From: Candidatus Binatia bacterium
GTDB lineage: Bacteria; Desulfobacterota; Binatia; Bin18
NCBI GenBank assembly: GCA_963664395.2
Contig: OY761159.2
Location: 4,128,001-4,192,000, forward strand
DNA length: 64,000 nt
Reading direction: 5' to 3'
In this document: one piece after another, positions 1-64,000 of the stretch
How positions within the stretch are numbered: position 1 is the stretch's first letter
How the letters are laid out: every line of letters starts with the position of its first letter
Position numbers and translations under genes: made by a program
The notes under the pieces: generated by a model
What the model was told of the DNA's origin: nothing
Databases searched by the model: none
The model's input: the letters and a program-made list of their open reading frames with translations, nothing else

Positions 1-188
1 TCCTTTGCGGTCCTTCTTGAGTCGAGTGTGTATCATACCCAGCCACGCTGACCGAGACAAGAACGCTCGACCGAGCAGAGGAGAGTCCCCTCCCAAGAGA
101 GAACAGGGACAAGAGGGGCCCATGTTATAGCCCTATCCGCCGGAATCGGCTAAGAGTGTGGGAGCCACGAAAGGAAGAGGAGAATCGT

Positions 189-1484
189 ATGGGCGCAGAC
201 GATACCAACGAACGCAAATACGGCTTTAATACGCGTCAGTTGCACGCGGGACAAATCCCCGACCCAACGACGGGCAGCCGAGCCGTTCCGATTTACCACA
301 CCACGAGTTATCAGTTTAAGAATACCGAGCACGCGGCCAACCTGTTCGCGCTGAGCGAACCCGGCAATATCTACACGCGCATCATGAACCCGACCAATGA
401 TGTGCTGGAGCAACGGGTCGCCGCCCTAGAGGGCGGGGTGGGGGGGCTGGCGGCCAGCAGCGGCCACGCGGCGCAGATGATGGCCATCATGGCGCTGTGT
501 GGCCAGGGTGACCATATTGTGACCAGCAGCCGGCTGTATGGCGGCACGTTTAATCAGTTCGCGCATACCTTCCCGCGCATGGGCATTAGCTCGACCTTTG
601 TAGACCCGACCAAGCCGGAAGAATTTGAAAAGGCCATCCAGCCCAATACCAAAATTATCTATGGCGAGACCTTGGGCAACCCGGATATTACGGTTTTCCC
701 CTTTGAGGAAGTGTCGGCCATTTCCGAGGCGCATCATATCCCGGTGATGATCGACAACACGTTTGCCACGCCGTATCTGTGTCGGCCGTTTGAGTGGGGC
801 GTACATATTGTCACCCACAGCACGACCAAGTTTCTGAGCGGCCACGGCACGGCCATCGGCGGCATGATCGTGGATGGCGGCAATTTTGACTGGACCAGCG
901 GCCGCTTTCCGAACTTTACCGAGCCGGACCCGTCGTATCACGGCCTGGTATACGCCGACCTCGGGGCGCCGGCCATGATACTCAAATCGCGCGTGCAAAT
1001 CCTGCGCGACGTGGGCGGCTGCCAGGCCCCGTTTGACAGTTTTACGACCCTGCTCGGGGTTGAGACGCTGAGCCTGCGCATGGAACGTCACGTCGCAAAC
1101 GCCCAGCAGGTCGCCGAGTTTCTGGAGAGCCATGCCGGTGTGCATGCCGTGGCTTTCCCCGGACTGGCCAACAGCCCGGACCATGAAAAGGCCAAGAAAT
1201 ACTTACCGCTCGGACCCGGCTCGATCATGGGCTTTCAGATCAAGGGTGGCCGGGCCGCGGGTGAGAAATTCATTAACAGCCTCAAGCTGCACAGCCATGT
1301 GGCCAATGTCGGAGATGCCAAGAGTCTGGCGATTCACCCGGCCAGTACGACTCACAGTCAGCTCAATGAAGACGAGTTGATCAGTGCTGGTGCAACGGTG
1401 GACTTTGTCCGGCTGAGTGTTGGCTTGGAAGATATTGACGACATTATCTGGGACCTGGATCAAGCCTTGTACGCCGCCAAGTAG
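189..1484 (+). CDS. metY: O-acetylhomoserine aminocarboxypropyltransferase (sulfhydrylase)
   Basis: Motifs RAVPIYHTTSY, IYTRIMNPT, HSTTKF (PLP lysine) and HVANVGDAKSLAIHPASTTH. ATG 189 follows a GAGGAG RBS. First gene of the metY-metX-metW cluster. Confidence 0.95.
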   Translation: MGADDTNERKYGFNTRQLHAGQIPDPTTGSRAVPIYHTTSYQFKNTEHAANLFALSEPGNIYTRIMNPTNDVLEQRVAALEGGVGGLAASSGHAAQMMAIMALCGQGDHIVTSSRLYGGTFNQFAHTFPRMGISSTFVDPTKPEEFEKAIQPNTKIIYGETLGNPDITVFPFEEVSAISEAHHIPVMIDNTFATPYLCRPFEWGVHIVTHSTTKFLSGHGTAIGGMIVDGGNFDWTSGRFPNFTEPDPSYHGLVYADLGAPAMILKSRVQILRDVGGCQAPFDSFTTLLGVETLSLRMERHVANAQQVAEFLESHAGVHAVAFPGLANSPDHEKAKKYLPLGPGSIMGFQIKGGRAAGEKFINSLKLHSHVANVGDAKSLAIHPASTTHSQLNEDELISAGATVDFVRLSVGLEDIDDIIWDLDQALYAAK

Positions 1485-1519
1485 GCCAGGGTCGGTTTTG
1501 AGGAGTGACGGGATAGACC

Positions 1520-2734
1520 ATGAGCACGAATGGCTCAGTCGGACTCGTTCAGCCGCAGCGGTTGACTTTCGCTGAGGACGAGCCCTTTCAGTTGGACAGT
1601 GGGGCCACCCTTGGTCCGGTGACCTTGGTGTATGAAACCTACGGCCAACTCAACGCCGACCGGACCAATGCCATCCTGATTACGCACGCCCTGAGCGGCA
1701 GCGCGCATGCGGCCGGCTACCATCAGCCGGACGAGGCCAAAGCCGGCTGGTGGGACGACTGTATTGGACCGGGCAAAGCGTTTGACACCAATAAATTCTT
1801 TATCATTTGCAGTAATGTCCTGGGCGGCTGCTACGGCTCGACCGGACCGTCAGACCCCGACCCGGCGACCGCCAAACCGTACGGCATGCGTTTCCCGGTC
1901 GTGACCATTGGGGACATGGTGCGCGCCCAGGTCCGGCTGATCAATTACCTGGGCATAGACACCCTGCTGTGTGTGGCCGGCGGCTCCATGGGGGGTATGC
2001 AGGCGCTTGAGTGGGCGGTGCATCATCCGCACCGGCTGAAAGCCGCCATTCCTATTGCGACCACGGCCCATCATAGCCCGATGCTGATTGCCCTGAGTGA
2101 GGTGGGGCGGCAGGCGATTTATGCCGACCCGGCCTGGAATAATGGGGACTATTATGACGCGGAACTCAAACCCGATGCCGGTTTGGCGGTCGCCCGCATG
2201 GTGGGTCATATTACCTATCTGAGCGAAGAGTCCATGCAGCAGAAGTTCGGTCGGCGGCTCCAGGACCAGGTGCGGTATGGCTATGAGTTTCGTTCCGAGT
2301 TTCAGGTCGAGAGCTACCTCAAATACAAAGGCCACAACTTTACGCGCCGGTTTGATGCCAACAGCTATCTGTATGTGACCAAGGCGATGGACTATTTTGA
2401 CCTGAGTGCACAGACCGGCTCGGTGGCGGCCGCCTTTGCCAACTCGGCCGACCTGCGTTACCTCGTGCTGAGCTTTACCAGCGATTGGCTCTACCCGAGC
2501 TATCACAGCAAAGAGTTGGTCAGTGCGCTGACCGCGGCCGGCGCAGACGTGACCTATCTGGATGTCAAAAGCTCGTGGGGTCATGATGCGTTTCTGCTTG
2601 AGGTTGAAACCATGACCAAGTTGCTCAGCGGTTTTCTTGAGCGCCTGGTTCAATCGGAACGGGTGGCCTTCCCGTCCATTTTCCCGCCACCCGCCTCACC
2701 CAAGGAGCAGCCAAAGACCGAGGCCGCAGCATGA
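1520..2734 (+). CDS. metX: homoserine O-acetyltransferase
   Basis: HALSG, GGSMGG nucleophile motif, RRFDANSY, WGHDAFL catalytic His. Confidence 0.95.
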   Translation: MSTNGSVGLVQPQRLTFAEDEPFQLDSGATLGPVTLVYETYGQLNADRTNAILITHALSGSAHAAGYHQPDEAKAGWWDDCIGPGKAFDTNKFFIICSNVLGGCYGSTGPSDPDPATAKPYGMRFPVVTIGDMVRAQVRLINYLGIDTLLCVAGGSMGGMQALEWAVHHPHRLKAAIPIATTAHHSPMLIALSEVGRQAIYADPAWNNGDYYDAELKPDAGLAVARMVGHITYLSEESMQQKFGRRLQDQVRYGYEFRSEFQVESYLKYKGHNFTRRFDANSYLYVTKAMDYFDLSAQTGSVAAAFANSADLRYLVLSFTSDWLYPSYHSKELVSALTAAGADVTYLDVKSSWGHDAFLLEVETMTKLLSGFLERLVQSERVAFPSIFPPPASPKEQPKTEAAA

Positions 2735-3378
2735 GTGGGGCGGCTGAACAGTTTGCGCCTCCGGTACTATCGAGCGGCAGTCCGGTCCTGCTTCGGTCGG
2801 ATTTGCTCGCCATTGCCGACATGGTTCCGGCCGGGTCGCGGGTTTTGGACCTGGGCTGTGGTGACGGCGCCCTGCTCGAATATCTGGTGCGCAGCAAGCA
2901 GGTGATGGGCCGGGGCGTGGAACGCAGCGAAGACGGGATGCTGGCCTGTGTCCGGCGTGGGCTGAGTGTTCGCCAGGGCAATCTGGAAGAGGGCTTGGCC
3001 GATTACCCGGATGCGAGTTTTGACTCGGTGATTTTGAGTCAGACATTGCCCTTTTTGAACGATCCGGCCATGATCCTGAGCGAGATGCTCCGGGTTGGCA
3101 GCCATGCAATTGTCAGCTTTCCGAACTGGGGCTTTTGGCGCTGTCGGCTCGAAATGCTCTTTGCCGGTCGCATTCCACAGGTGTTTGATCTGGCCGAACG
3201 CTGGCACGAAGCGCCGCGCTGGCAGGCGTTTACGGTGGCTGACTTTGGCGATTTTTGTCACCATTTGGGCTTCGGCATACTGGAAGAGATCTATTTATCC
3301 CGGAGTCGGCGTTTGAAGAGTCTGCGCTATAAAAACCTACGCGCCACCACCGCCGTCTTCGCGTTGCAGCGCTTGTAA
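2731..3378 (+). CDS. metW: methionine biosynthesis protein MetW (SAM-dependent methyltransferase fold)
   Basis: VLDLGCGDG, ILSQTL, IVSFPN. Overlaps the metX stop (ATGA). Confidence 0.92.
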   Translation: MSGAAEQFAPPVLSSGSPVLLRSDLLAIADMVPAGSRVLDLGCGDGALLEYLVRSKQVMGRGVERSEDGMLACVRRGLSVRQGNLEEGLADYPDASFDSVILSQTLPFLNDPAMILSEMLRVGSHAIVSFPNWGFWRCRLEMLFAGRIPQVFDLAERWHEAPRWQAFTVADFGDFCHHLGFGILEEIYLSRSRRLKSLRYKNLRATTAVFALQRL

Positions 3379-3405
3379 GGCGCGGTGTGACGTTCTCCAG
3401 CGAAC

Positions 3406-4215
3406 ATGGCCGACACTCGCTCATCTCCCCCTGTTCTCCAACACAAAGCCTACGACCGGCCATCGCAGTTTGTCCCGGAAAATCTGTTGCGCGAAGCGCG
3501 GCGTCAAATGGGCTTGCCAGAAGGCCAGGTGCCGAGCATCTGCGTGCTTGACCCGGACGGGGATATTGTCGCCAGCCTGCTGGACCGGGGTGAAGCGCAC
3601 GAACACGACACCTGGGCCTGTTACCATACGACCTTACACCGGTTCACGCTCAACGGGATCGAGATCGGCATTATCCGTCATGTAGTGGGTGCGCCGTTTG
3701 CCGTTTTGGTCGCTGAGGAATTATTTGCCTCCGGCTGTCAGTTGCTCATTCACGTCACCTCCTCCGGGCAGATTGTCCAAAAAGAAACCCCGCCGTTTTT
3801 TATCCTGGTCGAAAAAGCCCTGCGCGACGAAGGCACGAGCTATCACTACCTGCCGCCGTCTGATTTCTCGTTCTTGAAGCCGGACCTGTTGGAACTGTTT
3901 ACCCGCGCCCTCTCAGATGGAGATCCACCGGTCTATCGTGGAGCCACCTGGACAACCGACGCCCCGTTTCGAGAAACGCGAGAGGCGATTCAGCACGCCG
4001 AACAGCGCGGGATTCTTGCTGTTGAAATGGAAGCTGCCGCCCTGTACGCCTTCGCCCAGGCACGAGGCAAGGCGGTCGTGTGCTTTGCTCATGTCACCAA
4101 TCAGATGGGCCGGGTCGAGGGCGATTTTGAAAAAGGCGAAGGAGCCGGCAGTCGCGACGCCCTGCGGCTAATTGTGGCAGCGGCTCAGGCGTGGCTGGCG
4201 GCTCAGAAGGTGTAA
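3406..4215 (+). CDS. nucleoside phosphorylase (PNP/UDP family)
   Basis: ALRDEGTSYHY, TWTTDAPFRET and AVEMEAAAL motifs. Confidence 0.88.
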   Translation: MADTRSSPPVLQHKAYDRPSQFVPENLLREARRQMGLPEGQVPSICVLDPDGDIVASLLDRGEAHEHDTWACYHTTLHRFTLNGIEIGIIRHVVGAPFAVLVAEELFASGCQLLIHVTSSGQIVQKETPPFFILVEKALRDEGTSYHYLPPSDFSFLKPDLLELFTRALSDGDPPVYRGATWTTDAPFRETREAIQHAEQRGILAVEMEAAALYAFAQARGKAVVCFAHVTNQMGRVEGDFEKGEGAGSRDALRLIVAAAQAWLAAQKV

Positions 4216-4308
4216 TGATCCCAGTTCCCTATGTACCCCTTTCGTACTGATTGCGAGCCTTTCGCGTCTAGGCTAAAGTAGTCTGAATTCAGACTACTGG
4301 AGGTCTGT

Positions 4309-4587
4309 ATGCGTATCCTGCCGTTAGCTGAAGTCAAAACAAAGCTGAGCCAGTTGGTGGCTGACGTGGCGGCGACTGACGAAGAGGTCACGATTACCAA
4401 AAATGGCCATGCCACTGCCGTCCTTGTGAGCTATGGAGAGTTTGAGAGCTGGCAAGAGACCCTTGCCGTCCTGTCGGACCAAGCGCTAGTCAAAGAGATC
4501 CACACGGGAATACAACAGCTTCAACAGGAACGTGGCAAGCTGCTGACAGATACAGATCTCGATCATCTCTTTTCTGATGAAGCCTAG
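4309..4587 (+). CDS. Phd/YefM family antitoxin
   Basis: LAEVKTKLSQLV...VTITKNGHATAVLVS...ESWQETL is the typical Phd/YefM pattern. GGAGG RBS. Confidence 0.9.
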   Translation: MRILPLAEVKTKLSQLVADVAATDEEVTITKNGHATAVLVSYGEFESWQETLAVLSDQALVKEIHTGIQQLQQERGKLLTDTDLDHLFSDEA

Positions 4588-4695
4588 CGTGCGCCGGGTC
4601 CGACTCCCACGCGAAGTTCAAGCGGCTGTCCGCACCATGCATCCGGCACTCAAGCAACGTATTCGGGCAGCTTTAGATACACTTCGGGAGGAGAT
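4577..4695 (+). pseudogene. truncated RelE/ParE family toxin (N-terminal ~39 aa only)
   Basis: Overlaps the antitoxin stop. The RelE-like start (..MHPALKQRIRAALDTLREE) runs directly into the antisense 3' end of the methyltransferase gene at 4696, with no RelE C-terminal half. Confidence 0.65.
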
Positions 4696-6303
4696 TCACT
4701 TCTTGAACAGTCCCCCCTGTTGCCCGGTCTCTCGTTTATGCTTGGGCGCTTTTTTGAACGTGACATTGCCGTGCTGGGTTGGCCGATTGACGCCTTTTCC
4801 GAGCAGCAAGTCCGTTACCGTAAAGAGTTGAATATGCGGGTGGCGCGTTCCCCACGGAGACTCATAAAAGCCCGCGCCCATCGCTTCCGTCCGCATGGGC
4901 TTTGTTGGTTCCTGAAGTGACAGCAGGACTCCGATTTCCGCATTCTCCCTCTCGATGACTCCGCGCAAATCTCGCACATGAGGAACGGAAGTCCGCCCAG
5001 CCTTGACCGAAAAGATGATTTGCTTGGTTTTCGCGCCGGCAGCGTCATCATGGAAATAGAGCCGTCCGTCTATGCCTTGATCCGCTCCTTTCTTCTGCTC
5101 AACAGGGCGGGCGCCAACTAACCCCAAGGCCCACCACTGGAATTGAAAGGGATCATCTTTCCCCAATACTTCCGCGTCCGGGAGGGACACCGGTTCACCG
5201 ACCACTTCATAGCTTTGGGTGATTTCATCGCCAAACGTGTCTCGCAAGCGATGCTTGATAAGACCAATAGCGAGATGGGTGATATCAATACCGATCCAGG
5301 ACCGTTGTAATTTCTGGGCGGCGGCAATGGCCGTCCCACAGCCACAAAAGGGGTCTAAAACAATGTCGCCTTCATTGCTGCTGGCTTTGATAATCCGTTC
5401 CAGCAGCGCTTCGGGCTTCTGGGTCGGGTAGCCTAAGCGTTCTTTAGCTTGGGAATTTATAGGGTCAATATCATCCCAAAGAGCCTGAACTGGCCGACCT
5501 TTCATTTCGTCCCAATATCTTTTGCGTCTAATACCTCCGCTCTTGGTGAAATGCAGTCGCCCCTCGGCGTCCAATCGCTGCATCGTTGTAAGGGGAACGC
5601 GCCACAGGGACCGAGCCCCTTTGTATTCGTACTCATATCCGCCGCCGGACAAGCCTTTTGCTGTGAGATTATCATCAGTCCAGGCTCGCCCATCAGAGTC
5701 GGTGAGCCGGAAACGAGCCTTGTATGCGTCGCTGTAGGATTGGTACTGAGGGGTCCAGGTCCAGTGATCACTTTTAGTGTAGAACAGGATGATGTCGGTG
5801 TTCGCGCCATAGCGGTTTGAGTCGCTGTGGGCGGTGGTCCGTCGCCACGTTATCTCATTGCGGAAATTCGTCAGTCCAAAAATCGCATCCAATAGTAGCT
5901 TGAGATAATGCGAAGCGGTTGGGTCACAGTGGAGGTACAGGCTGCCGGTAGGCTTCAGCGCTCGCCGGAGTTCCACCAAGCGCGGTGCCATCATGGCGAG
6001 ATAGGCCAGCATATCGTTATCGCCAAGAAAGCCGCGAAACGATTGCAGCACCTGCGATACCTGCCCACCGGTCTCAACCACTTCTTGATAGGCTTGTGCC
6101 GATGCTTCGTCCCATTGCCACATGTCGCCGAATGCCTTGATCTGAGCGGCTGCCCGTGATCCGTCCTGTTCGGCAAACAGGACGTTGTAGTCCTGGTCAC
6201 TCTTGAAGGGCGGATCGAGGTACACCAAGTCTATTGACTCGTCTTGGATATAGCGCCGTAAGACATCCAGGTTGTCGCCATAGTAGAGTTTGTTTTTGAC
6301 CAT
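4696..6303 (-). CDS. DNA amino-methyltransferase (DPPF...FxGxG) with C-terminal Mrr-like/PD-(D/E)xK-like domain
   Basis: LYYGDNL, YLDPPF, YPTQKPEALLERII, LDPFCGCGT. C-terminal ADQGIDG...IIFSVK...VRDLRG. ATG 6303 follows an AAGGAG RBS. Confidence 0.88.
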   Translation of the reverse strand: MVKNKLYYGDNLDVLRRYIQDESIDLVYLDPPFKSDQDYNVLFAEQDGSRAAAQIKAFGDMWQWDEASAQAYQEVVETGGQVSQVLQSFRGFLGDNDMLAYLAMMAPRLVELRRALKPTGSLYLHCDPTASHYLKLLLDAIFGLTNFRNEITWRRTTAHSDSNRYGANTDIILFYTKSDHWTWTPQYQSYSDAYKARFRLTDSDGRAWTDDNLTAKGLSGGGYEYEYKGARSLWRVPLTTMQRLDAEGRLHFTKSGGIRRKRYWDEMKGRPVQALWDDIDPINSQAKERLGYPTQKPEALLERIIKASSNEGDIVLDPFCGCGTAIAAAQKLQRSWIGIDITHLAIGLIKHRLRDTFGDEITQSYEVVGEPVSLPDAEVLGKDDPFQFQWWALGLVGARPVEQKKGADQGIDGRLYFHDDAAGAKTKQIIFSVKAGRTSVPHVRDLRGVIERENAEIGVLLSLQEPTKPMRTEAMGAGFYESPWGTRHPHIQLFTVTDLLLGKGVNRPTQHGNVTFKKAPKHKRETGQQGGLFKK

Positions 6304-6483
6304 CCCGCTCTCCTTAAAGAGTAAGGTATCTGATTGGGGTTTGTGTGTCTCGCTGGTGTCGCAAATCACTCCGATTTGATACATAGGGCAAGCAGAGTAT
6401 CAAAGTGTCATATGGCAGTATTCAGAGGGATTTATCGGGCACGTAGGGGTGGTCAAAAACGTGTAAAAGCCTGGGCCAATACT

Positions 6484-6795
6484 ATGAAAGAACACTTTGG
6501 CTATCGGTGTGAGTATTGCGAAGGAACGGTTCAAGAGAAGCGCGTTGAGCGGGAAGCTTTCAAACACAGAGCCGGTTTTGTCATCCTGGAGGACGTTCTG
6601 ATTGGAGTCTGTGATACGTGCGCCAATCGCTATTATAGCGCCGAAATCCTCAAACATGTTCAGGCTGTCGCAACCGGTAAAATACTCCCGCAGCGTACTG
6701 AGCACGTTCCAGTTTCCCAAGCTCAAAGAGGGCTGTGTATGAAGCCCTCTTTATCAACTCCCTCGAAGGCCGTCAGGATTCCTCCGCAAAAATGA
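6484..6795 (+). CDS. YgiT-type zinc finger protein (MqsA-like N-terminal domain)
   Basis: CEYC...VILEDVLIGVCDTC..RYY pattern. Confidence 0.75.
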   Translation: MKEHFGYRCEYCEGTVQEKRVEREAFKHRAGFVILEDVLIGVCDTCANRYYSAEILKHVQAVATGKILPQRTEHVPVSQAQRGLCMKPSLSTPSKAVRIPPQK

Positions 6796-7238
6796 GTCCT
6801 CCCTCTCCCCGCCTTCCGTCCTTTCGTCCAGACGGCTATTTGCCGGAAGGATTGTTCGTCTGTTCCGAGGCCGAAATACTCTTTCGGTTTGGAGCATCGA
6901 ACCATCGCCGGCGACGATTGGCCCTGCGGCTACGGAGGTGGGTTGAATTAGGACAACAGGTCAAAGCTCCGCGTTTGCTCGTGGATGGTAGCTTCGTTAC
7001 TGCAAAAGAGGAACCTCATGATATTGATACGGTTATCTTCCTCCCTATGGATTTTTACCAGCAGATTGAGCGAGAATATGAGCCAGCCTTGGAGCTAGAA
7101 GAGATGTTGCTAACTCGTCGCCCGGAAGAAATCTTTGCCGCAGAGGATGAAGCGGACTGGAATGAATGGGTAGCGTTCTTTAGCCGGACGCGAGAGCGAG
7201 ATGGCCGCCGCAAAGGTTTTGTGGAGATACGTCTATGA
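6792..7238 (+). CDS. DUF6932-like predicted nucleotidyltransferase-fold protein
   Basis: LPSF..DGYLPEG and VDGSFVTAKEEPHDID (GS...DxD) motifs. Confidence 0.7.
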   Translation: MSPPSPRLPSFRPDGYLPEGLFVCSEAEILFRFGASNHRRRRLALRLRRWVELGQQVKAPRLLVDGSFVTAKEEPHDIDTVIFLPMDFYQQIEREYEPALELEEMLLTRRPEEIFAAEDEADWNEWVAFFSRTRERDGRRKGFVEIRL

Positions 7239-7438
7239 TCGCGAATATCGAGCAATACGAAAAGGCCCAAGCGGAACTGCGTGACTTGGAGGAGCGGCTT
7301 CAGCGTTTACAGCACAACCATCCTCTTGGGGCCAAAGGGTTTACGAAAGCTGGGATTCGGAAAATGATTGCCCGTCTGCATGAAGAGCTTGCCCTGTATG
7401 AGGGCGGCCAGGAAATTGGCCACATTAAACACCCTTAG
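7235..7438 (+). CDS. small helical protein, probable partner of the upstream DUF6932-like gene
   Basis: ATGA overlap with the upstream stop. 67 aa, coiled-coil-like (MIANIEQYEKAQAELRDLEERL). Confidence 0.65.
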   Translation: MIANIEQYEKAQAELRDLEERLQRLQHNHPLGAKGFTKAGIRKMIARLHEELALYEGGQEIGHIKHP

Positions 7439-7482
7439 TCTGTAAAGCCTCTCCTATCCGCGCCGAATACACGCACCCAAAT

Positions 7483-8166
7483 ATGATGCGCAAAGCGTCC
7501 AACGACTATCTGCCGGCCCTCCGTTTCTCCGTGCTGGCACTATTCTACGATCCCCTTGTTGCCCTGACCACGCGGGAGCGGACGTTCAAGCACGAACTGA
7601 TGCGACAGGCGGACGCCGGACCGGGCCACGCCGTGCTCGATGTCGGCTGCGGTACGGGGATACTGGCCATATGGATGAAGCAGGCTCGCCCGGAGATTTC
7701 CATGACAGGCATTGACGCCGACCCGGTCATGCTGGTGCGAGCAAAGGGGAAGGCGGAGAGGGCAGGAGTGGACATTGCTTTTGAGCAGGGGTTTTCCTCC
7801 CACTTACCCTATGCCGACCGGGCGTTTGACCGGATCGTTTCGAGCCTGTTTTTTCACCATCTCACCCGCTCGGATACGGAAAAAACCATTGCCGAAATGT
7901 TCCGAGTGTTGAAACCGGGCGGACTGCTGTGTGTCGCGGACTGGGGAAAACCCGCCAATGTCCTGATGCGCTGGCTGTTCTGGCCGGTTCAGCTCTTTGA
8001 CGGTTTTTCACGTACCCAGGACAATGTTGCCGGCCTCCTGCCGCACCTCTTTCGGCAGGGCGGGTTTGCCGAGGTGGCCGTTCAGGGCTCCTTGGCGACG
8101 GTGCATGGCAGCCTCGCATTCTATCGCGCGGCCAAGCCAAGAGCGGACGGAGACGGGCAGGGATAG
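7483..8166 (+). CDS. class I SAM-dependent methyltransferase (UbiE-like)
   Basis: VLDVGCGTG, LPYADRAFD, RVLKPGG. Confidence 0.88.
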   Translation: MMRKASNDYLPALRFSVLALFYDPLVALTTRERTFKHELMRQADAGPGHAVLDVGCGTGILAIWMKQARPEISMTGIDADPVMLVRAKGKAERAGVDIAFEQGFSSHLPYADRAFDRIVSSLFFHHLTRSDTEKTIAEMFRVLKPGGLLCVADWGKPANVLMRWLFWPVQLFDGFSRTQDNVAGLLPHLFRQGGFAEVAVQGSLATVHGSLAFYRAAKPRADGDGQG

Positions 8167-8308
8167 GAACCCGTCCGCTCAATGAGGGCTTTCAGCGCGG
8201 TCATGGCTTCGGTGTGTTGAGTTTGGAGTGCGGTCATGGTTTCTTCGTTCTGGGCCTTCTGATCTTCGGACGCTACCCCTAAAGATATCCCAGAGAGGAG
8301 TATTCGTT

Positions 8309-9439
8309 ATGGAAATGTGGATTCGCTTCTGGCCCTTTCTCGCGGTCTTTTCCATAATGGTCACGTGGGAATTCATCTCCCCGCGCCGCATTCTTGCTCA
8401 AAGAAGACAAGAACGCTGGCCTACGAACTTGGGGCTGACGCTGCTCAATGTGGTTTTGGTATGGGCTCTAGTCGGTGCCGTGGCATATATGGCGGCCACT
8501 TTTGCGGCAGAACAACAGATTGGACTGCTGCATTGGGTGTCAGCGCCTTTCTGGTTCGCCGTCCCTGTCACCATCCTCGTTCTCGACTTCGCCCTCTACC
8601 TCCAGCATCGTCTCTTCCATACCTTCCCCTTGCTGTGGCGTTTGCATCAGGTCCACCATGCTGACCTTGGTTTCGATGCCACGACTGGCCTCCGTTTTCA
8701 TCCTATCGAGATATTTCTCTCTCTCGCCTACAAAGCAGTTGTCATTATTGCGCTGGGAGCACCTGTTTGGGCCGCCATCGCCTTTGAAATCATCCTGAAC
8801 GCCACTTCTGTTTTTAATCACGGTAATGTCAGTCTTCCTGAAAGGCTGGACCGGCGTCTGCGTTGGTTCCTTGTGACGCCAGATATGCATCGGATTCATC
8901 ACTCCACACGAGCGGTGGAAACCAATTCAAACTTCGGCTTTTCTGTTCCATGGTGGGATCGGCTGTGCGGAACCTACCGGGCAGAGCCGGCGTTGGGACA
9001 ACTGGGACTTGAGATTGGACTGTCATATTATCGAGCTTCGTTTCACCTCGGGCAGTTATTACTCCTCCCATTTCAGACTCGCATTCCCCTGGAGAAAGCG
9101 TGGAAAGAAATCTCCCCCCTGCAGTTGTGCGAAATGCTGGGAGAAGAAAATCCACCCTATGTGCTCGACGTGCGAGACCTGGGCGAATTTACAGGCGAGC
9201 TTGGGCATATCGACGGGGCCCACTTGCTGCCGGTCTCCGATCTGGACAAACAACTGAACGAGCTGGCTGCCTGTCGCTCCCAAACGGTCGTCCTGGTGTG
9301 AAAGACGGAACGTCGCTCAGGCAGAGCGGCGGACTTGTTGGGGCAAAACGGCTTCTCTTCTCTCCTGGTCCTGTCCGGCGGCATGCTCGGATGGACAGGA
9401 GCAGGGCTGCCCGTATCGCATAAAGCTGACGCTACCTGA
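8309..9439 (+). CDS. sterol desaturase/fatty acid hydroxylase fused to a rhodanese domain, with probable selenocysteine at UGA 9299-9301
   Basis: His boxes HRLFH, HQVHH, HRIHH. The rhodanese domain (VLDVR..EF...GHIDGA) continues past the TGA in frame as VVLV-U-KTERRSGRAA..L...GF....LSGGMLGW to TGA 9437-9439. Confidence 0.85.
9311..9331 (+). promoter_or_regulatory. candidate bacterial SECIS hairpin
   Basis: CGTCGCTC-AGGCA-GAGCGGCG forms an 8-bp stem (one G-U). The loop begins 17 nt after the in-frame UGA and has G at position 2. Confidence 0.7.
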
Positions 9440-9497
9440 CACTCCCTGCCAGGGCGTGCTACATACAGCCGGAGGAGAAAATGAAAGGAGAGAAGAT

Positions 9498-10439
9498 ATG
9501 GCAGAGATACGTGAAATAACCTCCGGCCTGGAATTTCCCGAAGGCCCGATTGCCATGGATGACGGCAGCGTTATCCTGACGGAGATTAAGCGCGGCACGC
9601 TTACGCGGGTCAAGCCGGATGGCACCAAAGAAGTTGTGGCCGAAACGGGTGACGGGCCGAACGGCGCGGCGATTGGACCCGACGGCAAAATCTACGTGTG
9701 TAATAACGGCGGCTTTGAGTGGATCGAAGCCGGTGGGCTGACTGTGCCGCACGGTATCCCTGAAAGCTATACCAATGGCTATATCCAGCGTGTTGATATC
9801 GACACCGGGGCGGTGGAAACGATTTATACCGAGTGCGACGGCAATAAGCTGTGCGGCCCGAACGATATTGTGTTCGATGCTCAAGGCGGCATGTGGTTCA
9901 GCGACTTCGGCAAGATCCGCGACCGCGACCGCGACGTGTGCGGCCTCTATTACGCCAAGACAGACGGCTCGCTCATCAAGGAAGTCGTCTATCCGATCCA
10001 AGGACCGAACGGCATCGGCTTGGCCCCTGGCGATGCGACCCTGTATGCGGCCCAGACCTTTGAAGCCCGGGTGTGGGGCTGGAACATTACCGGTCCGGGC
10101 GAATTGGAGCGCGTGGAAGGGACGGGTGGTCCGCTCCTGGCTGGCCCTGGTGGAGGGGTTCTGGTGGCTGGCTTACCGGGCTATCAACTCCTTGATTCAT
10201 TAGCGGTCGAGGCCAACGGCAACGTGTGTGTGGCGACCATCCTGAATGGCGGCATTAGCGTGTTTGCGCCGGACGGCTCGTCGGTCGAGCATGTGCCCGT
10301 TCCGGGAGACCCGGTGGTGACCAATATCTGTTTTGGTGGCCCGGACCTGAAAACGGCCTATATCACGCTGTCGGGTACGGGCAAGCTGGTAGCCATGGAC
10401 TGGCCGCGTCCGGGCCTGAAGTTGAATTTCACGCGCTAG
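9498..10439 (+). CDS. SMP-30/gluconolactonase/LRE family protein
   Basis: LEFPEGP, GPNG, GPNDIVFD, PNGIGL and VTNICFGG beta-propeller motifs. Confidence 0.92.
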   Translation: MAEIREITSGLEFPEGPIAMDDGSVILTEIKRGTLTRVKPDGTKEVVAETGDGPNGAAIGPDGKIYVCNNGGFEWIEAGGLTVPHGIPESYTNGYIQRVDIDTGAVETIYTECDGNKLCGPNDIVFDAQGGMWFSDFGKIRDRDRDVCGLYYAKTDGSLIKEVVYPIQGPNGIGLAPGDATLYAAQTFEARVWGWNITGPGELERVEGTGGPLLAGPGGGVLVAGLPGYQLLDSLAVEANGNVCVATILNGGISVFAPDGSSVEHVPVPGDPVVTNICFGGPDLKTAYITLSGTGKLVAMDWPRPGLKLNFTR

Positions 10440-10469
10440 GCGTCGCTTTTCGCTTGGCCTCTGGAGGAA

Positions 10470-10489
10470 GGGGGCAGCCGCCTGCCCCC
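10470..10489. terminator. GC-rich hairpin between convergent genes
   Basis: GGGGGCAG-CCGC-CTGCCCCC perfect 8-bp stem. Confidence 0.5.
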
Positions 10490-10494
10490 GCCAT

Positions 10495-10974
10495 TCAGGC
10501 CAGATGCCCGTGGCCGGGCTTGTGATGATGCGCCTCATGCGTCTGCGGACTGGTCGGTCGTACATCTCTGCCTTTCTGGTGGCTCAGGTAGATGCGGCCC
10601 AGAAATTTGACATTGGCGCAAGCGTCAACCTCACCCACATGGCACTCCGCAACGTTTGGAATAAAAAAACGATACGGCCCGCCTTTGTTCTCCGGCAGGG
10701 CCGCATCGTTGAAGCGATAGGCGATAATGCCCTCCTGCACGGCTTCGAGCGGCACACTGGCGGAGAATTTTCCGTCGGTGGACTCCAGGGTGATATAGCG
10801 GACGGTTTCTTTTGGCCCGACCTGCTCCAGTACCGTTTGGAGACGGACGGCGCTGCCTTCTCGGCCGTGAATAAGCCGGCTCACATCCTCAATCTGATCC
10901 GATAGCGCCCGCAGCTCGGAAAACCCAAAGGCGTGGGGCGACCGGACTTCGCCTTCAACGTGTAATCGTGTCAT
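10495..10974 (-). CDS. molybdopterin-dependent oxidoreductase-like domain protein (Oxidored_molyb fold), His-rich tail
   Basis: LHVEGEV...F..SEL, LES.DG.FSASVPL, LP...GGPYR, ANVK.L..I. Confidence 0.7.
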   Translation of the reverse strand: MTRLHVEGEVRSPHAFGFSELRALSDQIEDVSRLIHGREGSAVRLQTVLEQVGPKETVRYITLESTDGKFSASVPLEAVQEGIIAYRFNDAALPENKGGPYRFFIPNVAECHVGEVDACANVKFLGRIYLSHQKGRDVRPTSPQTHEAHHHKPGHGHLA

Positions 10975-11117
10975 GTCTTCTCCTTCGGTTCACAAGAGAT
11001 ATGGTCCGCATTATATCCTGGTCACAGGAGGCCGTCTTGTAGGGCCGAGCGGGCTGTTGACCCTCTACTGCCGGTGGGGCAAGCTGGCGCTCAGGCTGCG
11101 TGGGGAGGAGCACCGAG

Positions 11118-11990
11118 ATGCGGATTATTAGCTGTAACCTGAACGGTATTCGGTCTGCTGCGAGCAAAGGGTTTTTCTCGTGGCTGGAGAAACAAAACGC
11201 CGATGTGGTGTGTGTCCAAGAACTCAAGGCTCAGGAAAAAGATGTCATCCCCACCTATCAAGAAGCCGCGGGCCTGACCGGGACGTTTCACTATGCAGAA
11301 AAGCCGGGTTATTCCGGTGTGGGCATCTATGCCCGGCGGCAACCGGATCGCGTCCGGGTTGGCTGGGGCTGGCCTGACGCGGACCGCGAAGGGCGTTATC
11401 TTCGGGCGGACCTTGGCCGTCTGTCGGTGATTTCAATGTACCTGCCGTCCGGCTCGAGTTCCGAAGAGCGTCAGCGCGTTAAATATCAATTCATGGACAA
11501 GCTCTTGCCGGAGCTGAAAGCGCTGCGCGCCAGTCGCCGCCATGTCGTGCTGTGTGGGGACTGGAATATTGCCCATACCAGGAAGGACATAAAAAATTGG
11601 CGGGGCAATCAGAAGAACTCCGGCTTTCTGCCCGAAGAACGCGATTGGCTGACGCGGGTGTTCGACGAGGTCGGTCTTGTGGATGCGTTTCGACGGGTCA
11701 ACCCGGAAGCGGAACAATATACCTGGTGGTCATTTCGCGGCCAGGCCTGGGCGAAAGACGTGGGCTGGCGGATCGATTACCAAGTGGTCACACCGGGCTT
11801 AGCCAAACTGGCAACGCAGACCGCGATCTACAAGGAAGAACGCTTTTCAGATCACGCCCCGCTGAGTATTGATTACGACTATGCGTTTGACGGTCTAAAG
11901 CCACGCAAACGCGCCGCCGCAGGTTCAAAGGGCGCTCGTTCATCGAAAAATTCCGTAAAGCGGCCTGCCCGGAAGCGTAGGTCGGCTTAA
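11118..11990 (+). CDS. xth: exodeoxyribonuclease III
   Basis: ISCNLNGIR, VCVQELK, GYSGV, CGDWNIAH, YTWWS, GWRIDY, SDHAP. Confidence 0.95.
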   Translation: MRIISCNLNGIRSAASKGFFSWLEKQNADVVCVQELKAQEKDVIPTYQEAAGLTGTFHYAEKPGYSGVGIYARRQPDRVRVGWGWPDADREGRYLRADLGRLSVISMYLPSGSSSEERQRVKYQFMDKLLPELKALRASRRHVVLCGDWNIAHTRKDIKNWRGNQKNSGFLPEERDWLTRVFDEVGLVDAFRRVNPEAEQYTWWSFRGQAWAKDVGWRIDYQVVTPGLAKLATQTAIYKEERFSDHAPLSIDYDYAFDGLKPRKRAAAGSKGARSSKNSVKRPARKRRSA

Positions 11991-12054
11991 CGGAGTGTCA
12001 TCCGACGCCGACCTGAAGACCCTCACCCCAACCCTCTCCCAGAGGGGGAGGGGG
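11977..12054 (+). repeat. composite REP-like element (GTAG-type palindrome plus CCCTCACCCC..CCCTCTCCC..GGG hairpin)
   Basis: GTAGGTCGG...CGGAGTGTCATCCGAC followed by CCCTCACCCCAACCCTCTCCCAGAGGGGGAGGGGG. An inverted, similar copy lies at 52193-52312. Confidence 0.7.
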
Positions 12055-12070
12055 CAAGCAGTAGCCCCGC

Positions 12071-12565
12071 TCAGGCCACTACTTTTTTGCACTCCGCGGT
12101 GACTGTGGCACATGCCTCGGCGGTCTCTATGCAGAGCGGATGGTGGGTATGCTTGCGGCATTCCTGTTCACAGGCGTCATGAACGGCTATGCAGACGGGG
12201 ACAAAGGCTTTGAGTTGAGCGGAATCGGCAGCGGCGAGCACTCCTAGCGCTTCGCTGACCGCGTTCATCTCCTGGATGCGCGCGGCACAGGCGGACAGCG
12301 ACGTATCACCTGTCGCAAACAGGTTCAGACAGTGCTTCAGACACATCGCTCCGATGCCCACACAGGCTTGGGCCGCCAGGACGAGCTCGCGGTGTTTTGG
12401 GGCCGCGTCGTGCTGTGTATGCTCGGCCTGCTCGTGATGGGCGGCCAGGGCTGGAGAGGCCACCAGCCCGGCCAAGGCAGCGCCCGATACGCCTAGCAGG
12501 ACATCGCGCCGTTTGATCGAGGGTGGCTCAGCGGGGGCAGTACCATTCTTCTCGTGTACGTCCAT
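12071..12565 (-). CDS. Tat-exported four-helix-bundle copper storage protein (Csp1/2 type)
   Basis: Twin-arginine signal KRRDVLLG...ALAA, His-rich linker, and regularly spaced Cys (C...G.MC..HC, C...C..H, C...A.AC......C). Confidence 0.85.
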   Translation of the reverse strand: MDVHEKNGTAPAEPPSIKRRDVLLGVSGAALAGLVASPALAAHHEQAEHTQHDAAPKHRELVLAAQACVGIGAMCLKHCLNLFATGDTSLSACAARIQEMNAVSEALGVLAAADSAQLKAFVPVCIAVHDACEQECRKHTHHPLCIETAEACATVTAECKKVVA

Positions 12566-12682
12566 AAATAACTCCTTATACGGTCTATTGTGCGGTCCGC
12601 TTTCGACTCCCGCGAGTCTAGTACACCATACTTTGTCAGCATGGTACTCATACCGAGAGCACGTCAAGGGGAGAACAACACG

Positions 12683-14362
12683 ATGTTGGACCTGTACTCG
12701 GGCATCTGGAGAAGATGCGTTTGGAGTCTGGTTGCTCTGAGCCTGTCTGTGGCTATCGGAGAACGGACGAGCTTTGCGCAAACCCAAGAAGCGACTTCGG
12801 ACTCTGGAGAAGAACTCTCACAACCGGAAGCGGTTGAACTTGAAGACCTGCTCGTCTCGGCCGAACGTATTACCCCTGTCAGCGGAGCGGCGACCGCTCT
12901 GGTGACGGCTGAGCAGGTTCGGGAATATCAGGCCAGGGATGTTGCTGAAGCCCTGAAAAGCAGGGTCCCCGGCGTAACCGGCAAGCGGAGCGGCGGCATT
13001 AATCTTGACCCGATTATTCGCGGGCTGCGTGAAGACCGTTTGAGTGTCATGACCAATGGCACGAAGATATGGGGCGGCGGGCCGTCTCGCATGGACCCGC
13101 CGACCTCGCTGCTGGATGTGGATGAGCTGGAAGCCATCGAAGTGATCAAGGGGCCGTACTCGGTGACGCGGGGTCCGAGCAGTATCGGCGGAACGATCAA
13201 CCTGGTTACCAAGAAACCGGAACTTTCACCGCACTGGGATGCGCACGGTTCGCTTGGCGCGGCCTACACCAGCAATTACAACGGTTTTACCACCAAGGCG
13301 GCGGTCAGTGCCGGGGGGCCCACCCTGGCGTTTCGGCTGGCCGGTAGCTACCGCGATTATCAGGACTATGATTCGGGCGACGGCGAACGTATGCAGTCCG
13401 GGTTTCAGAGCCAATCGGTATCCGGCACCCTGCTGTGGCAACCGCACGCCGCCCATCGTTTGCTGCTGTCCTTGAGCCGGGAATCCGACCAGGATACCCG
13501 TTTCGACGCGCTGCCGCTGCATATGGAAGAAGACGATGCCTATCTCGGCTCCGTATCCTACACCCTCAGCAACCCGTTCCCGTTTGTGGGGAGCCTGCAA
13601 CTCAGCGGCTACTACAATTATGTGCATCATCGCATGAACAATGACCATAAGCCCCATCGGGCCGGAAGTGGTGCCGGTGGAGGTGCGCAGGACGGCTCCA
13701 GTCCCGGTATGCAGGCTGGCTCCGGGCACCCTATCCCGGTCTTGACCCGGAAGAGAGCCTTGAGGTCGATACGGGTATCCACGCCCGGTGGGGCCGATTG
13801 GCTGTGGATGGGGCACTCTTCTACAACAGGATTGAGGACTATATTTTGCAATACGTTCTGGACCGTGACTTCCAGTGCCCGCACGGGTCCGTGCAACCTG
13901 CGCGGCTTTCGCAATATCGATCATGCCACCCTGTTCGGCGCGGATCTGGGCCTGAGCTATGCGCTGCGCGAAAACCTGTCGCTGCACGGCTCCTTTGCGT
14001 ATGTGCATGGAGAAAACGAGGCAGACGACCGGGCGCTCCCCGAAATTCCTCCTTTGGAGGGTCAGCTCGGACTGCGCTACGAGCATCCGCGCTGGGATCT
14101 CTGGTTCAACCCGATGCTTCGTCTCGTCCAGAGCCAGCATCGGGTTGATAGCGCGTTCGGCGAAGACGCGACGCAGGGGCATGTGACGGTTGATATCGGA
14201 GCCGGCTGGCGACTATTCGGGCGTCACGAACTGATGCTGCGTGTCGAGAACCTGTTCGATAAAAACTATAACGAGCATATCACCCGGGAGAATCCGTTTA
14301 GCGGCAGGGAAGTGTTCGAGCCCGGACGGGTGGTGACGGTCGGCCTGTGGACAACGTTTTAA
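12683..14362 (+). pseudogene. TonB-dependent copper receptor (OprC-like) with internal deletion and double frameshift
   Basis: Plug motifs DPIIRG, RMDPPTS, IEVIKGP...GGTINLVTK and C-terminal VENLFDKNY...EPGR. Barrel segment PGLDPEESLEVDTG...FYNRIEDYI is encoded in a different frame (13735-13886). Confidence 0.75.
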
Positions 14363-14467
14363 TCTTTTATGGATTTTCTAATAAAATAAGCATCTTAGCC
14401 CGACACTCCTCGAAAGTTGTATAACTCGCTGCTTGGTGTTAGGATGATCTTAGTTGAGTAGCTGCCC

Positions 14468-17400
14468 ATGTGGTGGGGTGGTGGTGGGAGGTGGTTTGTG
14501 GCACTGGGTATCAAGACGGTCCTTCGCTCGCTACGAGTGATGGGAGAGCAGGGGAGACCCCCCGTCTCCCTGGGTGTGAAAAGACATCAGCCCAATTCGG
14601 CATTCCGGGCTGAGAAACAAGGCCGGGCTCATTCGGCCAGAGATGTGACGGCGCGGCGCGCCTCACCCTCACTCCCTTCAATTAACATATTTGGCCCTAT
14701 CTGCCCGCTGCTACGCGCGTGGCTGCTGGGGGTGCTCCTGTTGTTGGGCGGGTCCGTCCACGCCCAGGAAACAGAGAACCAGCCACCGGTGGTGGAATAT
14801 CAGCTGTTTCCCGAGTGGCTGCGGATGGGAGTGTCGGATGCGGTGTCGGTAGGGTATGGGTTCGAGGATCCGGACGACGACCCGTTGACCTATACGGCAA
14901 GCTCGGACAACGAGGCGGTCGTCGAAGTAGAGAGCGTGATGGATAATGTCGTGACGCTCATGCCAAAGGTTATCGGCACGGCAACCATCACAGTGACGGC
15001 GACCGACACGGGTGGGTCAAACACCAGCGTGGAACAGGATTTCACGGTGACGGTCCTGCGCAACTACGACACCGACAGTGACGGACTGATCGAAATCACA
15101 ACCCTGGCGCAGCTTGACGCCATACGCCATGATCTGGATGGGGACAGCAGACCGGCATACGGTACAGACACGGCGTACGCCGAGGCGTTCCTCGAGGGGG
15201 GGGTGACCGAGCGGGGGAGGCTCACCTGCAGCGGTGCCTGCAAGGGATATGAATTGAAGGCAGACCTCGACTTCTTCGACACCAACGAGGATGGCCAAGT
15301 CGATACGAACGATGACACCAACGGGGACGGTCAGGTCGATGCGGAAGACAACACTACCTACTGGAACGAGGGCGCCGGCTGGATGCCTATCGGCGAGGAC
15401 GGCGCGTTCTCGACGACCTTCGACGGCAACGGACACACCATCCGCAACTTGTTTATCAAGCGGGAGGACGCTTTCGCCACAGGATTAGCGGTGGGATTAT
15501 TCAACCAGATCGACTCGCCAGGCGAGCTGCGCAATGTCGGAGTGATTGATGTCGATGTAACGGGCGGAAAGCTCGTTGTGGGCGGGCTGGTTGGATCGAT
15601 CAGCAGCGGCGGCAGCATCACCGCCAGCTATGTCACCGGTCGGGTGGTGGGAATGCACAATATAGTCGGCGGGCTGGCCGGAGCGAACAACAGCGGTAGC
15701 ATCACCGCCAGCTATTTCACCGGGCACGTGGAGGGTAAGGGCACCGCGGTCGGCGGGCTGGCCGGAACAAGCAGCGGCCGCATCACCGACAGCTATGCCA
15801 CCGGCCAGGTGGTGGCGAATTCCCATGCCGGCGGGCTGGTCGGAATAAGCAGCGGCCACATCACTTCTAGTTACTCCACGGCCTGTGTGGTGGTGGGCAA
15901 CAACGATGCCGGCGGCCTGATCGGAGCGAACAGAGGCAGCATCACCTCCAGCTATGCCACCGGGCCCGTGGCGGGAAGGACCCGGGTCGGCGGGCTGGTC
16001 GGATGGAATGAGGGCAGCAACAGTAGCATTACTGCCAGCTATGCCACGGGCCATGTGATGGGTAATACCTGGGTCGGCGGACTGGTCGGGAGCAATGAGG
16101 GAACCATCACCGCCAGCTATTGGGATACGGATACCTCCGGGAGGGACGTGGGAGTCGGTACGGACGATGCGGACGATAACGGCATCATTGACGGCACGGA
16201 ATCGCAAACAGCCGGCGTGGCGGGCAAGACCACGGCGCAGTTGCAGGAACCCACAGACTACACCGGTATTTATGACACCTGGAACGACATGGATCTGGAT
16301 GGCGACGGCAATAACAACGCCCCTTGGGACTTCGGGGAAGACGACGAATATCCGGTGCTGCTGGTGGATTTCGACGGGGATGAGACGGCGACCTGGCAGG
16401 AGTTCGGCTATCAGTTTCGAGAAAGCATGGTGCTGACGGCGACGATGCCTCTCGAAGGCGTGGCTCGGGTGGACTTGGCGTGGACCGAGGTAGCGGTGGA
16501 TCACTGGGACCCCGAACCGGACGTGACCTACATCCTTTTGCGCGACGACGGGACCACCGTCGAGACCCTGTCGGAGAACACAGCGGCAGGTGACTACTCC
16601 GACCTCAGTGTGGTCCCCGGTTCCACCTACACCTATCGGGTAGCGGTCGTCGTGATGGGTAGCGAAACGACATGCACCGGAGTGAGTGTCACCATACCAG
16701 CAGACGCGAACCGACACCCGCAGGTGTCAGAGGAGTTAGACGACCTGCCGTTGCAAGTGGGGCAGCCGGATTACGAAGTGGATGTAGATGAAGTATTTGA
16801 GGACCCAGACGGCGATACGTTGACCTACGGGGCAACCTCGTCCGCCGATACCGTCGTCGAAGTAGTAAGCGTGACAGGGACCATGGTGACGCTCCGGCCA
16901 CTAGCCGTCGGTACGGCGACTATCACGGTAACGGTGACCGACACGGGTGGATTGAGCGCGACGCAGCAGTTCCTGGTGACAGTCACGTCGCCACCGCCAC
17001 CGGATACGAACACGCCGCCACCGGATACGAACACGCCGCCACCGGATACGAACACGCCGCCACCGGATACGAACACGCCGCCACCGGATACGAACACGCC
17101 GCCACCGGATACGAACACGCCGCCACCGGATACGAACACGCCGCCACCGGATACGAACACGCCGCCACCGGATACGAACACGCCGCCACCGGATACGAAC
17201 ACGCCGCCACCGGATACGAACACGCCGCCACCGGATACGAACACGCCGCCACCGGATACGAACACGCCGCCACCGGATACGAACACGCCGCCACCGGATA
17301 CGAACACGCCGCCGCCTAACAGCGGCTCTCTCGGTCCTGGAAGCAGGAGTGTTAGCAGAGCCTCTACTCAACGCTCGCCGGCCGGACACTTGGAGATTCC

Positions 17401-18271
17401 GGGGCCAAACTCCGTCCAGAGTGGCATCGGGGTCATTTCGGGCTGGATCTGTGAGGCTAAAACGGTGGAGATTGAGGTGGAGATTGACGGTGACACCCAC
17501 CGCCTGCCAGCGGCCTACGGAACCGACCGGGCCGACACGAAACGAGAGTGTGGCGACATGGACAACGGCTTTGGGCTGTTGTTCAACTGGAACCTGCTCG
17601 GCGATGGCGAGCATACGGTCGCGGTCCTGGTTGACAGGAATCCGTGGCGGCGGCTCAGGGTGCGGGTGACAACGCTGGGTGAGGAGTTTGTTAAGGACGT
17701 GGCGGGGATGTGTGAGGCGGTGGACTTTCCGCATACGGGCAAGGCGGTGACGCTGGTGTGGCAGGAAGCGCAACAGAATTTCGTCATTACGGATGGGAGT
17801 GAGCCGCCGGTAGGCGACCCCGCGCTGAGGGGTGAGCCGCTGGGCTTTCTGGAGAACCCGGCGCCGAACTCCTTCCAGAGTGGCATTGGGGTCATTTCGG
17901 GCTGGATCTGTGAGGCCAAAACGGTGGACATTGAGATTAACGGCACCCACCGCCTGATGGCGGCCTACGGCACCGACCGAGCCGACACGGAGTATACGGA
18001 GGAGGGTGAGGAGCTCTGCGGGGACACGGACAACGGCTTCGGGCTGTTGTTCAACTGGAACCTGCTCGACGCCGGTGAGCATACGGTCGTGGCCCTGGTT
18101 GATGGGGAGCCGTGGCGGCGGGCCACGGTGCGGGTGACAACGCTGGGTGAGGAGTTTGTTAAGGACGTGGCGGGGATGTGTGAGGTAGCGGCCTTTCCGA
18201 GTCCGGGCGAAAGCGTGACGCTGCGATGGCAGGAGGCCAAGCAGAACTTTGTGATCACAGCGATAGAGTAG
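14468..18271 (+). CDS. large secreted/surface protein: Ig/cadherin-like domains, GLUG repeats, FN3-like domain, (PPPDTNT)15 linker, duplicated C-terminal domain
   Basis: Signal-like LLGVLLLLGGSVHA, F.DPD.D.LTY...TATITVTATD.GG twice, repeated VGGLVG.N.G.ITASYATG.V. The start codon is uncertain. Confidence 0.85.
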   Translation: MWWGGGGRWFVALGIKTVLRSLRVMGEQGRPPVSLGVKRHQPNSAFRAEKQGRAHSARDVTARRASPSLPSINIFGPICPLLRAWLLGVLLLLGGSVHAQETENQPPVVEYQLFPEWLRMGVSDAVSVGYGFEDPDDDPLTYTASSDNEAVVEVESVMDNVVTLMPKVIGTATITVTATDTGGSNTSVEQDFTVTVLRNYDTDSDGLIEITTLAQLDAIRHDLDGDSRPAYGTDTAYAEAFLEGGVTERGRLTCSGACKGYELKADLDFFDTNEDGQVDTNDDTNGDGQVDAEDNTTYWNEGAGWMPIGEDGAFSTTFDGNGHTIRNLFIKREDAFATGLAVGLFNQIDSPGELRNVGVIDVDVTGGKLVVGGLVGSISSGGSITASYVTGRVVGMHNIVGGLAGANNSGSITASYFTGHVEGKGTAVGGLAGTSSGRITDSYATGQVVANSHAGGLVGISSGHITSSYSTACVVVGNNDAGGLIGANRGSITSSYATGPVAGRTRVGGLVGWNEGSNSSITASYATGHVMGNTWVGGLVGSNEGTITASYWDTDTSGRDVGVGTDDADDNGIIDGTESQTAGVAGKTTAQLQEPTDYTGIYDTWNDMDLDGDGNNNAPWDFGEDDEYPVLLVDFDGDETATWQEFGYQFRESMVLTATMPLEGVARVDLAWTEVAVDHWDPEPDVTYILLRDDGTTVETLSENTAAGDYSDLSVVPGSTYTYRVAVVVMGSETTCTGVSVTIPADANRHPQVSEELDDLPLQVGQPDYEVDVDEVFEDPDGDTLTYGATSSADTVVEVVSVTGTMVTLRPLAVGTATITVTVTDTGGLSATQQFLVTVTSPPPPDTNTPPPDTNTPPPDTNTPPPDTNTPPPDTNTPPPDTNTPPPDTNTPPPDTNTPPPDTNTPPPDTNTPPPDTNTPPPDTNTPPPDTNTPPPDTNTPPPDTNTPPPNSGSLGPGSRSVSRASTQRSPAGHLEIPGPNSVQSGIGVISGWICEAKTVEIEVEIDGDTHRLPAAYGTDRADTKRECGDMDNGFGLLFNWNLLGDGEHTVAVLVDRNPWRRLRVRVTTLGEEFVKDVAGMCEAVDFPHTGKAVTLVWQEAQQNFVITDGSEPPVGDPALRGEPLGFLENPAPNSFQSGIGVISGWICEAKTVDIEINGTHRLMAAYGTDRADTEYTEEGEELCGDTDNGFGLLFNWNLLDAGEHTVVALVDGEPWRRATVRVTTLGEEFVKDVAGMCEVAAFPSPGESVTLRWQEAKQNFVITAIE
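16994..17308 (+). repeat. perfect 21-bp coding tandem repeat, 15 copies
   Basis: CCGCCACCGGATACGAACACG x15 (315 bp) encoding PPPDTNT. Confidence 0.97.
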
Positions 18272-18298
18272 GGGCACCGCACGCGTCGTCGCCCCTAC
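18268..18298. repeat. GTAG-type REP-like palindrome between convergent genes
   Basis: GTAGGGGC-(15 nt)-GCCCCTAC. Confidence 0.6.
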
Positions 18299-18301
18299 GT
18301 C

Positions 18302-18571
18302 CTAGTCTGATTCTCCAGGTGGGGGCAAGGGAATGGCTTCGTCAATCAACATGACCGGGATATCGTCTCGAATGGGATAGCAATAGCGCTGGTCTTCACG
18401 GACCAGGGCCGCGTCCATTGCTGCGGAGACAACCTCGCCCGCCCGGTTTTTGAGGGTGCCGTTTTGAATATATGTATTGAGGTTTTCTACCAGCTCGGTT
18501 GGTGCCAACACCACGGGCTGCTTGGTTTCTGGACATACCAGGATAGCCAGCAATTCTTGACTAACGGCCAT
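18302..18571 (-). CDS. Trm112 family protein
   Basis: ELLAILVCPETK...YPIRDDIPVMLIDEAI. Confidence 0.85.
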   Translation of the reverse strand: MAVSQELLAILVCPETKQPVVLAPTELVENLNTYIQNGTLKNRAGEVVSAAMDAALVREDQRYCYPIRDDIPVMLIDEAIPLPPPGESD

Positions 18572-20021
18572 GCGCGTTCTCTCCTTCAGGAATAGTGTCG
18601 ATAGATAGAATGACCTCAAACAGCACTTGCACGGCGTCACGTAACGCCGCAAGAGGGATTCGCTCGTTCAGACCATGCACGCCGCGAGCATCTTCCGATT
18701 TGAGAGCTAAACCTGAAAAGCCATAACTGACAACGCCTTTTTCTCTGAAATAGTGCGTGTCGGTGAAGCCACCCAAGACGCTTGGGAAGACCGGCGCGTG
18801 CGGGTCTCTGTGGGCGGCGACGGAACGGATGGCCTCGAAGAGCGGCGTATCCGGGTCTGAGGCAACGGAAGGAAAGTATAACAGAGTTGAGAACTGGATA
18901 TTGGGATCATCCACCAACTGCTTGAGGTCTGCGATGAATTTTTGCGGGTCTTCCCCCGGCAGGAGGCGGCAATCAAGGTGGGCCGAGGCGGATGCCGGCA
19001 CGACGTTGGTTTTCGGGCTGCCGTTAAGAACAGTGAGTGATATGGTATTCCGAACCAGCGCATTATGGCCCGGCGTTGTTGTAAATGTCTTACGAAAAGC
19101 CTCATCCTTGAGCGCGTGTGCAAGCGCTCGGTAGTGCTTCGCCGTTTCCTCATCCTCGTGTTTTGCTAAGGCACTAAAATACGTCTGGACCGCCGGCACG
19201 ACCTTGAAAGCTGTCTCATAGCGACGAATTTTCTCTAACGCCCGCACGAGGCGATTCACGGCCGTTTCAGGCACCGGACTCGACCCATGCCCTGCCGGTC
19301 CCGTCGCTTTGAGCGCTATCCAACACGGCGCTTTTTCCGCAACTGAGACGCGATAAGAGCGCTTGCCATTGCGCTGTCGAATACCGCCCCCTTCGGTCAG
19401 GAGAAACTCGGCGTCTGCAATGAGGTCGAAATGCTTGTCAACAAACCAGCCAGCGCCTTTTCTCCCACCGACCTCTTCATCTCCTGTACCGAGAAAAATA
19501 ATGTCACGTTCAAACGCCAGGCCACTGCGTTTGAGTAAAGCCATAGCCAGAAATTGGATGACGCTGACGCCTTTACAATCGATCGCTCCGCGCCCGTGGA
19601 CGTAGCCATCTTTGACAACCCCACCAAACGGGTCGAACTCCCATTCCGCTCGGTCAGCCGGAACAACGTCCAAATGATGCAGGAGGATGAGCGCTTTTTT
19701 CTTCCCGTTTCCTTTGAGCCGGCCATAGACAATGCCGCGGCCCGGCTCCGACTCGTAGACCTGGGCCTCGATTCCTTCCTGGCTGAGGATTTTTTGCCAG
19801 AACTTTGCGGCGGCAGTCTCATTCCCCGGCGGGTTGGAGGTATCAATTTGTAGGACTTGGCTGAGGAGTTCTCCCGCTTCATTTTCAACAGCCGGCCAAT
19901 CGACTTTCTGGGTCTCTGCATGCAGGGGAGGGTGAAAGGTGAGCTGAGATATGAAGAGAAGCGAGAGCCAGAACCCGGCTCGCCTGATCTTTTGGTTATC
20001 TGTCGGTATGAATTCCGTCAC
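18561..20021 (-). CDS. M20/M25/M40 family metallopeptidase (exported)
   Basis: HHLDVVP, GRGAIDCKG, GDEEVGG, GHGS, GGFTD, HGLNER. N-terminal signal-like segment. GTG start is inferred. Confidence 0.9.
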   Translation of the reverse strand: MTEFIPTDNQKIRRAGFWLSLLFISQLTFHPPLHAETQKVDWPAVENEAGELLSQVLQIDTSNPPGNETAAAKFWQKILSQEGIEAQVYESEPGRGIVYGRLKGNGKKKALILLHHLDVVPADRAEWEFDPFGGVVKDGYVHGRGAIDCKGVSVIQFLAMALLKRSGLAFERDIIFLGTGDEEVGGRKGAGWFVDKHFDLIADAEFLLTEGGGIRQRNGKRSYRVSVAEKAPCWIALKATGPAGHGSSPVPETAVNRLVRALEKIRRYETAFKVVPAVQTYFSALAKHEDEETAKHYRALAHALKDEAFRKTFTTTPGHNALVRNTISLTVLNGSPKTNVVPASASAHLDCRLLPGEDPQKFIADLKQLVDDPNIQFSTLLYFPSVASDPDTPLFEAIRSVAAHRDPHAPVFPSVLGGFTDTHYFREKGVVSYGFSGLALKSEDARGVHGLNERIPLAALRDAVQVLFEVILSIDTIPEGENAHGR

Positions 20022-20221
20022 ACTTCCCCTTTCATGCTCTATACATGGGATACGCATCCCTCAGGTGTTCCGCGCTAGATATGTCACACCGAAGGGACTT
20101 CTTCAACGGCGGAGAGTGGACGGAGAGTGGGCGAAGAGTGACCGGGCCGGGTGGCTTGCCTTGTTCCGGCTGAAGAAGCCCGATACAAACAGACCCCAAA
20201 ACGACAAGAGAAGGACGGGCC

Positions 20222-20986
20222 ATGAGCGGACACAGTGTATTCGATATAACCGGTAAGAGGGGGTATGTGACCGGCGGCGGCTCGGGACTTGGGCGAGCCA
20301 TTGCCCTTGGCATGGCCGAGGCCGGCGCGGCGGTTGTGGTGAGCGATATTAATCGGACAGCCGCGGAGCAGGTCGCTGAGGAGATTCGCGCTCAGCAGGG
20401 CAACGCTCGTGCCCTGGAGATTGATGTCTCGCAAAAAAATCAGGTTGAAAGGCTCATTCGCTCGACGGTTGCTGAGCTTGGCGGACTGGACTTTGCCTTT
20501 AATAATGCCGGCATCCTCAAACTTGGGAAACCGGAAGAGATAAGCGAAGCGGATTGGCAAGAGGAGCTCAAGGTCAATTTGACCGGAGTTTTCCTGTGTT
20601 GCCAGGAAGCGGGGCGCTATATGATCGAGCATGGCGGCGGGAAAATTGTGAATACTGCCTCTATTTCCGGCTTGATTGTGAACTCAGGGCTGACCTATTC
20701 GACCGCCAAGGCAGGTGTCATTCAGCTCACCCGGGTGCTGGCCATGCGGTGGGCGAGACATGGCGTATATGTGAATTGTTTCAGCCCCGGCTATATCCGC
20801 ACCGGGATGACGACACCGCATCTCACTCGGCCTGAGGTCGAAAAAGAAATGCTGCGCCAAACCCCGTTGCGCCGTTTGGGTGAACCGCATGATCTGGTCG
20901 GTGTTGCCCTGTTCCTCGCGTCCCCGGCTTCAGACTTTGTGACAGGTCAGAACATTATTGTTGATGGTGGGGTCACGTTGACGTAA
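20222..20986 (+). CDS. SDR family NAD(P)-dependent oxidoreductase
   Basis: TGGGSGLG, NNAG, YSTAK. Confidence 0.93.
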   Translation: MSGHSVFDITGKRGYVTGGGSGLGRAIALGMAEAGAAVVVSDINRTAAEQVAEEIRAQQGNARALEIDVSQKNQVERLIRSTVAELGGLDFAFNNAGILKLGKPEEISEADWQEELKVNLTGVFLCCQEAGRYMIEHGGGKIVNTASISGLIVNSGLTYSTAKAGVIQLTRVLAMRWARHGVYVNCFSPGYIRTGMTTPHLTRPEVEKEMLRQTPLRRLGEPHDLVGVALFLASPASDFVTGQNIIVDGGVTLT

Positions 20987-21094
20987 TGCTCCCACTTCCT
21001 GACCCGCAAAAGTCCTTGTTCAGCCTGGGAGGAAATGGTAGATAGCAGACAGATTGAAAATGTGGCTGACACCCTGTCGGCGAGGGAGGCTGGT

Positions 21095-22900
21095 ATGCCA
21101 AGCGCAACGCTTTTACGCGTAGATCTCAGCACGAGAGAGGTCAAAAAAGAGGTGATCCCGGAGCAAATCCTCCGAGATTATATTGGTGGACGTGGGGTGG
21201 GCACAAAGCTCCTCATGGATAATATGGACCCACGGGTTGATGCGCTCGCCCCGGCGAACCCACTTATTTTTGCCACCGGCCCGGTCACGGGCACCTATGC
21301 GCCAACCGGAGGGCGTTACATGGTCGTGACCAAGTCGCCTCTCACCGGAGGAGTGGCCTCGTCAAACTCGGGTGGTTATTGGGGGCCGGCTTTACGCTAC
21401 GCCGGCTATGAATACGTAATGATCGAAGGCGCGGCCAAAGAGCCCGTATACCTGTATATCAACGACGACACGGTCGAGGTCCGTGACGCCCGGCATCTGT
21501 GGGGCAAAATCGTTGATGACACGGAAAACATGGTTCGTGAAGCCACCCACCCTGAGGCGCGGGTGGCCTGCATTGGCCCTGGTGGAGAAAACCTTGCCCG
21601 GACCGCTTGTGTCATGAATGACAAAGGCCGGGCCGCCGGTCGTTCCGGCGTTGGTGCGGTCATGGGATCAAAAAAGCTCAAGGCTATTGCCGTGTTCGGC
21701 TCAAAAGGGCTGAAGATTGCGAATCCTGAAGGCTTTACGAAAGCGGTTCTACAGGGCCGGGATAAACTCGTGGCAGGGCCAACGACCAGCGGGCTGACCA
21801 TGCTCGGCACCGCGGGGACGGTCTCGTATATGAATATGGTTGGCATGCTGCCGACCAATAATTTTCAGCAGGGCGTGTTTGCCGAGGCTGAGGCAGTCGA
21901 TGGTCTGGTTGTGAAAGAGCAGTTCATGACCCGTAACCGTGGCTGCCATAGCTGCATGATTCATTGCGGTCGGGTCACCAAAATATCCGGCCATGGTCAG
22001 TTTGATGGCCAGGGTGAAGGGCCGGAATATGAGACGATCTATGGTCTGGGCACAGACTGCGGTGTGGGGAATCTGGCCGCAGTGATTAAGGCTAACTATC
22101 TGTGCAATGAATACGGCCTTGATACCTTGGAAGCTGGCTGTGCTATTGCCACAGCAATGGAGTTGGCAGAAAAAGGTTATCTGCCCGAAAGCGATGTTGG
22201 CTTTCCCCTCAAGTTCGGCGACCCTGCGGCCGTCATTCAATTGCTTGAAGCCCAGGCGTATCGAACCGGGACTATTGGTAACCTGCTCGCGGAAGGTGGC
22301 TACCGTTTAGCCGCACACTATGGTCATCCTGAGTTGTTCATGGGCTCGAAAAAGCAAAGCTTTGCCGCGTACGACCCGCGCGGCTCAGTCGGTATGGGGT
22401 TGGCCTACGCCACCTCGAACCGGGGGGCGTGTCATCTGCGGGGCTATACGGTCTCGGTTGAACACTTTGGCAACCCGGTCAAGCTTGATCCCTTTACAAC
22501 TGAAGAAAAACCATATTGGCTGAGTGTGATGCAAAACACCACATCCTTTGTGGACTCGTCAGGCCTGTGCCTCTTCTCCACATTTGACATGGACCCCGGA
22601 ACGGATGTCATGGCCATGGTGAGTGAGGTGTGGGGTGAGCAGCTAGGCACCCCAGAGGACATGCTGAAAATCGGGGAGCGGGTGTGGAATCTTGAAAGAC
22701 TCTTTAATAACGCCGCCGGCCTTGGTCGGGCCGATGACAGCCTCCCGCCGCGTATTACGTCCGAACCTTTGACCGAGGGGGCAAGCAAAGGCCATGTCGT
22801 TGATCTGGAGCCGATGCTGAATGAATATTACCAACTCAGAGGTTGGGATGAGACCGGGCAACCGACGGCGGCGAAACTCCAAGAGTTAGGGCTGGGCTAA
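21095..22900 (+). CDS. aor: aldehyde:ferredoxin oxidoreductase (W/Mo-pterin AOR family)
   Basis: AAGRSGVGAVMGSKKLKAI, CHSCMIHC, GPEYET, RGACH, EYYQLRGW. An alternative start lies at 21035. Confidence 0.92.
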   Translation: MPSATLLRVDLSTREVKKEVIPEQILRDYIGGRGVGTKLLMDNMDPRVDALAPANPLIFATGPVTGTYAPTGGRYMVVTKSPLTGGVASSNSGGYWGPALRYAGYEYVMIEGAAKEPVYLYINDDTVEVRDARHLWGKIVDDTENMVREATHPEARVACIGPGGENLARTACVMNDKGRAAGRSGVGAVMGSKKLKAIAVFGSKGLKIANPEGFTKAVLQGRDKLVAGPTTSGLTMLGTAGTVSYMNMVGMLPTNNFQQGVFAEAEAVDGLVVKEQFMTRNRGCHSCMIHCGRVTKISGHGQFDGQGEGPEYETIYGLGTDCGVGNLAAVIKANYLCNEYGLDTLEAGCAIATAMELAEKGYLPESDVGFPLKFGDPAAVIQLLEAQAYRTGTIGNLLAEGGYRLAAHYGHPELFMGSKKQSFAAYDPRGSVGMGLAYATSNRGACHLRGYTVSVEHFGNPVKLDPFTTEEKPYWLSVMQNTTSFVDSSGLCLFSTFDMDPGTDVMAMVSEVWGEQLGTPEDMLKIGERVWNLERLFNNAAGLGRADDSLPPRITSEPLTEGASKGHVVDLEPMLNEYYQLRGWDETGQPTAAKLQELGLG

Positions 22901-22928
22901 GCCGGCCACGCTCTCAGTAAATCGAATG

Positions 22929-22960
22929 AAAAGGGGACTCTGTTTGAGCCCCCTTTTTTT
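22929..22960. terminator. probable bidirectional intrinsic terminator
   Basis: AAAAGGGG.CTC...GAG.CCCC followed by a T run, between convergent aor and rng. Confidence 0.75.
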
Positions 22961-22977
22961 GACGACCACGCTCGTGG

Positions 22978-24714
22978 TCAGGATAATGCCGCGTCTGGCT
23001 CACGGTCGACTGCTTGGGGCGCTCGTTTCGGTGCGCGACGTTTCCTTGGTATTGTCCTCTTCTCCGTACCCGACCTTCTGGGTTTGGCCCTGGGCTTTGG
23101 CCGCTTTTCGGTGATCTCGATTTCATACTGTTCAATATGAAAGTCGGGGGCGGTACGAAAAAAGAAGCGCGCATTGAGCTGAGCCTCAAGGGCATCCAAC
23201 CACTCTCCTTCCTCCCCATATAAAAAGGTAAGGACGTCTGGATGGGTATGGACTGTGACGGCTTGTGTGTTTGACTGAAGCGACACTTCTTTGTGTAACT
23301 GGCGGATAAGATTGTACGTAATAGTGGGAACCGACTGTCTATGGCCCCGGCCGTCACAATACGAGCAGGGAGCGCACAGTTGCTGCTGGAGACTCTCCCG
23401 GGTACGTTTGCGCGTCATCTGAACCAGCCCGAGTTCACTGATCTTACGCATATTGCTGCGGGTCTTATCCTTCTTCAGGGCTGTGCGGAGTGCTTCTGTG
23501 ACCTTGGTGCGGTTGGCCGCTCGCTCCATATCGATAAAGTCAACGATAATGAGGCCGCCGATATTGCGCAGGCGCAACTGTTCGACCACGACCTGGGCTG
23601 CTTCAAGGTTGGTCTGGAGCATGGTCTCTTCTTGGTTGCGTTTCCCAACAAAGCGACCGGTGTTCACGTCAATCGCGGTGAGCGCTTCCGTATGATCAAT
23701 AACGATATGACCGCCGGATTTGAGGTGGACGCGTCTTTCGAGCGCTTTGGTAATCTGCTGCTCAATTTTGTAGTGCTCAAAGATGGGAGTCTGTTTGTCG
23801 TGGAGCTTCACGCGGCCAGTTAAACGTGGCAGGAAGGTGGTAATGAATTCATTAATGCGTTCGTAATCATTCGCATTATCGATAATGACCTCATTAATAT
23901 CCGGTGTGAATACGTCGCGAATAATACGCAGGATCACATCCATATCGTCATGCACGAGGGTCGGAGCACTGTGCTGCTCGCGTTTTCTGGTGATCCTGCT
24001 CCACAGTTTGAGCAGGAATTTCATGTCATCGTGAATTTCTTTTTTTGTCAGACCCTCACACGCTGTGCGCACAATAAAGCCGCCCTCAGCCGGCCGTAGG
24101 CTTGCGACCGCTTCTCTGAGACGTGTCCGCTCTTTTCCGTCCGCAATGCGCCGGGACACACCAATATGTCCCATGGTCGGTGTATATACCAGCTGCCGTC
24201 CGGGCAGAGAGAGATGCGCGGTGAGTCGGGGACCTTTGGTCCCAATTGGCTCTTTGGCCACTTGGACAAGAATTTCCTGATCCTTTTTCAGCTTTTGCTC
24301 TAGTGGAATGCGCGGCTCTGAACGGGAACGGCGGCGGCCATTTGTGGGTCTTGGCTCGGCATTCGGCGGCGGCTCTTCTTCCTCGCCAGCCTTGCCATCA
24401 GGCTCGGCCAAGTCAAATTCGCTCAGCAGGTCTTCTTCGTCTCGGTCCCGGTCTTCGTTGCCCTCGATCATACCAAGGGGCAACGGGCCGCCAAACACCT
24501 CCGAGGCATGGATGAAGCCGGCTTTTCCAAGTCCGATATCAATAAAAGCCGCTTGCATCCCTGGTAGGACGCGATTCACGCGTCCGAGGTAGATGTTGCC
24601 CGCAATATTACGCTGCTGAGCGCGTTCAATATGAATCTCCACGAGCATATCGTTTTCGAGGAGGGCAACCCGGGCTTCTTGGTGGGTAGAATTAATAATG
24701 ATTCTTTGACGCAC
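22978..24714 (-). CDS. rng: Rne/Rng family ribonuclease (RNase G-like)
   Basis: GNIYLGRV..VLPGMQAAFIDIG, AIDVNTG, LRLRNIGGLIIVDFIDM, C..C.G.G zinc link. Confidence 0.93.
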   Translation of the reverse strand: MRQRIIINSTHQEARVALLENDMLVEIHIERAQQRNIAGNIYLGRVNRVLPGMQAAFIDIGLGKAGFIHASEVFGGPLPLGMIEGNEDRDRDEEDLLSEFDLAEPDGKAGEEEEPPPNAEPRPTNGRRRSRSEPRIPLEQKLKKDQEILVQVAKEPIGTKGPRLTAHLSLPGRQLVYTPTMGHIGVSRRIADGKERTRLREAVASLRPAEGGFIVRTACEGLTKKEIHDDMKFLLKLWSRITRKREQHSAPTLVHDDMDVILRIIRDVFTPDINEVIIDNANDYERINEFITTFLPRLTGRVKLHDKQTPIFEHYKIEQQITKALERRVHLKSGGHIVIDHTEALTAIDVNTGRFVGKRNQEETMLQTNLEAAQVVVEQLRLRNIGGLIIVDFIDMERAANRTKVTEALRTALKKDKTRSNMRKISELGLVQMTRKRTRESLQQQLCAPCSYCDGRGHRQSVPTITYNLIRQLHKEVSLQSNTQAVTVHTHPDVLTFLYGEEGEWLDALEAQLNARFFFRTAPDFHIEQYEIEITEKRPKPRAKPRRSGTEKRTIPRKRRAPKRAPQAVDREPDAALS

Positions 24715-24719
24715 GAGTA

Positions 24720-27602
24720 TTAGCCTGTCGTCGGGAGCTGTTCTTGCTCATGTTGGTGGTATTCTTTCTGAGAAAGGGCCTCCGAGTGAAATTGTATCCC
24801 TGTTTTCGTCACCCGTAAGATCTTCACATCCTGTGGGGACAAGGTGAGGAGGGCACCAATAAATTCATATGGTTTGAGGGTGCCCACATCCGTCATGGCG
24901 ATTTTGACTGAAAGCGTTGTCGGTGTTTCCAGAGTCACGGCTAAAACAACATGCTTGGCATCGATGGTGCGTTCCCGATGACGGGTCCGTTTGCGCAGCG
25001 GGAATGTTTCCGCTTGATGAAATTGACTTAATCGCTCCATCAGGAAGCTCGGAGCGCGTTTTTCCGGGGGAAGCGTATCGAGGCTGACCTGGTAGCGCTG
25101 GGTTGCAATACTAACATCGACGCTCGGTCTGTCCAGACCTATCTGCTGTGCCTGGTGGATATGAAAGCCGCTCGGCAACTCGGCATTCAGGCCTTGTTGT
25201 AACTCTTTTGCCGGCATCTCTTCATTCAGGAGTATATCAAGAAACTCTTCTTCGCTCTCCATGCCTACCGGCAGAGCCGGGCCAAAGCTAATACGGGGCA
25301 GGGGATGAAAGCCCTGGCTGTAGGTAAGGGGGAGGCGCGCCCGGCGACAGGAACGTGCAAACAGTGTCGCGACCTCTTTGGCACCCAGAAAGCGGGCCAT
25401 GCCAAGCTTACTATAACTCAGTCGAAAACGGCAGACGGCCTGTCGCTGATTACCCTGGCTCACCGCGATGGTATTTGGATCACCGGCCAGCCATTCCTCG
25501 GCATTGCCCGAAATTGGGTGTCGAGCGGCGGGGCTTGGCCTCTCGAATTGAGCGGTGGGCGTTGCTTCAAGGGGGACCGCGGTGAGCTTCTCTTCATGCA
25601 ATACGCCCTTATAGCGTTTGATTTTTACCTTTTGTTTTTTTTCTTTTTTCTCCTGCATCAGCTGCCATTGCCGGGTTCCCCAAGCGTCATGGGTTGGCAG
25701 TGTCGCTTGCGCCCACTGATCGACATCCGATCCTCTATGGTCCGCCCCCTTGGCTCCATTCAGGTGATAGGTGACATTGCGGACACTCTTAAAGTCACAC
25801 GCACCACAATACGAGCAGCGTTCCACGCTACAGTCGGGGGTGAGCGTGCCTTCGAGTGCTTTTGCCAGATCTCGCTGGAGCCATTGCTTTGTGACACCAC
25901 TGTCTAAATGATCCCAGGGCAGCGGCTCATCAAGCAGGCGCCGGCGCATATAAAAATTGGGCTCTATGCCGTGTGCACTCAGGGCCTGTTGCCACAGATC
26001 GAGTCGGAATTGCTCTGTCCAGCCGTCAAACCGACAGCCGAGTTGATAGGCGGTCAAGAGGGGAGCTCCCAGGCGACGATCGCCCCGCGCGAAAACACCC
26101 TCAAGGAAGGACAGCCGCGCGTCGTGCCATTTGAATTGAATCCCGTAGCGTCGCAGTTCGCGCCGTAAGAGCCGCTGTCGCGCTTCGGTTTCGTCCAGGT
26201 CCACTTGGGCCGCCCATTGAAACGGCGTGTGCGGTTTGGGGATAAAGGTAGAAACACTGGCCGTGACTTTGCACTGATGCTTGCCGGTCGCAGAGACCTT
26301 ACGGCACAGGTCAACGATACCCAGCAGGTCTTCTTCTGTCTCAGTCGGCTGTCCGAGCATGAAGTACAACTTGACACTTTTCCAACCGAGACTAAACAAC
26401 AGACGGGCGGCCTCAATCAATTCCTCTTCTTTATATTCTTTTTGGATTACATCACGGAGACGCTGTGAGCCAGCCTCGGGAGCAAGGGTAAAGCCCGTTT
26501 TCCGCACCCTGCGGATTTCCTCCAGGATATGGGGGGAGAGCGCGTCTACACGCGTTGAGGGCAGGGAGACTGATACTTTGAGGTCCGAAAAACGATTCAT
26601 AATCGACCGCAGGAGCGGATTAATGCAGCTGTAGTCGCCTGTACTTAAACTGAGCAGGGAGACTTCTTCATAGCCACTCTTTTTGACCAACTGGTCTATC
26701 TGCTCCTGAAGGGCGCGCGGGTCGCGTTCTCGCAACGGGCGATAGATATATCCGGCTTGGCAAAAGCGACAGCCGCGCACGCAGCCGCGCATGACTTCAA
26801 CCGCAACGCGGTCGTGCACGATGTTCACATTCGGCACGACCTGGGTGGTGAGGTTGGGAATGCTATTTAAGTCTTCAACAATCCGCTTTTTCACAACCGT
26901 ATGGTCCGCATAGCGGGGACGGGTGACGCGCAGAGTCCCGCCAGGAGTATATTCCGGCTCAAAAAAGGCAGGGACGTATACTCCGGGAATGTGGCACAGC
27001 ACTCGTAAGAGGGACTCCCGGTCTTTTCCATCCCAGGCTAAATAGGCATCACAGATATCAAAAATCGCCTCCTCACCATCTCCGAGGAGAAAGGCGTCGA
27101 TAAAGTCAGCGATTGGCTCTGGGTGAAATGCGCATGGTCCTCCGGCAATAATCAGCGGATGAGACGCGTTTCGGTCGCGGGCGAGCAGGGGAATCCCGCC
27201 GAGGTCCAGCATCGCCAGGACGTTGGTATAGGTCAGTTCGTACTGAAGGCTGAAGCCAATAATCTGAAAGGCATGTAATGGCCGGTACGTTTCAAGAGAG
27301 ACGAGCGGCAAATGGTGTTGACGAAGCTGCTCCTCCATGTCCAACCACGGCGCGTAGGCGCGTTCAGCTTGAATACCTGGGCGGTTATTGAGTAAGTTAT
27401 ACAGAATTTGTAAGCCGAAATGAGACTGCGCTATTTCGTAGACCTCAGGGAAGGCGAGCGCAAAGTGTAAGCGTATATCCGCCGCGTCTTTGATGATTGT
27501 CCCGAGTTCGCCTCCTGTATAGCGAGAAGGTTGTTCAACCAACGGAAGAATTGTGGCGTAAGCCTGCCGCAGGTCGGTCCGCTCTCTCATCTCCGTACTC
27601 AA
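24720..27602 (-). CDS. TIGR03960-type radical SAM protein fused to TIGR03936/DUF2344 domain
   Basis: RGCVRGCRFCQAG (CxxxCxxC), FSLQYEL, C-terminal YSQGFHP.PRISFGPALPVG. Confidence 0.9.
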   Translation of the reverse strand: MSTEMRERTDLRQAYATILPLVEQPSRYTGGELGTIIKDAADIRLHFALAFPEVYEIAQSHFGLQILYNLLNNRPGIQAERAYAPWLDMEEQLRQHHLPLVSLETYRPLHAFQIIGFSLQYELTYTNVLAMLDLGGIPLLARDRNASHPLIIAGGPCAFHPEPIADFIDAFLLGDGEEAIFDICDAYLAWDGKDRESLLRVLCHIPGVYVPAFFEPEYTPGGTLRVTRPRYADHTVVKKRIVEDLNSIPNLTTQVVPNVNIVHDRVAVEVMRGCVRGCRFCQAGYIYRPLRERDPRALQEQIDQLVKKSGYEEVSLLSLSTGDYSCINPLLRSIMNRFSDLKVSVSLPSTRVDALSPHILEEIRRVRKTGFTLAPEAGSQRLRDVIQKEYKEEELIEAARLLFSLGWKSVKLYFMLGQPTETEEDLLGIVDLCRKVSATGKHQCKVTASVSTFIPKPHTPFQWAAQVDLDETEARQRLLRRELRRYGIQFKWHDARLSFLEGVFARGDRRLGAPLLTAYQLGCRFDGWTEQFRLDLWQQALSAHGIEPNFYMRRRLLDEPLPWDHLDSGVTKQWLQRDLAKALEGTLTPDCSVERCSYCGACDFKSVRNVTYHLNGAKGADHRGSDVDQWAQATLPTHDAWGTRQWQLMQEKKEKKQKVKIKRYKGVLHEEKLTAVPLEATPTAQFERPSPAARHPISGNAEEWLAGDPNTIAVSQGNQRQAVCRFRLSYSKLGMARFLGAKEVATLFARSCRRARLPLTYSQGFHPLPRISFGPALPVGMESEEEFLDILLNEEMPAKELQQGLNAELPSGFHIHQAQQIGLDRPSVDVSIATQRYQVSLDTLPPEKRAPSFLMERLSQFHQAETFPLRKRTRHRERTIDAKHVVLAVTLETPTTLSVKIAMTDVGTLKPYEFIGALLTLSPQDVKILRVTKTGIQFHSEALSQKEYHQHEQEQLPTTG

Positions 27603-27712
27603 TATACACCTCTCTCTTCAAATTTATATCGGAAACCCTGCCAGCCCCGCAAGGAGAAGACTCTCGCTCTGGATGGTGCGTCACAGGATAATGTGAAATT
27701 CCCGTGAAAACC

Positions 27713-27741
27713 TTGACACAGCGAATACTGCTGGGTATACG
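27713..27741 (+). promoter_or_regulatory. candidate sigma70 promoter for the HNH gene
   Basis: TTGACA-17 nt-TATACG, 56 nt before the ATG. Confidence 0.55.
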
Positions 27742-27797
27742 AATTCGGTATCCTAAGTCAACGGAAAGCCCTGTTTTTATTGACGGGCTAGGAGCAC

Positions 27798-28403
27798 ATG
27801 AGCGTTCTCAATAGCAAGGTGCTCGTTCTCAATCGATCCTATTTCCCGGTGCATATTACATCGGTACGGAGGGCATTTGCGCTTCTCTATCAGGGGATTG
27901 CGAAAGCGGTTGACCAACAGTATCGAACATTTGACTATGAGAGTTGGAGTGCCCTGTCGGCATCAGTCCACGATGAGACCGTTGGTCTTATTGGTCGCGT
28001 CATCCGGGTTCCGCGCGTCATTCTGCTCGTCTCGTATGACCGGGTTCCTCGGCGCCGGGTACGGTTTAGCCGCTTCAACGTCTTTGCTCGCGATAAGAAT
28101 ACTTGTCAATACTGTGGCAAGCGTTTCTCGCGCAGCGAGCTGAATCTCGATCATGTGATCCCCCGCTCACAGAGGGGGCTCTCGACCTGGGGAAATATTG
28201 TCTGCTCCTGTTTTCGGTGTAACCGAATGAAAGGCGGCCGCCGGCCTGAAGAAGCGGGTATGAGGGTGATCAAGAAGCCGGTTCAACCCGAGTGGACCCC
28301 CTTTATGCTCGAGACCTTTACCTTCAAACGTTACCAGGAGTGGGTGCCTTTTCTCAATGAAGTCGATGCTGCCTACTGGAATACCGAGCTGCTTGAACGT
28401 TAG
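27798..28403 (+). CDS. HNH endonuclease family protein
   Basis: VLVLNRSY, RDKNTCQYCG, LDHVIPRS.RG...W.NIVCSC..CN..K. Confidence 0.92.
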   Translation: MSVLNSKVLVLNRSYFPVHITSVRRAFALLYQGIAKAVDQQYRTFDYESWSALSASVHDETVGLIGRVIRVPRVILLVSYDRVPRRRVRFSRFNVFARDKNTCQYCGKRFSRSELNLDHVIPRSQRGLSTWGNIVCSCFRCNRMKGGRRPEEAGMRVIKKPVQPEWTPFMLETFTFKRYQEWVPFLNEVDAAYWNTELLER

Positions 28404-28573
28404 TTTTCCGTTCGTTTTTATAGATTGTGCTCTATAATTCCTGCTAGATTTCCTTGTATCCACAAGATATAGTGGTGGCGTGATCCCAGAGTCCTTTCCC
28501 TTGGGCGGCTGGTCCCGCAGTTGGTGTGGCATGGGGAAAGAGGCGGGGAGGATTTGGAGGCGTTGTGGGGCAA

Positions 28574-31500
28574 ATGCGGATCAAACAGCTTGAACTACTC
28601 GGATTTAAGTCCTTTAAGCATAAGACGACGCTCACGTTTCCAAAAGGAATCACTGCCGTCGTTGGTCCAAACGGCTGTGGGAAGTCGAACATCGTAGACG
28701 CCTTGCGCTGGGTTTTAGGCGAGCAGAGCGCTCAACATCTCCGCGGCCAGGAGATGAGCGATGTTGTCTTTGCCGGGAATGACGGGAATGCGCCGCTCGG
28801 CATGGCCGATGTATCCCTCCTCTTGGAGAATCCGGATGGCCCTGGTCCGTTCGTCAATGGGACCAACAATGGTGCACATGGGAACGGCACGGTGCCGGAC
28901 TGGACGGAAGTCATGGTCTCGCGGCGCTATTTTCGTTCTGGAGATTCTGAGTACCTGTTCAATAAAGTCCCCTGCCGTTTACGCGATATTGTCGAATTCT
29001 TTCTTGGGACCGGAGCGGGTACCAAAGCCTATTCCATCATTGAGCAAGGTCGTGTCGAGGCGCTGATTAACGCTAAAGCGCAGGACATTCGGGCACTCGT
29101 AGAGGAAGCTGCTGGAGTGAGTTTGTACCGCAGTCGTCGTGTAGCTGCTGAGCGCAAACTCGAACGAACACGAGAAAATTTGTCTCGGCTAGCCGACCTT
29201 CTGCATGAGATGGACCGTCAGGTGGGCTCGCTCCGCCGTCAGGCAAAAAAGACTGAGCGCTATCAAGAGTTCCAAGAGGAGTTGAAAACCATTGACCTCA
29301 CGCTCCTGTGTCGCGCGTACCAAACGTTGACGGAAGAAGTGCACGTCCTGGGCAGCCGGCAGGAGGCGCTCGGACAAGAAGGAGACCGGCTCAACCTCGA
29401 GGCTCATACCCTCCAAGCAGAGCGGACATCCACAGCCGAGCGGGTCGCGCGCGAGGAAGACGCGCTCCGGGAACTCGAAGCGCGTATCCGTAAACTGGAA
29501 AGTACGCTCCAGCAGTCCGAGCAAAAACAGTCTTTCCGAGTGCAGCAGGAGGAGCAGACCCAAGCCCGTCTTGCCAATGCGGAGCAGGACTATCGTCTTG
29601 TGTCAGAGAAAAAAGAGCGAGTGCAACTGGAGTTATCTCAGCGAGCAGCGAGTGCGGCAGAGGTGGCTCAGCAGATGCGCCACGATGAAACCTCCCTGCA
29701 TACGCAAGAGCACGCCCTCGTCGGGCTGCAAGACGCCGCCCTGCAGCACGAACTTCAGACTGAGGAACTCAAAACCGAAATTGTTGATTTACTCACCCGC
29801 GGAGCGCAAGTCCAAAATGCGCTGGTGTACTCCCGTAAACGGACTGAGGAGGTCACTCGACGGTTGGAGGTATTGGCTCACGAAGCCAAGCAGCTGGGCC
29901 AACTCCGAGCAGAGACGGAGCAGGCGCTTGTCACGCTCCAGGAAAAATCATCGCACCTCAGCCAGCGTGTCCAACACGGACAACAGCAGCGCGAAGAAAA
30001 GAGCGCCGGGCTGCGCGCGACTAAGAGTGCCGGAGAACAACTTGATACCACACTCTCTGAGGCGTGGGCCCGGCAAGCAGAATTGCGCGTGCGGTTGACT
30101 ACCTTGGAAGAGCTGGAACAGGAGTACGATCGCTATGACCAAGGAGTTCAGTCGGTCATGGCTGACAGCGACTTTCCTGCGGTTGTTCTTGGGGTCGTGG
30201 CCCAAGTGATAGAAGTGCCGCAAGCCTATGAGCGCGCGGTTGCCGCTGTGTTACGGGAGAAGCTGGAGTATATGGTTGTGGCGGATACCGAGGCCGGCGT
30301 CGTGGCGGTAGACTATTTGAACCAGCTACAGTCCGGGTACGGGCATTTTATCCCGCTCCAACTCCAGTGTGACAAACAGACTCCATGTCTCACTGAGGCT
30401 GGCGAGCCGCTGTGGACGACTGTTGGAGAGGGGATTTCACCCCTCATCCACCATGTTGATATTCCGTCCAGCTATCGACAGATGGTCGAAGCCCTCCTCG
30501 GCGATGTCGTTCTCGTCCCAAACCTCCGAGTTGGGTTGGAACTATGGAACCAGAGCGAGGGCGCTCATACCTATGTCACGCCACAGGGGGAGGTCATTTC
30601 AGCCCTTGGCGGGGTCAGCGGAGGGAGTGGTGGCGTTGCGGGAGCGGTACTCCTTGAGCGGCGGCGCGAAATCCGAGGGTTAAGGCAGGAGCTGCCCCAA
30701 CAGGCTGAGAGCGTTACCACGCTTGTCGAGCGCCGGCAGACCATGAAGCAACGCCAACAGGCATTAGAAGGCGAGTTGCTGCAGATTGAAACCCAAGCCC
30801 GGCAACTGGGCCAAGAGAGTGAAGTACTCCAGCGTGAGGCGGGACAGCTCGAAGGTGAGCTGCGGCGTGTGCTCGACCGTGGAGAAGGGGTTGGCTACGA
30901 ACAGAATGCCTTGGGGCAAGAAAGCCAGTCTTTACAAACCGACATACTGAACGCCCAAACTCAAGAACTCGCCATTGCGACGCAACGTCGAGAGCGTGAG
31001 GTGCTGCTGGCCGTTACGCAAGCAGCGCTGGCAGAAGCAAAGGTTGCTTGTGACCAGCACCGTACCCAGATGGATGATCTGCGTGTCCGCGTTGCCGAAC
31101 ATCGAGAACGCCACGACGGCCTCCACACGCAGGTGAACCAACTCGGGCAACAGGTCCAGGAATTGGAAGAGCGGCTACAGGTCAGCTACGCTGATATCCA
31201 GGCTGGCAAGCAAGCGGCAGAACGCCTCCTGTTGGAAAAGGCCACGTTGGCGGCCCAGGTTACACACACGGCAGCCTCTCTTGATGCGGCGAAAGAAGAA
31301 CGCGCTCGTCGCCAAGCGGAGTGCGCTCAGTTCCGTGCGACGTATCAGCGGTGTGAAACGCGTATCGAAGAGAGCCGGCAGGCAGCCACTCAGCTTCAAG
31401 AGAAAAAAACCCGGATTGAAGTGAGTCTGGCTGAAAAGCGGGTGAGTCGTGAACATCTTGAGGAGACGGTCCAGGAACGCTACCAAGTAAGGTTACCGGA

Positions 31501-32179
31501 GGTCCTTGCGGCCTATAGTAACCAAGAACTCGACCAAGCCGAGGGAGAAGCGCGCCGTCAGGAATTGCGTGAGAAGCTTGCACGACTTGGTGAGGTCAAT
31601 CCGACCGCTGCGGCTGAGCTTGGTGAGGTCCAGGAACGTTTTACTTTTGTTGAATCTCAGAAGGCTGACCTGCTGCGCTCGATTGAGGATTTGCAGGGTA
31701 CGATTAATAAGTTGAATCGTGAGTCGCGGGATCGTTTTCGAGAAACCTTCCACCGCGTAAACGCCAAGTTCAGTGAGGTGTACGCGCGTTTGGTTGACAA
31801 GGGTAAGGCGCATATTGCCCTTACTACTGAATCCGATTTGTCTGAGAGCGGCGTAGAAATAGAAGTCGAACCCCCGGGCAAACGACTCCGTTCTATGCAG
31901 CTTCTCTCTGGAGGAGAGAAAGCCTTGGCCGCGCTGAGTTTCACATTCGCACTGTTTTTGATACGGCCGAGTCCGTTTTGCATCCTGGATGAGGTTGATG
32001 CTCCACTGGACGATGCCAATGTCGCCCGGTTCAATCAATTGTTGCGGGAAATGAGTGAGACGACGCAGATTGTTTTGATTACGCATAACAAGCGCACTAT
32101 GGAGGTGGCAGATACGCTCTACGGTGTCACTATGCAGGAGCCGGGCGTATCGACCATGGTGTCCGTGCGTGTGTCCTAA
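28574..32179 (+). CDS. smc: chromosome segregation protein SMC
   Basis: GFKSF, VGPNGCGKSN, long coiled coils with hinge, LLSGGEK, ILDEVDAPLD, ITHNK. Confidence 0.97.
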   Translation: MRIKQLELLGFKSFKHKTTLTFPKGITAVVGPNGCGKSNIVDALRWVLGEQSAQHLRGQEMSDVVFAGNDGNAPLGMADVSLLLENPDGPGPFVNGTNNGAHGNGTVPDWTEVMVSRRYFRSGDSEYLFNKVPCRLRDIVEFFLGTGAGTKAYSIIEQGRVEALINAKAQDIRALVEEAAGVSLYRSRRVAAERKLERTRENLSRLADLLHEMDRQVGSLRRQAKKTERYQEFQEELKTIDLTLLCRAYQTLTEEVHVLGSRQEALGQEGDRLNLEAHTLQAERTSTAERVAREEDALRELEARIRKLESTLQQSEQKQSFRVQQEEQTQARLANAEQDYRLVSEKKERVQLELSQRAASAAEVAQQMRHDETSLHTQEHALVGLQDAALQHELQTEELKTEIVDLLTRGAQVQNALVYSRKRTEEVTRRLEVLAHEAKQLGQLRAETEQALVTLQEKSSHLSQRVQHGQQQREEKSAGLRATKSAGEQLDTTLSEAWARQAELRVRLTTLEELEQEYDRYDQGVQSVMADSDFPAVVLGVVAQVIEVPQAYERAVAAVLREKLEYMVVADTEAGVVAVDYLNQLQSGYGHFIPLQLQCDKQTPCLTEAGEPLWTTVGEGISPLIHHVDIPSSYRQMVEALLGDVVLVPNLRVGLELWNQSEGAHTYVTPQGEVISALGGVSGGSGGVAGAVLLERRREIRGLRQELPQQAESVTTLVERRQTMKQRQQALEGELLQIETQARQLGQESEVLQREAGQLEGELRRVLDRGEGVGYEQNALGQESQSLQTDILNAQTQELAIATQRREREVLLAVTQAALAEAKVACDQHRTQMDDLRVRVAEHRERHDGLHTQVNQLGQQVQELEERLQVSYADIQAGKQAAERLLLEKATLAAQVTHTAASLDAAKEERARRQAECAQFRATYQRCETRIEESRQAATQLQEKKTRIEVSLAEKRVSREHLEETVQERYQVRLPEVLAAYSNQELDQAEGEARRQELREKLARLGEVNPTAAAELGEVQERFTFVESQKADLLRSIEDLQGTINKLNRESRDRFRETFHRVNAKFSEVYARLVDKGKAHIALTTESDLSESGVEIEVEPPGKRLRSMQLLSGGEKALAALSFTFALFLIRPSPFCILDEVDAPLDDANVARFNQLLREMSETTQIVLITHNKRTMEVADTLYGVTMQEPGVSTMVSVRVS

Positions 32180-33243
32180 TGGCTCTCCGGTTGTGGCGCC
32201 GAAAAAAGAAGGCACAGGCGGCCTCTGCTTCTCCCGCAGCTCCGCAAGCCCACGAGGCCACTCCGGCCCCGCTTACGAAAGACGCGCGCTGGCGACGGGG
32301 ACTCACCCGATTACGAGACATCTTGCGTCGTCCCTTTGACGCCTCGGAGCACAGCAAGCAGTCGAGGGAAGTATTCTTTTCGGACCTTGAGGAGGCCCTT
32401 ATCCAGGCCGATGTCGGGGTCGAGACCGCCTTATACATTATAGCCCGCCTACGAGCAGGGACGAATAATGCCCGGACAGGCACACAGTCTGAGGACGAGG
32501 CTGCAACCCTGCGCACTCAGCTCAAGGAAGAACTCCAATCCATTCTTGAGAGGACGGCTCAGGCGGTTGAACGGGATGATGCCTCTCGTCCAAGAGTTAT
32601 TCTTGTTGTCGGTGTCAATGGAGTCGGGAAGACGACCTCTATTGCGAAGTTGGCAGCACGCCTGAGAAAAGAAGGAAAAACAGTCCTGCTGGTCGCCGGG
32701 GATACTTTTCGAGCAGCCGCAATTGAACAACTCTCAGTCTGGGCCGAACGCTTAGGCATTGATATTATCAAGCACCAGGACGGAGCTTCGCCCTCCGCAG
32801 TTGTCTTTGACGGTGTCCGGGCCGCGGCGGCGCGCGCGGTCGACGTGGTCCTTATTGATACGGCCGGGCGGCTTCATACCAAAACGCCGCTTATGGAGGA
32901 GCTCAAAAAAATGTACCGGGTCATTGGGCGGGAGATCCCTGGGGCACCGCATGAGGTATTGCTGGTTTTGGATGCCAGCACTGGCCAAAATGCCCTCAGT
33001 CAGGCACGGGCTTTTCAGGCCGCTTTTCCGCTTACCGGTGTGATCCTCTCTAAAATGGATGGATCAGCAAAAGGCGGTATTGCCCTGGCCGTCGGTAGTC
33101 AGCTTGGGGTGCCAATTCAGTATATTGGACTTGGCGAGCAGCTTGAAGATTTAGAAGTATTCTCCCCGGCTGACTTTATGACTGCACTCTTCGAGCAGCC
33201 TGCGGACGATATTTCCCTTGACGCCATGTCCGAGAGGCAATAG
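32179..33243 (+). CDS. ftsY: signal recognition particle receptor FtsY
   Basis: GVNGVGKTT, DTFRAAA, DTAGR, SKMDGSAKGG. Confidence 0.96.
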   Translation: MALRLWRRKKKAQAASASPAAPQAHEATPAPLTKDARWRRGLTRLRDILRRPFDASEHSKQSREVFFSDLEEALIQADVGVETALYIIARLRAGTNNARTGTQSEDEAATLRTQLKEELQSILERTAQAVERDDASRPRVILVVGVNGVGKTTSIAKLAARLRKEGKTVLLVAGDTFRAAAIEQLSVWAERLGIDIIKHQDGASPSAVVFDGVRAAAARAVDVVLIDTAGRLHTKTPLMEELKKMYRVIGREIPGAPHEVLLVLDASTGQNALSQARAFQAAFPLTGVILSKMDGSAKGGIALAVGSQLGVPIQYIGLGEQLEDLEVFSPADFMTALFEQPADDISLDAMSERQ

Positions 33244-33246
33244 AGT
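33218..33246 (+). promoter_or_regulatory. candidate sigma70 promoter for zapB-zapA
   Basis: TTGACG-17 nt-TAGAGT at the end of ftsY. Confidence 0.5.
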
Positions 33247-33272
33247 AAACCTTTACTTTATGCTAGGGTGGT

Positions 33273-33515
33273 ATGGCGCTGGAAAGCCTAAAACTTCTTG
33301 AGACGAAATTGAGTGGATTCTTAGAACGCCACGAGCAGGTCCGGAGTGAAAATAGTGCACTCATGGTTCGGATTGATAAACATGAGTACGAACATGCGCT
33401 TCTGCTCAAGCGGATGCAGCAGTACGAAGCTGAGCGGAACGAGGTTCGTGGCCGCTTAGAGAAAATCCTGACTCAATTCAGTCATTTGGGCATTGTCTTG
33501 GAGGACGAGGGCTAG
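33273..33515 (+). CDS. zapB: ZapB-like coiled-coil cell division protein
   Basis: 80-aa coiled coil directly upstream of zapA. Confidence 0.7.
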   Translation: MALESLKLLETKLSGFLERHEQVRSENSALMVRIDKHEYEHALLLKRMQQYEAERNEVRGRLEKILTQFSHLGIVLEDEG

Positions 33516-33518
33516 GCT

Positions 33519-33920
33519 ATGAAGCGATTAATGGAAGTGCATATTTTTGGACAATCCTTCACTATCAATAGTGAAGATGATGAGCAATATGTTCGAAAAG
33601 TTACTTCTTTTGTTGACCAGCGCATGCGCCAGATTGCGGAAAGTGCAAAAGTGACGGTTCCTCTTCGAGTCGCGATTATGGCGGCGTTGAGCATTGCCGA
33701 CGAATTGGCCAAGTTCAGTCAGCAGGAATCGAGCCAGCAAGAAACCGAGCTTATCCAGGAAGCCGAGCTGATTTCGAGCCGGCTCCTTGAGAGTTTGGAA
33801 AAAGCCGAAAGCCTCGAAAATGGGGCAACGGCTGATAACACTTTGAGCTCACAACCTGCCAGCCAGTTGCCTTCCATGCTCAATGGAGAAGAGAGGAAAG
33901 TGACACCACTCGCATCCTGA
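33519..33920 (+). CDS. zapA: cell division protein ZapA
   Basis: VHIFGQSFTI...YVRKV..FVDQRM...AIMAALSIADEL. Confidence 0.9.
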   Translation: MKRLMEVHIFGQSFTINSEDDEQYVRKVTSFVDQRMRQIAESAKVTVPLRVAIMAALSIADELAKFSQQESSQQETELIQEAELISSRLLESLEKAESLENGATADNTLSSQPASQLPSMLNGEERKVTPLAS

Positions 33921-33939
33921 AGGTGAGTGGCTCCGGTTG

Positions 33940-34120
33940 TACTATCCCCTCTTGCGCTCCTTCCGCCCTTGAATGAAGAAGGAAGGAGATCGTCCTAATT
34001 GACGATAGACGGTGCTCGTTGTCATCTCAGGGGCCTCTGTCTATTCAGAGTGACCTCCGAGCCCATGTCTTATTGAGCAGAAAGGATATGTCCGAAGCGG
34101 ATGTGTAGTAGGGGAAGTAG
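33940..34120 (+). ncRNA. ssrS: probable 6S RNA
   Basis: About 180 nt between zapA and rny, the established ssrS position. The ends TACTATCCCCT and AGGGGAAGTA pair into a closing stem. Not verified with a covariance model. Confidence 0.6.
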
Positions 34121-34167
34121 CTACCACGGCGAGGTCATGCGACCTGAGTGTGGTAAGGAGGTGAATA

Positions 34168-35718
34168 ATGGAACTTTTCTTAGGACTGCTGATAGGTACA
34201 GCTGGTGCCGGAGGATTCGTCTTCCTGCGTCAAAAATGGAATCAAGAAACCATACACGGTGCAGAGGAGGCCGCGCAACAGATTCTTGATGAAGCAAAAA
34301 AAGAAGGCTCGGTCATTAAACGAGAATCCCAAGTGCAGGCCAAGGATACGATTCTGCAGGCAAAAGGCGAAGTAGAGAAGGAAATAAACGAAAGGCGGAA
34401 AGAAATTCAACAGGTTGAGCGACGTATCCAAGGACGTGATGAAGTATTGGAGAAGCGTTCCGAGGCCCTGGCTGGTCGGGAAGACAGCTTGAACCGTCGT
34501 GAACAAAGCCTCAAGAATAAAGCGGACGATTATCAGAAAAAAGAGCAAGAGTACGACCACTTAATAGGCCAAACGCACCAGAAACTTGAACAAATAGCGG
34601 GCCTCAGTCGAGATGAGGCGAAACAAGTCCTGGTTGACCAGATGACTGAGGAGGCTCGCCAAGATGCCTCACGACGGATCATGACCATAGAAGAAGAGGC
34701 ACGAGAAGAAGCGACCCGTCGGGCCCGAAAAATTATCAGTATTGCGATTGAACGCCTGTCCGGTGAGTTTGTTTCCGAACGCACTGCATCGGTTATTCAT
34801 CTCCCAAGCGATGATATGAAAGGCCGTATTATTGGCCGTGAGGGACGAAACATCCGGGCGTTTGAGGCTGCGACTGGAGTTGACCTTGTTATTGATGATA
34901 CTCCGGAAGCGGTGCTGATTTCGAGTCATAGTCCCATTCGACGAGAAATTACGCGGGTTGCGCTTGAGCGGTTGATTTCGGACGGTCGCATTAATCCGGG
35001 CCGTATCGAAGAGGTCGTGAAAAAAGCTGAAGGCGAAGTTGAAGAATCCGTCCGTGAGGCTGGTCAACGCGCAGTGCTTGAACTTGGCATCCATGGGGTG
35101 CATCCCGAGATCATCAAGCTGATTGGGATGTTGAAGTATCGCTATAGCTATGGCCAGAATGTCCTCATGCATTCAATAGAAACGGCATATATCTGCGGTA
35201 TTATCGCAGCCGAATTGGGGCTCAATGAGAAGCAAGCCAGACGTTCAGGACTTCTCCACGACATCGGGAAAGCAGTTTCTCATGAGATTGAAGGGTCGCA
35301 CGCGATCATCGGCGGAGAAGTGGCTCGTAAATACGGCGAGTCGGCAAAAATAGTCAACGCCATTGCTGCACACCACGAGGAGGTCCGGGCGGAAACCGTT
35401 CTCGCACCAATTGTTGATGCCGCTGATGCGTTGTCCGGCGCGCGGCCGGGCGCGCGCCGAGAGGTGCTGGAAAGCTATGTCAGACGCCTCGAAGATCTGG
35501 AGCGCATCAGTGGTGCGTATAATGGCGTGGAGAAGTCATTTGCTGTGCAAGCCGGACGCGAAGTGCGCATTATGGTGAATCCGGGCTCAGTGTCGGATGG
35601 TGATGCATCGAGCATTGCCAGAGGGGTGGCCAAACAAATCGAGAGTGAGATGACGTATCCCGGTCAAATTAAAGTCACGGTCATCCGCGAATCGCGATCC
35701 ACCGAATACGCGCGTTAA
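34168..35718 (+). CDS. rny: ribonuclease Y
   Basis: N-terminal TM, coiled coil, KH motif [16 protein letters not shown] motif [19 protein letters not shown]. Confidence 0.97.
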
Positions 35719-35732
35719 AAGGTCAGGAGGCT

Positions 35733-36941
35733 ATGGCCCTGTTAGTTGAAGAACAACTCAAGGAAATTGAACGAGGAAGCGTTGATATTATTCCGCTGGA
35801 AGCGCTCAAGCAAAAGCTGGGACGCGGGAAACCCTTACGTGTGAAATGGGGCGCGGACCCTTCCGCCCCGGACTTGCATCTCGGTCATACCGTTGTCCTG
35901 AACAAACTCCGCCAGTTCCAGGAGTTAGGTCACACTGTCATTTTCTTAATCGGTGACTTTACTGCCATGATCGGTGACCCCACCGGTCGTTCTGAAACGC
36001 GTAAAGCCCTGACACGCGAGCAAGTCAAGGCGAACGCTGAGACCTACACGCAGCAGGTCTTTAAGATTCTTGATCCTGGCCGAACCGAACTGCGTTTTAA
36101 CTCAGAATGGATCGATCCTCTTTCGCCCACTGATATGGTCAAGCTGTGCGGCCACTATACAGTGGCCCGGTTGCTTGAGCGGGATGATTTTTCCAAACGC
36201 TTTAAAACCGGTGTGCCTATCCACGTGCATGAATTTCTGTACCCGCTGATCCAGGGCTATGATTCTGTTGCCCTTCAGGCAGACGTTGAGCTCGGTGGAA
36301 CAGACCAACGCTTTAATCTCTTGGTCGGACGTGAGATGCAGCGCGGCTTTGGCCAGGAACCTCAGGTCATTCTGACGACGCCTATTCTCGAAGGTATTAA
36401 TGGTACGCAAAAGATGAGCAAATCGCTGGGTAACGCGGTGGGCATAACGGACCCACCGGACGACATGTACGGTAAGATCATGTCGATTTCTGACGCGCTG
36501 ATGCTCAGCTACTACGAACTGCTCAGTTCCGTTGATGCCGCCCATGTCCAAGCGGTCGCAGCCGGACGCATCCATCCCATGGAGGCCAAGAAGCAATTGG
36601 CGGCCGAGCTGGTGACTCGCTTTCATGGCGGCCCGGCGGCCGCGTGCTCGGCAGAAGAATTTTCTCGGCGTTTTCAGTACGGGCAACCTCCAGAAGAGAT
36701 AGGGTCGTACGCCTGGGCTGGTACGGAACCTCAAGTCTGGGTTTGCCATGTACTGAAGACCTCGGGCCTCGTGAAATCGACGAGCGAGGCCCGTCGGCTC
36801 ATCCAGCAAGGTGGGGTGAGACTAGCTGGTGAACGAGTGAGTGACGCTGAGCTGCAGATCCCAGCGCAAGGAGAGGTGGTCCTCCAGGTTGGTAAACGGC
36901 GCATCCTCAAGATCGTCTTTGGGGCAGAGGCACCCTCTTGA
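35733..36941 (+). CDS. tyrS: tyrosine--tRNA ligase
   Basis: [29 protein letters not shown]-terminal S4 domain. Confidence 0.97.
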
Positions 36942-36949
36942 CCTGCGTT

Positions 36950-37861
36950 ATGTCATCCTCGCCTGACTCTGCCCATCGGTGTGGTTTTATCTCGCTCGTT
37001 GGCCGTCCCAACGTCGGGAAATCAACACTGCTCAATACTTTGATAGGAGCTCGGATTGCCATTGTCTCGCCCAAGCCCCAAACCACACGAACGCGTATAA
37101 CCGGTATCAAAACCCAGTCTGACGCCCAACTCATTTTTGTTGATACACCGGGTATCCATGGCCGTCAGCATTCTCTGCTCAATCGGCGCATGGTTGGTAC
37201 TGCCCTGCGTGCCTTGCAAGAAACCGATGTCACGCTCTTCCTGGTCGATGCGGCGCAGGGTCTGACCGCAGCCGATAAACAGATTGCCCAGCGCCTCACC
37301 CAGCTCAAGAGTCATGTCCTGGTTGGGCTGAACAAGATTGACCTTGTCCAGAAAGTAGCCCTCATTCCGCTGCTCGAACAGTTAGGGCAGGTGCTGCCTG
37401 AGTATGAGGTGATTCCTGTCAGCGCGCTCAAAGGGGAGAATACGGCCGAACTCGTGTCCACACTGATTACCGTTCTCCCGACTGGCCCGGCACTCTACCC
37501 GGATGATGATGTCACGGATCAGAGCGAACGGGTACTCGCCCAGGAGTTGGTCCGGGAACAGCTGTTTTTCCATACCCAACAGGAAATTCCGTATCATACG
37601 GCTGTTATTGTTGAGCGCTTTGAAGAGGTCGTTGAGAAACCGCTGGTACGTATTTACGCAACAATCCACGTTGAGCGGCCGTCCCAGAAGGCCATTGTCA
37701 TCGGTCAAAAAGGAGTCCGGCTCAAGAAAATCGGCCAGGCCGCGCGCCAGCGTATGGAAGCCTTTTTTGGCTGCCAGGTATATCTGGAACTCTTTGTGAA
37801 AATTTCAAAAGGCTGGACGAATAGCCTTGGGATGCTGCGCGAATTGGGATTATCGCATTAG
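36950..37861 (+). CDS. era: GTPase Era
   Basis: GRPNVGKS, PQTTR, DTPG, NKID, KH VIGQKG. Confidence 0.96.
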   Translation: MSSSPDSAHRCGFISLVGRPNVGKSTLLNTLIGARIAIVSPKPQTTRTRITGIKTQSDAQLIFVDTPGIHGRQHSLLNRRMVGTALRALQETDVTLFLVDAAQGLTAADKQIAQRLTQLKSHVLVGLNKIDLVQKVALIPLLEQLGQVLPEYEVIPVSALKGENTAELVSTLITVLPTGPALYPDDDVTDQSERVLAQELVREQLFFHTQQEIPYHTAVIVERFEEVVEKPLVRIYATIHVERPSQKAIVIGQKGVRLKKIGQAARQRMEAFFGCQVYLELFVKISKGWTNSLGMLRELGLSH

Positions 37862-37952
37862 CGGGAAACGGATTGCTGCTTGAGGAAAAACCTCAACCTC
37901 TGACGAGGGCTCACCGCTTGACGAACGAGAGACGACATAACGGAGTAGGATA

Positions 37953-39323
37953 ATGGGCTGGCTGGCCGGCTGGGGAATGGTCCTGACTCGCTGGACGGAA
38001 CGCTGGATACCCGACTCGTGGGTCATCGCCGTCATGTTGACGCTCGTTGTGGCCCTCCTTGCCCTTACGGTCGGGGGTGCCTCTCCTGCGACTGCATTGA
38101 CCGCGTGGGGGGATGGCTTATGGGCCTTACTCAGCCTCACCATGCAGTTTACCGTCATGATGGTCGTGGCGTATGCCTGCGCCGTATCCCCTCCGCTTAA
38201 GCGGCTGTTTGTGTGGCTCGCCTCGTGTCCCAATCCGGACAAACCGCGCCAGGCGATTATCCTCATGGCCTTGTTTTCGACAGTCACGGCCTGGCTCAAC
38301 TGGGCCTTGAGTCTCGTCATTTCGGCGGCGTTTCTCCCTTTTATGGTGCGTTCCAACCCGCGCGTGGACTTTCGCTTGCTCGTAACGTGTGCCTATCTCG
38401 GCGTCGGAACGGTGTGGCATACCGGCTTATCCGGCTCGGCTCCGCTCATCATTGCAACGCCGGATAATTTTCTCATCAAGGCCGGGGTCTTATCGGAAAC
38501 CATTCCCACCACGCAGACCATATTTGCCTCGTTCAATTTATGGTACGCGCTTGCGGCGGGACTTGTGGGTATTCTTATTGCCGCAATTCTTGTCCCACCA
38601 GCAGCGGCCGCAGTGACGGCCTCGCCCGCACAGGTCGACCGCTTGGAAGCGTTGAACGAATCAATACAAAAACCAGACTCGATGCGACCGGCAGAGAAAA
38701 TGGAATGGTGGCCCGGCTGGTCCCTGATTGCCAGTAGCGCCATGCTGCTCTACTTCGGGCTCCAGATTATCGAAAAAGGCTTTGGCCAGACCTGGACGAT
38801 TGATAATTACAACCTGTTATTCCTGGCCTTGGGCCTTCTCCTGCACTGGTATCCCAAGTCCTTTTTGCACGCCTGTGAACAAGGGATTCGCAATACCTGG
38901 GGGATCGTCATTCAGTACCCTTTGTACGCAGGAATTTTTGGACTGATGTCCTATACCGCTCTGGGTGAAGTGCTGACTGCCTTTTTCATTGACGCCAGTT
39001 CGCCCCGAACCTTTCCATCAATTGTGTATCTGTATTCCGGGGTGCTGAACTATTTCGTGCCGTCGGGCGGGTCGAAATGGATCGTTGAAGCCTCCTATCT
39101 CATCCCGGCCGGCCAGACCTTGGGACTCTCTATCCCAACCATCACACTGAGCTATGCGTATGGAGACATGACGACCAACTTGTTGCAACCCTTTTGGGCG
39201 ATTCCCATTCTCACCGTTGCCGGACTGCGCTTTGGCGATATCATGGGCTATTGCTTGCTCTTGGCCGGATTTCTGGTCCTGTTTAATCTGTGCGCGTTGT
39301 TCTTGATCCCGTTGCAGCTCTGA
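37953..39323 (+). CDS. atoE: short-chain fatty acid transporter (AtoE/TIGR00366 family)
   Basis: ERWIPDS, WH.GLSGSAPL, FVPSGGSKW, YGD..TNLLQPFWAIP. Multi-pass hydrophobic protein. Confidence 0.88.
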   Translation: MGWLAGWGMVLTRWTERWIPDSWVIAVMLTLVVALLALTVGGASPATALTAWGDGLWALLSLTMQFTVMMVVAYACAVSPPLKRLFVWLASCPNPDKPRQAIILMALFSTVTAWLNWALSLVISAAFLPFMVRSNPRVDFRLLVTCAYLGVGTVWHTGLSGSAPLIIATPDNFLIKAGVLSETIPTTQTIFASFNLWYALAAGLVGILIAAILVPPAAAAVTASPAQVDRLEALNESIQKPDSMRPAEKMEWWPGWSLIASSAMLLYFGLQIIEKGFGQTWTIDNYNLLFLALGLLLHWYPKSFLHACEQGIRNTWGIVIQYPLYAGIFGLMSYTALGEVLTAFFIDASSPRTFPSIVYLYSGVLNYFVPSGGSKWIVEASYLIPAGQTLGLSIPTITLSYAYGDMTTNLLQPFWAIPILTVAGLRFGDIMGYCLLLAGFLVLFNLCALFLIPLQL

Positions 39324-39354
39324 CCCTCTGACCATGCCCCCTGCGCATATCCGT

Positions 39355-39708
39355 CTACGTCTCTGTTTTTGACGGCGTATAAATCGGGGTGGGGAGTTGG
39401 GCCACTTTCCCGTTCGAATCCGAGGCGGGATGGATTTTACTGGCCCCTCGTTTTTCTACTTCATCGATACGGACCACCGAGTGCAACGGAATATAGGTGC
39501 GTTCCACATCCGCGAATTCGTGCTGCAAGCTTTCTTCTGATGGGTCAATGACGAGGGTCGATTTCTCGCCAAAGAGCAGTCCCTCCACTGCGACAAATCC
39601 AAATAATTCGCCGTGACTGATGCTTTTGGCGTAAATTTCGTACACTTTGCCTTCATTCAGAAAGACAATTTTATACACTTTTTTCTTGACCGTGCGTCCG
39701 GTTGCCAT
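39355..39708 (-). CDS. DUF1820 family protein
   Basis: YKIVFLNEGKVYEIYA...VIDPSEE.L..EF..V.RTYIP.HSVVRIDEV. Confidence 0.85.
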   Translation of the reverse strand: MATGRTVKKKVYKIVFLNEGKVYEIYAKSISHGELFGFVAVEGLLFGEKSTLVIDPSEESLQHEFADVERTYIPLHSVVRIDEVEKRGASKIHPASDSNGKVAQLPTPIYTPSKTET

Positions 39709-39804
39709 AGTGTTGTATTCTACCTCTATACAATAGTGTTGGTTGGGTATCGGCAAGCAGAGGGCAGGCCCTCTTTGCCCAGACACAAAGATTGGTCTTC
39801 ATCC

Positions 39805-39841
39805 CAAGATTGTCAACCCGTCAAGATTGTCAACCCGTCAA
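39805..39841. repeat. 17-bp tandem duplication at the dacB stop codon
   Basis: CAAGATTGTCAACCCGT x2 plus CAA. Confidence 0.85.
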
Positions 39842-41403
39842 TAGGTGCGTCTCCAATATGAGAGCAGCGCATACTCGAATGCTTTGGCCCGCTCAGTCCA
39901 TGCTTGGGCTTCCGGAGGTGTTTGTATTTTTCCGGCATTGCGGGCGGTGTCAAATACCGCTCGTTTGGCAAAGTCCGTCAGGAGGAGGGCGAATCCTAAT
40001 TGGTGTCCTTTGCGTGTTGTCAGCCTGCCGGCCAGCCCATCGGCATAGCTCATCGTGCCTGACTTGGCTTGCACCTTTTTTCTGAGGTCAGTCTGCTCTT
40101 TCTTCCACTCCGGATGAGGCAGGAGGTCAAGAAAGGTCGCCGTCTCGTCTGACTCGACAGTCTGTCTGGCTGTGAGCGTTGCTCCGTAATGGACTGTTGC
40201 GGCCAGATGGCGGGGCGAGTGGCGGGACGTGCTGCTCAGGCCTGAATGGTTCATGCTCACAAACCCGGTCCAGTCTGTCTGCGGAAGACGCCGCTGATAC
40301 CAGTTTGTCAACACTGCTGCCGAGTCTGGAATGGATAACGGCAGGTCGCTCAGTTTGCGTGAGGTGACGAGGCCGATGAGTTCTGCGGACAGATTATTAC
40401 TGTAGAGCAGCATCCCACTGAGAATTTCCGGGAGGGGTTTGCTGTAATGGGTATGGAGGAGACGTGCGTTGGCTGGGGCTTTTGCGGCTTGAGGCTGGAG
40501 CAGGTTGATGCCGCGTTGCAGACAGTAGGTGCGAAACAAAGAGGCCGCGAGCCGCCCTGGGGCTTGCTTGACCGGTAGTTCTTTGAAGCCCTGGGCCGGA
40601 AGCTGAGGCGAGAGCAGCCAGCGGTCCATTCCTCCTCCGCCGCCTCCGTCAAGGATAAAAGAGTCCTGAGATTGGATGCTCGTAGGAATCGGGCCAGTAC
40701 TGACGCCGGCAACCGGAAGAAAAATACCGTCCGCCGGCGACCACAACCGGGTCCGAAAATTTGTGGCTCCGGGCTTTCCCTGCCAGCGTAACTGCACCCG
40801 GTTGTAATTGAGCGAGAGGGCGCTCGCACCGGGGTTATACACGGCCGCGACGGGTTGCCTGGGGTTGATTTCATGTGTTGCCGTGATGACGGCCTCATCA
40901 AAAGAAAACCGGCCGTTCACTCGGGTAATGCCGGCGGCTTTCAGGGCGTCAACAAAGCCTCGGAGGTCGTTCGTTGACAACGTTGGATCTCCACCCCCGA
41001 CCAGATACAGCTCTCCGTGCAGGGTGGATTTCCGTACTTCCCCTGTTGCGAGCAGGCGGGTCTCAAACCGATAGTCCGCCCCGAGAATTTCAAACGCGGC
41101 CAGGGCGGTCATGAGCTTTGTGGTCGAGGCCGGGATACGAGGCGTGTCGGCGTCATACGTGTCGACAACCCGACCATCCGTCAGACGAAACAGATGGTAG
41201 CCAACGTCTTGGGAGTCCAGCCGATGGTGTTGGAGGAGGCGCTTCAGCGACTTCGGAGAAGTCTGCGCCCGGACACACTGCGGGGATGCTAAGACACCGA
41301 GCCAAAGGGCTATGACTGCCAGGGTGCAGGCGAGTCCGAAAGAAGAGCGGGACCGGCTGGAATACGCAGATGCCGTGGCGCGGCGCGTCCGAGTAGCGCG
41401 CAT
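39838..41403 (-). CDS. dacB: D-alanyl-D-alanine carboxypeptidase/endopeptidase (PBP4, peptidase S13)
   Basis: PASTTK (SxxK), GGGDPTL, YSNN (SxN), AKSGT (KS/TG). Confidence 0.92.
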   Translation of the reverse strand: MRATRTRRATASAYSSRSRSSFGLACTLAVIALWLGVLASPQCVRAQTSPKSLKRLLQHHRLDSQDVGYHLFRLTDGRVVDTYDADTPRIPASTTKLMTALAAFEILGADYRFETRLLATGEVRKSTLHGELYLVGGGDPTLSTNDLRGFVDALKAAGITRVNGRFSFDEAVITATHEINPRQPVAAVYNPGASALSLNYNRVQLRWQGKPGATNFRTRLWSPADGIFLPVAGVSTGPIPTSIQSQDSFILDGGGGGGMDRWLLSPQLPAQGFKELPVKQAPGRLAASLFRTYCLQRGINLLQPQAAKAPANARLLHTHYSKPLPEILSGMLLYSNNLSAELIGLVTSRKLSDLPLSIPDSAAVLTNWYQRRLPQTDWTGFVSMNHSGLSSTSRHSPRHLAATVHYGATLTARQTVESDETATFLDLLPHPEWKKEQTDLRKKVQAKSGTMSYADGLAGRLTTRKGHQLGFALLLTDFAKRAVFDTARNAGKIQTPPEAQAWTERAKAFEYALLSYWRRTY

Positions 41404-41438
41404 GTCTATGGGGTTTCTCCCTGCTGTGGCGACTAGGG

Positions 41439-42602
41439 CTAACGCAACAATGCCCGGGCAATCACCATACGGTGGACCTCGGACGGCCCTTCTCCAATGC
41501 GCCGGACTCGCGCCTCACGATACCAGCGTTCCAGCGGAAACTCTTTTGACACGCCATAGCCGCCATGAATCTGTACGGCATTATCGATCACCCGGCCCAG
41601 GACTTCGCTTGAATACAGTTTCGCAATCGAGGCTTCAACCCGGGCATCTTCTCCCCGGTCGGCTTTCCAGGCGCCGTCCCAGATGAGCAAGCGCGTTGCG
41701 CGTAATTCAACCTCCGCATCGGCCAGCATCCACTGAATTGCCTGGCGCTGGCTTAAGAGTTCGCCAAACGTTTCACGCTGCTTGGCATGTTGGATAGCCA
41801 TACGCTGGGCTGCAATGGCAACCCCGAGGTTCGCTGCTGAGTAGGGAAATCGGGCTTTGGTCAGCAGGTCAAAGCACAGGTAGAGTCCCTGGCCTTCTTC
41901 GCCAATCATATTTTCGGCCGGCACCCGGCAATCTTCAAAAGACACTTCGTTGGGCAGCGAGACGGTCCTGATAGTCTTGAACGGGCGGGCGGTAAAGCCA
42001 GGGGTTCCTTTGTCAATAATAAAGCAACTGATGCCCTTGCGGCCTTTTGCCGGGTCGGTACGGACAAAGACGACACCCCATTCGGCTTCATGCGCGTGTG
42101 AGATGAAGGTTTTTGAGCCGTTAATAACCCACGTATCCCCATCTCGCACGGCCCGGGTTTGAATGGCCCCAGCCGGGTCTGAACCGCCGCTTGGTTCGGT
42201 GATCGCAAAGAAGGTGTACAGGCCGTTTTTCAGCGTGGGCACGGCATATTTTTGAATCTGCTCCGGGCTGCCGGCATAAATAGGGTTCGGGGGATAGCGG
42301 CCAAACGTTCCGCAGCCGGGATTGTACAAGCCCATACGGTGCTGAGCCATCTCTTCCAGGGCGATAGACAGGCTAAAGGTGTTCAGGCCCCCGCCTCCGT
42401 ACTCCTTGGGTGCGCCGAGACACCAGAGCTCGGCGGCCTTGGTTTTTGCTGACAGACGGTCGTAGACGTCGTCGGGTAAATCCGCTGCATCAGGATCGAT
42501 GGCTTGTTCGGCCGGAATAATTTCCTCGCGTACAAAACGACGAATTTGATCTTGCAGCAGGGTCAGTTCTTCGGGCAGGGTGTAGCCCTGGAAGTCGCTC
42601 AT
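41439..42602 (-). CDS. acyl-CoA dehydrogenase
   Basis: FAITEPSGGSD, INGSKTFIS, RETFG, QIHGGYG, RIGEGPSEV. Confidence 0.95.
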   Translation of the reverse strand: MSDFQGYTLPEELTLLQDQIRRFVREEIIPAEQAIDPDAADLPDDVYDRLSAKTKAAELWCLGAPKEYGGGGLNTFSLSIALEEMAQHRMGLYNPGCGTFGRYPPNPIYAGSPEQIQKYAVPTLKNGLYTFFAITEPSGGSDPAGAIQTRAVRDGDTWVINGSKTFISHAHEAEWGVVFVRTDPAKGRKGISCFIIDKGTPGFTARPFKTIRTVSLPNEVSFEDCRVPAENMIGEEGQGLYLCFDLLTKARFPYSAANLGVAIAAQRMAIQHAKQRETFGELLSQRQAIQWMLADAEVELRATRLLIWDGAWKADRGEDARVEASIAKLYSSEVLGRVIDNAVQIHGGYGVSKEFPLERWYREARVRRIGEGPSEVHRMVIARALLR

Positions 42603-42617
42603 TGGGAACCCTCGCGC

Positions 42618-43043
42618 TTAGACTGAACCAGCCCGTTTGAATTTGGGTAAGGTCACTTCTGGTGTGACATCGTCAAACTCGACCTCAACCGGCAGGTCAA
42701 GCGTCAAGTCAGTGTCGTCCACATCGGTGAGCCAACTGAGCATCCGGACTCCTTCTTCCAGTTCCACCACTACGGGGCTATAGGGCACGAGGTCGGCAAA
42801 CTGTGGCAACATGGGCTGCATGGCCGTCGTCCATGAAAAGAGTGTGCCTTTGCCCGAAGATTTGGCCCACTCCCACGCAAACGAACCACACTTGGCGCAC
42901 ATATCACGCGGGACATGTCGCCAGGTGCGACAGCTCGTGCAACGCTGAAAGCGGAGTTCGTGCTGTTTGCAATACGCATAAAACTCGGCTGCGAAACCCC
43001 GCATTTTCGGGACCGGACGCTTATATTCGTGTGTTTCCGCCAT
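42618..43043 (-). CDS. DUF35 zinc-ribbon/OB-fold protein
   Basis: QRCTSC...PR..C.KC.S, SGKGTLFSWT, VELEEGVRM. Confidence 0.92.
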   Translation of the reverse strand: MAETHEYKRPVPKMRGFAAEFYAYCKQHELRFQRCTSCRTWRHVPRDMCAKCGSFAWEWAKSSGKGTLFSWTTAMQPMLPQFADLVPYSPVVVELEEGVRMLSWLTDVDDTDLTLDLPVEVEFDDVTPEVTLPKFKRAGSV

Positions 43044-43060
43044 TATTAGTCTCTCTCCTG

Positions 43061-44248
43061 TTAGCGGCGCATAATTGCCAGGCTGCCGTCACCAAAATCT
43101 CCCCAGCCCGTGACCAGGCCGAGCTGGGCGTCTTTGACTTGACGCTCACCGGCTTCATGCCGGAGTTGATGGGTGGCTTCTACAACGTGGTTCATGCCCC
43201 ACACATGCGCCTCGGAATGCAGGCCACCATGGGTATTCAGGGGCAGTTCGCCATCAAGCGCAAACCGATTCCCTTGCGCGTAATCCCCAACCTCACCCCG
43301 TTTGCACAAGCCCAGCGCTTCCATCTGGAGCAGCACGACGTAGGTAAAGCAGTCGTATATTTCGGCAAAGTCGAGGTCTTTGAGATCGACGTCAGCCATG
43401 TGGAGCGCATTCGGCGTGGCAAAGCTGAGCCCGATCGTAAACGGGTCGGGCCGGGCGGGAATATCATCGGCCGGGTAGGGGTGGCCCTCGGCAATACCCG
43501 AAATATACACCGGGTCGTGTTTGAGATCGCGCGCCCGTTCCGGCGAGGTCACGACCACTGCGGCAGCCCCATCCGTTTCCAGACAACAGTCAAACAAGCG
43601 GAAGGGTTTGGAGACCCAGCGGGCGTTCAGATAGTCCTCCATCGTGAGCGGGCGGCCCTGCATATAGGCTTTATCGTTCAGTTGGGCATGTTTGCGTGAG
43701 GTGACGGCTACGGTGCCCATGGCCTCGTCCGGGGTGCCGTACATTGCTTTATGCCGGGTGGCGAGCCAAGCGTACCACTGTACCGGAACGTTGGCCCCAT
43801 AGGGCAGATAGTATTCGCCAATCGTATTGGCCAGTGCACCGGGGGCTCCGCCGCCGCCGCCGCCGTTGCCCTTGCTCTTATTGCCCATATCGCGCACGCG
43901 CATCGCGGAGTAGCCATTCCAGCCCAGCGGCACCAGGATGTTTTTCGCCACTCCACAGGCAACCGCCATGGCCGCGCTTTGGAGCGACGTGACCGGACTG
44001 GCCCCGCCCATGTGTACCGTGACCGCATAGCGCAGGTCTTCGACTCCAAGGTTGGCGGCAAAATGTTCGGCGGTTGACGGCAGCGGGGGAGGGATAATGC
44101 CGTCGATATCATGCGGACTCAGCCCCGCATCGCTCAGGGCGTTCATTGAGGCTTCGAGCATCAGCGCGAGATCGCTCTTGCCCGACCCTCTGGTATAAGC
44201 GGTCTCGCCCACGCCGACGATACAGGCTTGGTCCTTCAGCGCGTACAT
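43061..44248 (-). CDS. thiolase-like protein (SCP2/lipid-transfer, Ltp2-type)
   Basis: IVGVGET, DCCLETDG, IYDCFT, NTHGG. No Cys at the thiolase nucleophile position (MGGASP). Adjacent DUF35 gene. Confidence 0.88.
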   Translation of the reverse strand: MYALKDQACIVGVGETAYTRGSGKSDLALMLEASMNALSDAGLSPHDIDGIIPPPLPSTAEHFAANLGVEDLRYAVTVHMGGASPVTSLQSAAMAVACGVAKNILVPLGWNGYSAMRVRDMGNKSKGNGGGGGGAPGALANTIGEYYLPYGANVPVQWYAWLATRHKAMYGTPDEAMGTVAVTSRKHAQLNDKAYMQGRPLTMEDYLNARWVSKPFRLFDCCLETDGAAAVVVTSPERARDLKHDPVYISGIAEGHPYPADDIPARPDPFTIGLSFATPNALHMADVDLKDLDFAEIYDCFTYVVLLQMEALGLCKRGEVGDYAQGNRFALDGELPLNTHGGLHSEAHVWGMNHVVEATHQLRHEAGERQVKDAQLGLVTGWGDFGDGSLAIMRR

Positions 44249-44432
44249 AAGGTCCTCCTTGGTTTTCGGTGTGAATCGTATACGGAGAACGAGAGGATTG
44301 TAAAGGCGGAAGGGCGGAGCCTCTTCCGCACACCGGTTTTGACTCCTTTCGGGTTGCTTGGTAGGCTGTGCTCCGTAGAGAGTAATTCACTAAAAGTTTT
44401 GCCTCAAAGGCAGAATACATAGCTAGTATGAC

Positions 44433-45329
44433 ATGAAAATCCGAACACTCTTCGATGCTCACCCGCAGACTTTTTCGTTTGAATTTTTTCCTCCCAAGAC
44501 GTTGGAAGACGGAGCAGTGCTTTTTGATCGAGCCCGCGAACTCCAGCAGCTTGGAGCCAGTTTTTGCTCTGTGACCTACGGCGCTGGTGGCTCGACGCGC
44601 AAGCATACCATCGATCTGGTGTGTCGCTTCCAAGCCGAGCTAGGGCTTGTCGGCATGGCCCACCTCACCTGTGTGGGCCACACTCAAGCCGAACTCAGGG
44701 ACATCCTGTCTGAGCTGAAAGACCGTGGTGTCGAGAACCTCATGTGTCTGCGCGGTGACCCGCCCCGCGGCGAAACCAAGTTTACTCCTGCCCCGGACGG
44801 TTTTTCTCATGCCGCCGAGTTGGTTGCACTGGCTCGACACAGCGGGGACTTTTGCATTGGTGTGGCGGGCTATCCCGAAGCGCACCCGGAAAGTATTGAT
44901 GCGCACAGGGACTTGCAGTATCTCAAGGCAAAGCTGGACTGCGGGGCTGACTTTGTGACCACCCAGTTGTTTTTCGACGCACAAGACTACTTTGATTTTG
45001 TTGCGCGGGCGAGACAGCTTGGGATTCGGCAGCGCATCGTTCCCGGCATCATGCCTATTCTGAACTACCGTCAGATTGTGCGCTTCACCCGGATGTGTGG
45101 CGCGTCAATTCCGCTCGCGTTACGAGAACGCCTGGAGCCGGTGGCTGAGGATTCGGACGCTGCGTTTGAAATTGGTGTTGACTGGGCGTGGCAGCAATGT
45201 GAAGCCCTGCTTGCCGGCGGCGCGCCCGGCATTCACTTCTACACCATGAACCGCTCCCGAGCGACACAGCTTATTTTTGAGCGACTCCGCCACAGCAGTG
45301 TGGGTACGCTCCTGCCGCCCGCGGCGTAA
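44433..45329 (+). CDS. metF: 5,10-methylenetetrahydrofolate reductase
   Basis: SFEFFPPK, SVTYGAGGS, AHLTC, LRGDPP, GYPE.HPE, TQLFFD, HFYTMNR. Confidence 0.96.
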   Translation: MKIRTLFDAHPQTFSFEFFPPKTLEDGAVLFDRARELQQLGASFCSVTYGAGGSTRKHTIDLVCRFQAELGLVGMAHLTCVGHTQAELRDILSELKDRGVENLMCLRGDPPRGETKFTPAPDGFSHAAELVALARHSGDFCIGVAGYPEAHPESIDAHRDLQYLKAKLDCGADFVTTQLFFDAQDYFDFVARARQLGIRQRIVPGIMPILNYRQIVRFTRMCGASIPLALRERLEPVAEDSDAAFEIGVDWAWQQCEALLAGGAPGIHFYTMNRSRATQLIFERLRHSSVGTLLPPAA

Positions 45330-45378
45330 AGGGCATCCTTACCGGGAAGAGCGGCCGAATTTCATCAAGAGTTTTTCG

Positions 45379-45768
45379 TTACGCGGCGCTACGACTCTGG
45401 GAAAGGAGGTGGCCAATGACTTTCTTAATCCGATCTGATGAAAGGACCTTAGCAAGTGCGTCTTGAAAATTTTCCTCGTCTTTACAGCGATAGCGAAGAG
45501 AAGCTCCAGTGAACTCGGCTACTGTCACGGGATACATCTCCATCGGGTACTGCGCGCGAAGAACGGTGAAGACATAATTGTCCAGCGCCGGAGCCATAAT
45601 CGCGAGATGGGCAACGAATATCCCATCAGAACCCTTGAGAGATACTTGTCCGTCAAGGGTCCCTTTGGTCATTTGAGTCAGGAGTGACGCTTGCTCACGA
45701 AGGATAGTAGCTGGGGAACGGATATTTGCCGCCTCAGGGAGTTCGCCCCAAAGATTTTTAACTGCCAT
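45379..45768 (-). CDS. hypothetical protein
   Basis: 129-aa ORF with GAGGAG RBS. NLWGELP...P..ILREQA..L...T...APAL.NY...YPV pattern looks like a conserved hypothetical protein. Confidence 0.7.
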   Translation of the reverse strand: MAVKNLWGELPEAANIRSPATILREQASLLTQMTKGTLDGQVSLKGSDGIFVAHLAIMAPALDNYVFTVLRAQYPMEMYPVTVAEFTGASLRYRCKDEENFQDALAKVLSSDRIKKVIGHLLSQSRSAA

Positions 45769-45849
45769 TTTCGATTCTCCTCAGTTGATGAGCTGTCTAT
45801 AGTAAGTCCCTGGGCGTCCCTTGGGAAGGTCTCCTGTTAAGTTGCCTCA

Positions 45850-45879
45850 TTGACGCTACGCTTTCGGGTGGGGTATGGT
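45850..45879 (+). promoter_or_regulatory. candidate sigma70 promoter for the 45915-48394 operon
   Basis: TTGACG-18 nt-TATGGT. Confidence 0.4.
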
Positions 45880-45914
45880 CCGGCCCAAGGGGTTTTTCAG
45901 AAGAGGTTTTCCAT

Positions 45915-46274
45915 ATGGCCACACGACGGGCGATGCTGCTGCTGACCTATAACCTGGGTGAACACGTGAATCATGCGGAGTATGAGCAGTGGCTGCGTGA
46001 GGTGGATAATCCGTTTTTCAATAGCGTTCCGGGTGTGAAGCGCTACGCCAATTGGAAAGTATTGGATGAAAAACTGGGGACGGTGCAGTTTACGCACTAC
46101 GATCTGCTTGAGATAGACGATCTAAATGCCTGGGAGAAAGTCTGGGGGAATGAGGAACTCCAGAAATTTGCCCAAGGCTGGACGCAGCGCTGGTCCGTAC
46201 ACGGACCTGATGAAAAATATGCCGGTCTGAATTTTCAGGTCATGCTGTGCGAGGAAATTGCCGCGCCCGATTAA
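45915..46274 (+). CDS. small dimeric alpha-beta barrel-like protein (EthD/HapK-like)
   Basis: LLTYNL......EYEQWLREVD.P...PGV..Y pattern. GAGG RBS. Confidence 0.6.
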   Translation: MATRRAMLLLTYNLGEHVNHAEYEQWLREVDNPFFNSVPGVKRYANWKVLDEKLGTVQFTHYDLLEIDDLNAWEKVWGNEELQKFAQGWTQRWSVHGPDEKYAGLNFQVMLCEEIAAPD

Positions 46275-46300
46275 AAAAGACACTCCGCGGAACTGGGACT

Positions 46301-47347
46301 ATGGCGCAAGCAGCTAAACAATTACACGAAGTTGAGACCTTTCTCGCTGGCTTGTCTCGGTACGATGTCGGGCCGTTATGGGAGGTGCTCGGCAAACAAC
46401 TCACGCCCACGCCGGAAACGTCGGTCAGACCCCATCTGTGGCGTTGGACAGACCTGCGTCCCCAACTCCTTCGGTCCGGGGAGCTGGTCTCCGCTGCCAA
46501 AGCTGAACGGCGGGTGCTCATGCTGCTCAATCCAGGGCTCGAAGGTCGGGTTGCCACAACCCACACGCTGTACGCCGGGATTCAGCTCATCCTGCCCGGT
46601 GAAGTCGCGCGAACCCACCGACACACGCCCAACGCGCTTCGTTTCATCATGGAAGGACAGGGGGCCTATACGGTCGTCGATGGTGAAAAACTGCCTATGC
46701 AGCCGGGGGATTTTGTCTTAACGCCAAACTGGACGTGGCATGAGCATGGCAGTGAAGGCACGGACCCCGTGGTGTGGCTCGACGGACTGGATTTGCCCTT
46801 GGCCGGTATGCTGGCCGGAACATTTTTTGAATCTGGCCAGACTGAATCGCAGGCCGTGACCAAGCCGGTAGATAACTCAACGCGCGGCTATAAACACGGC
46901 GGGCTGCTGCCAACTTGGCAACGCCCGGCCGGCGGGCAGTCGCCTTTACTCAAATATGCCTGGAGCGAGGCGCGCCCCGCGCTGATGGACCTGGGTACGG
47001 ACGCGGACAGTCCGTTTGACGGCACCATGCTGGAATATGTGAATCCGGTGACGGGCGGTCCGTCGCTCGCGACCATGGCCAGCTTTCTGCAGCGCCTCCG
47101 ACCCGGACAGAAAACGCAGGCGCGCCGGCAAAGCGTGAGCAAGGTGTATCTCGCGGTTGAGGGAACCGGGCAGACCGTACTCGACGGCAGGACATTTGAA
47201 TGGCGGCCGGGTGACGTGTTTGCCGTCCCAACCTGGACCAGCCATGCGCATGAGAATACATCGGCGTCCGAAGATGCGATTCTCTTCTCTTTTTCTGATG
47301 CTCCGGTCATGAAAGCACTCGGCTGGTATAGAGAACAGGAGCTGTAG
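46301..47347 (+). CDS. gentisate 1,2-dioxygenase-like bicupin
   Basis: AERRVLMLLNPG, QLILPGE.A..HRHT..ALRF, TPNWTWHEH, WLDGLDLP, YVNPVTGG. Confidence 0.88.
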   Translation: MAQAAKQLHEVETFLAGLSRYDVGPLWEVLGKQLTPTPETSVRPHLWRWTDLRPQLLRSGELVSAAKAERRVLMLLNPGLEGRVATTHTLYAGIQLILPGEVARTHRHTPNALRFIMEGQGAYTVVDGEKLPMQPGDFVLTPNWTWHEHGSEGTDPVVWLDGLDLPLAGMLAGTFFESGQTESQAVTKPVDNSTRGYKHGGLLPTWQRPAGGQSPLLKYAWSEARPALMDLGTDADSPFDGTMLEYVNPVTGGPSLATMASFLQRLRPGQKTQARRQSVSKVYLAVEGTGQTVLDGRTFEWRPGDVFAVPTWTSHAHENTSASEDAILFSFSDAPVMKALGWYREQEL

Positions 47348-47356
47348 GAGAGGGCT

Positions 47357-48394
47357 ATGCTCCAGACCATGATCGTCGGGAGTTTACCCCGTCCCACCTG
47401 GCTCGTTCCACCCAGCGCCATGTATGTCTCGTGGAAGCTGAAAGACGATACGCTGCGTGAAGGCCAAGACGACGCGGTTCTGCTCGCGCTTGCTGACCAG
47501 GAAGCCGCGGGTCTCAATATCGTGACCGACGGCGAACAGCGCCGCCGGCATTATATCTGGGGATTTGTTGAGGGGCTGACCGGTTTGGACTTCAGCCGTT
47601 TGGTTGAGATTGAAACGCGGGGGAATCGCTACGGCATCAAAGTCCGGGCCGCCCGGGTGGTTGAGCAGTTGCGTCGTCCCCGGTCGGTGTTGGTTGACGC
47701 GCTCCGTTTTATGAAACAGCACACGACGAAGCCGGTCAAAGTCACCTTGCCCGGTCCGATGACCATCGCGGATACGGTTGCGGATGAGTATTATAGGGAC
47801 CGCCGAACGCTGGCCTCTGAACTCGCGCAGCTTGTGAATGAAGAAGCGTGTGAGCTGGCAGAGAACGGGTGTGATATCGTGCAGTTCGACGAGCCGTGTT
47901 TCAATATTTATCTCGATGCGGTGGAAGAGTGGGGCATCAAGACGCTTGAACAGTGCGCTCGGGGGGTACCGGCCAAAACCGCGGTCCATATCTGTTATGG
48001 ATACGGCATCCCGGCGGTAGTCGAGTGGAAAAGTCAGAACACGGACTGGGGCCATTATGCGCGGACGTTGCCGCTGTTGCGGACGAGCGGGATTGATATG
48101 ATCTCGGTCGAGTGTGCAGCCTCCGGAGTGGACCCGGCAGTATTAGCCGAGGCCAAGGGAAAAGATTTGATGGTCGGTGTCATCGACGTTGGCACCGAAG
48201 AGGTGGAAGCTCGTGAGACGGTCGCGGCGCGTATCCGTACGGCGTTGCAGTATGTTGCGCCTGAACATCTGTACCCCTGTACGGACTGTGGGATGATCCC
48301 GCGGTCGCGCGCAGCTGCGCGGGGAAAGATGCAGGCACTTGCCGACGGAGCCTGGCTGGTCCGAGCAGAATTGCAGCAGGGGAGTCCTGGCTAG
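47357..48394 (+). CDS. core (single-barrel) cobalamin-independent methionine synthase, MesD-like
   Basis: GSLPRP.WL, TDGEQ.R, LPGPMT, QFDEP.FN, zinc ligands VHICYGYG, E and PCTDCG. Confidence 0.82.
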   Translation: MLQTMIVGSLPRPTWLVPPSAMYVSWKLKDDTLREGQDDAVLLALADQEAAGLNIVTDGEQRRRHYIWGFVEGLTGLDFSRLVEIETRGNRYGIKVRAARVVEQLRRPRSVLVDALRFMKQHTTKPVKVTLPGPMTIADTVADEYYRDRRTLASELAQLVNEEACELAENGCDIVQFDEPCFNIYLDAVEEWGIKTLEQCARGVPAKTAVHICYGYGIPAVVEWKSQNTDWGHYARTLPLLRTSGIDMISVECAASGVDPAVLAEAKGKDLMVGVIDVGTEEVEARETVAARIRTALQYVAPEHLYPCTDCGMIPRSRAAARGKMQALADGAWLVRAELQQGSPG

Positions 48395-48406
48395 GCGGAG
48401 AACTGT

Positions 48407-48520
48407 ATGGGCGCGTTATACGAGTTCTTTTCAGACAGTCCCATTCTTATTGGCGCGACCCTTGGCGTGATCATCGCCGTTATCGTTATCGCCGTTTCAG
48501 AAGGGAAGAAAGACGCGTAG
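48407..48520 (+). CDS. 37-aa single-TM small protein (not in the ORF track)
   Basis: GGAG RBS, then MGALYEFFSDSPILIGATLGVIIAVIVIAVSEGKKDA. Fills the gap between co-oriented genes. Confidence 0.6.
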   Translation: MGALYEFFSDSPILIGATLGVIIAVIVIAVSEGKKDA

Positions 48521-48532
48521 TGCTTGCACGCC

Positions 48533-48763
48533 ATGGCTCATATTCCAAAAGAAGAATTTGTCGCCCGTGTGGCAAAAGGGCTGGATATGCCGCCCGCGCT
48601 GATCGACGCAATGACGGACCCCTGCACCTGCGGCTCGGTAAAATGTGAGGGCTGGAAGGTCACGCGCATGCCTGGACTCGACGAAATCGAGCAGTACGGG
48701 CTGGAGCAACGCTTTGCCATGTCCGGCTGGCGCACGGCGTTGACCGCTATTATTGAAGACTAA
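48533..48763 (+). CDS. hypothetical protein with CxCxxxxC motif
   Basis: DPCTCGSVKCEGW. Co-oriented and closely spaced with neighbours. Confidence 0.6.
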   Translation: MAHIPKEEFVARVAKGLDMPPALIDAMTDPCTCGSVKCEGWKVTRMPGLDEIEQYGLEQRFAMSGWRTALTAIIED

Positions 48764-48778
48764 GCGGCAGAGCACGGT

Positions 48779-49279
48779 ATGAGCGAACAGGACGACTTCA
48801 TCAAACTGGCAGTCGATCCCTCTGACGAGGCAGACCTCCCAGACCTCAAGGACCCCTACGAACGCTTTATTTGGGAGAACCGGCAGAAGTTCGGAGCGTT
48901 AAGCTGGAGTGGGTTGTTGCGCTACGGTCGTGGCATTGTTCTCATGGACGCGCGGCAGTGGCCAAGTGAAGATGCCCAAGACGTACATGATGCTGCGAAT
49001 GAAACTGCGCGGAGAGAAGCCCCGCTCGGCTATCTGCCCGAGGGGCGGATTGCAGCGCTGTCACAAACCGCACAAAAAAAAGATGCCGTGCGCATGCTGC
49101 GGAGGTATAATCCGCGTGAAGAGATTATTGTGAATGTCTTGCGAGCGGACGGAGGCGGGAGTTTCTTTCAGGTGGCGCTCAAAGACTGTCCGCCTCCCGA
49201 GGCATACCGAAAAATCATGGGTCGGGAAGACTTCCAGCCCAAGTGGAAAGAACAGGATCGTAAGTTCCGGGGCGTTTGA
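48779..49279 (+). CDS. hypothetical protein
   Basis: 166-aa ORF with YGRGIV...YLP...YNPREEIIV pattern. Confidence 0.7.
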   Translation: MSEQDDFIKLAVDPSDEADLPDLKDPYERFIWENRQKFGALSWSGLLRYGRGIVLMDARQWPSEDAQDVHDAANETARREAPLGYLPEGRIAALSQTAQKKDAVRMLRRYNPREEIIVNVLRADGGGSFFQVALKDCPPPEAYRKIMGREDFQPKWKEQDRKFRGV

Positions 49280-49302
49280 CCTATTTGACCTATTTGACCT
49301 AT
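49275..49302. repeat. 9-bp tandem repeat, 3 copies, covering a stop codon
   Basis: TTTGACCTA x3. Confidence 0.8.
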
Positions 49303-49375
49303 CGGTGGCAACGCGGCCTCGTTCGTCCTGAGCCCGCGTGATGAGCTTGGAGGAGGGGCAGTGCCCCTCTAGGGA

Positions 49376-49927
49376 TTAATCAAGGCCGAGTTTTTCTTTG
49401 CCTTCAGGTGAAATCATGGCCGGCGTCCAGGGTGGGTCCCACACGACTTCGACATTCGCGTCTTCAACACCAGGGATACCTTCGATCCGCGTCTGGGCAT
49501 CCATAGCAATGGCAGGTCCCATGCCACAGCCCTGGGCGGTGAGGGTCATTTTGACATCAACGTTGGTCCCACCTTCCGGCCGGTCGTTCACCGCGAGATC
49601 ATACACCAAGCCGAGATCAACGATATTAACCGGGATTTCCGGGTCGTACACACTCTTGAGTTGAGCCCAGATTTGATCCTCAGTGATCTGGCCGCCTGCA
49701 CTGGGAGCTGCTTCCGGGGCAGGCCCCTTACTTTCTTTGCCAATAGCGTCTGCGTCCTGATCGGATACGCGATACAGCCCACCCAGCGTTGGAAGCTGGA
49801 GGGTATACGTATCGCCTAAGGCTTGGGTGATTACTCCAGGCGTGCCTTTGGGAATCGTGACCTTGACGCCTTGTGGAATTTGGACGGCATCACAATGTCG
49901 GCTGAATTCAATTTCTTCGTGGCTCAT
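49376..49927 (-). CDS. sufT: Fe-S cluster assembly protein SufT (DUF59/PaaD-like)
   Basis: ITQALG..YT, VYDPEIPVNIVDLGLVY, MTLTAQGCGMG, VWDPPW. Confidence 0.88.
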   Translation of the reverse strand: MSHEEIEFSRHCDAVQIPQGVKVTIPKGTPGVITQALGDTYTLQLPTLGGLYRVSDQDADAIGKESKGPAPEAAPSAGGQITEDQIWAQLKSVYDPEIPVNIVDLGLVYDLAVNDRPEGGTNVDVKMTLTAQGCGMGPAIAMDAQTRIEGIPGVEDANVEVVWDPPWTPAMISPEGKEKLGLD

Positions 49928-49958
49928 GTTATGACTCCTTAGCAACGGTGATGAAAGA

Positions 49959-50219
49959 CTAGGAAGCGGGCTTACTCCGTTCCAGGAGCGCACGGATACC
50001 AGCGCCCATTTCTTCTAGCGCTTTCCCTTGTTGATCGATTTGTTTGTCTCGTCGTGCACCAGTCTGCCCCATGCGCCACAGGCCCCAAGCGATCAGGCCA
50101 CATTGCCCTAACCCCACTAAGGCGGAAACAATGGCTCCTGCGACATCGGTCCAGGTTGGTTGATTCGAGGCCTGGAGAGCCAGGACTGCTTGCCGAGCAA
50201 GTATTTCGTATTCTGTCAC
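49959..50219 (-). CDS. small membrane protein with coiled-coil tail
   Basis: AGGAG RBS, GTG start, one hydrophobic segment. Confidence 0.6.
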   Translation of the reverse strand: MTEYEILARQAVLALQASNQPTWTDVAGAIVSALVGLGQCGLIAWGLWRMGQTGARRDKQIDQQGKALEEMGAGIRALLERSKPAS

Positions 50220-50349
50220 CCCTGATTCTCCTTCAGCTTTCTAATTCGTAGCATAGGGTGCAGCGGGAGGACAAGAGACGCGCTTCAATTCAGGAATATA
50301 ATCAGGACAAAGAGGAGCAGAAAAAAGAACATCCAGGCAAAACCCCTCT

Positions 50350-51297
50350 TCAGGGTTTGTCAATCCAGTCTTTGATTTGCTGCCGGACATCTTCCGGGCG
50401 GTCTTCAAAGATGTAGTGTCCACTCCGTGTGACCACTTGTAAGTCTGCATTTGGAATTGCCGCATCAAGCTCGCGGGCAACGTCCATGGAGGTAAATTGA
50501 TCCTGGCCACCCCAGAGGAGCAGGGTTGGCATGGTGAGGGCACCGAGGTTGGGAAGAATGTCCTCTTCAAGGATGCGGGAGAGGTCAAACTCGCGCAGAA
50601 ATTTACGGAGAGCCGCGCGGGCTCCGGGATCATCTTCGAATGGCTCAAGATACTGTTTGAGCATGGCGTCACTCATGACTTGCTTGTCAAATACTCCCTC
50701 CTGAAGGATGCGCTTGAGAAACCAGTCTCCGCTCAGCATCGTGCCAATCAGAGGTATCCCGAGCAGGCGGATGTTAAGAGGCAGACTTTCATGCGCCGAG
50801 ATTGGAGCGCTCATAAGAATCAGTTTATGGACGTTGTCGGGATTCTGAATGGCATAGGCTGCCGCGATGACAGCCCCGAAGTCATGGGCAGCAAGAATGA
50901 TATTTTCCAAGTGGAAATTCTCAATATACGTAGTGAGTTGCGCAAGATAGGTGTCCAGCTCATAGGTTTTATCTTGAGGTTTCTCAGATAGACCAAAGCC
51001 CATTAAGTCCAGTTCATAGACGGTATTGCCATAGGTCAGGCCTGGGGTCACATGCCGCCAGATACGGTAATCTTCGAGCAGGCCGTGGATAAAAATAAGC
51101 GGACGGCCAAGACCGGTTTGCTGGTAATGCAGCGCGACACCATCAATTTCCATATACGTATGATTTGGATTTTCTGCTTGAAGCTCCTCTCCTGTCAGAC
51201 TCGGCGCCGAACTTCCACAGCAGGTAAAGATGAGGGCGACCGCCAAGAGCACGCCTCTGCCCAGACGTGATCGTTGCCCGTTTCGAAGTCCGTCCAT
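50350..51297 (-). CDS. alpha/beta hydrolase, probable lipoprotein, Asp-nucleophile type
   Basis: FIHG, DLMGFGLS, AHDFGA, LLWGGQD, SGHY. Lipobox-like LIFTCCG. Confidence 0.85.
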   Translation of the reverse strand: MDGLRNGQRSRLGRGVLLAVALIFTCCGSSAPSLTGEELQAENPNHTYMEIDGVALHYQQTGLGRPLIFIHGLLEDYRIWRHVTPGLTYGNTVYELDLMGFGLSEKPQDKTYELDTYLAQLTTYIENFHLENIILAAHDFGAVIAAAYAIQNPDNVHKLILMSAPISAHESLPLNIRLLGIPLIGTMLSGDWFLKRILQEGVFDKQVMSDAMLKQYLEPFEDDPGARAALRKFLREFDLSRILEEDILPNLGALTMPTLLLWGGQDQFTSMDVARELDAAIPNADLQVVTRSGHYIFEDRPEDVRQQIKDWIDKP

Positions 51298-51504
51298 AAA
51301 CTGCTTGCTCCTTATCGTGTCACCCTGAGAAGATTGCGGTGTTCCATTTGACACATGGCGAGCAGGCGCGCACAATGCGCCTGCATTATTCACCTCGTGC
51401 GGCTCATATCCGGCGGGTCACTCTAGCCGTGCTGAGGCGTTCCGACAAGGGGACACGGGAGAATACGAACAAAAATCAAGCAGCATAGGGTAAGGAGGCG
51501 GTTC

Positions 51505-52176
51505 ATGGCAGAAGCTGAATTATTTGACATTATGTTCTCTACCCGGAGCATGCGCCGGCTGAAAACCGATCCAGTCTCAGATGATAATATTTATCAGATC
51601 CTCGATGCTGGTATTCGTGCCCCGAGTGGTGGCAATACCCAGCACTGGCGCTTTCTCGTTGTGAAGGATGCAGAGGTCAAACGTGAAGTCCAACGTATCT
51701 ACCAAAAAGGCTGGGAACAAGCGCGGACCATCTATGATGACCGGCCGGGGCCGAGTCATATGGAAGAAGGAAAATTCAGAAAATTATTGGACGCGGCGAC
51801 CTATTTAGCCGAAAATCTGGCTGAAGTGCCTGTCCTTATTTTCGCCTGTCTCAAAGAACGGCCTATGCCGCCGGGTGAGGCGGGTGCGCAGTTAGCAGCC
51901 AAGCTGGCGCGTCTGTCAGGGTCAAGCATCTATCCTGCGGTACAGAATATGTTGCTGGCCTGTCGTGCCTTGGGGCTTGGAGCTACGCTGACCACTGTCT
52001 GTTCGCTGCACGAGGAAGAACTGAAACCTATCCTCAATCTGCCGGATAACATCTCGACCTATGCGCTCATCCCGGTCGGCTACCCCATGGGACAATTCGG
52101 CCCGGTGCGCCGGATGGCGGTTGAAGAAATTACCTGCGTGGATCAGTGGAACACGCCGTTGAAACGACCTGCCTAG
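51505..52176 (+). CDS. nitroreductase family protein
   Basis: RSMRR, APSGGNTQHWRFLVV, SIYPAVQNMLLACRALGLG. Confidence 0.92.
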   Translation: MAEAELFDIMFSTRSMRRLKTDPVSDDNIYQILDAGIRAPSGGNTQHWRFLVVKDAEVKREVQRIYQKGWEQARTIYDDRPGPSHMEEGKFRKLLDAATYLAENLAEVPVLIFACLKERPMPPGEAGAQLAAKLARLSGSSIYPAVQNMLLACRALGLGATLTTVCSLHEEELKPILNLPDNISTYALIPVGYPMGQFGPVRRMAVEEITCVDQWNTPLKRPA

Positions 52177-52192
52177 AACGATGGCAATTATG

Positions 52193-52312
52193 CTCCCTCT
52201 CCCCTGGAGGGAGAGGGCTGGGGTGAGGGGGTTCTGCGCAACAGCGGTGTCCGTCCGTCGTACCGCACTGCCTCACGGCGCTGTCGGATGACGCTCCGCT
52301 CATCCGCCCTCC
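52193..52312 (-). repeat. composite REP-like element, inverted copy of 11977-12054
   Basis: The reverse complement reads ...GGGCGGATGAGCGGAGCGTCATCCGAC...CCCCTCACCCCAGCCCTCTCCCTCCAGGGGAGAGGGAG. Confidence 0.7.
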
Positions 52313-52402
52313 GGGGCTAACTGCGCTATTTCAGTCCACCAAGCATTAAGAGCGTTCCGCGCTATTGCGACAGGGCAGTGAAGAGGAGGAAAGGGATTCC
52401 AC

Positions 52403-54043
52403 ATGCCGACCCTGGACTTCAAAGGCAAACAGATCGTCTATGCCCATCATCTGACCGTTCCTGCGCGGACGCTGGAGGTGGATGCCGAAAAGTCGTTGCC
52501 ACCCGAAGACCAACAGCCGTCTCTTGACGACAACCTGATTATTCACGGCGACAACCTGCACGCCCTCAAGGCGCTCATGCCGCGCTATGCCGGACGGGTG
52601 AACTGCATCTACATTGATCCGCCCTACAACACTGGCAACGAAGGCTGGGCGTACAACGACAACGTGAACAGCCCGCTGATGCAGGAATGGCTGAAAGGCA
52701 AAAGCCCGGTGGACGGCGAAGACCTGGAGCGCCACGACAAGTGGCTGTGCATGATGTGGCCGCGGCTGCACCTGCTGCGTGAACTACTGGCCGAAAACGG
52801 GGCAATTTTCGTCTCCATTGACGATAACGAGCAACACCATCTGCGGATGATGATGGATGAAATTTTCGGCGCAGAGAATTTCGTCGCGACAATCATTTGG
52901 GAGAAGGTTTATTCGCCGAAGAGCAGTGCGCAATACTTCTCAGAAAATCACGATTTTATCGTCGTGTATGCCAGAAACAAGAATGAGTTCAAACTCGGAC
53001 TGCTCCCACGAACGGAAGAAGCCGATGCGCGCTATACCAACCCTGACAACGACCCGCGTGGACCATGGAAATCGGGTGGCCTCGACGCACGCAATCCATA
53101 CAGCAAAGGGATATATTCAATAAAATGTCCAGGTGGCCGTGTGGTAAAAGGACCTCCACCTGGTAACTTTTGGCGTTACTCGGAGGAAAATTTTTGGGAA
53201 TTGGACAGGGACAATCGAATTTGGTGGGGCGAGGATCAGAACCAAGTCCCGGCTATTAAGCGCTTTCTCTCCGAGGTAAAACAAGGCTTGGTGCCAGAGA
53301 CCATCTGGACATATAAGGAGGTCGGTCACACCCAAGATGCGAAGAAAACGCTCCTTCAGATTTTTCCAGAAAAATTTCCAGACTTTACGACAACCAAGCC
53401 TGTTAAATTGCTAACCCGGATCATTAGTCTCTCGACAGGCGAAGACTCCATCATCCTCGACTCTTTTGCGGGCACCGGCACGACGGCCCAGGCGGCCTTG
53501 GCGCTCAACAAAGAAGACGGCGGCAACCGTAAATTCATCCTGGTAGAGTGCGAAGATTACGCCGCCACCATCACCGCCGAGCGCGTGCGCCGCGTCATCA
53601 ACGGCATTCCGACGGCGAAGGACGAAAGCCTGAAAAACGGGCTGGGCGGCAGCTTCACCTATTGCACGCTGGGCGAAGAAATCAACCCGGAAAAAATGCT
53701 CACCGGCGACAACCTGCCGGACTACGACACCCTGGCCCGCCACCTCGTCTACACCGCCACCGGCCACGCGCCGGACAACATCCGCAAAGCACGAAGCAAG
53801 GACGGCCTTTTCCATGAAACGGACGACCGGCTGTTCTATCTGATCTACCAGCCGGACCTTGACTTCCTGCGCAGCGCCGACTCCGTCCTGAACAGCGACC
53901 GTGCCGAACGCATCGCCAAGCAGGCCAAGACCAAGCATAAAACCGCGGTCGTCTTCGCCACCCACAAGTTCATGGGCCAGAAGGAGTTGACGGGCATGGG
54001 GATTGTGTTTTGCGGGTTGCCGTATGTAAGCCTCTCAGGCTAA
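52403..54043 (+). CDS. mod: type III restriction-modification methyltransferase (Mod)
   Basis: MPTLDFKGK, IHGDNL, IYIDPPYNTG, HDKWLCMM.PRL, KPVKLL, LDSFAGTGTT. Confidence 0.93.
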   Translation: MPTLDFKGKQIVYAHHLTVPARTLEVDAEKSLPPEDQQPSLDDNLIIHGDNLHALKALMPRYAGRVNCIYIDPPYNTGNEGWAYNDNVNSPLMQEWLKGKSPVDGEDLERHDKWLCMMWPRLHLLRELLAENGAIFVSIDDNEQHHLRMMMDEIFGAENFVATIIWEKVYSPKSSAQYFSENHDFIVVYARNKNEFKLGLLPRTEEADARYTNPDNDPRGPWKSGGLDARNPYSKGIYSIKCPGGRVVKGPPPGNFWRYSEENFWELDRDNRIWWGEDQNQVPAIKRFLSEVKQGLVPETIWTYKEVGHTQDAKKTLLQIFPEKFPDFTTTKPVKLLTRIISLSTGEDSIILDSFAGTGTTAQAALALNKEDGGNRKFILVECEDYAATITAERVRRVINGIPTAKDESLKNGLGGSFTYCTLGEEINPEKMLTGDNLPDYDTLARHLVYTATGHAPDNIRKARSKDGLFHETDDRLFYLIYQPDLDFLRSADSVLNSDRAERIAKQAKTKHKTAVVFATHKFMGQKELTGMGIVFCGLPYVSLSG

Positions 54044-54093
54044 CCTGATATTTGACCATCTTCTATAGCCTGAACGGAATAATGATATAGGTT

Positions 54094-55230
54094 ATGTACG
54101 ATATTGAGAAATATAGTGAAGCAATAGGGGCGTCTTCCCCGCCTCCATCGCGCTGGGCTAACTCTTGTACGCATCGAGAGTGCTCATTGCATCAACTGTC
54201 ACCGTACATAGGGAAACTGAAGAGTGTGATTGCGCGGGACCTCATCCTTGAGTACAGCCAGCCTGGCCAGTTAGTAGTGGATATGTTTTGTGGAAGTGGC
54301 ACCGTGCCACTTGAGGCCGCTCGTCTTGGCCGACGTGTATTCGCTTCTGATATGAGCAGATACGCTGTGACGCTGACCAAAGGTAAGCTTTACGCACCAA
54401 CCAGAATCGAACCTGCACTCGCAGACCTTGATCGGCTTCTCAAACGTGTTGAATCACTGCCCATGCCAGACCTTCGAAGCGTTCCGCGATGGGTTCGAGC
54501 TTTTTTTCACCCCCGTACGTTGAAAGAGGCCCTACGTCTCAACGAATTTCTTAGACACGAAAGGCATTATTTCCTACTGGCCGCCCTGCTCGGCATCCTG
54601 CATCATCAAAGGCCTGGATTCCTATCCTTTCCAAGCAGTCACCTTGTGCCCTATCTTCGGTCAAACAAATTCCCCAGAGAAGTCTATCCCGACCTTTACG
54701 AATATCGTCCAGTTGCCCCGCGTTTGAAAGCAAAGGTCAAACGTGCTTTGAAGCGCCCATCCGCAAATTCTTTATTCAAATTAGTCGAGGGTATTCGCCG
54801 GTCCTCTGTAGAACATCTTAACCTCCCGGATGCCATTGATTGTGTCATCACCAGTCCGCCCTACATGAACGCGCTTGACTATGGGCGCGACAACCGTCTA
54901 CGGCTCTGGTTTTTGGGTGAATCGCATATGAAGTCGCTGGACCGTGCTCTTAGCGGTCTCAACAGCTTTACAAATGCGATAGATGCACTTGCCAGACAAT
55001 TACAGCAAAAAATGCGCCGGGGTGGTTATTGTGTCTTCGTCATTGGTGAGCAGTTGATTCGGAAGAAAGACCGATTTCCTTCTGAAGAGTTGATGAGGAT
55101 TTTCGCAACACATGCCCCGACATTTCAACTGTGTCAGGTCATGAGTGACGTTATTCCCGATGTACGCCGCTCACGGAGGCGACTCGCCGGAGTTAAGCGA
55201 GAGCATATCCTGGTATTTAGAAAGCACTAA
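54094..55230 (+). CDS. DNA amino-methyltransferase, motif I then SPPY (probable N4-cytosine)
   Basis: LHQLSPYIGK, VVDMFCGSGT..LEA...GR, VITSPPY, GGYCVFVIG, EHILVF. Confidence 0.85.
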   Translation: MYDIEKYSEAIGASSPPPSRWANSCTHRECSLHQLSPYIGKLKSVIARDLILEYSQPGQLVVDMFCGSGTVPLEAARLGRRVFASDMSRYAVTLTKGKLYAPTRIEPALADLDRLLKRVESLPMPDLRSVPRWVRAFFHPRTLKEALRLNEFLRHERHYFLLAALLGILHHQRPGFLSFPSSHLVPYLRSNKFPREVYPDLYEYRPVAPRLKAKVKRALKRPSANSLFKLVEGIRRSSVEHLNLPDAIDCVITSPPYMNALDYGRDNRLRLWFLGESHMKSLDRALSGLNSFTNAIDALARQLQQKMRRGGYCVFVIGEQLIRKKDRFPSEELMRIFATHAPTFQLCQVMSDVIPDVRRSRRRLAGVKREHILVFRKH

Positions 55231-55232
55231 AA

Positions 55233-57701
55233 ATGCGAAAAAACCTTCCGCCTGTAGAACTGTTCCTTGGAAGAACAATAGATAGATTTCCAAACCATGT
55301 GATTCAAGAACATGTCGGTTCAGGCTCTAATGGACATCTATTTCGGGCATTCGATCCATCAACCGAAAGTAAACTCGCGTTTAAAGTCGTTCCAGTCGAG
55401 AATCTGTTAGTCAACGATCTGTTAGATGACGAAGACAAGCGACAAACCTATTTAGATGAGGCAAAGAAAGCAAACCTTCTACAACATGCATCGGTTATTA
55501 AGTGCCATAATGTTGTGTCTTATCGCGATCCCGATAATTCAATAGGGTGCATTATTTTTGTGTATGACTATGTGGAGGGCAAGAATCTCCAGGATTACAT
55601 ACGGCAGCACAGCGCAGAGGTAAACGTATCGTTTGCGGAGACCTTTCTGCGGACAATGCTTGAATTATTATATGAGCTCAAACAGCGCGGATACCCGCAT
55701 GGTGACTTGCACGCTGGAAATGTGCTCGTTGCGAAGTCGGAATTCGATATTTATGGAAGAACGATCTTTCGTGTAACAGATTTTGGCGTCCGCGAATTGA
55801 CCGAACATAGCGCTGATGTAAGTGACTATCTTTCTGTCGCACAAACACTCAGACAGCTACTAGGCTGCGTAGAGTATCGGGACTGTGAAGGGCGAGACCG
55901 ATATGTCTACAATATCCTGAAGCAGGATTTCTTGGCCCGACATTTAATTGAAACTGATACTAGTGCAGATCCATTGGCCTGCAATCCTCAGAAACTGATG
56001 GCTAAACTGGATTCTTTAGATAGTCAATATGTTGAAAAGAAATCTTCCGTCTCTGCACTTTTGACGCCTTTCGATTACCCTAACTGTGAACAAATTGGAA
56101 ACTCTCATCTATTGCTTAAGAATCTCTACTCCGATCGTCTACTTGGACTGTCGGAGATTCAGGCAAGAGTTAATTTAATGCTAACCGGGCCTCGCGGATG
56201 TGGCAAAACTACCGTTTTCCGTGCCCTGAGCCTGGAATATTTAATTTCTAATAACGATGACGCACCAAGCCACATTAACTATATTGGCATCTATTATAGA
56301 TGTGACGATCTGTATTTCTCTTTTCCAAGATATAAGATTCCTGAACGCCTTGAAGCACTCGACGTCCCCATGCATTTCCTGACGGTCACACTACTGGCAA
56401 CTGCTTTGGAACAGATAGGGGCATGGGCAAAAAGGCATTTCCTAGATGAGTTTCAAAAAAAAGAGAATTCGCTTGTTGCAGAACTTTGGGATTTGTTTGG
56501 ATGGCCACGTCCAGACAATCCAAGTGCCGGACAGTTGGCTACTCTGGTTAACCGGTTAAAAGGTAGGGAGAGGAAGCGTGCAGCCGAGAAACAACGTTTC
56601 GTTCATGTACACACAGAACCTATCCAAGACTATTTTGGTCCAGAAATGCTACTCAAAGCCTGTCTCCTTATTCGGAACAAATTTTCATTCCTGTATGAAC
56701 GGCCTTTTTATTTTTTTATTGATGACTACTCTGATCCAAAAATTACTAAAGAATTACAATCAAATCTCAATCGATTGCTCATGTATCGCAGTCCCGATAT
56801 CTTTTTCAAAATCTCGACAGAGAGTCCAATCTCTTTTGCTCGGGATGATGTCGATGGAAAACAATTTATCGAAACTCGCGAATATGATCTGTTAAATATC
56901 GGATTAAGGTACATCATGCATGCCTCAAATCAAACGCTTGAATTTCTTGAGGATCTTTTCCGGCGTCGATTTGGGGAGGTTGAAGGATACCCCGTTCAGA
57001 CTTTAAGAGAGCTTTTAGGCTCTACACCGCGTAATGAAAACGCCACGGCCTGGGCCTTTCGAGAGAAGAAGGGGCGGGAAAACTATGCGGGTATTGAGAC
57101 TGTTGCTGCCATGTGTAGTGGTGATATCCACTATATTATTCGTCTTGTTGCCAGGATGGTGGAAGATCGTGGAGGCCGAGATTCTCTAAAGATATCCCAG
57201 ACAGCACCTCGGATACTGCCAAGCCAACAACACAATTCTATCCGTGCCGCGGCAGGAGCTTTTATGGATTCTATACGCACGCTACCCGGAAAAGGTCGGC
57301 AACTTACGGAGGTTGTGACAGCATTCGGCAACGTGGCTCATTCTTACCTTCTGTATGAAACATCGACCAATGAGGGACGTAAACTCCCTCATCAAGCATC
57401 AAGGATAGAGCCATATGAATCGATAGATATATCTGACGAGGCCCAAGAAATTCTTAACGAGCTATTGCGTTACTCAGTGCTCATTGAAGACCCTCGTGGA
57501 AAGAGTAGGCGGGGAAAGGTTGTACCTAGGTTCTACCTTCGACGTTACTTGATCCCTCATTTCCGTTTGACGTTCAGTAGGCGAGATTCTCTTCAATTGG
57601 AAAATAACCAGATCGAAACACTCCTGCGTGACCCTCAAAAGTTTGAGACTACGATGAGTCGGGGTGATCCAAATCAAGAGAAACTTTTTCCTAATGAATG
57701 A
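55233..57701 (+). CDS. Ser/Thr protein kinase fused to a P-loop ATPase (ORC/CDC6-like)
   Basis: Kinase: VGSGSNG, LAFK, alphaC Glu (YLDEA), HGDLHAGN, TDFG. ATPase: LTGPRGCGKTT (Walker A), FFIDDY (Walker B), FKISTE. Confidence 0.85.
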   Translation: MRKNLPPVELFLGRTIDRFPNHVIQEHVGSGSNGHLFRAFDPSTESKLAFKVVPVENLLVNDLLDDEDKRQTYLDEAKKANLLQHASVIKCHNVVSYRDPDNSIGCIIFVYDYVEGKNLQDYIRQHSAEVNVSFAETFLRTMLELLYELKQRGYPHGDLHAGNVLVAKSEFDIYGRTIFRVTDFGVRELTEHSADVSDYLSVAQTLRQLLGCVEYRDCEGRDRYVYNILKQDFLARHLIETDTSADPLACNPQKLMAKLDSLDSQYVEKKSSVSALLTPFDYPNCEQIGNSHLLLKNLYSDRLLGLSEIQARVNLMLTGPRGCGKTTVFRALSLEYLISNNDDAPSHINYIGIYYRCDDLYFSFPRYKIPERLEALDVPMHFLTVTLLATALEQIGAWAKRHFLDEFQKKENSLVAELWDLFGWPRPDNPSAGQLATLVNRLKGRERKRAAEKQRFVHVHTEPIQDYFGPEMLLKACLLIRNKFSFLYERPFYFFIDDYSDPKITKELQSNLNRLLMYRSPDIFFKISTESPISFARDDVDGKQFIETREYDLLNIGLRYIMHASNQTLEFLEDLFRRRFGEVEGYPVQTLRELLGSTPRNENATAWAFREKKGRENYAGIETVAAMCSGDIHYIIRLVARMVEDRGGRDSLKISQTAPRILPSQQHNSIRAAAGAFMDSIRTLPGKGRQLTEVVTAFGNVAHSYLLYETSTNEGRKLPHQASRIEPYESIDISDEAQEILNELLRYSVLIEDPRGKSRRGKVVPRFYLRRYLIPHFRLTFSRRDSLQLENNQIETLLRDPQKFETTMSRGDPNQEKLFPNE

Positions 57702-58758
57702 CGACACATTTAACAATAACTTGCTAAGACCAGATGAAAAATTAAGCAGGGCCGAGTGGCCAGATCTGCAAGAGATCGAGTTCCCTTCAGTGGGAACTGG
57801 CGACTGTTTGCTGGTATGTGCTGGATTTGAAGACCGTGCTATCGAAACTCTACGTCGAATCTGTGAATCGGGAAGAACAGGCTTCCCACTTGGCATAGTA
57901 AACTATCTTCCAATCTACCCAGAAAATAAAATCGAAGAGCTACGTACAATTGGTCGAAGTGCTGATCTCCAGGTAAATGAGTTTTCTTACAACCGCGAAA
58001 ATCCCACAGGTATTGGAGAAGAACTAAAACGATTCACGCAGGACTTTGAACATCTTTTTATTGATATTTCTGGCATGTCACGTCTCCTCATCGTGCAGAC
58101 ATTGGTAGCGTTAATCGGCGGACAAAGGCAGCCGTTAAGCCTAATCTATGGCGAAGCAAAAGAATACCCACCTTCTAAAGATCAATTTGAGCAAGATGAC
58201 ACGAATGATGACGCCAAGTCGGTGCCGAGTTACCTGTCATCTGGAATTTTTGAAATAGCAGCGACCCCTGAATTGGGTTCTGTATCCATGTTGGGCGAGG
58301 CGATCCGGCTGGTAGCATTTCCATCATTTGACCCCGCTCAGCTCACTAATTTGCTTCAAGAGCTGCAACCTGCTTACACGGAACTTATTCATGGTGTACC
58401 TCCAGTTAAAGAGAATGAATGGCGAAAGGATGCAATCCGTAAACTTAACCGTCCGACATTAGATGAGCTTCAAGAGAAAAAAGATCATGAGGCGTCTACG
58501 CTTGACTACAGAGAGACATTACATGCGCTACTCCAGATATATGCAAAACGCAGCATGTTTGATCGCATCGTAGTTGCTCCTACCGGCAGCAAGATGCAGG
58601 CTGTAGCCGTGGGCCTGTTTCGGTCGGTCCTTCATGATGTCCAAATTGTCTATCCTACGCCACAGATTTTCACAGCACCCCAAGAACATACTATAGGTCT
58701 TCGGCAACTGTATAAGGTTGATATTCCAATAGAGGCAATAATAATGCGGCCGGATTGA
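57694..58758 (+). CDS. hypothetical protein with two Rossmann-like (CARF-like) repeats
   Basis: Repeat 1: LLVCAGFEDRA...FIDISGMSR...LIY. Repeat 2: LVAFPSFD...IVVAPTGSK...IVYP. The start overlaps the stop of the kinase-ATPase gene. The fold call is by eye. Confidence 0.65.
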   Translation: MNDDTFNNNLLRPDEKLSRAEWPDLQEIEFPSVGTGDCLLVCAGFEDRAIETLRRICESGRTGFPLGIVNYLPIYPENKIEELRTIGRSADLQVNEFSYNRENPTGIGEELKRFTQDFEHLFIDISGMSRLLIVQTLVALIGGQRQPLSLIYGEAKEYPPSKDQFEQDDTNDDAKSVPSYLSSGIFEIAATPELGSVSMLGEAIRLVAFPSFDPAQLTNLLQELQPAYTELIHGVPPVKENEWRKDAIRKLNRPTLDELQEKKDHEASTLDYRETLHALLQIYAKRSMFDRIVVAPTGSKMQAVAVGLFRSVLHDVQIVYPTPQIFTAPQEHTIGLRQLYKVDIPIEAIIMRPD

Positions 58759-58914
58759 GGACTTTCGGTGAGAGGCTATTGGCCTTCAAAGCCTCAAGTT
58801 TGGGATTGTTTCGAGATTACAATGATAAATCGGATGATTCAGATAATAGCTATCCAAGAAGCTGCCTCATCTGGAGAACATATCAAGGATTCCTTACGCC
58901 GCAGATAGGGTGAC

Positions 58915-61482
58915 GTGCAACTCAAAACCTACCAGCAAAACGCCCTCGACCAACTCGACCGCTGGCTTGAAGCACTCAAGGAAGCCCGGCTGAAATGTGA
59001 GAAAGCCACGAAGGCGCTCGAAGAGAGCGGCGTTGATGTTCCCGAGGAACTAAAAAATTATCCCCTGGCTGCCTGGAAAAACCTCAAAGAGCAAAACGTC
59101 CTTCCTGCCGTCCAGAATCAAGACGGAAAATCCGAAGTCCCCGACTACATCCCCCGAACCGCGACCTCCGGTGAGCCTGCCCCGCATGTCTGCCTGAAAA
59201 TCCCGACCGGAGGCGGCAAGACGCTGCTGGGCGTTGCCGCGCTCGAACGTATCAAGCAGGACACGGGCTTTGTGCTGTGGATCGTGCCGACGCGGGCGAT
59301 CTATGATCAGACGCTCAAGGCGTTCAGAACCCGCGAACACCCGTACCGGCAAATGCTCGAAAGAATTTCCGGCGGCAAGGTCAAACTATTGCAGAAGGAC
59401 GACCGCTTTACCCGACAAGATGTTGAAAGCCGGCTGTGCATCATGATGCTGATGTTGCCGTCCGCTAACCGGCAAAAGGGCAAGGACTTTCTCAAGATAT
59501 TCCGGGACAGTGGCGGGTATACCTCCTTCTTCCCGGAACAGGATGACATGACCGCCAACCGTGAGCTTTCAGAACAACTCCCCGACCTGGAGAAGAACCG
59601 CAGCGGCGATTGGGTCAAGCAAAGCCTGATTAACGTCCTGAAGCTCATCCGTCCGACCGTGATTCTGGACGAGGCGCACAAAGCCTATGGGCCGAATGAC
59701 AAAAACAATCGGGAGTTCGTCAAGTCCGTCAACCGCCTTAATCCCCGCTTCGTGCTCGAACTGTCCGCTACGCCGAAAATTGGTATCAGCAACATCCTGG
59801 TCAACATCTCGGGAACTGAGCTTCAGGCCGAGGAGATGATAAAGCTGCCCATAGAGGTCCACAGCTTCACCAATTCCGACTGGAAGCATGCGCTCGCCGA
59901 AACGCAGAAAAGAGTAGAGCAACTGGAAGAGGAAGCGCGGCAACTCCAATCGAGAGAAAACCGCTATGTCCGTCCCATCGCTCTGGTACGGGTGCAACGA
60001 ACGGGCAAGGAGCAAAGGGGCCAGGGAAACATTCATTCCGAGGACGTGCGCGAATACCTGATACGGAATCTTGCCGTACCGGAGGCGTGGATACGGGTGC
60101 AGTCGTCCGAAACCAAGGAACTTGGGCACGAAGATTTATTGAGCGAACACAGCCTCGTCCGCTGGATTCTGACAAAAGACGCGCTTAAAGAGGGCTGGGA
60201 TTGCTCGTTTGCATATGTGCTGGCCCTGCTGGATAACACCACGGCAACGACCGCCATGACGCAAATGGTGGGGCGGATCATGCGCCAGCCCTACGCCCGA
60301 AGAATTGAGACAAGTAAGGCCCTGAACCAGTGTTATATCTACTGTTACAACAAGGACGTGGGCAAGGCGGTTGAGGGGGTGAAAGCCGGGCTGGAAAACG
60401 AGGGGCTGACGGGCTTGGGCGATGCGGTTCGCGGCTACAGCACAGGAGACGCCCCGAAGCCGATAACCGTCCGGCGTCGCGGCACCTATAGCACACTCAA
60501 AATTTTCCTTCCTCGGGTTCTGCACAGAAAGGGGAAAGGCTGGCGTCCGATTGATTACGACCGCGACATCTTGAGCGCTGTGAGCTGGGGCGCGATTGAA
60601 GTGGGCGGGGCGGTGGATCTGGACGACGAAGACACCATGCGGGAGATCATCGCCACGGTTGACGTTCAGGGTGGGGGCAGCGTCTCTGACGAGGCTTTTG
60701 AGACCGGTGAACGATTGAGCCTTGACTATTTTGTCCGGCGACTCACGGACATTGTGCCTAATCCGTGGCAGGCGGCACGCATAGCAGAGAGCTTTCTGCA
60801 CAAGCACGAGAGCAAGGGACACAACGGGTCAAAACTGCTGAGCAACCGGGTGTATCTCTCGGAAGTATTGAGACGCCGGGTGAAAGAGGACATCGACGCA
60901 AAAGCCGAAGCGGTTTTCCACAGTAAGGTAAAGAGAGATGAGATACGGTTTCAGCTTGAGACTGGTGAACGGCTGAACTATGAGTTGGGCCGGTCGTTTG
61001 AAGTGTTTGCATCCAAGGAGGAGAGAATCCTTCAGGGTGAGCACGCCAGCCAAATACAACGCAGCCTGTTCGAGCCCCTTTTTGAAAGCGGATTCAACGG
61101 TCTGGAAAAGGACTTTGCGCTGTATCTGGAAAAGAGCAACGCGATATATTGGTGGCACAGAGTAGCCGCACGGCAGGACTACTATCTACAAGGCTGGCGA
61201 CGCCAGCGGGTATACCCCGACTTTGTGGCCTGCCGCAAAGACGATGGAAAGCTGCTGATCCTGGAAACAAAAGGTATTCACCTGAAAGGAAGCGACGACA
61301 CAGGCTACAAGAAAAAGCTGCTTGAGACCCTTGAAGAGGCATACTCAACCGCCTCTGAGAGAGGACAAATGAGAATCGGCAAGCCGTCGGCTACCTTCAG
61401 GATGATGTTTGAGGAAAGGTGGAAGGGACAGGTCAGTGAACTGCTGAACGAGACATATCGGAAAGGCCAGCGATGCGTGTAG
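58915..61482 (+). CDS. res: type III restriction endonuclease subunit (Res)
   Basis: LKTYQ, KIPTGGGKT, ILDEAH, LELSATP, LKEGWD, QMVGRIMR, C-terminal YPDF...LETKG nuclease. GTG start. Confidence 0.93.
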   Translation: MQLKTYQQNALDQLDRWLEALKEARLKCEKATKALEESGVDVPEELKNYPLAAWKNLKEQNVLPAVQNQDGKSEVPDYIPRTATSGEPAPHVCLKIPTGGGKTLLGVAALERIKQDTGFVLWIVPTRAIYDQTLKAFRTREHPYRQMLERISGGKVKLLQKDDRFTRQDVESRLCIMMLMLPSANRQKGKDFLKIFRDSGGYTSFFPEQDDMTANRELSEQLPDLEKNRSGDWVKQSLINVLKLIRPTVILDEAHKAYGPNDKNNREFVKSVNRLNPRFVLELSATPKIGISNILVNISGTELQAEEMIKLPIEVHSFTNSDWKHALAETQKRVEQLEEEARQLQSRENRYVRPIALVRVQRTGKEQRGQGNIHSEDVREYLIRNLAVPEAWIRVQSSETKELGHEDLLSEHSLVRWILTKDALKEGWDCSFAYVLALLDNTTATTAMTQMVGRIMRQPYARRIETSKALNQCYIYCYNKDVGKAVEGVKAGLENEGLTGLGDAVRGYSTGDAPKPITVRRRGTYSTLKIFLPRVLHRKGKGWRPIDYDRDILSAVSWGAIEVGGAVDLDDEDTMREIIATVDVQGGGSVSDEAFETGERLSLDYFVRRLTDIVPNPWQAARIAESFLHKHESKGHNGSKLLSNRVYLSEVLRRRVKEDIDAKAEAVFHSKVKRDEIRFQLETGERLNYELGRSFEVFASKEERILQGEHASQIQRSLFEPLFESGFNGLEKDFALYLEKSNAIYWWHRVAARQDYYLQGWRRQRVYPDFVACRKDDGKLLILETKGIHLKGSDDTGYKKKLLETLEEAYSTASERGQMRIGKPSATFRMMFEERWKGQVSELLNETYRKGQRCV

Positions 61483-61644
61483 CAATGGCCGGGCGCGTTG
61501 CGGCCATGTCGTGCAGAATGGTTACAGCCCGGTCAATACCCTCTTCCAGGGCGGTGTTGACGCTGGGTTCGGTCTGGCGGGCTTGGTGGTAGGGCATACC
61601 TCTTTATTTATCGGAAAAAAGTGGAGAGGGACCGGGAGATATTG

Positions 61645-62013
61645 CTACTCAAAAAGCTCCCCATAGACGTCGGGATGAAAGCCGACGACAAGTACTTTCC
61701 CTGCGCGTATGGCAGGGGCGCGTAGATTGCCTGAAGGGCCAATGACGGCCGAGAGCAAGGCGTCGGGTGGTTGCTGATCTTTTTTAAGAGAAAACCGAAG
61801 AATCTTTTTGCCCTTAACGGCAATGACTTGTGTGGGCGTTTGAAGCAGTTCAAGCGTCCGGGCACGGTCAAATTGTTCTTTGCGTGCATTCACAACGGTG
61901 GCGGCTGTTATATCTTTCTGCACAAGGAACTCTTGCGCTCTCTTACAGGTCACTCAACCAGGGCGATGATACTGCCAGTCCAGATGTACTTTGGGCACCT
62001 TTCCTTTTGGCAT
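61645..62013 (-). CDS. ArsC/Spx-like thioredoxin-fold selenoprotein (UxxC), UGA at 61954-61956
   Basis: Two track ORFs join in frame: MPK...DWQYHRPG-TGA-VTCKRAQEFL...GPSGNLRAPAIR.GK.LVVGF. Confidence 0.85.
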
Positions 62014-62035
62014 CTTTCTCTCCTCTTTTCTGCTT

Positions 62036-62533
62036 TTATCGGGGCGTTTTTTTCTGACGGGATTTTGTAATGATCCACTCATACCCGTCAATAAGGGCGA
62101 GCCAGGCTGATTCGAGCAAGTCGCGTGATTGGCGCATGGTGCTCCACTGCTGTACGCCATCGCTAAACTTCATGATGGATACAACCTCCGCAGCCGTCCC
62201 GGCACCGCCACGGTGGGTATACAATTCAACGAGCTCCACACCCTCAAGAAAGGGGAAGTGCTTAGTCAGGACTTGGCGGAAGGCTTGATCCAACGCATGG
62301 ACGCCTCCAACACCTTGCGCCGCGCCAAAATCCTGTTGTGTGTTCACTTCAACCAGGACAACCGCATCGATGGCGCTTTGTCCGTTCCACACCTCGTCAA
62401 TGACACGCCAGCGGATAATACGAAACGGAGAGAGATAGTCAGGGTCTTGATGCCACCGCTTGACTTCTTGCGAGGCTTGCGGGGCAGTGGTCTCAGGGAA
62501 AAATTCTTCGCTTTGTTCCGGTTGCTGTGCCAT
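62036..62533 (-). CDS. stand-alone LeuA/CimA-type C-terminal regulatory domain protein
   Basis: AAQGVGGVHALDQAFR..L...FP.L..VEL..., WSTM..S.DLLESAW.AL.DG.EW. Confidence 0.75.
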   Translation of the reverse strand: MAQQPEQSEEFFPETTAPQASQEVKRWHQDPDYLSPFRIIRWRVIDEVWNGQSAIDAVVLVEVNTQQDFGAAQGVGGVHALDQAFRQVLTKHFPFLEGVELVELYTHRGGAGTAAEVVSIMKFSDGVQQWSTMRQSRDLLESAWLALIDGYEWIITKSRQKKTPR

Positions 62534-62575
62534 ACATGCTCCAATGCCGGTCGTATTGAGTCAGGGCGACTGTTT

Positions 62576-62794
62576 CTAGGTTTCTCCGAGCGTTTCCCAG
62601 TGGATGTCCCAAAAGTCGGGCAGCGGAGCGGACAGTTCAAAATGACCTCCAAAACACTGAAAACTGGGTTGGTGTGAGAGGCGTTCTTTTAAGTAGTGCA
62701 AATGGTCTTCAAGCGCCCCGGTGCGGGGAGGGCCAATGTCCATCCGTTTCTGCTGTCCACATTTTTTACAACTCACGTCAACGTACATACCCAC
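62576..62794 (-). CDS. small zinc-ribbon-like hypothetical protein
   Basis: CKKC...CFGGH, 72 aa. Confidence 0.55.
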   Translation of the reverse strand: MGMYVDVSCKKCGQQKRMDIGPPRTGALEDHLHYLKERLSHQPSFQCFGGHFELSAPLPDFWDIHWETLGET

Positions 62795-62862
62795 CCCTGG
62801 ATTTGTGTGGTCAGACCGGATAAATAACTGCCTAACACGAGGGCGAAGGAGGCCGCAAGCGC

Positions 62863-63246
62863 ATGCCGTTAGTCACGTTTATTAAGCAGGAATTGACGAT
62901 TGAAGTTGCTAAAGGATCGAACCTGCGCGAGGTCGCATTAGAAAACAGAGTAGACCTGTATCCGCTCTTTGGACCTGACCCATTTACCGGAATGCCGTTT
63001 CCTGCAAAATTGCTCAATTGTCGGGGCAGGGGTTTTTGTGGGACGTGTCGGGTGAAAGTGAACGACCATAGAGCGCTCTCACCTCTGAGCGTCAAGGAGG
63101 AGAAACAGGTTGCCTGGGAAGGGAAGGCGTACCGTTTGGCATGCCAGACCCAAATCCTGGATGACGTTGAGGTGGAAACGAATCCGCGTAGGGTGTCAGG
63201 CTGGATGGAGCATGCTACCTATCAAAAAATGAAAGAGATTGCCTAA
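62863..63246 (+). CDS. 2Fe-2S ferredoxin
   Basis: NCRGRGFCGTC...RLACQ. AAGGAGG RBS. Confidence 0.9.
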   Translation: MPLVTFIKQELTIEVAKGSNLREVALENRVDLYPLFGPDPFTGMPFPAKLLNCRGRGFCGTCRVKVNDHRALSPLSVKEEKQVAWEGKAYRLACQTQILDDVEVETNPRRVSGWMEHATYQKMKEIA

Positions 63247-63422
63247 TTTGAACATATGTGGATACCCCATATGTTGTGCCCTCTATACTCACTTGCCAAA
63301 GGGATAGGGGTTTGATAGGGAAAAGCATGGCGGCTGCAACTGTCTGACACTACAGGAAATAGAGCCCATCTTATCTGTAACGAGATGGGCTTTTTTGTAA
63401 CTGGTATCCGAGGAGTATGCCT

Positions 63423-64000
63423 ATGCTGCCCGTAGAAATCCCCGAAGGTCTCACATTCGACGACATCCTCCTCCTGCCTGGTGAATCTGATTTCATGCCC
63501 AAAGACGCGAATGTCTCGACCTATGTAACGCGGACGATCCGGCTGAATACGCCGTTGGTGAGCGCTGCTATGGATACGGTGACTGAGGCGCGGACGGCAA
63601 TCGCCATGGCCCAAACGGGTGGAATCGGAGTGATCCATCGTAATCTTGGTATTCCAGCCCAGGCCGCAGAGGTGGCCAAGGTCAAAAAATATGAAAGCGG
63701 AGTCATTATCAATCCCATCACTATTGCTCCTGACATCACTATTGCTCAGGCGCGAGAGATCATGGACCGCTCCCATATATCCGGGCTGCCAGTCACCAAA
63801 GATGACAAACTGGTCGGTATTTTGACTAATCGTGATCTCCGTTTTGAAAAACGGCTCGATCGGATGGTCTCAGAAGTCATGACCAAAGAGAATCTGGTGA
63901 CCGCCTGGCCGGGGATTAGCCGCGAAGAAGCGGAAGAAATTCTTCATACGCATCGCATTGAAAAATTGCTGGTCGTTGATGAGGACATGCACCTCAAGGG
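63423..64000 (+). CDS. guaB: IMP dehydrogenase (5' part, runs off the window)
   Basis: Own translation gives EGLTFDDILLLP...LNTPLVSAAMDTVTE..AIAMAQ.GGIGVIHRN followed by CBS domains. An alternative ATG lies at 63417. Confidence 0.95.
   Translation, partial: MLPVEIPEGLTFDDILLLPGESDFMPKDANVSTYVTRTIRLNTPLVSAAMDTVTEARTAIAMAQTGGIGVIHRNLGIPAQAAEVAKVKKYESGVIINPITIAPDITIAQAREIMDRSHISGLPVTKDDKLVGILTNRDLRFEKRLDRMVSEVMTKENLVTAWPGISREEAEEILHTHRIEKLLVVDEDMHLK

Follow-up and report, generated by a model that had tools for sequence, protein, structure and literature searches.

A 64,000-nucleotide window of the Candidatus Binatia bacterium assembly GCA_963664395.2 (contig OY761159.2) carries the type III restriction-modification (RM) genes mod (546 aa) and res (855 aa), which are separated by a 4.7-kb insert of three tightly packed, co-oriented genes, with all five on the + strand (Table 1). 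Gene 1 (378 aa) and gene 2 (822 aa) are 2 nt apart (55230/55233), and gene 3 overlaps gene 2 by 8 nt (57694-57701) when read as 354 aa from its ATG start; from a GTG at 57664 it would encode 364 aa. GC content is 0.42 to 0.47 across 55000-58900 versus 0.55 to 0.59 in most of mod and res (600-nt windows). The original prediction had placed three co-oriented, coupled, and AT-richer genes between mod and res; the open reading frame listing confirms all of its coordinates, and the compositional difference extends to related loci, where cassette GC lies under that of the flanks in 29 of the 31 evaluable cases. Around the locus the window holds housekeeping genes and no large defence island, which counts against a defence reading.

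Table 1. Features of the mod-res locus, with positions given in the window.
Feature	Position	Strand	Evidence
Type III RM Mod, intact, variable central target-recognition block	52403..54043	+	PADLOC, Pfam
Left junction of cargo slot	54027..54093	.	blastn
Cassette gene 1, N6/N4-type DNA methyltransferase, permuted	54094..55230	+	Pfam, PADLOC, motifs
Cassette gene 2, N-terminal Hanks-type Ser/Thr kinase domain, residues ~1-270	55233..56042	+	Pfam, fold search
Cassette gene 2, ORC/Cdc6-like AAA+ ATPase and C-terminal part, residues ~306-822	56148..57701	+	Pfam, motifs
Cassette gene 3, stand-alone tandem-CARF protein	57694..58758	+	model, fold search, PADLOC
Right junction of cargo slot	58759..58915	.	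blastn
Type III RM Res (helicase-nuclease), intact	58915..61482	+	PADLOC, Pfam

Mod spans practically the whole PADLOC type III methyltransferase model PDLC03644 (positions 1-541 of 542, E = 1.4e-172) and also matches Pfam N6_N4_Mtase (E = 8e-42), while Res matches the type III restriction enzyme model PDLC03653 (1-879 of 883, E = 1.3e-214) and Pfam ResIII. Orthologues of res with 84 to 95% identity occur in eight other genomes of the family, six of them from the window's genus, and several in the family are broken. Mod and res had been taken to be normally adjacent, which is not the case in this RM lineage. Close res orthologues from the window's genus are without the trio, and the gap between mod and res is filled in relatives by other cargo, including a HEPN-like gene (weak matches of 20.8 to 24.5 bits, under the 28.4 cut-off), a ParE pair, TPR proteins, and an IS1595 transposase. 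Nucleotide homology to three same-genus relatives (L058, L059, and L060; blastn) ends close to the 3′ terminus of mod (54026-54027), and homology to relatives restarts at 58916, in the first bases of res; no direct or inverted repeats were found flanking the insert. The space between mod and res is a variable slot, and the trio is its cargo here. A promoter scan placed its best match of the region at 58718-58745, shortly before the right junction and res, but because the scan returned 9 sites against 9.1 expected, we do not count it as evidence. This arrangement recalls the accessory genes embedded as back-up effectors in BREX and BREX-related loci (PMC12839542), which are likewise co-oriented cargo within a methylation-based system, and the reuse of the slot by the HEPN-like gene and the ParE pair adds to the likeness; the trio differs in being a set of three genes with its own methylase and in occurring alone in most loci. 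PrrC in a type I RM is a further example of an accessory gene embedded in a restriction operon.

Gene 1 matches Pfam PF01555 (46.6 bits, cut-off 26.7, residues 46-95) and the PADLOC MTase_II model PDLC03325 (E = 3.8e-19). Its motif I (D63-x-F65-x-G67) precedes motif IV (S254-P-P-Y257), and both are invariant in 32 of 32 homologues; among the trio proteins, its product usually shows the highest conservation. Across six mod-trio-res loci, the center of Mod (residues 161-360) falls to identities of 0.41 to 0.56 versus 0.77 to 0.92 at its ends, whereas gene 1 has no variable block and stays uniform at 0.70 to 0.90 along the protein. RM and BREX methylases diversify specificity, and the uniform identity of gene 1, unlike theirs, leaves room for a non-RM-like role of its putative mark.

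The kinase domain of gene 2 matches Pfam Pkinase (E = 9.8e-15) and, in a fold search, Staphylococcus aureus PknB (Z = 18.8, rmsd 3.1, 223 residues aligned). Five residues (H156, D158, N163, D183, and F184) do not vary among 29 sequences, and conservation is 90% or higher at K51 and E76; PADLOC models of defence kinases also match the domain (PD-T4-6 to E = 5.4e-16, mad6 at E = 1.5e-17). The ATPase part matches the ORC-CDC6-like family PF24389 (175.5 bits, cut-off 27, E = 2.5e-51). It has a Walker A motif with an arginine in the P-loop (G-P-R-G-C-G-K-T) and a Walker B motif at D497-D498, and G319, R321, G322, C323, G324, K325, D497, and D498 are invariant in homologues. Features of residues 590-822 point to the same family, as a lead only, and the secondary structure of the model suggests a winged-helix-like C-terminal end. 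Judged by their invariant catalytic motifs, all three enzymes (kinase, ATPase, and methylase) look active.

The gene 3 model (pLDDT 90, pTM 0.92) has two Rossmann-like domains at residues ~36-155 and ~200-345. Its best fold match among 48,161 chains (VIA-align) is the tandem-CARF type III CRISPR nuclease Can1 (6sce_A; Z = 15.0, rmsd 4.5, 244 residues aligned), followed by Card1 (12.7), Can2 (11.6), and Csa3 (11.6) and then by SAVED proteins (Z = 8 to 9), and CARF and SAVED proteins make up the whole of the top 22. The CARF6 models of PADLOC match at down to E = 2.5e-15, and the stretch D124-I-S-G-M-S-R130, which follows strand 4, agrees with the CARF signature; the modeled product is of the sensor type. 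The domain assignments of the original prediction (methyltransferase, kinase with P-loop ATPase, and double CARF-like) are borne out by these profiles, motifs, and fold searches. Gene 3 resembles Can1 (PDB 6sce) in having two CARF domains per chain as a pseudo-dimer, but it lacks nuclease domains and is only 11% identical, and no Cas10 was found in the window's genome. When gene 3 was modeled in complex with residues 300-822 of gene 2, the score was 0.52 (best control, 0.00), with runs agreeing in at least 75% of contacts and partner pLDDT of at least 79. Among solved complexes, 58 of 80 attain the mark used, as do 2 of 110 mismatched pairs, and scores of 0.60 or less comprise just 7 of the 80 solved complexes plus both passing mismatches; the prediction lends weak support to a pairing of the two proteins.

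Using the kinase-ATPase protein as query, we retrieved 35 related loci ranging from Bathyarchaeia to Proteobacteria and spanning many phyla, including archaea. The trio is collinear and in the same order in 31 of them, the other 4 being cut by contig ends, and with this recurrence chance does not account for the arrangement. Across the 35 loci and the window, the trio has no conserved fourth partner gene; in an all-against-all clustering of 572 open reading frames, other genes were common to at most six loci each. The proposal of a self-contained module agrees with this co-inheritance of the three genes. The split form comprises 1241 clusters at 50% identity, yet is patchy: within the order, 2 of 56 genomes were found to carry the module, and in a sample of the phylum 3 of 401 did; another genome of the window's genus (G001) carries a trio 46 to 53% identical at a different locus. 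Together with the low GC, this scattered spread points to mobility. We found no copy in 50,697 phage records and a single, distant one in 72,556 plasmids, and both results count against a defence reading. On a Bradyrhizobium quebecense plasmid, the kinase (246 aa) and the ORC-CDC6-like ATPase are separate proteins, accompanied by a methylase and by a tandem CARF (hhalign probability 100%, E = 7e-49).

The trio is frequently resident inside restriction-like operons, as the original prediction anticipated, and the settings are diverse (type III RM, DUF1156, HsdM-S-R, and Mrr-helicase loci). This raises the alternative that the trio, rather than working alone, monitors the surrounding restriction system, much as PrrC does in type I RM, and that inhibition of this system by a phage would trigger the kinase. 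Nesting between mod and res is seen in the window and also in 5 of the 35 loci; in others the trio lies directly upstream of a DUF1156 methylase, part of a second, unrelated methylation-based system, in L003, L006, L015, and L016. A SNF2 and NOV_C helicase precedes it in L003, L006, and L015, and 4-nt start/stop codon overlaps join it to the neighbors on either side in L006 and to the downstream neighbor in L003, where a DUF499 ATPase whose cluster includes an L006 gene follows. Directly upstream of the trio stand HsdM-S-R (type I RM) in L012 and an Mrr-helicase in L004. HEPN-like genes are often read as abortive back-up, and the below-cut-off matches in the mod-res slot of relatives would fit the same role. 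However, these host systems are mutually unrelated, and a specific protein-protein guard of all of them is hard to picture; a pure guard would also have no need of its own methylase, and the trio of G001 sits elsewhere in the window's genus. The obligate back-up role that had been suggested is not supported, because type III RM is absent around 30 of the 35 loci, including 26 in which the trio is complete. About half of the evaluable loci have no restriction-like neighbor among annotated genes, which weighs against a guard and against defence in general, and in L025 the trio sits among surface-protein genes. We regard a monitoring role as unlikely.

The three-gene combination had been described as unrecognized, and this holds insofar as the trio has no named-system match in PADLOC, NCBIfam, or the literature searched, where we also found no description or test of a three-gene system. 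Genes 2 and 3 are nonetheless touched by existing models: PADLOC "CARF6--CARF_STK_AAA" and "CARF6--CARF_CARF_CARF" match them, and the 1187-position model PDLC01925 aligns with gene 2 over 330-734 and with gene 3 over 863-1170. The CARF6 model names presumably stem from a 2020 CARF census. They are also touched by Makarova et al. 2014 (PMC4012209), who described fused Zn-ribbon, Ser/Thr/Tyr kinase, AAA+ (Arg in the P-loop), CARF, and wHTH proteins and suggested that CARF feeds a kinase-mediated signal; the PADLOC CARF6 models appear to cover the same family. The order of kinase, AAA+ with a Walker A arginine (here the invariant R321), and CARF is shared, and the split and fused forms keep the same parts. 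Here, in contrast, the CARF is a separate gene with a tandem pair and no wHTH, gene 2 has no Zn ribbon, since its first 30 residues hold no Cys, and a conserved methyltransferase gene always comes first. The available part of PMC4012209 makes no mention of the methylase link, the spread of the split form, or nesting in restriction operons.

Membership in a named system (MADS, BREX type 2 [Pgl], or the ancillary effectors of type III CRISPR) would account for several matches. Gene 2 hits mad6, as noted, and has a weak match to mad8 (E = 1.9e-4), while mad2 is matched by gene 1 (E = 4.1e-9); MADS of Pseudomonas aeruginosa is likewise methylation linked, with a kinase (MAD6) alike at the domain level, a methylase (MAD2), and an ATPase. 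However, the NCBIfam MAD6 score is 27 bits against a cut-off of 460 and covers the kinase domain only, and MADS as described (10.1101/2023.03.30.534895) is an eight-gene operon in which MAD6, MAD7, and MAD8 are mandatory and no CARF figures. Pgl, which includes PglZ, likewise joins a DNA methylase (PglX) and a Ser/Thr kinase (PglW) to an AAA+ ATPase of the ORC/Cdc6 clade (PglY/BrxC) and has no classical restriction nuclease (PMC12839542), but the trio lacks PglZ, BrxA, BrxB, BrxD, and BrxH, and neither PglZ nor BrxC is among the listed PADLOC matches of the five proteins. Its ATPase is ~520 aa and kinase fused rather than a 1200-aa BrxC, its methylase is small and without a variable recognition domain, and a putative CARF sensor is added. 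CARF proteins are typical partners of type III CRISPR (PMC4012209), yet Csm1/Cmr2 had no match in the window's genome (95.9% complete). With no fourth conserved gene either, we consider such membership highly improbable.

The patchy, mobile-looking distribution and low GC would also suit a selfish addiction unit (methylase as antidote, kinase-ATPase as toxin), the loss of which would be lethal to the cell, or a regulatory phospho-signaling unit with an orphan methylase, neither having a primary anti-phage benefit. The invariant methylase fits this explanation, as do rare gene 3 relatives fused to a histidine kinase (P0229), which point to general signaling use; others are fused to a metallophosphoesterase (P0191). 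Five of the 35 loci have a broken kinase-ATPase gene alongside a whole methylase, as expected if a toxin is lost first, although cost, decay, or errors in metagenome-assembled genomes may be responsible. Against it stand the repeated residence in restriction-like operons, the domain-level similarity to defence kinases, and the general lack of a linked transposase or integrase. We judge it rather unlikely; addiction and defence are not mutually exclusive.

On balance, we lean toward the insert being a self-contained, horizontally mobile three-gene anti-phage or anti-plasmid module, carried as cargo in a type III RM slot. One point against it is that none of the loci has a linked cyclase that could supply a ligand for CARF, and the missing Csm1/Cmr2 match in the window's genome weighs the same way. 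The module contains no nuclease or other classical effector, and so the kinase is assumed to be the effector. From the domain content we infer a sensor-to-kinase logic for this defence module: the methyltransferase would give host DNA a fixed mark, and the ORC/Cdc6-like AAA+ part, with its probable winged-helix end, would survey DNA in an ATP-dependent manner. The tandem-CARF protein would bind the gene 2 product and sense a nucleotide-type ligand, and together they would turn on the fused Hanks kinase, which may phosphorylate host or phage proteins and so stop the infection or the cell.

The three genes that separate the type III restriction-modification (RM) genes mod and res in the window, hereafter the trio, encode a predicted DNA methyltransferase (gene 1), a Hanks kinase fused to an ORC/Cdc6-like AAA+ ATPase (gene 2), and a tandem CARF protein (gene 3). 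The original prediction had described five co-oriented genes here, and the ORF table reproduces all of them with their coordinates and spacing, including the 2 nt between genes 1 and 2 and the 8-nt overlap of genes 2 and 3. Mod and Res both match type III models over their full length (PADLOC). The cassette was also said to be AT-richer than mod and res, and G+C content is indeed 0.42 to 0.47 over positions 55000 to 58900 versus 0.55 to 0.59 in most of the two RM genes. A promoter and terminator scan of the region returned 9 and 11 sites versus 9.1 and 11.6 expected and is therefore uninformative on transcription units. Genes around the RM locus are of housekeeping types (cupin, MetE-like, Fe-S assembly, hydrolase, nitroreductase, LeuA-like) and are syntenic with G002, a genome of the same order.

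Positions of the RM genes, the trio, and the first gap gene after mod in relatives without the trio
Feature	Sequence	Position	Strand	Basis
mod, type III RM methyltransferase	window	52403-54043	+	ORF table; PADLOC PDLC03644, 1-541 of 542
gene 1, methyltransferase, 378 aa	window	54094-55230	+	ORF table
gene 2, kinase-ATPase fusion, 822 aa	window	55233-57701	+	ORF table
gene 3, tandem CARF	window	57694-58758 from ATG; GTG at 57664 also open	+	ORF table
res, type III RM restriction enzyme	window	58915-61482	+	ORF table; PADLOC PDLC03653, 1-879 of 883
226-231-aa gap gene	L058 (locus of genome G021)	8239-8919	-	
226-231-aa gap gene	L059 (locus of genome G007)	6464-7159	+	
226-231-aa gap gene	L037 (metagenome contig)	3632-4312	+	

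We scanned one genome per species for gene 2 and recovered 35 loci, hosted by Nitrospirales, several Gammaproteobacteria, Alphaproteobacteria, Acidobacteriota, Latescibacterota, Spirochaetia, Verrucomicrobiae, Desulfobacterota-type lineages, Clostridia, and two Bathyarchaeia. Co-occurrence of the three genes, proposed as a check on the cassette, was borne out: tblastn with the five window proteins placed genes 1, 2, and 3 in the same order and tightly spaced at 31 of 35 loci, and at the remaining four the contig starts (L022, L030) or ends (L024, L031) inside gene 2. When the 572 ORFs of the 35 loci and the window were clustered, only the trio families occurred in more than six loci, and the identities of the three proteins drop together from locus to locus, with the methylase usually the best conserved. 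The trio is AT-richer than its flanks at 29 of 31 evaluable loci, window included (exceptions, L026 at +0.043 and L032 at 0.000). The gene 2 homologue is split or decayed in 5 of the 35 loci (L008, L011, L027, L031, L035), with a 277-aa ORF lying inside it in L027; in these loci the methylase is whole wherever the contig covers it, and the broken copies may mean that the kinase is costly, that the gene is decaying, or that the MAGs are misassembled. At L005 (5899-9999), in a 73%-GC Vicinamibacterales MAG, the methylase frame is open for about 1000 codons upstream, giving a 1366-aa ORF whose extension has no Pfam match; it may be either a genuine fusion or an artefact of the high GC content.

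Its motifs place gene 1 in the N6/N4 DNA methyltransferase family. It matches PF01555 at 46.6 bits (cut-off, 26.7), aligned on the motif I piece only, and PADLOC MTase_II at E 3.8e-19. Motif I (D63-x-F65-x-G67) precedes motif IV (S254-P-P-Y257), and all 32 homologues compared (32 of 32) keep D63, F65, G67, S254, P255, and Y257 unchanged. Among solved structures, sequence comparison puts N4-cytosine and MboIIA-type enzymes closest, with weak E-values. Unlike RM and BREX methylases, gene 1 lacks a variable centre and presumably sets a constant mark. At the six loci where mod and res surround the trio, Mod identity is 0.41 to 0.56 over residues 161 to 360 versus 0.77 to 0.92 at the ends, whereas gene 1 shows an even 0.70 to 0.90, and across the full set of 32 homologues the middle of gene 1 has an identity of 0.54 and includes a long invariant stretch. 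Since gene 1 is evenly conserved and its middle is kept, the putative mark is probably the same everywhere, a constancy that a simple self/non-self model does not explain. An addiction or signalling module is a rather unlikely account of the trio.

Gene 2 begins with a kinase domain (Pkinase, E 9.8e-15) that carries the catalytic lysine, the HxD...N loop, and the DFG motif expected of a Hanks-type Ser/Thr kinase, to which we assign it on these residues. Across 29 sequences, K51 (at least 90%), H156-G-D158-L-H-A-G-N163, and D183-F184-G185 are conserved, with H156, D158, N163, D183, and F184 invariant. A fold search with the whole gene 2 model retrieved PknB at Z 18.8; its matches were filled by the kinase domain, so that fold support covers the kinase only. 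The ATPase part is assigned to the ORC/Cdc6-like AAA+ family by PF24389 (175.5 bits; cut-off, 27) and by an intact Walker A (G-P-R-G-C-G-K-T from G319, including R321 and K325) and Walker B (D497-D498), all invariant. The last 230 residues fall in the same Pfam family by features, which we treat as a lead only, and the helix/strand pattern of the modeled C terminus suggests a winged helix. For residues 300 to 822, a sequence search against solved structures gave nothing below E 0.019, and a word-indexed search gave 720 matches, named at most "protein kinase" or "hypothetical protein."

Gene 3 has no Pfam or NCBIfam match. Modeled from an alignment of 32 homologues (pLDDT 90, pTM 0.92), it forms two Rossmann-like domains, and an unfiltered fold search of 48,161 chains ranked Can1, itself a tandem CARF protein, first (Z 15.0, rmsd 4.5, 244 aligned), followed by Card1 (12.7), Can2 (11.6), Csa3 (11.6), and then Csm6, Cam1, and VC1899; SAVED proteins appeared at Z 8 to 9 and unrelated Rossmann folds from Z 8.6. 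Foldseek alone put tandem universal-stress proteins on top by E-value, at TM 0.24 versus 0.48 for Can1. Makarova et al. (PMC4012209) give the CARF signature as [DN]X[ST]XXX[RK], with the basic residue just after strand 4. In the N-terminal domain of gene 3, strand 121-124 leads into D124-I-S126-G-M-S-R130, which is this signature, with D124 invariant and both S126 and R130 conserved in at least 90% of sequences. The C-terminal domain has P-T297-G298-S-K300 after strand 290-295; K300 never varies, and the fit is partial because the basic residue comes one position early. The modeled fold and the signature thus place gene 3 in the CARF superfamily, with a putative nucleotide ligand, and the earlier "double-CARF-like" call was right. 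In PADLOC, gene 3 matches PDLC01917 (E 2.5e-15, 13-285 of 308) and six further CARF6--CARF_CARF_CARF models down to E 9e-6, none of which has a curated cut-off.

Relatives of gene 3 are numerous: when its profile was run by HMMER against the full set of 1.84 billion representatives, 1241 clusters matched at E ≤0.001 and 298 at ≤1e-30, nearly all stand-alone and about 350 aa long. A word-indexed search, itself weak evidence, found no longer fused relatives, and the full scan found two, in which tandem CARF is fused to a histidine kinase (cluster P0229) or a calcineurin-like phosphoesterase (cluster P0191); both fit CARF as a portable input domain. The window's own genome, G000, carries a relic of a second tandem-CARF gene (G000:C1 ~766436-766972; L063 8436-8972), reduced to the C-terminal half. 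This half is 47% identical to gene 3 and 56% identical to the L029 copy (profile E 4.3e-60), and neither a methylase nor a kinase-ATPase adjoins it.

The link between genes 2 and 3 also occurs in fused and split forms. The PADLOC model PDLC01925, "CARF6--CARF_STK_AAA" (1187 positions, no curated cut-off), is matched by gene 2 (330-734, E 1.6e-24) and by gene 3 (863-1170); since one model spans both, a fused form exists. Makarova et al. suggest that CARF acts in a kinase-mediated signal path and describe a family of kinase plus AAA+ with Arg in the P-loop (PMC4012209), as in gene 2, where R321 is invariant. As described there, the 2014 family is a single polypeptide that starts with a Zn ribbon and ends in CARF plus wHTH, whereas the window has two genes with an 8-nt overlap, no Cys in the first 30 residues of gene 2, and a gene 3 that ends after the second CARF domain. 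The split form is a four-gene variant in a cultured strain, on plasmid pBq66S1MBc of Bradyrhizobium quebecense 66S1MB (L062 2736-9915), comprising a methylase, a separate 246-aa kinase, a 652-aa ORC-CDC6-like ATPase, and a tandem CARF protein (hhalign probability 100%, E 7.4e-49), with an Mrr-type (Mrr_cat) endonuclease gene about 1.1 kb upstream and thyX after it. Its three non-methylase genes are annotated as hypothetical in the record. Complex prediction for gene 2 residues 300 to 822 with gene 3 scored 0.52 versus 0.00 for the best control, with at least 75% of contacts agreeing between runs and partner pLDDT of at least 79. The mark used is reached by 58 of 80 solved complexes and 2 of 110 mismatches, and scores of ≤0.60 came from only 7 of those 80 and from both passing mismatches, so that the prediction hints at an interaction.

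Within the window's order, Res is matched at E ≤1e-50 in 20 of 56 genomes, with orthologues at 84 to 95% identity in eight genomes besides G000 (G021, G007, G004, G002, G008, G032, G034, G020); the gene 2 ATPase query found only G000 and, at another locus with 49% identity, G001. The gene 3 profile matched 3 of 401 genomes of a phylum sample, and the phage records searched gave no match. Res orthologues at 84 to 89% identity are stop-interrupted or split in five of the eight relatives (G004, G008, G020, G032, G034), so decay of this type III RM is frequent in the family. Elsewhere in its genome (G000:C1:374009-375133, minus strand) the window's Res has a second, type III-like paralogue that is distant, at 36% identity over residues 89 to 487, and many relatives have similar copies.

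In comparison with G021, G007, and G002, the window loses nucleotide homology at 54026-54027 and regains it at 58916. A search for direct or inverted repeats that would mark an insertion gave only short chance pairs of low identity, and none of them lay at the two junctions. Homology to the G021 mod is missing only over the central part of mod (52972-53441), as is usual when a target-recognition domain has been swapped, and the specificity of the window's Mod therefore probably differs from that of its closest relative. The original prediction looked to an empty site, with mod directly next to res; none was found among the relatives (the metagenome scan with Res yielded one locus), and in G021, G007, and L037 the gap holds 1.9 to 3.4 kb of other cargo. 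Its first gene after mod encodes a 226- to 231-aa protein with a weak match to HEPN_RiboL-PSP (20.8 to 24.5 bits, below the 28.4 cut-off) and may, by this resemblance, be an RNase back-up embedded in the type III RM. The L037 gap also holds a ParE toxin and "Unstab_antitox" antitoxin pair (4320-4894) and then a 562-aa TPR protein; in trio-bearing loci, an IS1595 transposase (L002) or a TPR protein (L021) lies between mod and the trio. Because gap contents differ among relatives, the space between mod and res in this RM lineage is a slot whose cargo can be exchanged, and the trio is one such cargo.

Type III mod and res surround the trio only in the window, L001, L002, L007, L008, and L021. At L003, L006, and L015, the trio instead has an SNF2-type helicase with a NOV_C domain on one side and a DUF1156 methylase on the other; a DUF499 ATPase follows in L003, its cluster also includes an L006 gene, and in L016 a DUF1156 gene is downstream of the trio (calls rest on Pfam for L003 members and on BLAST clusters elsewhere). 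These neighbours correspond to the "type-1 BREX-related" set of PMC12839542. Start and stop codons of trio and neighbour share 4 nt at both ends of the trio in L006 and at its downstream end in L003. HsdM-HsdS-HsdR is directly upstream in L012 (an Enterobacteriaceae MAG), a 1774-aa Mrr_cat_2 helicase adjoins the trio in L004, an SNF2/DUF3670 protein is downstream in L019, and a methyltransferase-HNH protein is upstream in L009 and L010. In L001 (2166-15618, a Nitrospirales MAG), mod and one intact res lie upstream of the trio and a second res, in two pieces, lies downstream, an arrangement suggesting that RM copies around the cassette were duplicated or recombined with each other. The trio lies among cadherin-like surface proteins in L025 and beside a BlaR1-type peptidase in L020, and overall a restriction-like neighbour is present at roughly half of evaluable loci, among neighbours annotated. 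That the trio guards the host restriction system is quite unlikely.

Membership in MADS, Pgl, or type III CRISPR is highly improbable, as the defining features of each were looked for and not found. For MADS, NF047741 (MAD6) scored 27 bits against a cut-off of 460, mad8 reached only E 1.9e-4 over 36 residues, and no MAD7 was among the PADLOC matches listed. For BREX and Pgl, neither PglZ nor BrxC/PglY was among the PADLOC matches listed for the five proteins (for gene 2, the best 25 of 28 families), and no fourth conserved gene accompanies the trio. For a type III CRISPR ancillary CARF effector, we found neither a link to nor co-occurrence with Cas10: TIGR02578 and TIGR02577 had no match in the window's genome (95.9% complete; controls positive in 6 and 5 of 14 genomes), and the 35 loci have no conserved cas-like neighbour.

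The trio is a conserved mobile module with predicted-active enzymes and a CARF sensor, often within restriction operons; from this we infer, with slightly better than even confidence, a self-contained defence module acting by phosphorylation. The methylase would set a protective mark, the AAA+/winged-helix part with its CARF partner would sense foreign DNA and/or a nucleotide signal, and the fused kinase would be the output. A more specific version, which we hold as tentative and doubtful, is a CARF pathway independent of CRISPR and CBASS. Here the stand-alone tandem CARF would read a nucleotide signal made without Cas10 or a CD-NTase, possibly from phage, damaged RNA ends, or the kinase/AAA+ partner itself; this receptor would turn on the Hanks kinase via the ORC/Cdc6-like AAA+ switch, and the fixed-specificity methylase would set the "self" state.

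Part of this was already known, namely the kinase-AAA+-CARF link (2014) and the PADLOC "CARF6" models for two of the three genes, so the claim that the combination is unrecognised holds only in part. The full-text literature searched, with the 2020 CARF census and supplements outside its coverage, yielded no description of the methylase, kinase-AAA+, and CARF trio, of its constant methylase, common split form, or spread to archaea, or of residence in cargo slots of two unrelated methylation systems. Some of these features may be partly in print already, and the supplements of PMC4012209 and PMC12839542 could list the family or its neighbourhoods.

With its three genes, the trio offers a small model of how BREX, Pgl, and MADS combine a methylase, a kinase, and an ORC/Cdc6 ATPase, a logic that is poorly understood. 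To our knowledge, what is understood of CARF sensors concerns almost exclusively the reception of cyclic oligoadenylates that type III CRISPR makes. In the trio, a well-conserved tandem CARF is linked instead to a kinase/ATPase and a methylase, and no cyclase linked to the trio was found. If the trio defends, it raises the question of which ligand reports infection outside CRISPR and CBASS and would show phosphorylation serving as output. The split variant on the plasmid of a cultured Bradyrhizobium strain and the Enterobacteriaceae version (L012) provide testable material. Both the type III mod-res gap and the helicase-methylase gap of DUF1156/DUF499 systems are reusable cargo slots, and searching them is a practical route to further accessory immunity genes. 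Were the CARF pathway true, it would be a new class of immunity that combines epigenetic marking, second-messenger sensing, and protein phosphorylation, common to Bathyarchaeia and a wide range of bacterial phyla and made for insertion into other restriction operons.

Follow-up and report, generated by a model that had tools for sequence, protein, structure and literature searches.

A trimmed protein kinase fused to an ORC/Cdc6-like ATPase in a mobile methyltransferase-kinase-CARF cassette, a candidate defence signalling module

What is a eukaryote-like protein kinase, joined in one chain to a P-loop ATPase, doing between the two subunits of a restriction-modification (R-M) system? The question is raised by a + strand reading frame that occupies exactly positions 55233 to 57701 of the window (the whole 64,000-nucleotide stretch of Candidatus Binatia DNA analysed here) and encodes, from an ATG start, a protein of 822 aa. 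We propose, with a probability of roughly 0.55, that this protein is the central enzyme of a mobile three-gene cassette acting as an anti-mobile-element (anti-phage) signalling module. The protein is divided as follows.

55233..56048, + strand: kinase domain (residues 1-272), a non-RD, eukaryote-like Ser/Thr-kinase fold with the activation segment deleted
56148..57032, + strand: ORC/Cdc6-like P-loop ATPase core (residues ~306-600; Pfam PF24389, PADLOC PDLC01925)
57033..57698, + strand: C-terminal helical bundle and small basic alpha/beta domain (residues ~601-822), the alpha/beta part very conserved

Judged from its sequence, the product is a trimmed but apparently active protein kinase and an ORC/Cdc6-like ATPase in a single chain. 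The preliminary description had proposed this fusion, and Pfam profiles for both halves match above their cut-offs: Pkinase (PF00069) with E 9.8e-15 (55.1 bits, cut-off 31.7) at residues 25-197, on profile positions 4-155 of 263, and ORC-CDC6-like (PF24389) with E 2.5e-51 (175.5 bits, cut-off 27) at residues 306-597. The core kinase motifs and the Walker A and B motifs that it listed can be read in the translation, and the catalytic residues are conserved. The G-loop (G29-S-G-S-N-G34) is followed by a VAIK-type motif (A49-F-K51), the αC glutamate E76 (within YLDEAKK), the catalytic loop H156-G-D158-L-H160-A-G-N163 and the DFG motif D183-F-G185. The catalytic loop is of the non-RD type, with Gly in place of the RD Arg and His in place of the Lys of Hanks kinases. 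In an alignment of 49 sequences (21-89% identity), G31, K51, E76, D158, N163 and D183 of the kinase and D497 and D498 of the ATPase are invariant, and K325 is near-invariant. Relatives of the protein form 190 clusters at 50% identity (E < 1e-30), from bacteria and archaea. The literature searchable here, whose coverage stops short of subscription journals, contains no experimental study of any cassette member.

The kinase is an atypical, trimmed member of the Hanks-type fold, which throughout the family has no APE-ended activation segment (subdomain VIII). In 27/27 aligned family members DFG lies only ~14 residues away from D198, the invariant Asp that comes next, all 60 of the PDB-kinase profile alignments listed stop at query residues 182-206, the Pfam Pkinase match ends at profile position ~133-162 in 24 distant relatives, and the pLDDT of the predicted model falls below 50 at residues 191-195. 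The missing segment, which had been noticed from the letters, is thus a property of the family. A bilobal kinase fold is nevertheless recovered by the structural comparison that the preliminary description had suggested: searches with the whole predicted model (Foldseek and a wider structure search) returned kinases only, the kinase domain filling both lists. Control by a means other than activation-loop phosphorylation, as that description had supposed, is a fair inference, because the kinase is non-RD, lacks a canonical activation segment across the family and is fused to an intact P-loop ATPase.

In the ATPase half, Walker A (G319-P-R-G-C-G-K325-T-T) carries an Arg within the P-loop and Walker B reads F494-F-I-D497-D498-Y499; G322, G324 and R579 are further invariant residues of the 49-sequence alignment, and R321 and C323 are near-invariant. 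The PF24389 profile also matches 28/28 distant representatives. A long helical insert is predicted between the strand at residues 351-356 and the Walker B strand at 492-497. Sequence and profile searches of the PDB with this half gave P-loop matches only (best profile E 5.3e-04). The long helical C-terminus described earlier is present in the model, where residues ~601-822 mostly have AF2 pLDDT above 90, but it is incomplete as a description, since a small alpha/beta domain is found there as well. No 30-residue stretch in the ATPase half is more conserved than residues ~740-770 (majority fraction 0.81), where many Arg and Gly are invariant, and the C-terminal region may bind nucleic acid or a partner. 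No repeat sensor (TPR, WD40 or LRR) was matched in Pfam at E<=0.01, in agreement with the earlier remark that TPR repeats are not visible.

The kinase-ATPase gene is tightly packed between two partners.

54094..55230, + strand: cassette gene 1, SPPY amino-methyltransferase, 378 aa (Pfam N6_N4_Mtase, PADLOC MTase_II)
57694..58758, + strand: cassette gene 3, tandem-CARF protein, 354 aa, a single chain of two Rossmann-like lobes lacking an effector domain

Only 2 nt separate the methyltransferase stop from the kinase-ATPase start, and the kinase-ATPase and CARF genes share 8 nt, from the ATG of the latter to the stop of the former (ATGAATGA), giving a cassette of three genes in 4.7 kb. The methyltransferase is directly upstream in 33/35 related loci and a CARF-like gene directly downstream in 33/35, and all four missing neighbours (two on the methyltransferase side, two on the CARF side) are accounted for by contig ends. 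The kinase-ATPase is therefore never alone, both partners being kept wherever the flank of the locus exists, and no fourth gene recurs across the 35 loci. The cassette genes are intact, tightly coupled and co-inherited, and ~4/35 copies look broken. In the RNA libraries of two studies, contigs cover each of the three genes in part and run across the kinase-ATPase/CARF junction, which is a weak hint of expression given that such libraries can hold DNA; gaps in this cover are no sign of silence.

The methyltransferase (Pfam N6_N4_Mtase E 5.2e-12; PADLOC MTase_II PDLC03325 E 3.8e-19) has an N-terminal SAM motif (D63-x-F65-x-G67) and an invariant C-terminal S254-P-P-Y257, and its PDB profile matches are N4-cytosine and N6-adenine DNA methyltransferases (best E 3.2e-07). 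It is the most conserved protein of the cassette, its identity exceeding that of the kinase-ATPase in 28/33 loci, equalling it in three and falling below it in two truncated ones. The segment between motifs I and IV is conserved as strongly as the motifs themselves. In R-M and BREX methylases, by contrast, specificity changes fast, and the pattern seen here could point to a non-DNA or fixed target.

The downstream protein has the Rossmann-like CARF fold, and matches PADLOC PDLC01917 (within 'CARF6--CARF_CARF_CARF', PDLC01911-22) with E 2.5e-15. CARF proteins have conserved ligand-loop motifs after strand 1 and strand 4, with a form [DN]x[ST]xxx[RK]. Three motifs lie in the predicted ligand loops of the present protein and were compared among 29 sequences. 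G44-F-E-x-R48 does not vary; D124-x-S-x-x-x-R130 (D-I-S-G-M-S-R) has invariant D124 and S129, with at least 90% conservation at S126, M128 and R130; and P296-T-G-S-K-M-Q302 has invariant P296, G298, K300 and Q302, with at least 90% conservation at T297, S299 and M301. A fused relative (P0254, 1222 aa) combines kinase, PF24389 and tandem CARF in one chain (hhalign probability 98.9%, E 3.2e-17). The tandem CARF protein is likely the regulator of the kinase-ATPase next door, to which it is fused in some relatives. A predicted complex of the ATPase half with the CARF protein scored 0.00 in both of two runs made without controls, a value with no bearing either way on binding.

None of the three cassette genes is a source of a CARF ligand. 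Dependence of the cassette on Type III CRISPR was considered and rejected: Csm1-type Cas10 is over the cut-off in 3/35 cassette genomes and Cmr2-type in 4/36, and the source genome (95.9% complete) has neither, counts that fall short of proof since the MAGs are incomplete. The source genome has a single SMODS match, 2.5 Mb from the cassette.

By record title, the 35 loci belong to a dozen or so phylum-level groups, archaea included. The same trio is found on a plasmid (pBq66S1MBc) of the cultured soil bacterium Bradyrhizobium quebecense 66S1MB and on one IMG/VR contig, that is, in 1/72,556 plasmid records and one full-length viral contig; a search of 50,697 phage records gave no match, nor did the complete genomes of E. 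coli when queried with a copy from an Enterobacteriaceae MAG. Homologues occur in 2/56 genomes of the same order, the source genome included, and the other copy is 47% identical; copies that are 72-76% identical occur in other phyla. The GC content of the cassette is 0.44-0.475, versus 0.51-0.56 for the flanking R-M genes. Runs labelled 'sponge metagenome' contributed small shares only (0.10-0.14), and we draw no habitat claim from them. The cassette moves between phyla, landing in or beside restriction-type systems. In the window, these flanking genes are the following.

52403..54043, + strand: Type III R-M methyltransferase Mod, 546 aa (PADLOC MTase_III E 5.3e-186; Pfam N6_N4_Mtase E 8e-42)
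58915..61482, + strand: Type III R-M restriction subunit Res, 855 aa (PADLOC REase_III E 1.3e-214; Pfam ResIII E 2.8e-14)

Together they supply both subunits of a Type III R-M system. They are a flanking system outside the conserved cassette, and Mod accompanies the cassette in only 5/35 related loci. The cassette sits between Mod and Res in the window and in L004, L006, L009 and L010, and downstream of both in L011. Elsewhere it lies between HmaA and HmaB (L001, L005, L018), in L001 between HmaA and HmaB/HmaC, and Hma genes were recognized by clustering or Pfam in L005, L018 and L026. It follows a Type I R-M system in L008 and a Type IIG enzyme in L002, and precedes a ZorD/DpdE-like helicase in L022. 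One copy (L030) is ~10 kb from a Cmr2 gene and adjoins a Cas1-like gene. The surroundings in the window are otherwise housekeeping genes. No integrase, tRNA or replication genes lie around the cassette, and the window as a whole contains no tRNA; Rfam gave nothing at E<=0.1 in 51900-62200, direct repeats flanking the cassette are short two-copy matches only, and promoter-like and terminator-like signals are as numerous as in shuffled sequence. Here the cassette has entered a Type III operon, parting Mod from Res, and it probably forms a second layer alongside the R-M system.

Is this a known system? The architecture is already catalogued in silico, in the relevant passage of Makarova 2014 (PMC4012209) and in the PADLOC 'CARF6' models. 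The kinase-ATPase matches PDLC01925 ('CARF6--CARF_STK_AAA') with E 1.6e-24 at residues 308-733; with its downstream neighbour it provides the STK_AAA and CARF matches in adjacent genes that define the PADLOC 'CARF6' pair, which is already listed as a PADLOC-DB v2 candidate, by HMM names only. These model names probably go back to the 2020 CARF census (Makarova et al., NAR 48:8828). The 2014 passage describes a small family of proteins that fuse a Zn ribbon, a Ser-Thr-Tyr kinase, an AAA+ ATPase with an Arg inside the P-loop, a CARF domain and a wHTH, and predicts kinase signalling under CARF control (PMC4012209). The present proteins share with them the kinase, the distinctive AAA+ ATPase (here GPRGCGKT, with the near-invariant R321) and CARF. 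They differ in that CARF is a separate two-lobe gene and in that a methyltransferase gene always comes first, the passage on the 2014 family mentioning no methylase; neither the Zn ribbon nor the wHTH was seen in the general searches made here.

Methylation-linked defence systems offer functional parallels. BREX type 2 (Pgl), as outlined in part of PMC12839542, comprises the kinase PglW, the methylase PglX, the ORC-Cdc6-type ATPase PglY/BrxC and PglZ, and thus likewise brings a Ser/Thr kinase and an ORC/Cdc6-clade ATPase together with a methylase, in a system that is linked to methylation and poor in nucleases. In the cassette, by contrast, kinase and ATPase are one chain, and a CARF protein is found instead of PglZ. 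The ATPase half shows no detectable similarity to a BrxC-like/DUF499-type HmaC (hhalign probability 0.2%), and membership of BREX type 2/Pgl was rejected for want of PglZ and of BrxC/PglY-type ATPase similarity. MADS, in the relevant passage of PMC13662399, is a methylation-associated eight-gene operon (mad1-mad8) that includes a kinase and two ATPase-nuclease modules (MAD3/4 and MAD7/8). The kinase domain matches PADLOC mad6 (E 1.5e-17), and the mad8 and mad2 matches are at the level of the P-loop or SAM motif; membership was rejected, the mad6 match being confined to the kinase domain of a three-gene cassette without the eight-gene operon. Other PADLOC matches are similarly limited to the kinase domain: PD-T4-6 single-gene defence kinases (best E 5.4e-16), which lack an ATPase, methylase or CARF partner, and C3a189 (E 2.8e-05), described in part of Shah et al. 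2018 (PMC6546367) as a Type III CRISPR accessory cluster. Can1 (PDB 6sce), a cA4-activated Type III CRISPR nuclease, also has two CARF domains in one chain, but the cassette protein is only 11% identical to it, has no nuclease domains and has no obligatory Type III CRISPR link.

The likeliest reading of the cassette is a methylation-linked defence module that signals through a CARF-gated kinase. In the mechanism that we envisage, the methyltransferase would put down a self mark, and the ATPase, together with the conserved basic domain at its C-terminus, would sense DNA, as has been suggested for ORC-CDC6-like parts of other putative immune systems. Binding of a nucleotide-type ligand to the tandem CARF subunit would gate the ATPase, whose ATP-dependent assembly would join the loop-less, non-RD kinase domains. 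The assembled kinases may then phosphorylate host or phage proteins, halting growth or phage replication, so that the response would be phosphorylation rather than DNA cutting. Against this reading count the absence of a nuclease or other obvious killing domain, the absence of a CARF-ligand source from the cassette, the unusual conservation pattern of the methyltransferase, and the lack of phage matches together with the single plasmid copy. A bolder version, which we regard as doubtful, makes the cassette a self-contained immune system without a demonstrated precedent, comparable to a pared-down Pgl/BREX type 2 devoid of nucleases, in which the tandem-CARF sensor gates the kinase independently of Type III CRISPR or CBASS cyclases, the ligand comes from infection or from the system's own enzymes, the methylase provides self-tolerance, and nesting in R-M/Hma operons reflects functional coupling, with restriction products or failed restriction as the trigger.

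The same nesting could be read differently. Insertion inside Mod/Res and HmaA/HmaB operons, and contact with Type I and Type IIG systems, would suit an accessory regulator whose kinase modifies Res/Mod (or Hma, Type I) subunits by phosphorylation and so switches restriction on or off (e.g. alleviation, licensing), with CARF supplying the signal. We think this unlikely: the systems that it is found with are unrelated in kind, the remaining loci have no restriction-type neighbour in the flanks scanned (82/243 flanking ORFs by PADLOC), and a mere regulator would not need the methyltransferase that the cassette carries. The Type III nesting may moreover be a single ancestral event spread by transfer, because Mod is 64-86% and Res 73-79% identical across those loci. 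Archaeal replication initiators are ORC/Cdc6-type ATPases, which raises the further suggestion of a module that serves the maintenance, replication or epigenetic control of mobile elements, governing the replication or addiction of its carrier. Occurrence on a plasmid and on a contig where a capsid is weakly matched, adjacency of thyX in L017, L031, L032 and the B. quebecense plasmid, and the potential of a methylase and a toxic kinase to form an addiction pair all agree with it, but the rarity of plasmid and viral copies and the housekeeping context of the window copy do not, and the CARF sensor and defence-island neighbours suit immunity better; we give it little credence.

The preliminary description had pictured ATPase-driven oligomerization as in NLR/Avs-like sensors. 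In its full form, this reading would make the protein a self-sufficient STAND sensor, whose ATPase oligomerizes on sensing a phage protein and turns on the kinase without partners. The 'hhhhDD' form of Walker B and the loop-less kinase are compatible with such a sensor, and language-model neighbours include proteins named Sll1717-family/KAP/nSTAND1 P-loop NTPases (scores 0.89-0.92, leads only) and clusters in which 11-13% of members carry nSTAND1 or KAP_NTPase (scores 0.91-0.92, again weak leads). The comparison holds as an analogy at best: Pfam files the ATPase as ORC-CDC6-like and at E<=0.01 matches neither NACHT or NB-ARC nor a repeat sensor, no Avs model is among the PADLOC families listed (the best 25 of 28), and the gene keeps both partners wherever the flank exists, the CARF one being fused to it in some relatives. 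A stand-alone sensor of this kind thus seems improbable.

We return to the CARF-gated signalling module as the preferred reading. To our knowledge, no CARF-controlled kinase has been characterised so far. The kinase domain, a naturally occurring case of a eukaryote-like kinase losing the activation segment while retaining every catalytic residue, is for that reason a clean model for induced-proximity activation on an AAA+ scaffold. The cassette is tractable, being small and present in one copy on the plasmid of a cultured bacterium. Should it prove to be an immune system, bacteria and archaea would have in it a widespread module that answers infection by phosphorylation and not by nucleic-acid cutting, and that joins methylation-based self marking to CARF nucleotide sensing, two subjects until now studied separately.

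The kinase-ATPase gene is the middle member of a cassette of three genes (the trio), which lies between the methyltransferase (Mod) and restriction (Res) subunits of a Type III restriction-modification (R-M) system:

52403-54043, Type III Mod (PADLOC, E 5.3e-186), on one side of the cassette
54094-55230, methyltransferase, 378 aa, ending 2 nt before the kinase-ATPase gene
55233..57701, forward strand, kinase-ATPase, 822 aa
57694 (ATG), tandem-CARF gene, 354 aa, overlapping the kinase-ATPase stop by 8 nt
58915-61482, Type III Res (PADLOC, E 1.3e-214), on the other side of the cassette

The kinase-ATPase reading frame has the boundaries given in the preliminary description, and its translation contains every motif listed there, from G29-S-G-S-N-G34, A49-F-K51, E76, H156-G-D-L-H-A-G-N163 and D183-F-G185 of the kinase to Walker A (G319-P-R-G-C-G-K-T-T327) and Walker B (F494-F-I-D-D-Y499) of the ATPase. 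The proposed fusion is borne out by Pfam, which assigns the N-terminus to protein kinases (PF00069, E 9.8e-15; score 55.1 bits, cut-off 31.7) and residues 306-597 to an 'ORC-CDC6-like' family (PF24389, E 2.5e-51). A word-indexed search (8000 candidates scored) returned 932 proteins at E ≤ 1e-3; among the 120 matches listed, identity was 58-100%, most were ~800-850 aa (four of 687-713 aa), and 116 carried both Pfam families. When 1.84 billion cluster representatives were searched exhaustively, 3509 matched at E ≤ 1e-3, 437 of them at ≤ 1e-10 and 190 at ≤ 1e-30. The gene is real and well conserved, and its motif pattern is not a product of chance.

In alignment A1, comprising 49 full-length homologues (21-89% identity to the query), G31, K51, E76, H156, D158, N163, D183 and D198 of the kinase domain are invariant, while H160, F184 and G185 are kept in at least 90%, a pattern typical of an active enzyme and not of a pseudokinase. 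The AF2 model (mean pLDDT 90.4, pTM 0.69) has a kinase fold, with PknB kinase domains as its best Foldseek matches (2fum_D, E 1.5e-09), and the domain therefore spans ~270 residues, with a helical C-lobe, not the ~190 residues and short C-lobe first described. The activation segment is absent, as originally noted: in each of the 27 members aligned, DFG leads into a variable loop of ~12 residues (frequently holding Ser or Thr; pLDDT <50 at residues 191-195), after which comes the invariant D198, probably the subdomain IX Asp. With a family profile as query, 1360 PDB kinase sequences matched at E ≤ 1e-5, but 60 of the 60 alignments listed end at query positions 182-206; the Pfam kinase match likewise stops at profile positions ~133-162 of 263 in the 24 distant relatives having such a match (28 examined). 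The catalytic loop, HGDLHxGN, is non-RD, as reported before, with His replacing the Lys of Hanks kinases.

In the ATPase half, G322, G324, D497, D498, Q509 and R579 are invariant in A1, and G319, R321, C323 and K325 nearly so. In the model, strand 315-318 precedes the P-loop, and a second strand (351-356) is followed by a long helical insert (358-483) and the Walker B strand (492-497). Beyond this lie strands 523-528 and 551-555, then a stretch of helices and, at 722-808, a small alpha/beta domain. Conservation of this half peaks at ~740-770 (…DPRGKSRRGKVVPRFYLRRY…), a segment that may bind nucleic acid or a partner. Whole-model fold searches returned match lists filled by kinases, and PDB sequence searches with the ATPase half found P-loop similarity only. 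Its language-model neighbours fall in clusters auto-named 'P-loop ATPase, Sll1717 family' or KAP (scores 0.89-0.92), a few carrying nSTAND1, which are leads only; similarity to the BrxC-like HmaC of one related locus (L001) was not detectable. In Makarova et al. (2014, PMC4012209), an Arg within the P-loop marks a 'small family' of Zn-ribbon/kinase/AAA+/CARF/wHTH proteins, a trait shared by the ATPase described here.

The tandem-CARF protein has no match in Pfam or NCBIfam, and matches the PADLOC 'CARF6--CARF_CARF_CARF' models (E 2.5e-15). Two Rossmann-like lobes make up its AF2 model (pLDDT 90.7, pTM 0.92); tandem universal stress proteins head the Foldseek ranking (4r2k, E 1.9e-06), yet Can1, lower by E (1.5e-05), has the best query TM-score (0.47 versus ~0.23). 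CARF ligands sit in the strand1-helix1 and strand4-helix4 loops, and it is these loops, in both lobes, that hold the residues invariant among 29 homologues (G44-F-E-x-R48, D124-I-S-G-M-S-R130, F209-P210 and P296-T-G-S-K-M-Q302). The protein is therefore a single-chain CARF pseudo-dimer lacking an effector domain. One relative (P0254, 1222 aa) joins kinase, PF24389 and tandem CARF in a single chain (residues 872-1215 match the tandem CARF; hhalign probability 98.9%, E 3.2e-17), a fusion which argues that the kinase-ATPase and CARF proteins act together physically.

The source of a CARF ligand was sought among cyclases. The three cassette genes include none, and the window's genome (95.9% complete) has neither a Csm1-type Cas10 nor a Cmr2-type protein over the cut-off; its sole SMODS (CD-NTase-like) match above the cut-off (G000:C1:1614679-1615098, L036, E 4.8e-11) is 2.5 Mb from the window. 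Among genomes that carry the cassette, Csm1-type Cas10 exceeds the cut-off in 3 of 35 and the Cmr2 type in 4 of 36. In one genome (G030) a Cmr2 gene (G030:C1:2246021-2247952) lies ~10 kb from the disrupted cassette of L030, which has a Cas1-like gene beside it, and the kinase-ATPase matches PADLOC C3a189 (E 2.8e-05), a 'kinase' cluster that a 2018 study lists among Type III accessory genes (PMC6546367). Given this rarity and these two links, some relatives may respond to CRISPR signals, while the family as a whole seems independent of them.

The methyltransferase (Pfam N6_N4_Mtase, E 5.2e-12; PADLOC Type II MTase model, E 3.8e-19) has invariant D63-x-F65-x-G67 and S254-P-P-Y257 motifs, and its PDB profile matches are N4-cytosine and N6-adenine DNA methylases. 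It is the most conserved member of the trio: of 33 loci, its identity exceeds that of the kinase-ATPase in 28, matches it in 3 and falls below it in 2 truncated ones; in plasmid and viral-contig copies it is 47-51% identical, against ~25-28% for the kinase-ATPase. Its middle region is as strongly conserved as the catalytic motifs, which suggests a fixed target, and both observations count against a simple self-marking role.

Scanning a single genome for each species yielded 35 loci, which their record titles place in about a dozen phylum-level groups, two Bathyarchaeia among them. By tblastn with the window's proteins, the methyltransferase lies directly upstream in 33/35 (L025 and L029 begin within the kinase gene) and the CARF gene directly downstream in 33/35 (L013 and L020 stop with the kinase-ATPase gene or immediately beyond it); when the 930 ORFs of 110 aa or more in these loci were clustered, no fourth gene turned up in more than five of them. 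The trio is also present on an IMG/VR contig (L038) and on the Bradyrhizobium quebecense plasmid pBq66S1MBc (L037, NZ_CP088025.1). In the latter, the annotation gives kinase (246 aa) and ATPase (652 aa) a gene each (L037:6956-9651), with a 4-nt overlap, through a natural split or else a frameshift, and an Mrr-type restriction endonuclease lies upstream. Three of the 35 loci have a thyX gene, for a flavin-dependent thymidylate synthase, beside the cassette and in its orientation (L017:12596-13528, Pfam Thy1 E 4.5e-54; L031:5695-6678; L032:11415-12392, in fragments), and so does the plasmid, where thyX follows the trio (L037:10831-11754). About four copies look damaged: L006 (frameshift-like break), L030 (cassette at 6823-12450; extra segment inside the kinase-ATPase gene), L032 (fragments) and L016:8001-10499. 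The kinase-ATPase frame of L016, otherwise full-length and 55% identical, has an in-frame TAA at codon 579 that could reflect a pseudogene or sequencing error.

Within its order the cassette is rare, with homologues in 2 of 56 genomes (its own counted; the other copy 47% identical), versus copies 72-76% identical in other phyla, which amounts to horizontal spread. The cassette GC (0.475 and 0.440 in its two 2-kb bins) is below that of Mod (0.563), Res (0.511-0.548) and the remainder of the window (0.516-0.619), so that the cassette appears to have been inserted into an older operon. The five genes are surrounded by housekeeping genes (nitroreductase, hydrolase, LeuA-like, IMPDH), and no tRNA or integrase was found around the block in the window. 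Mod and Res accompany the cassette in 5/35 loci (L004, L006, L009, L010, L011); between Mod and cassette lie an IS1595-family transposase in L009 (5438-6220, E 7.7e-32) and a 698-aa TPR protein in L010 (4659-6752). Elsewhere it sits between an HmaA-like helicase and the HmaB/DUF1156 methylase, with HmaC beyond (L001, PADLOC-tested; L005, L018 and L026, by clustering or Pfam), after a complete Type I system (L008) or Type IIG enzyme (L002), ahead of a ZorD/DpdE-like helicase (L022), next to further candidate defence genes (several loci), or without a recognised defence neighbour (many). NsnC-, NsnB-, HEC-05/HEC-01A- and PDC-S01-type proteins flank it at L004:3610-4548, L005:14437-15903, L018:14556-17917 and L007:2962-4200, and these four loci are defence islands.

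In two studies, RNA-seq-library contigs partly cover each of the three cassette genes as well as Res (95-99+% likeness), one of 647 nt covering 57585-58225 across the kinase-ATPase/CARF junction; since such libraries may contain DNA and transcript ends are not visible in the contigs, they hint only weakly at expression. The best promoter-like site of the region (58718-58745, 10/12 matches, inside the CARF gene end), in a total equal to shuffled expectation, lies 170 nt before Res, which may thus have its own promoter. The gap that precedes Mod holds a GC-rich element of ~40 nt able to form a hairpin (52191-52231; no Rfam match), which reaches a summed RNA-library depth of ~450-630 in three of four runs, with many differing loose ends on both sides, and looks like a short interspersed repeat common to many contigs or organisms.

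We consider the cassette, with a probability of roughly 0.55, a methylation-linked, CARF-gated kinase signalling module acting in defence; each individual step of its mechanism is held with less confidence. DNA methylation would mark self, DNA would be sensed by the ATPase together with its C-terminal domain, and the CARF protein would bind a ligand; ATP-driven assembly could then activate the kinases by proximity, which would phosphorylate host or phage targets. The kinase/AAA+/CARF architecture was already described in 2014 (PMC4012209), and models exist for the kinase-ATPase and CARF proteins (PADLOC) and the ATPase family (Pfam); no experimental paper on the cassette was found in the literature searched, most subscription journals lying outside it. 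The kind of system is thus already catalogued, and the window's copy stands out for its nesting within a Type III R-M operon.
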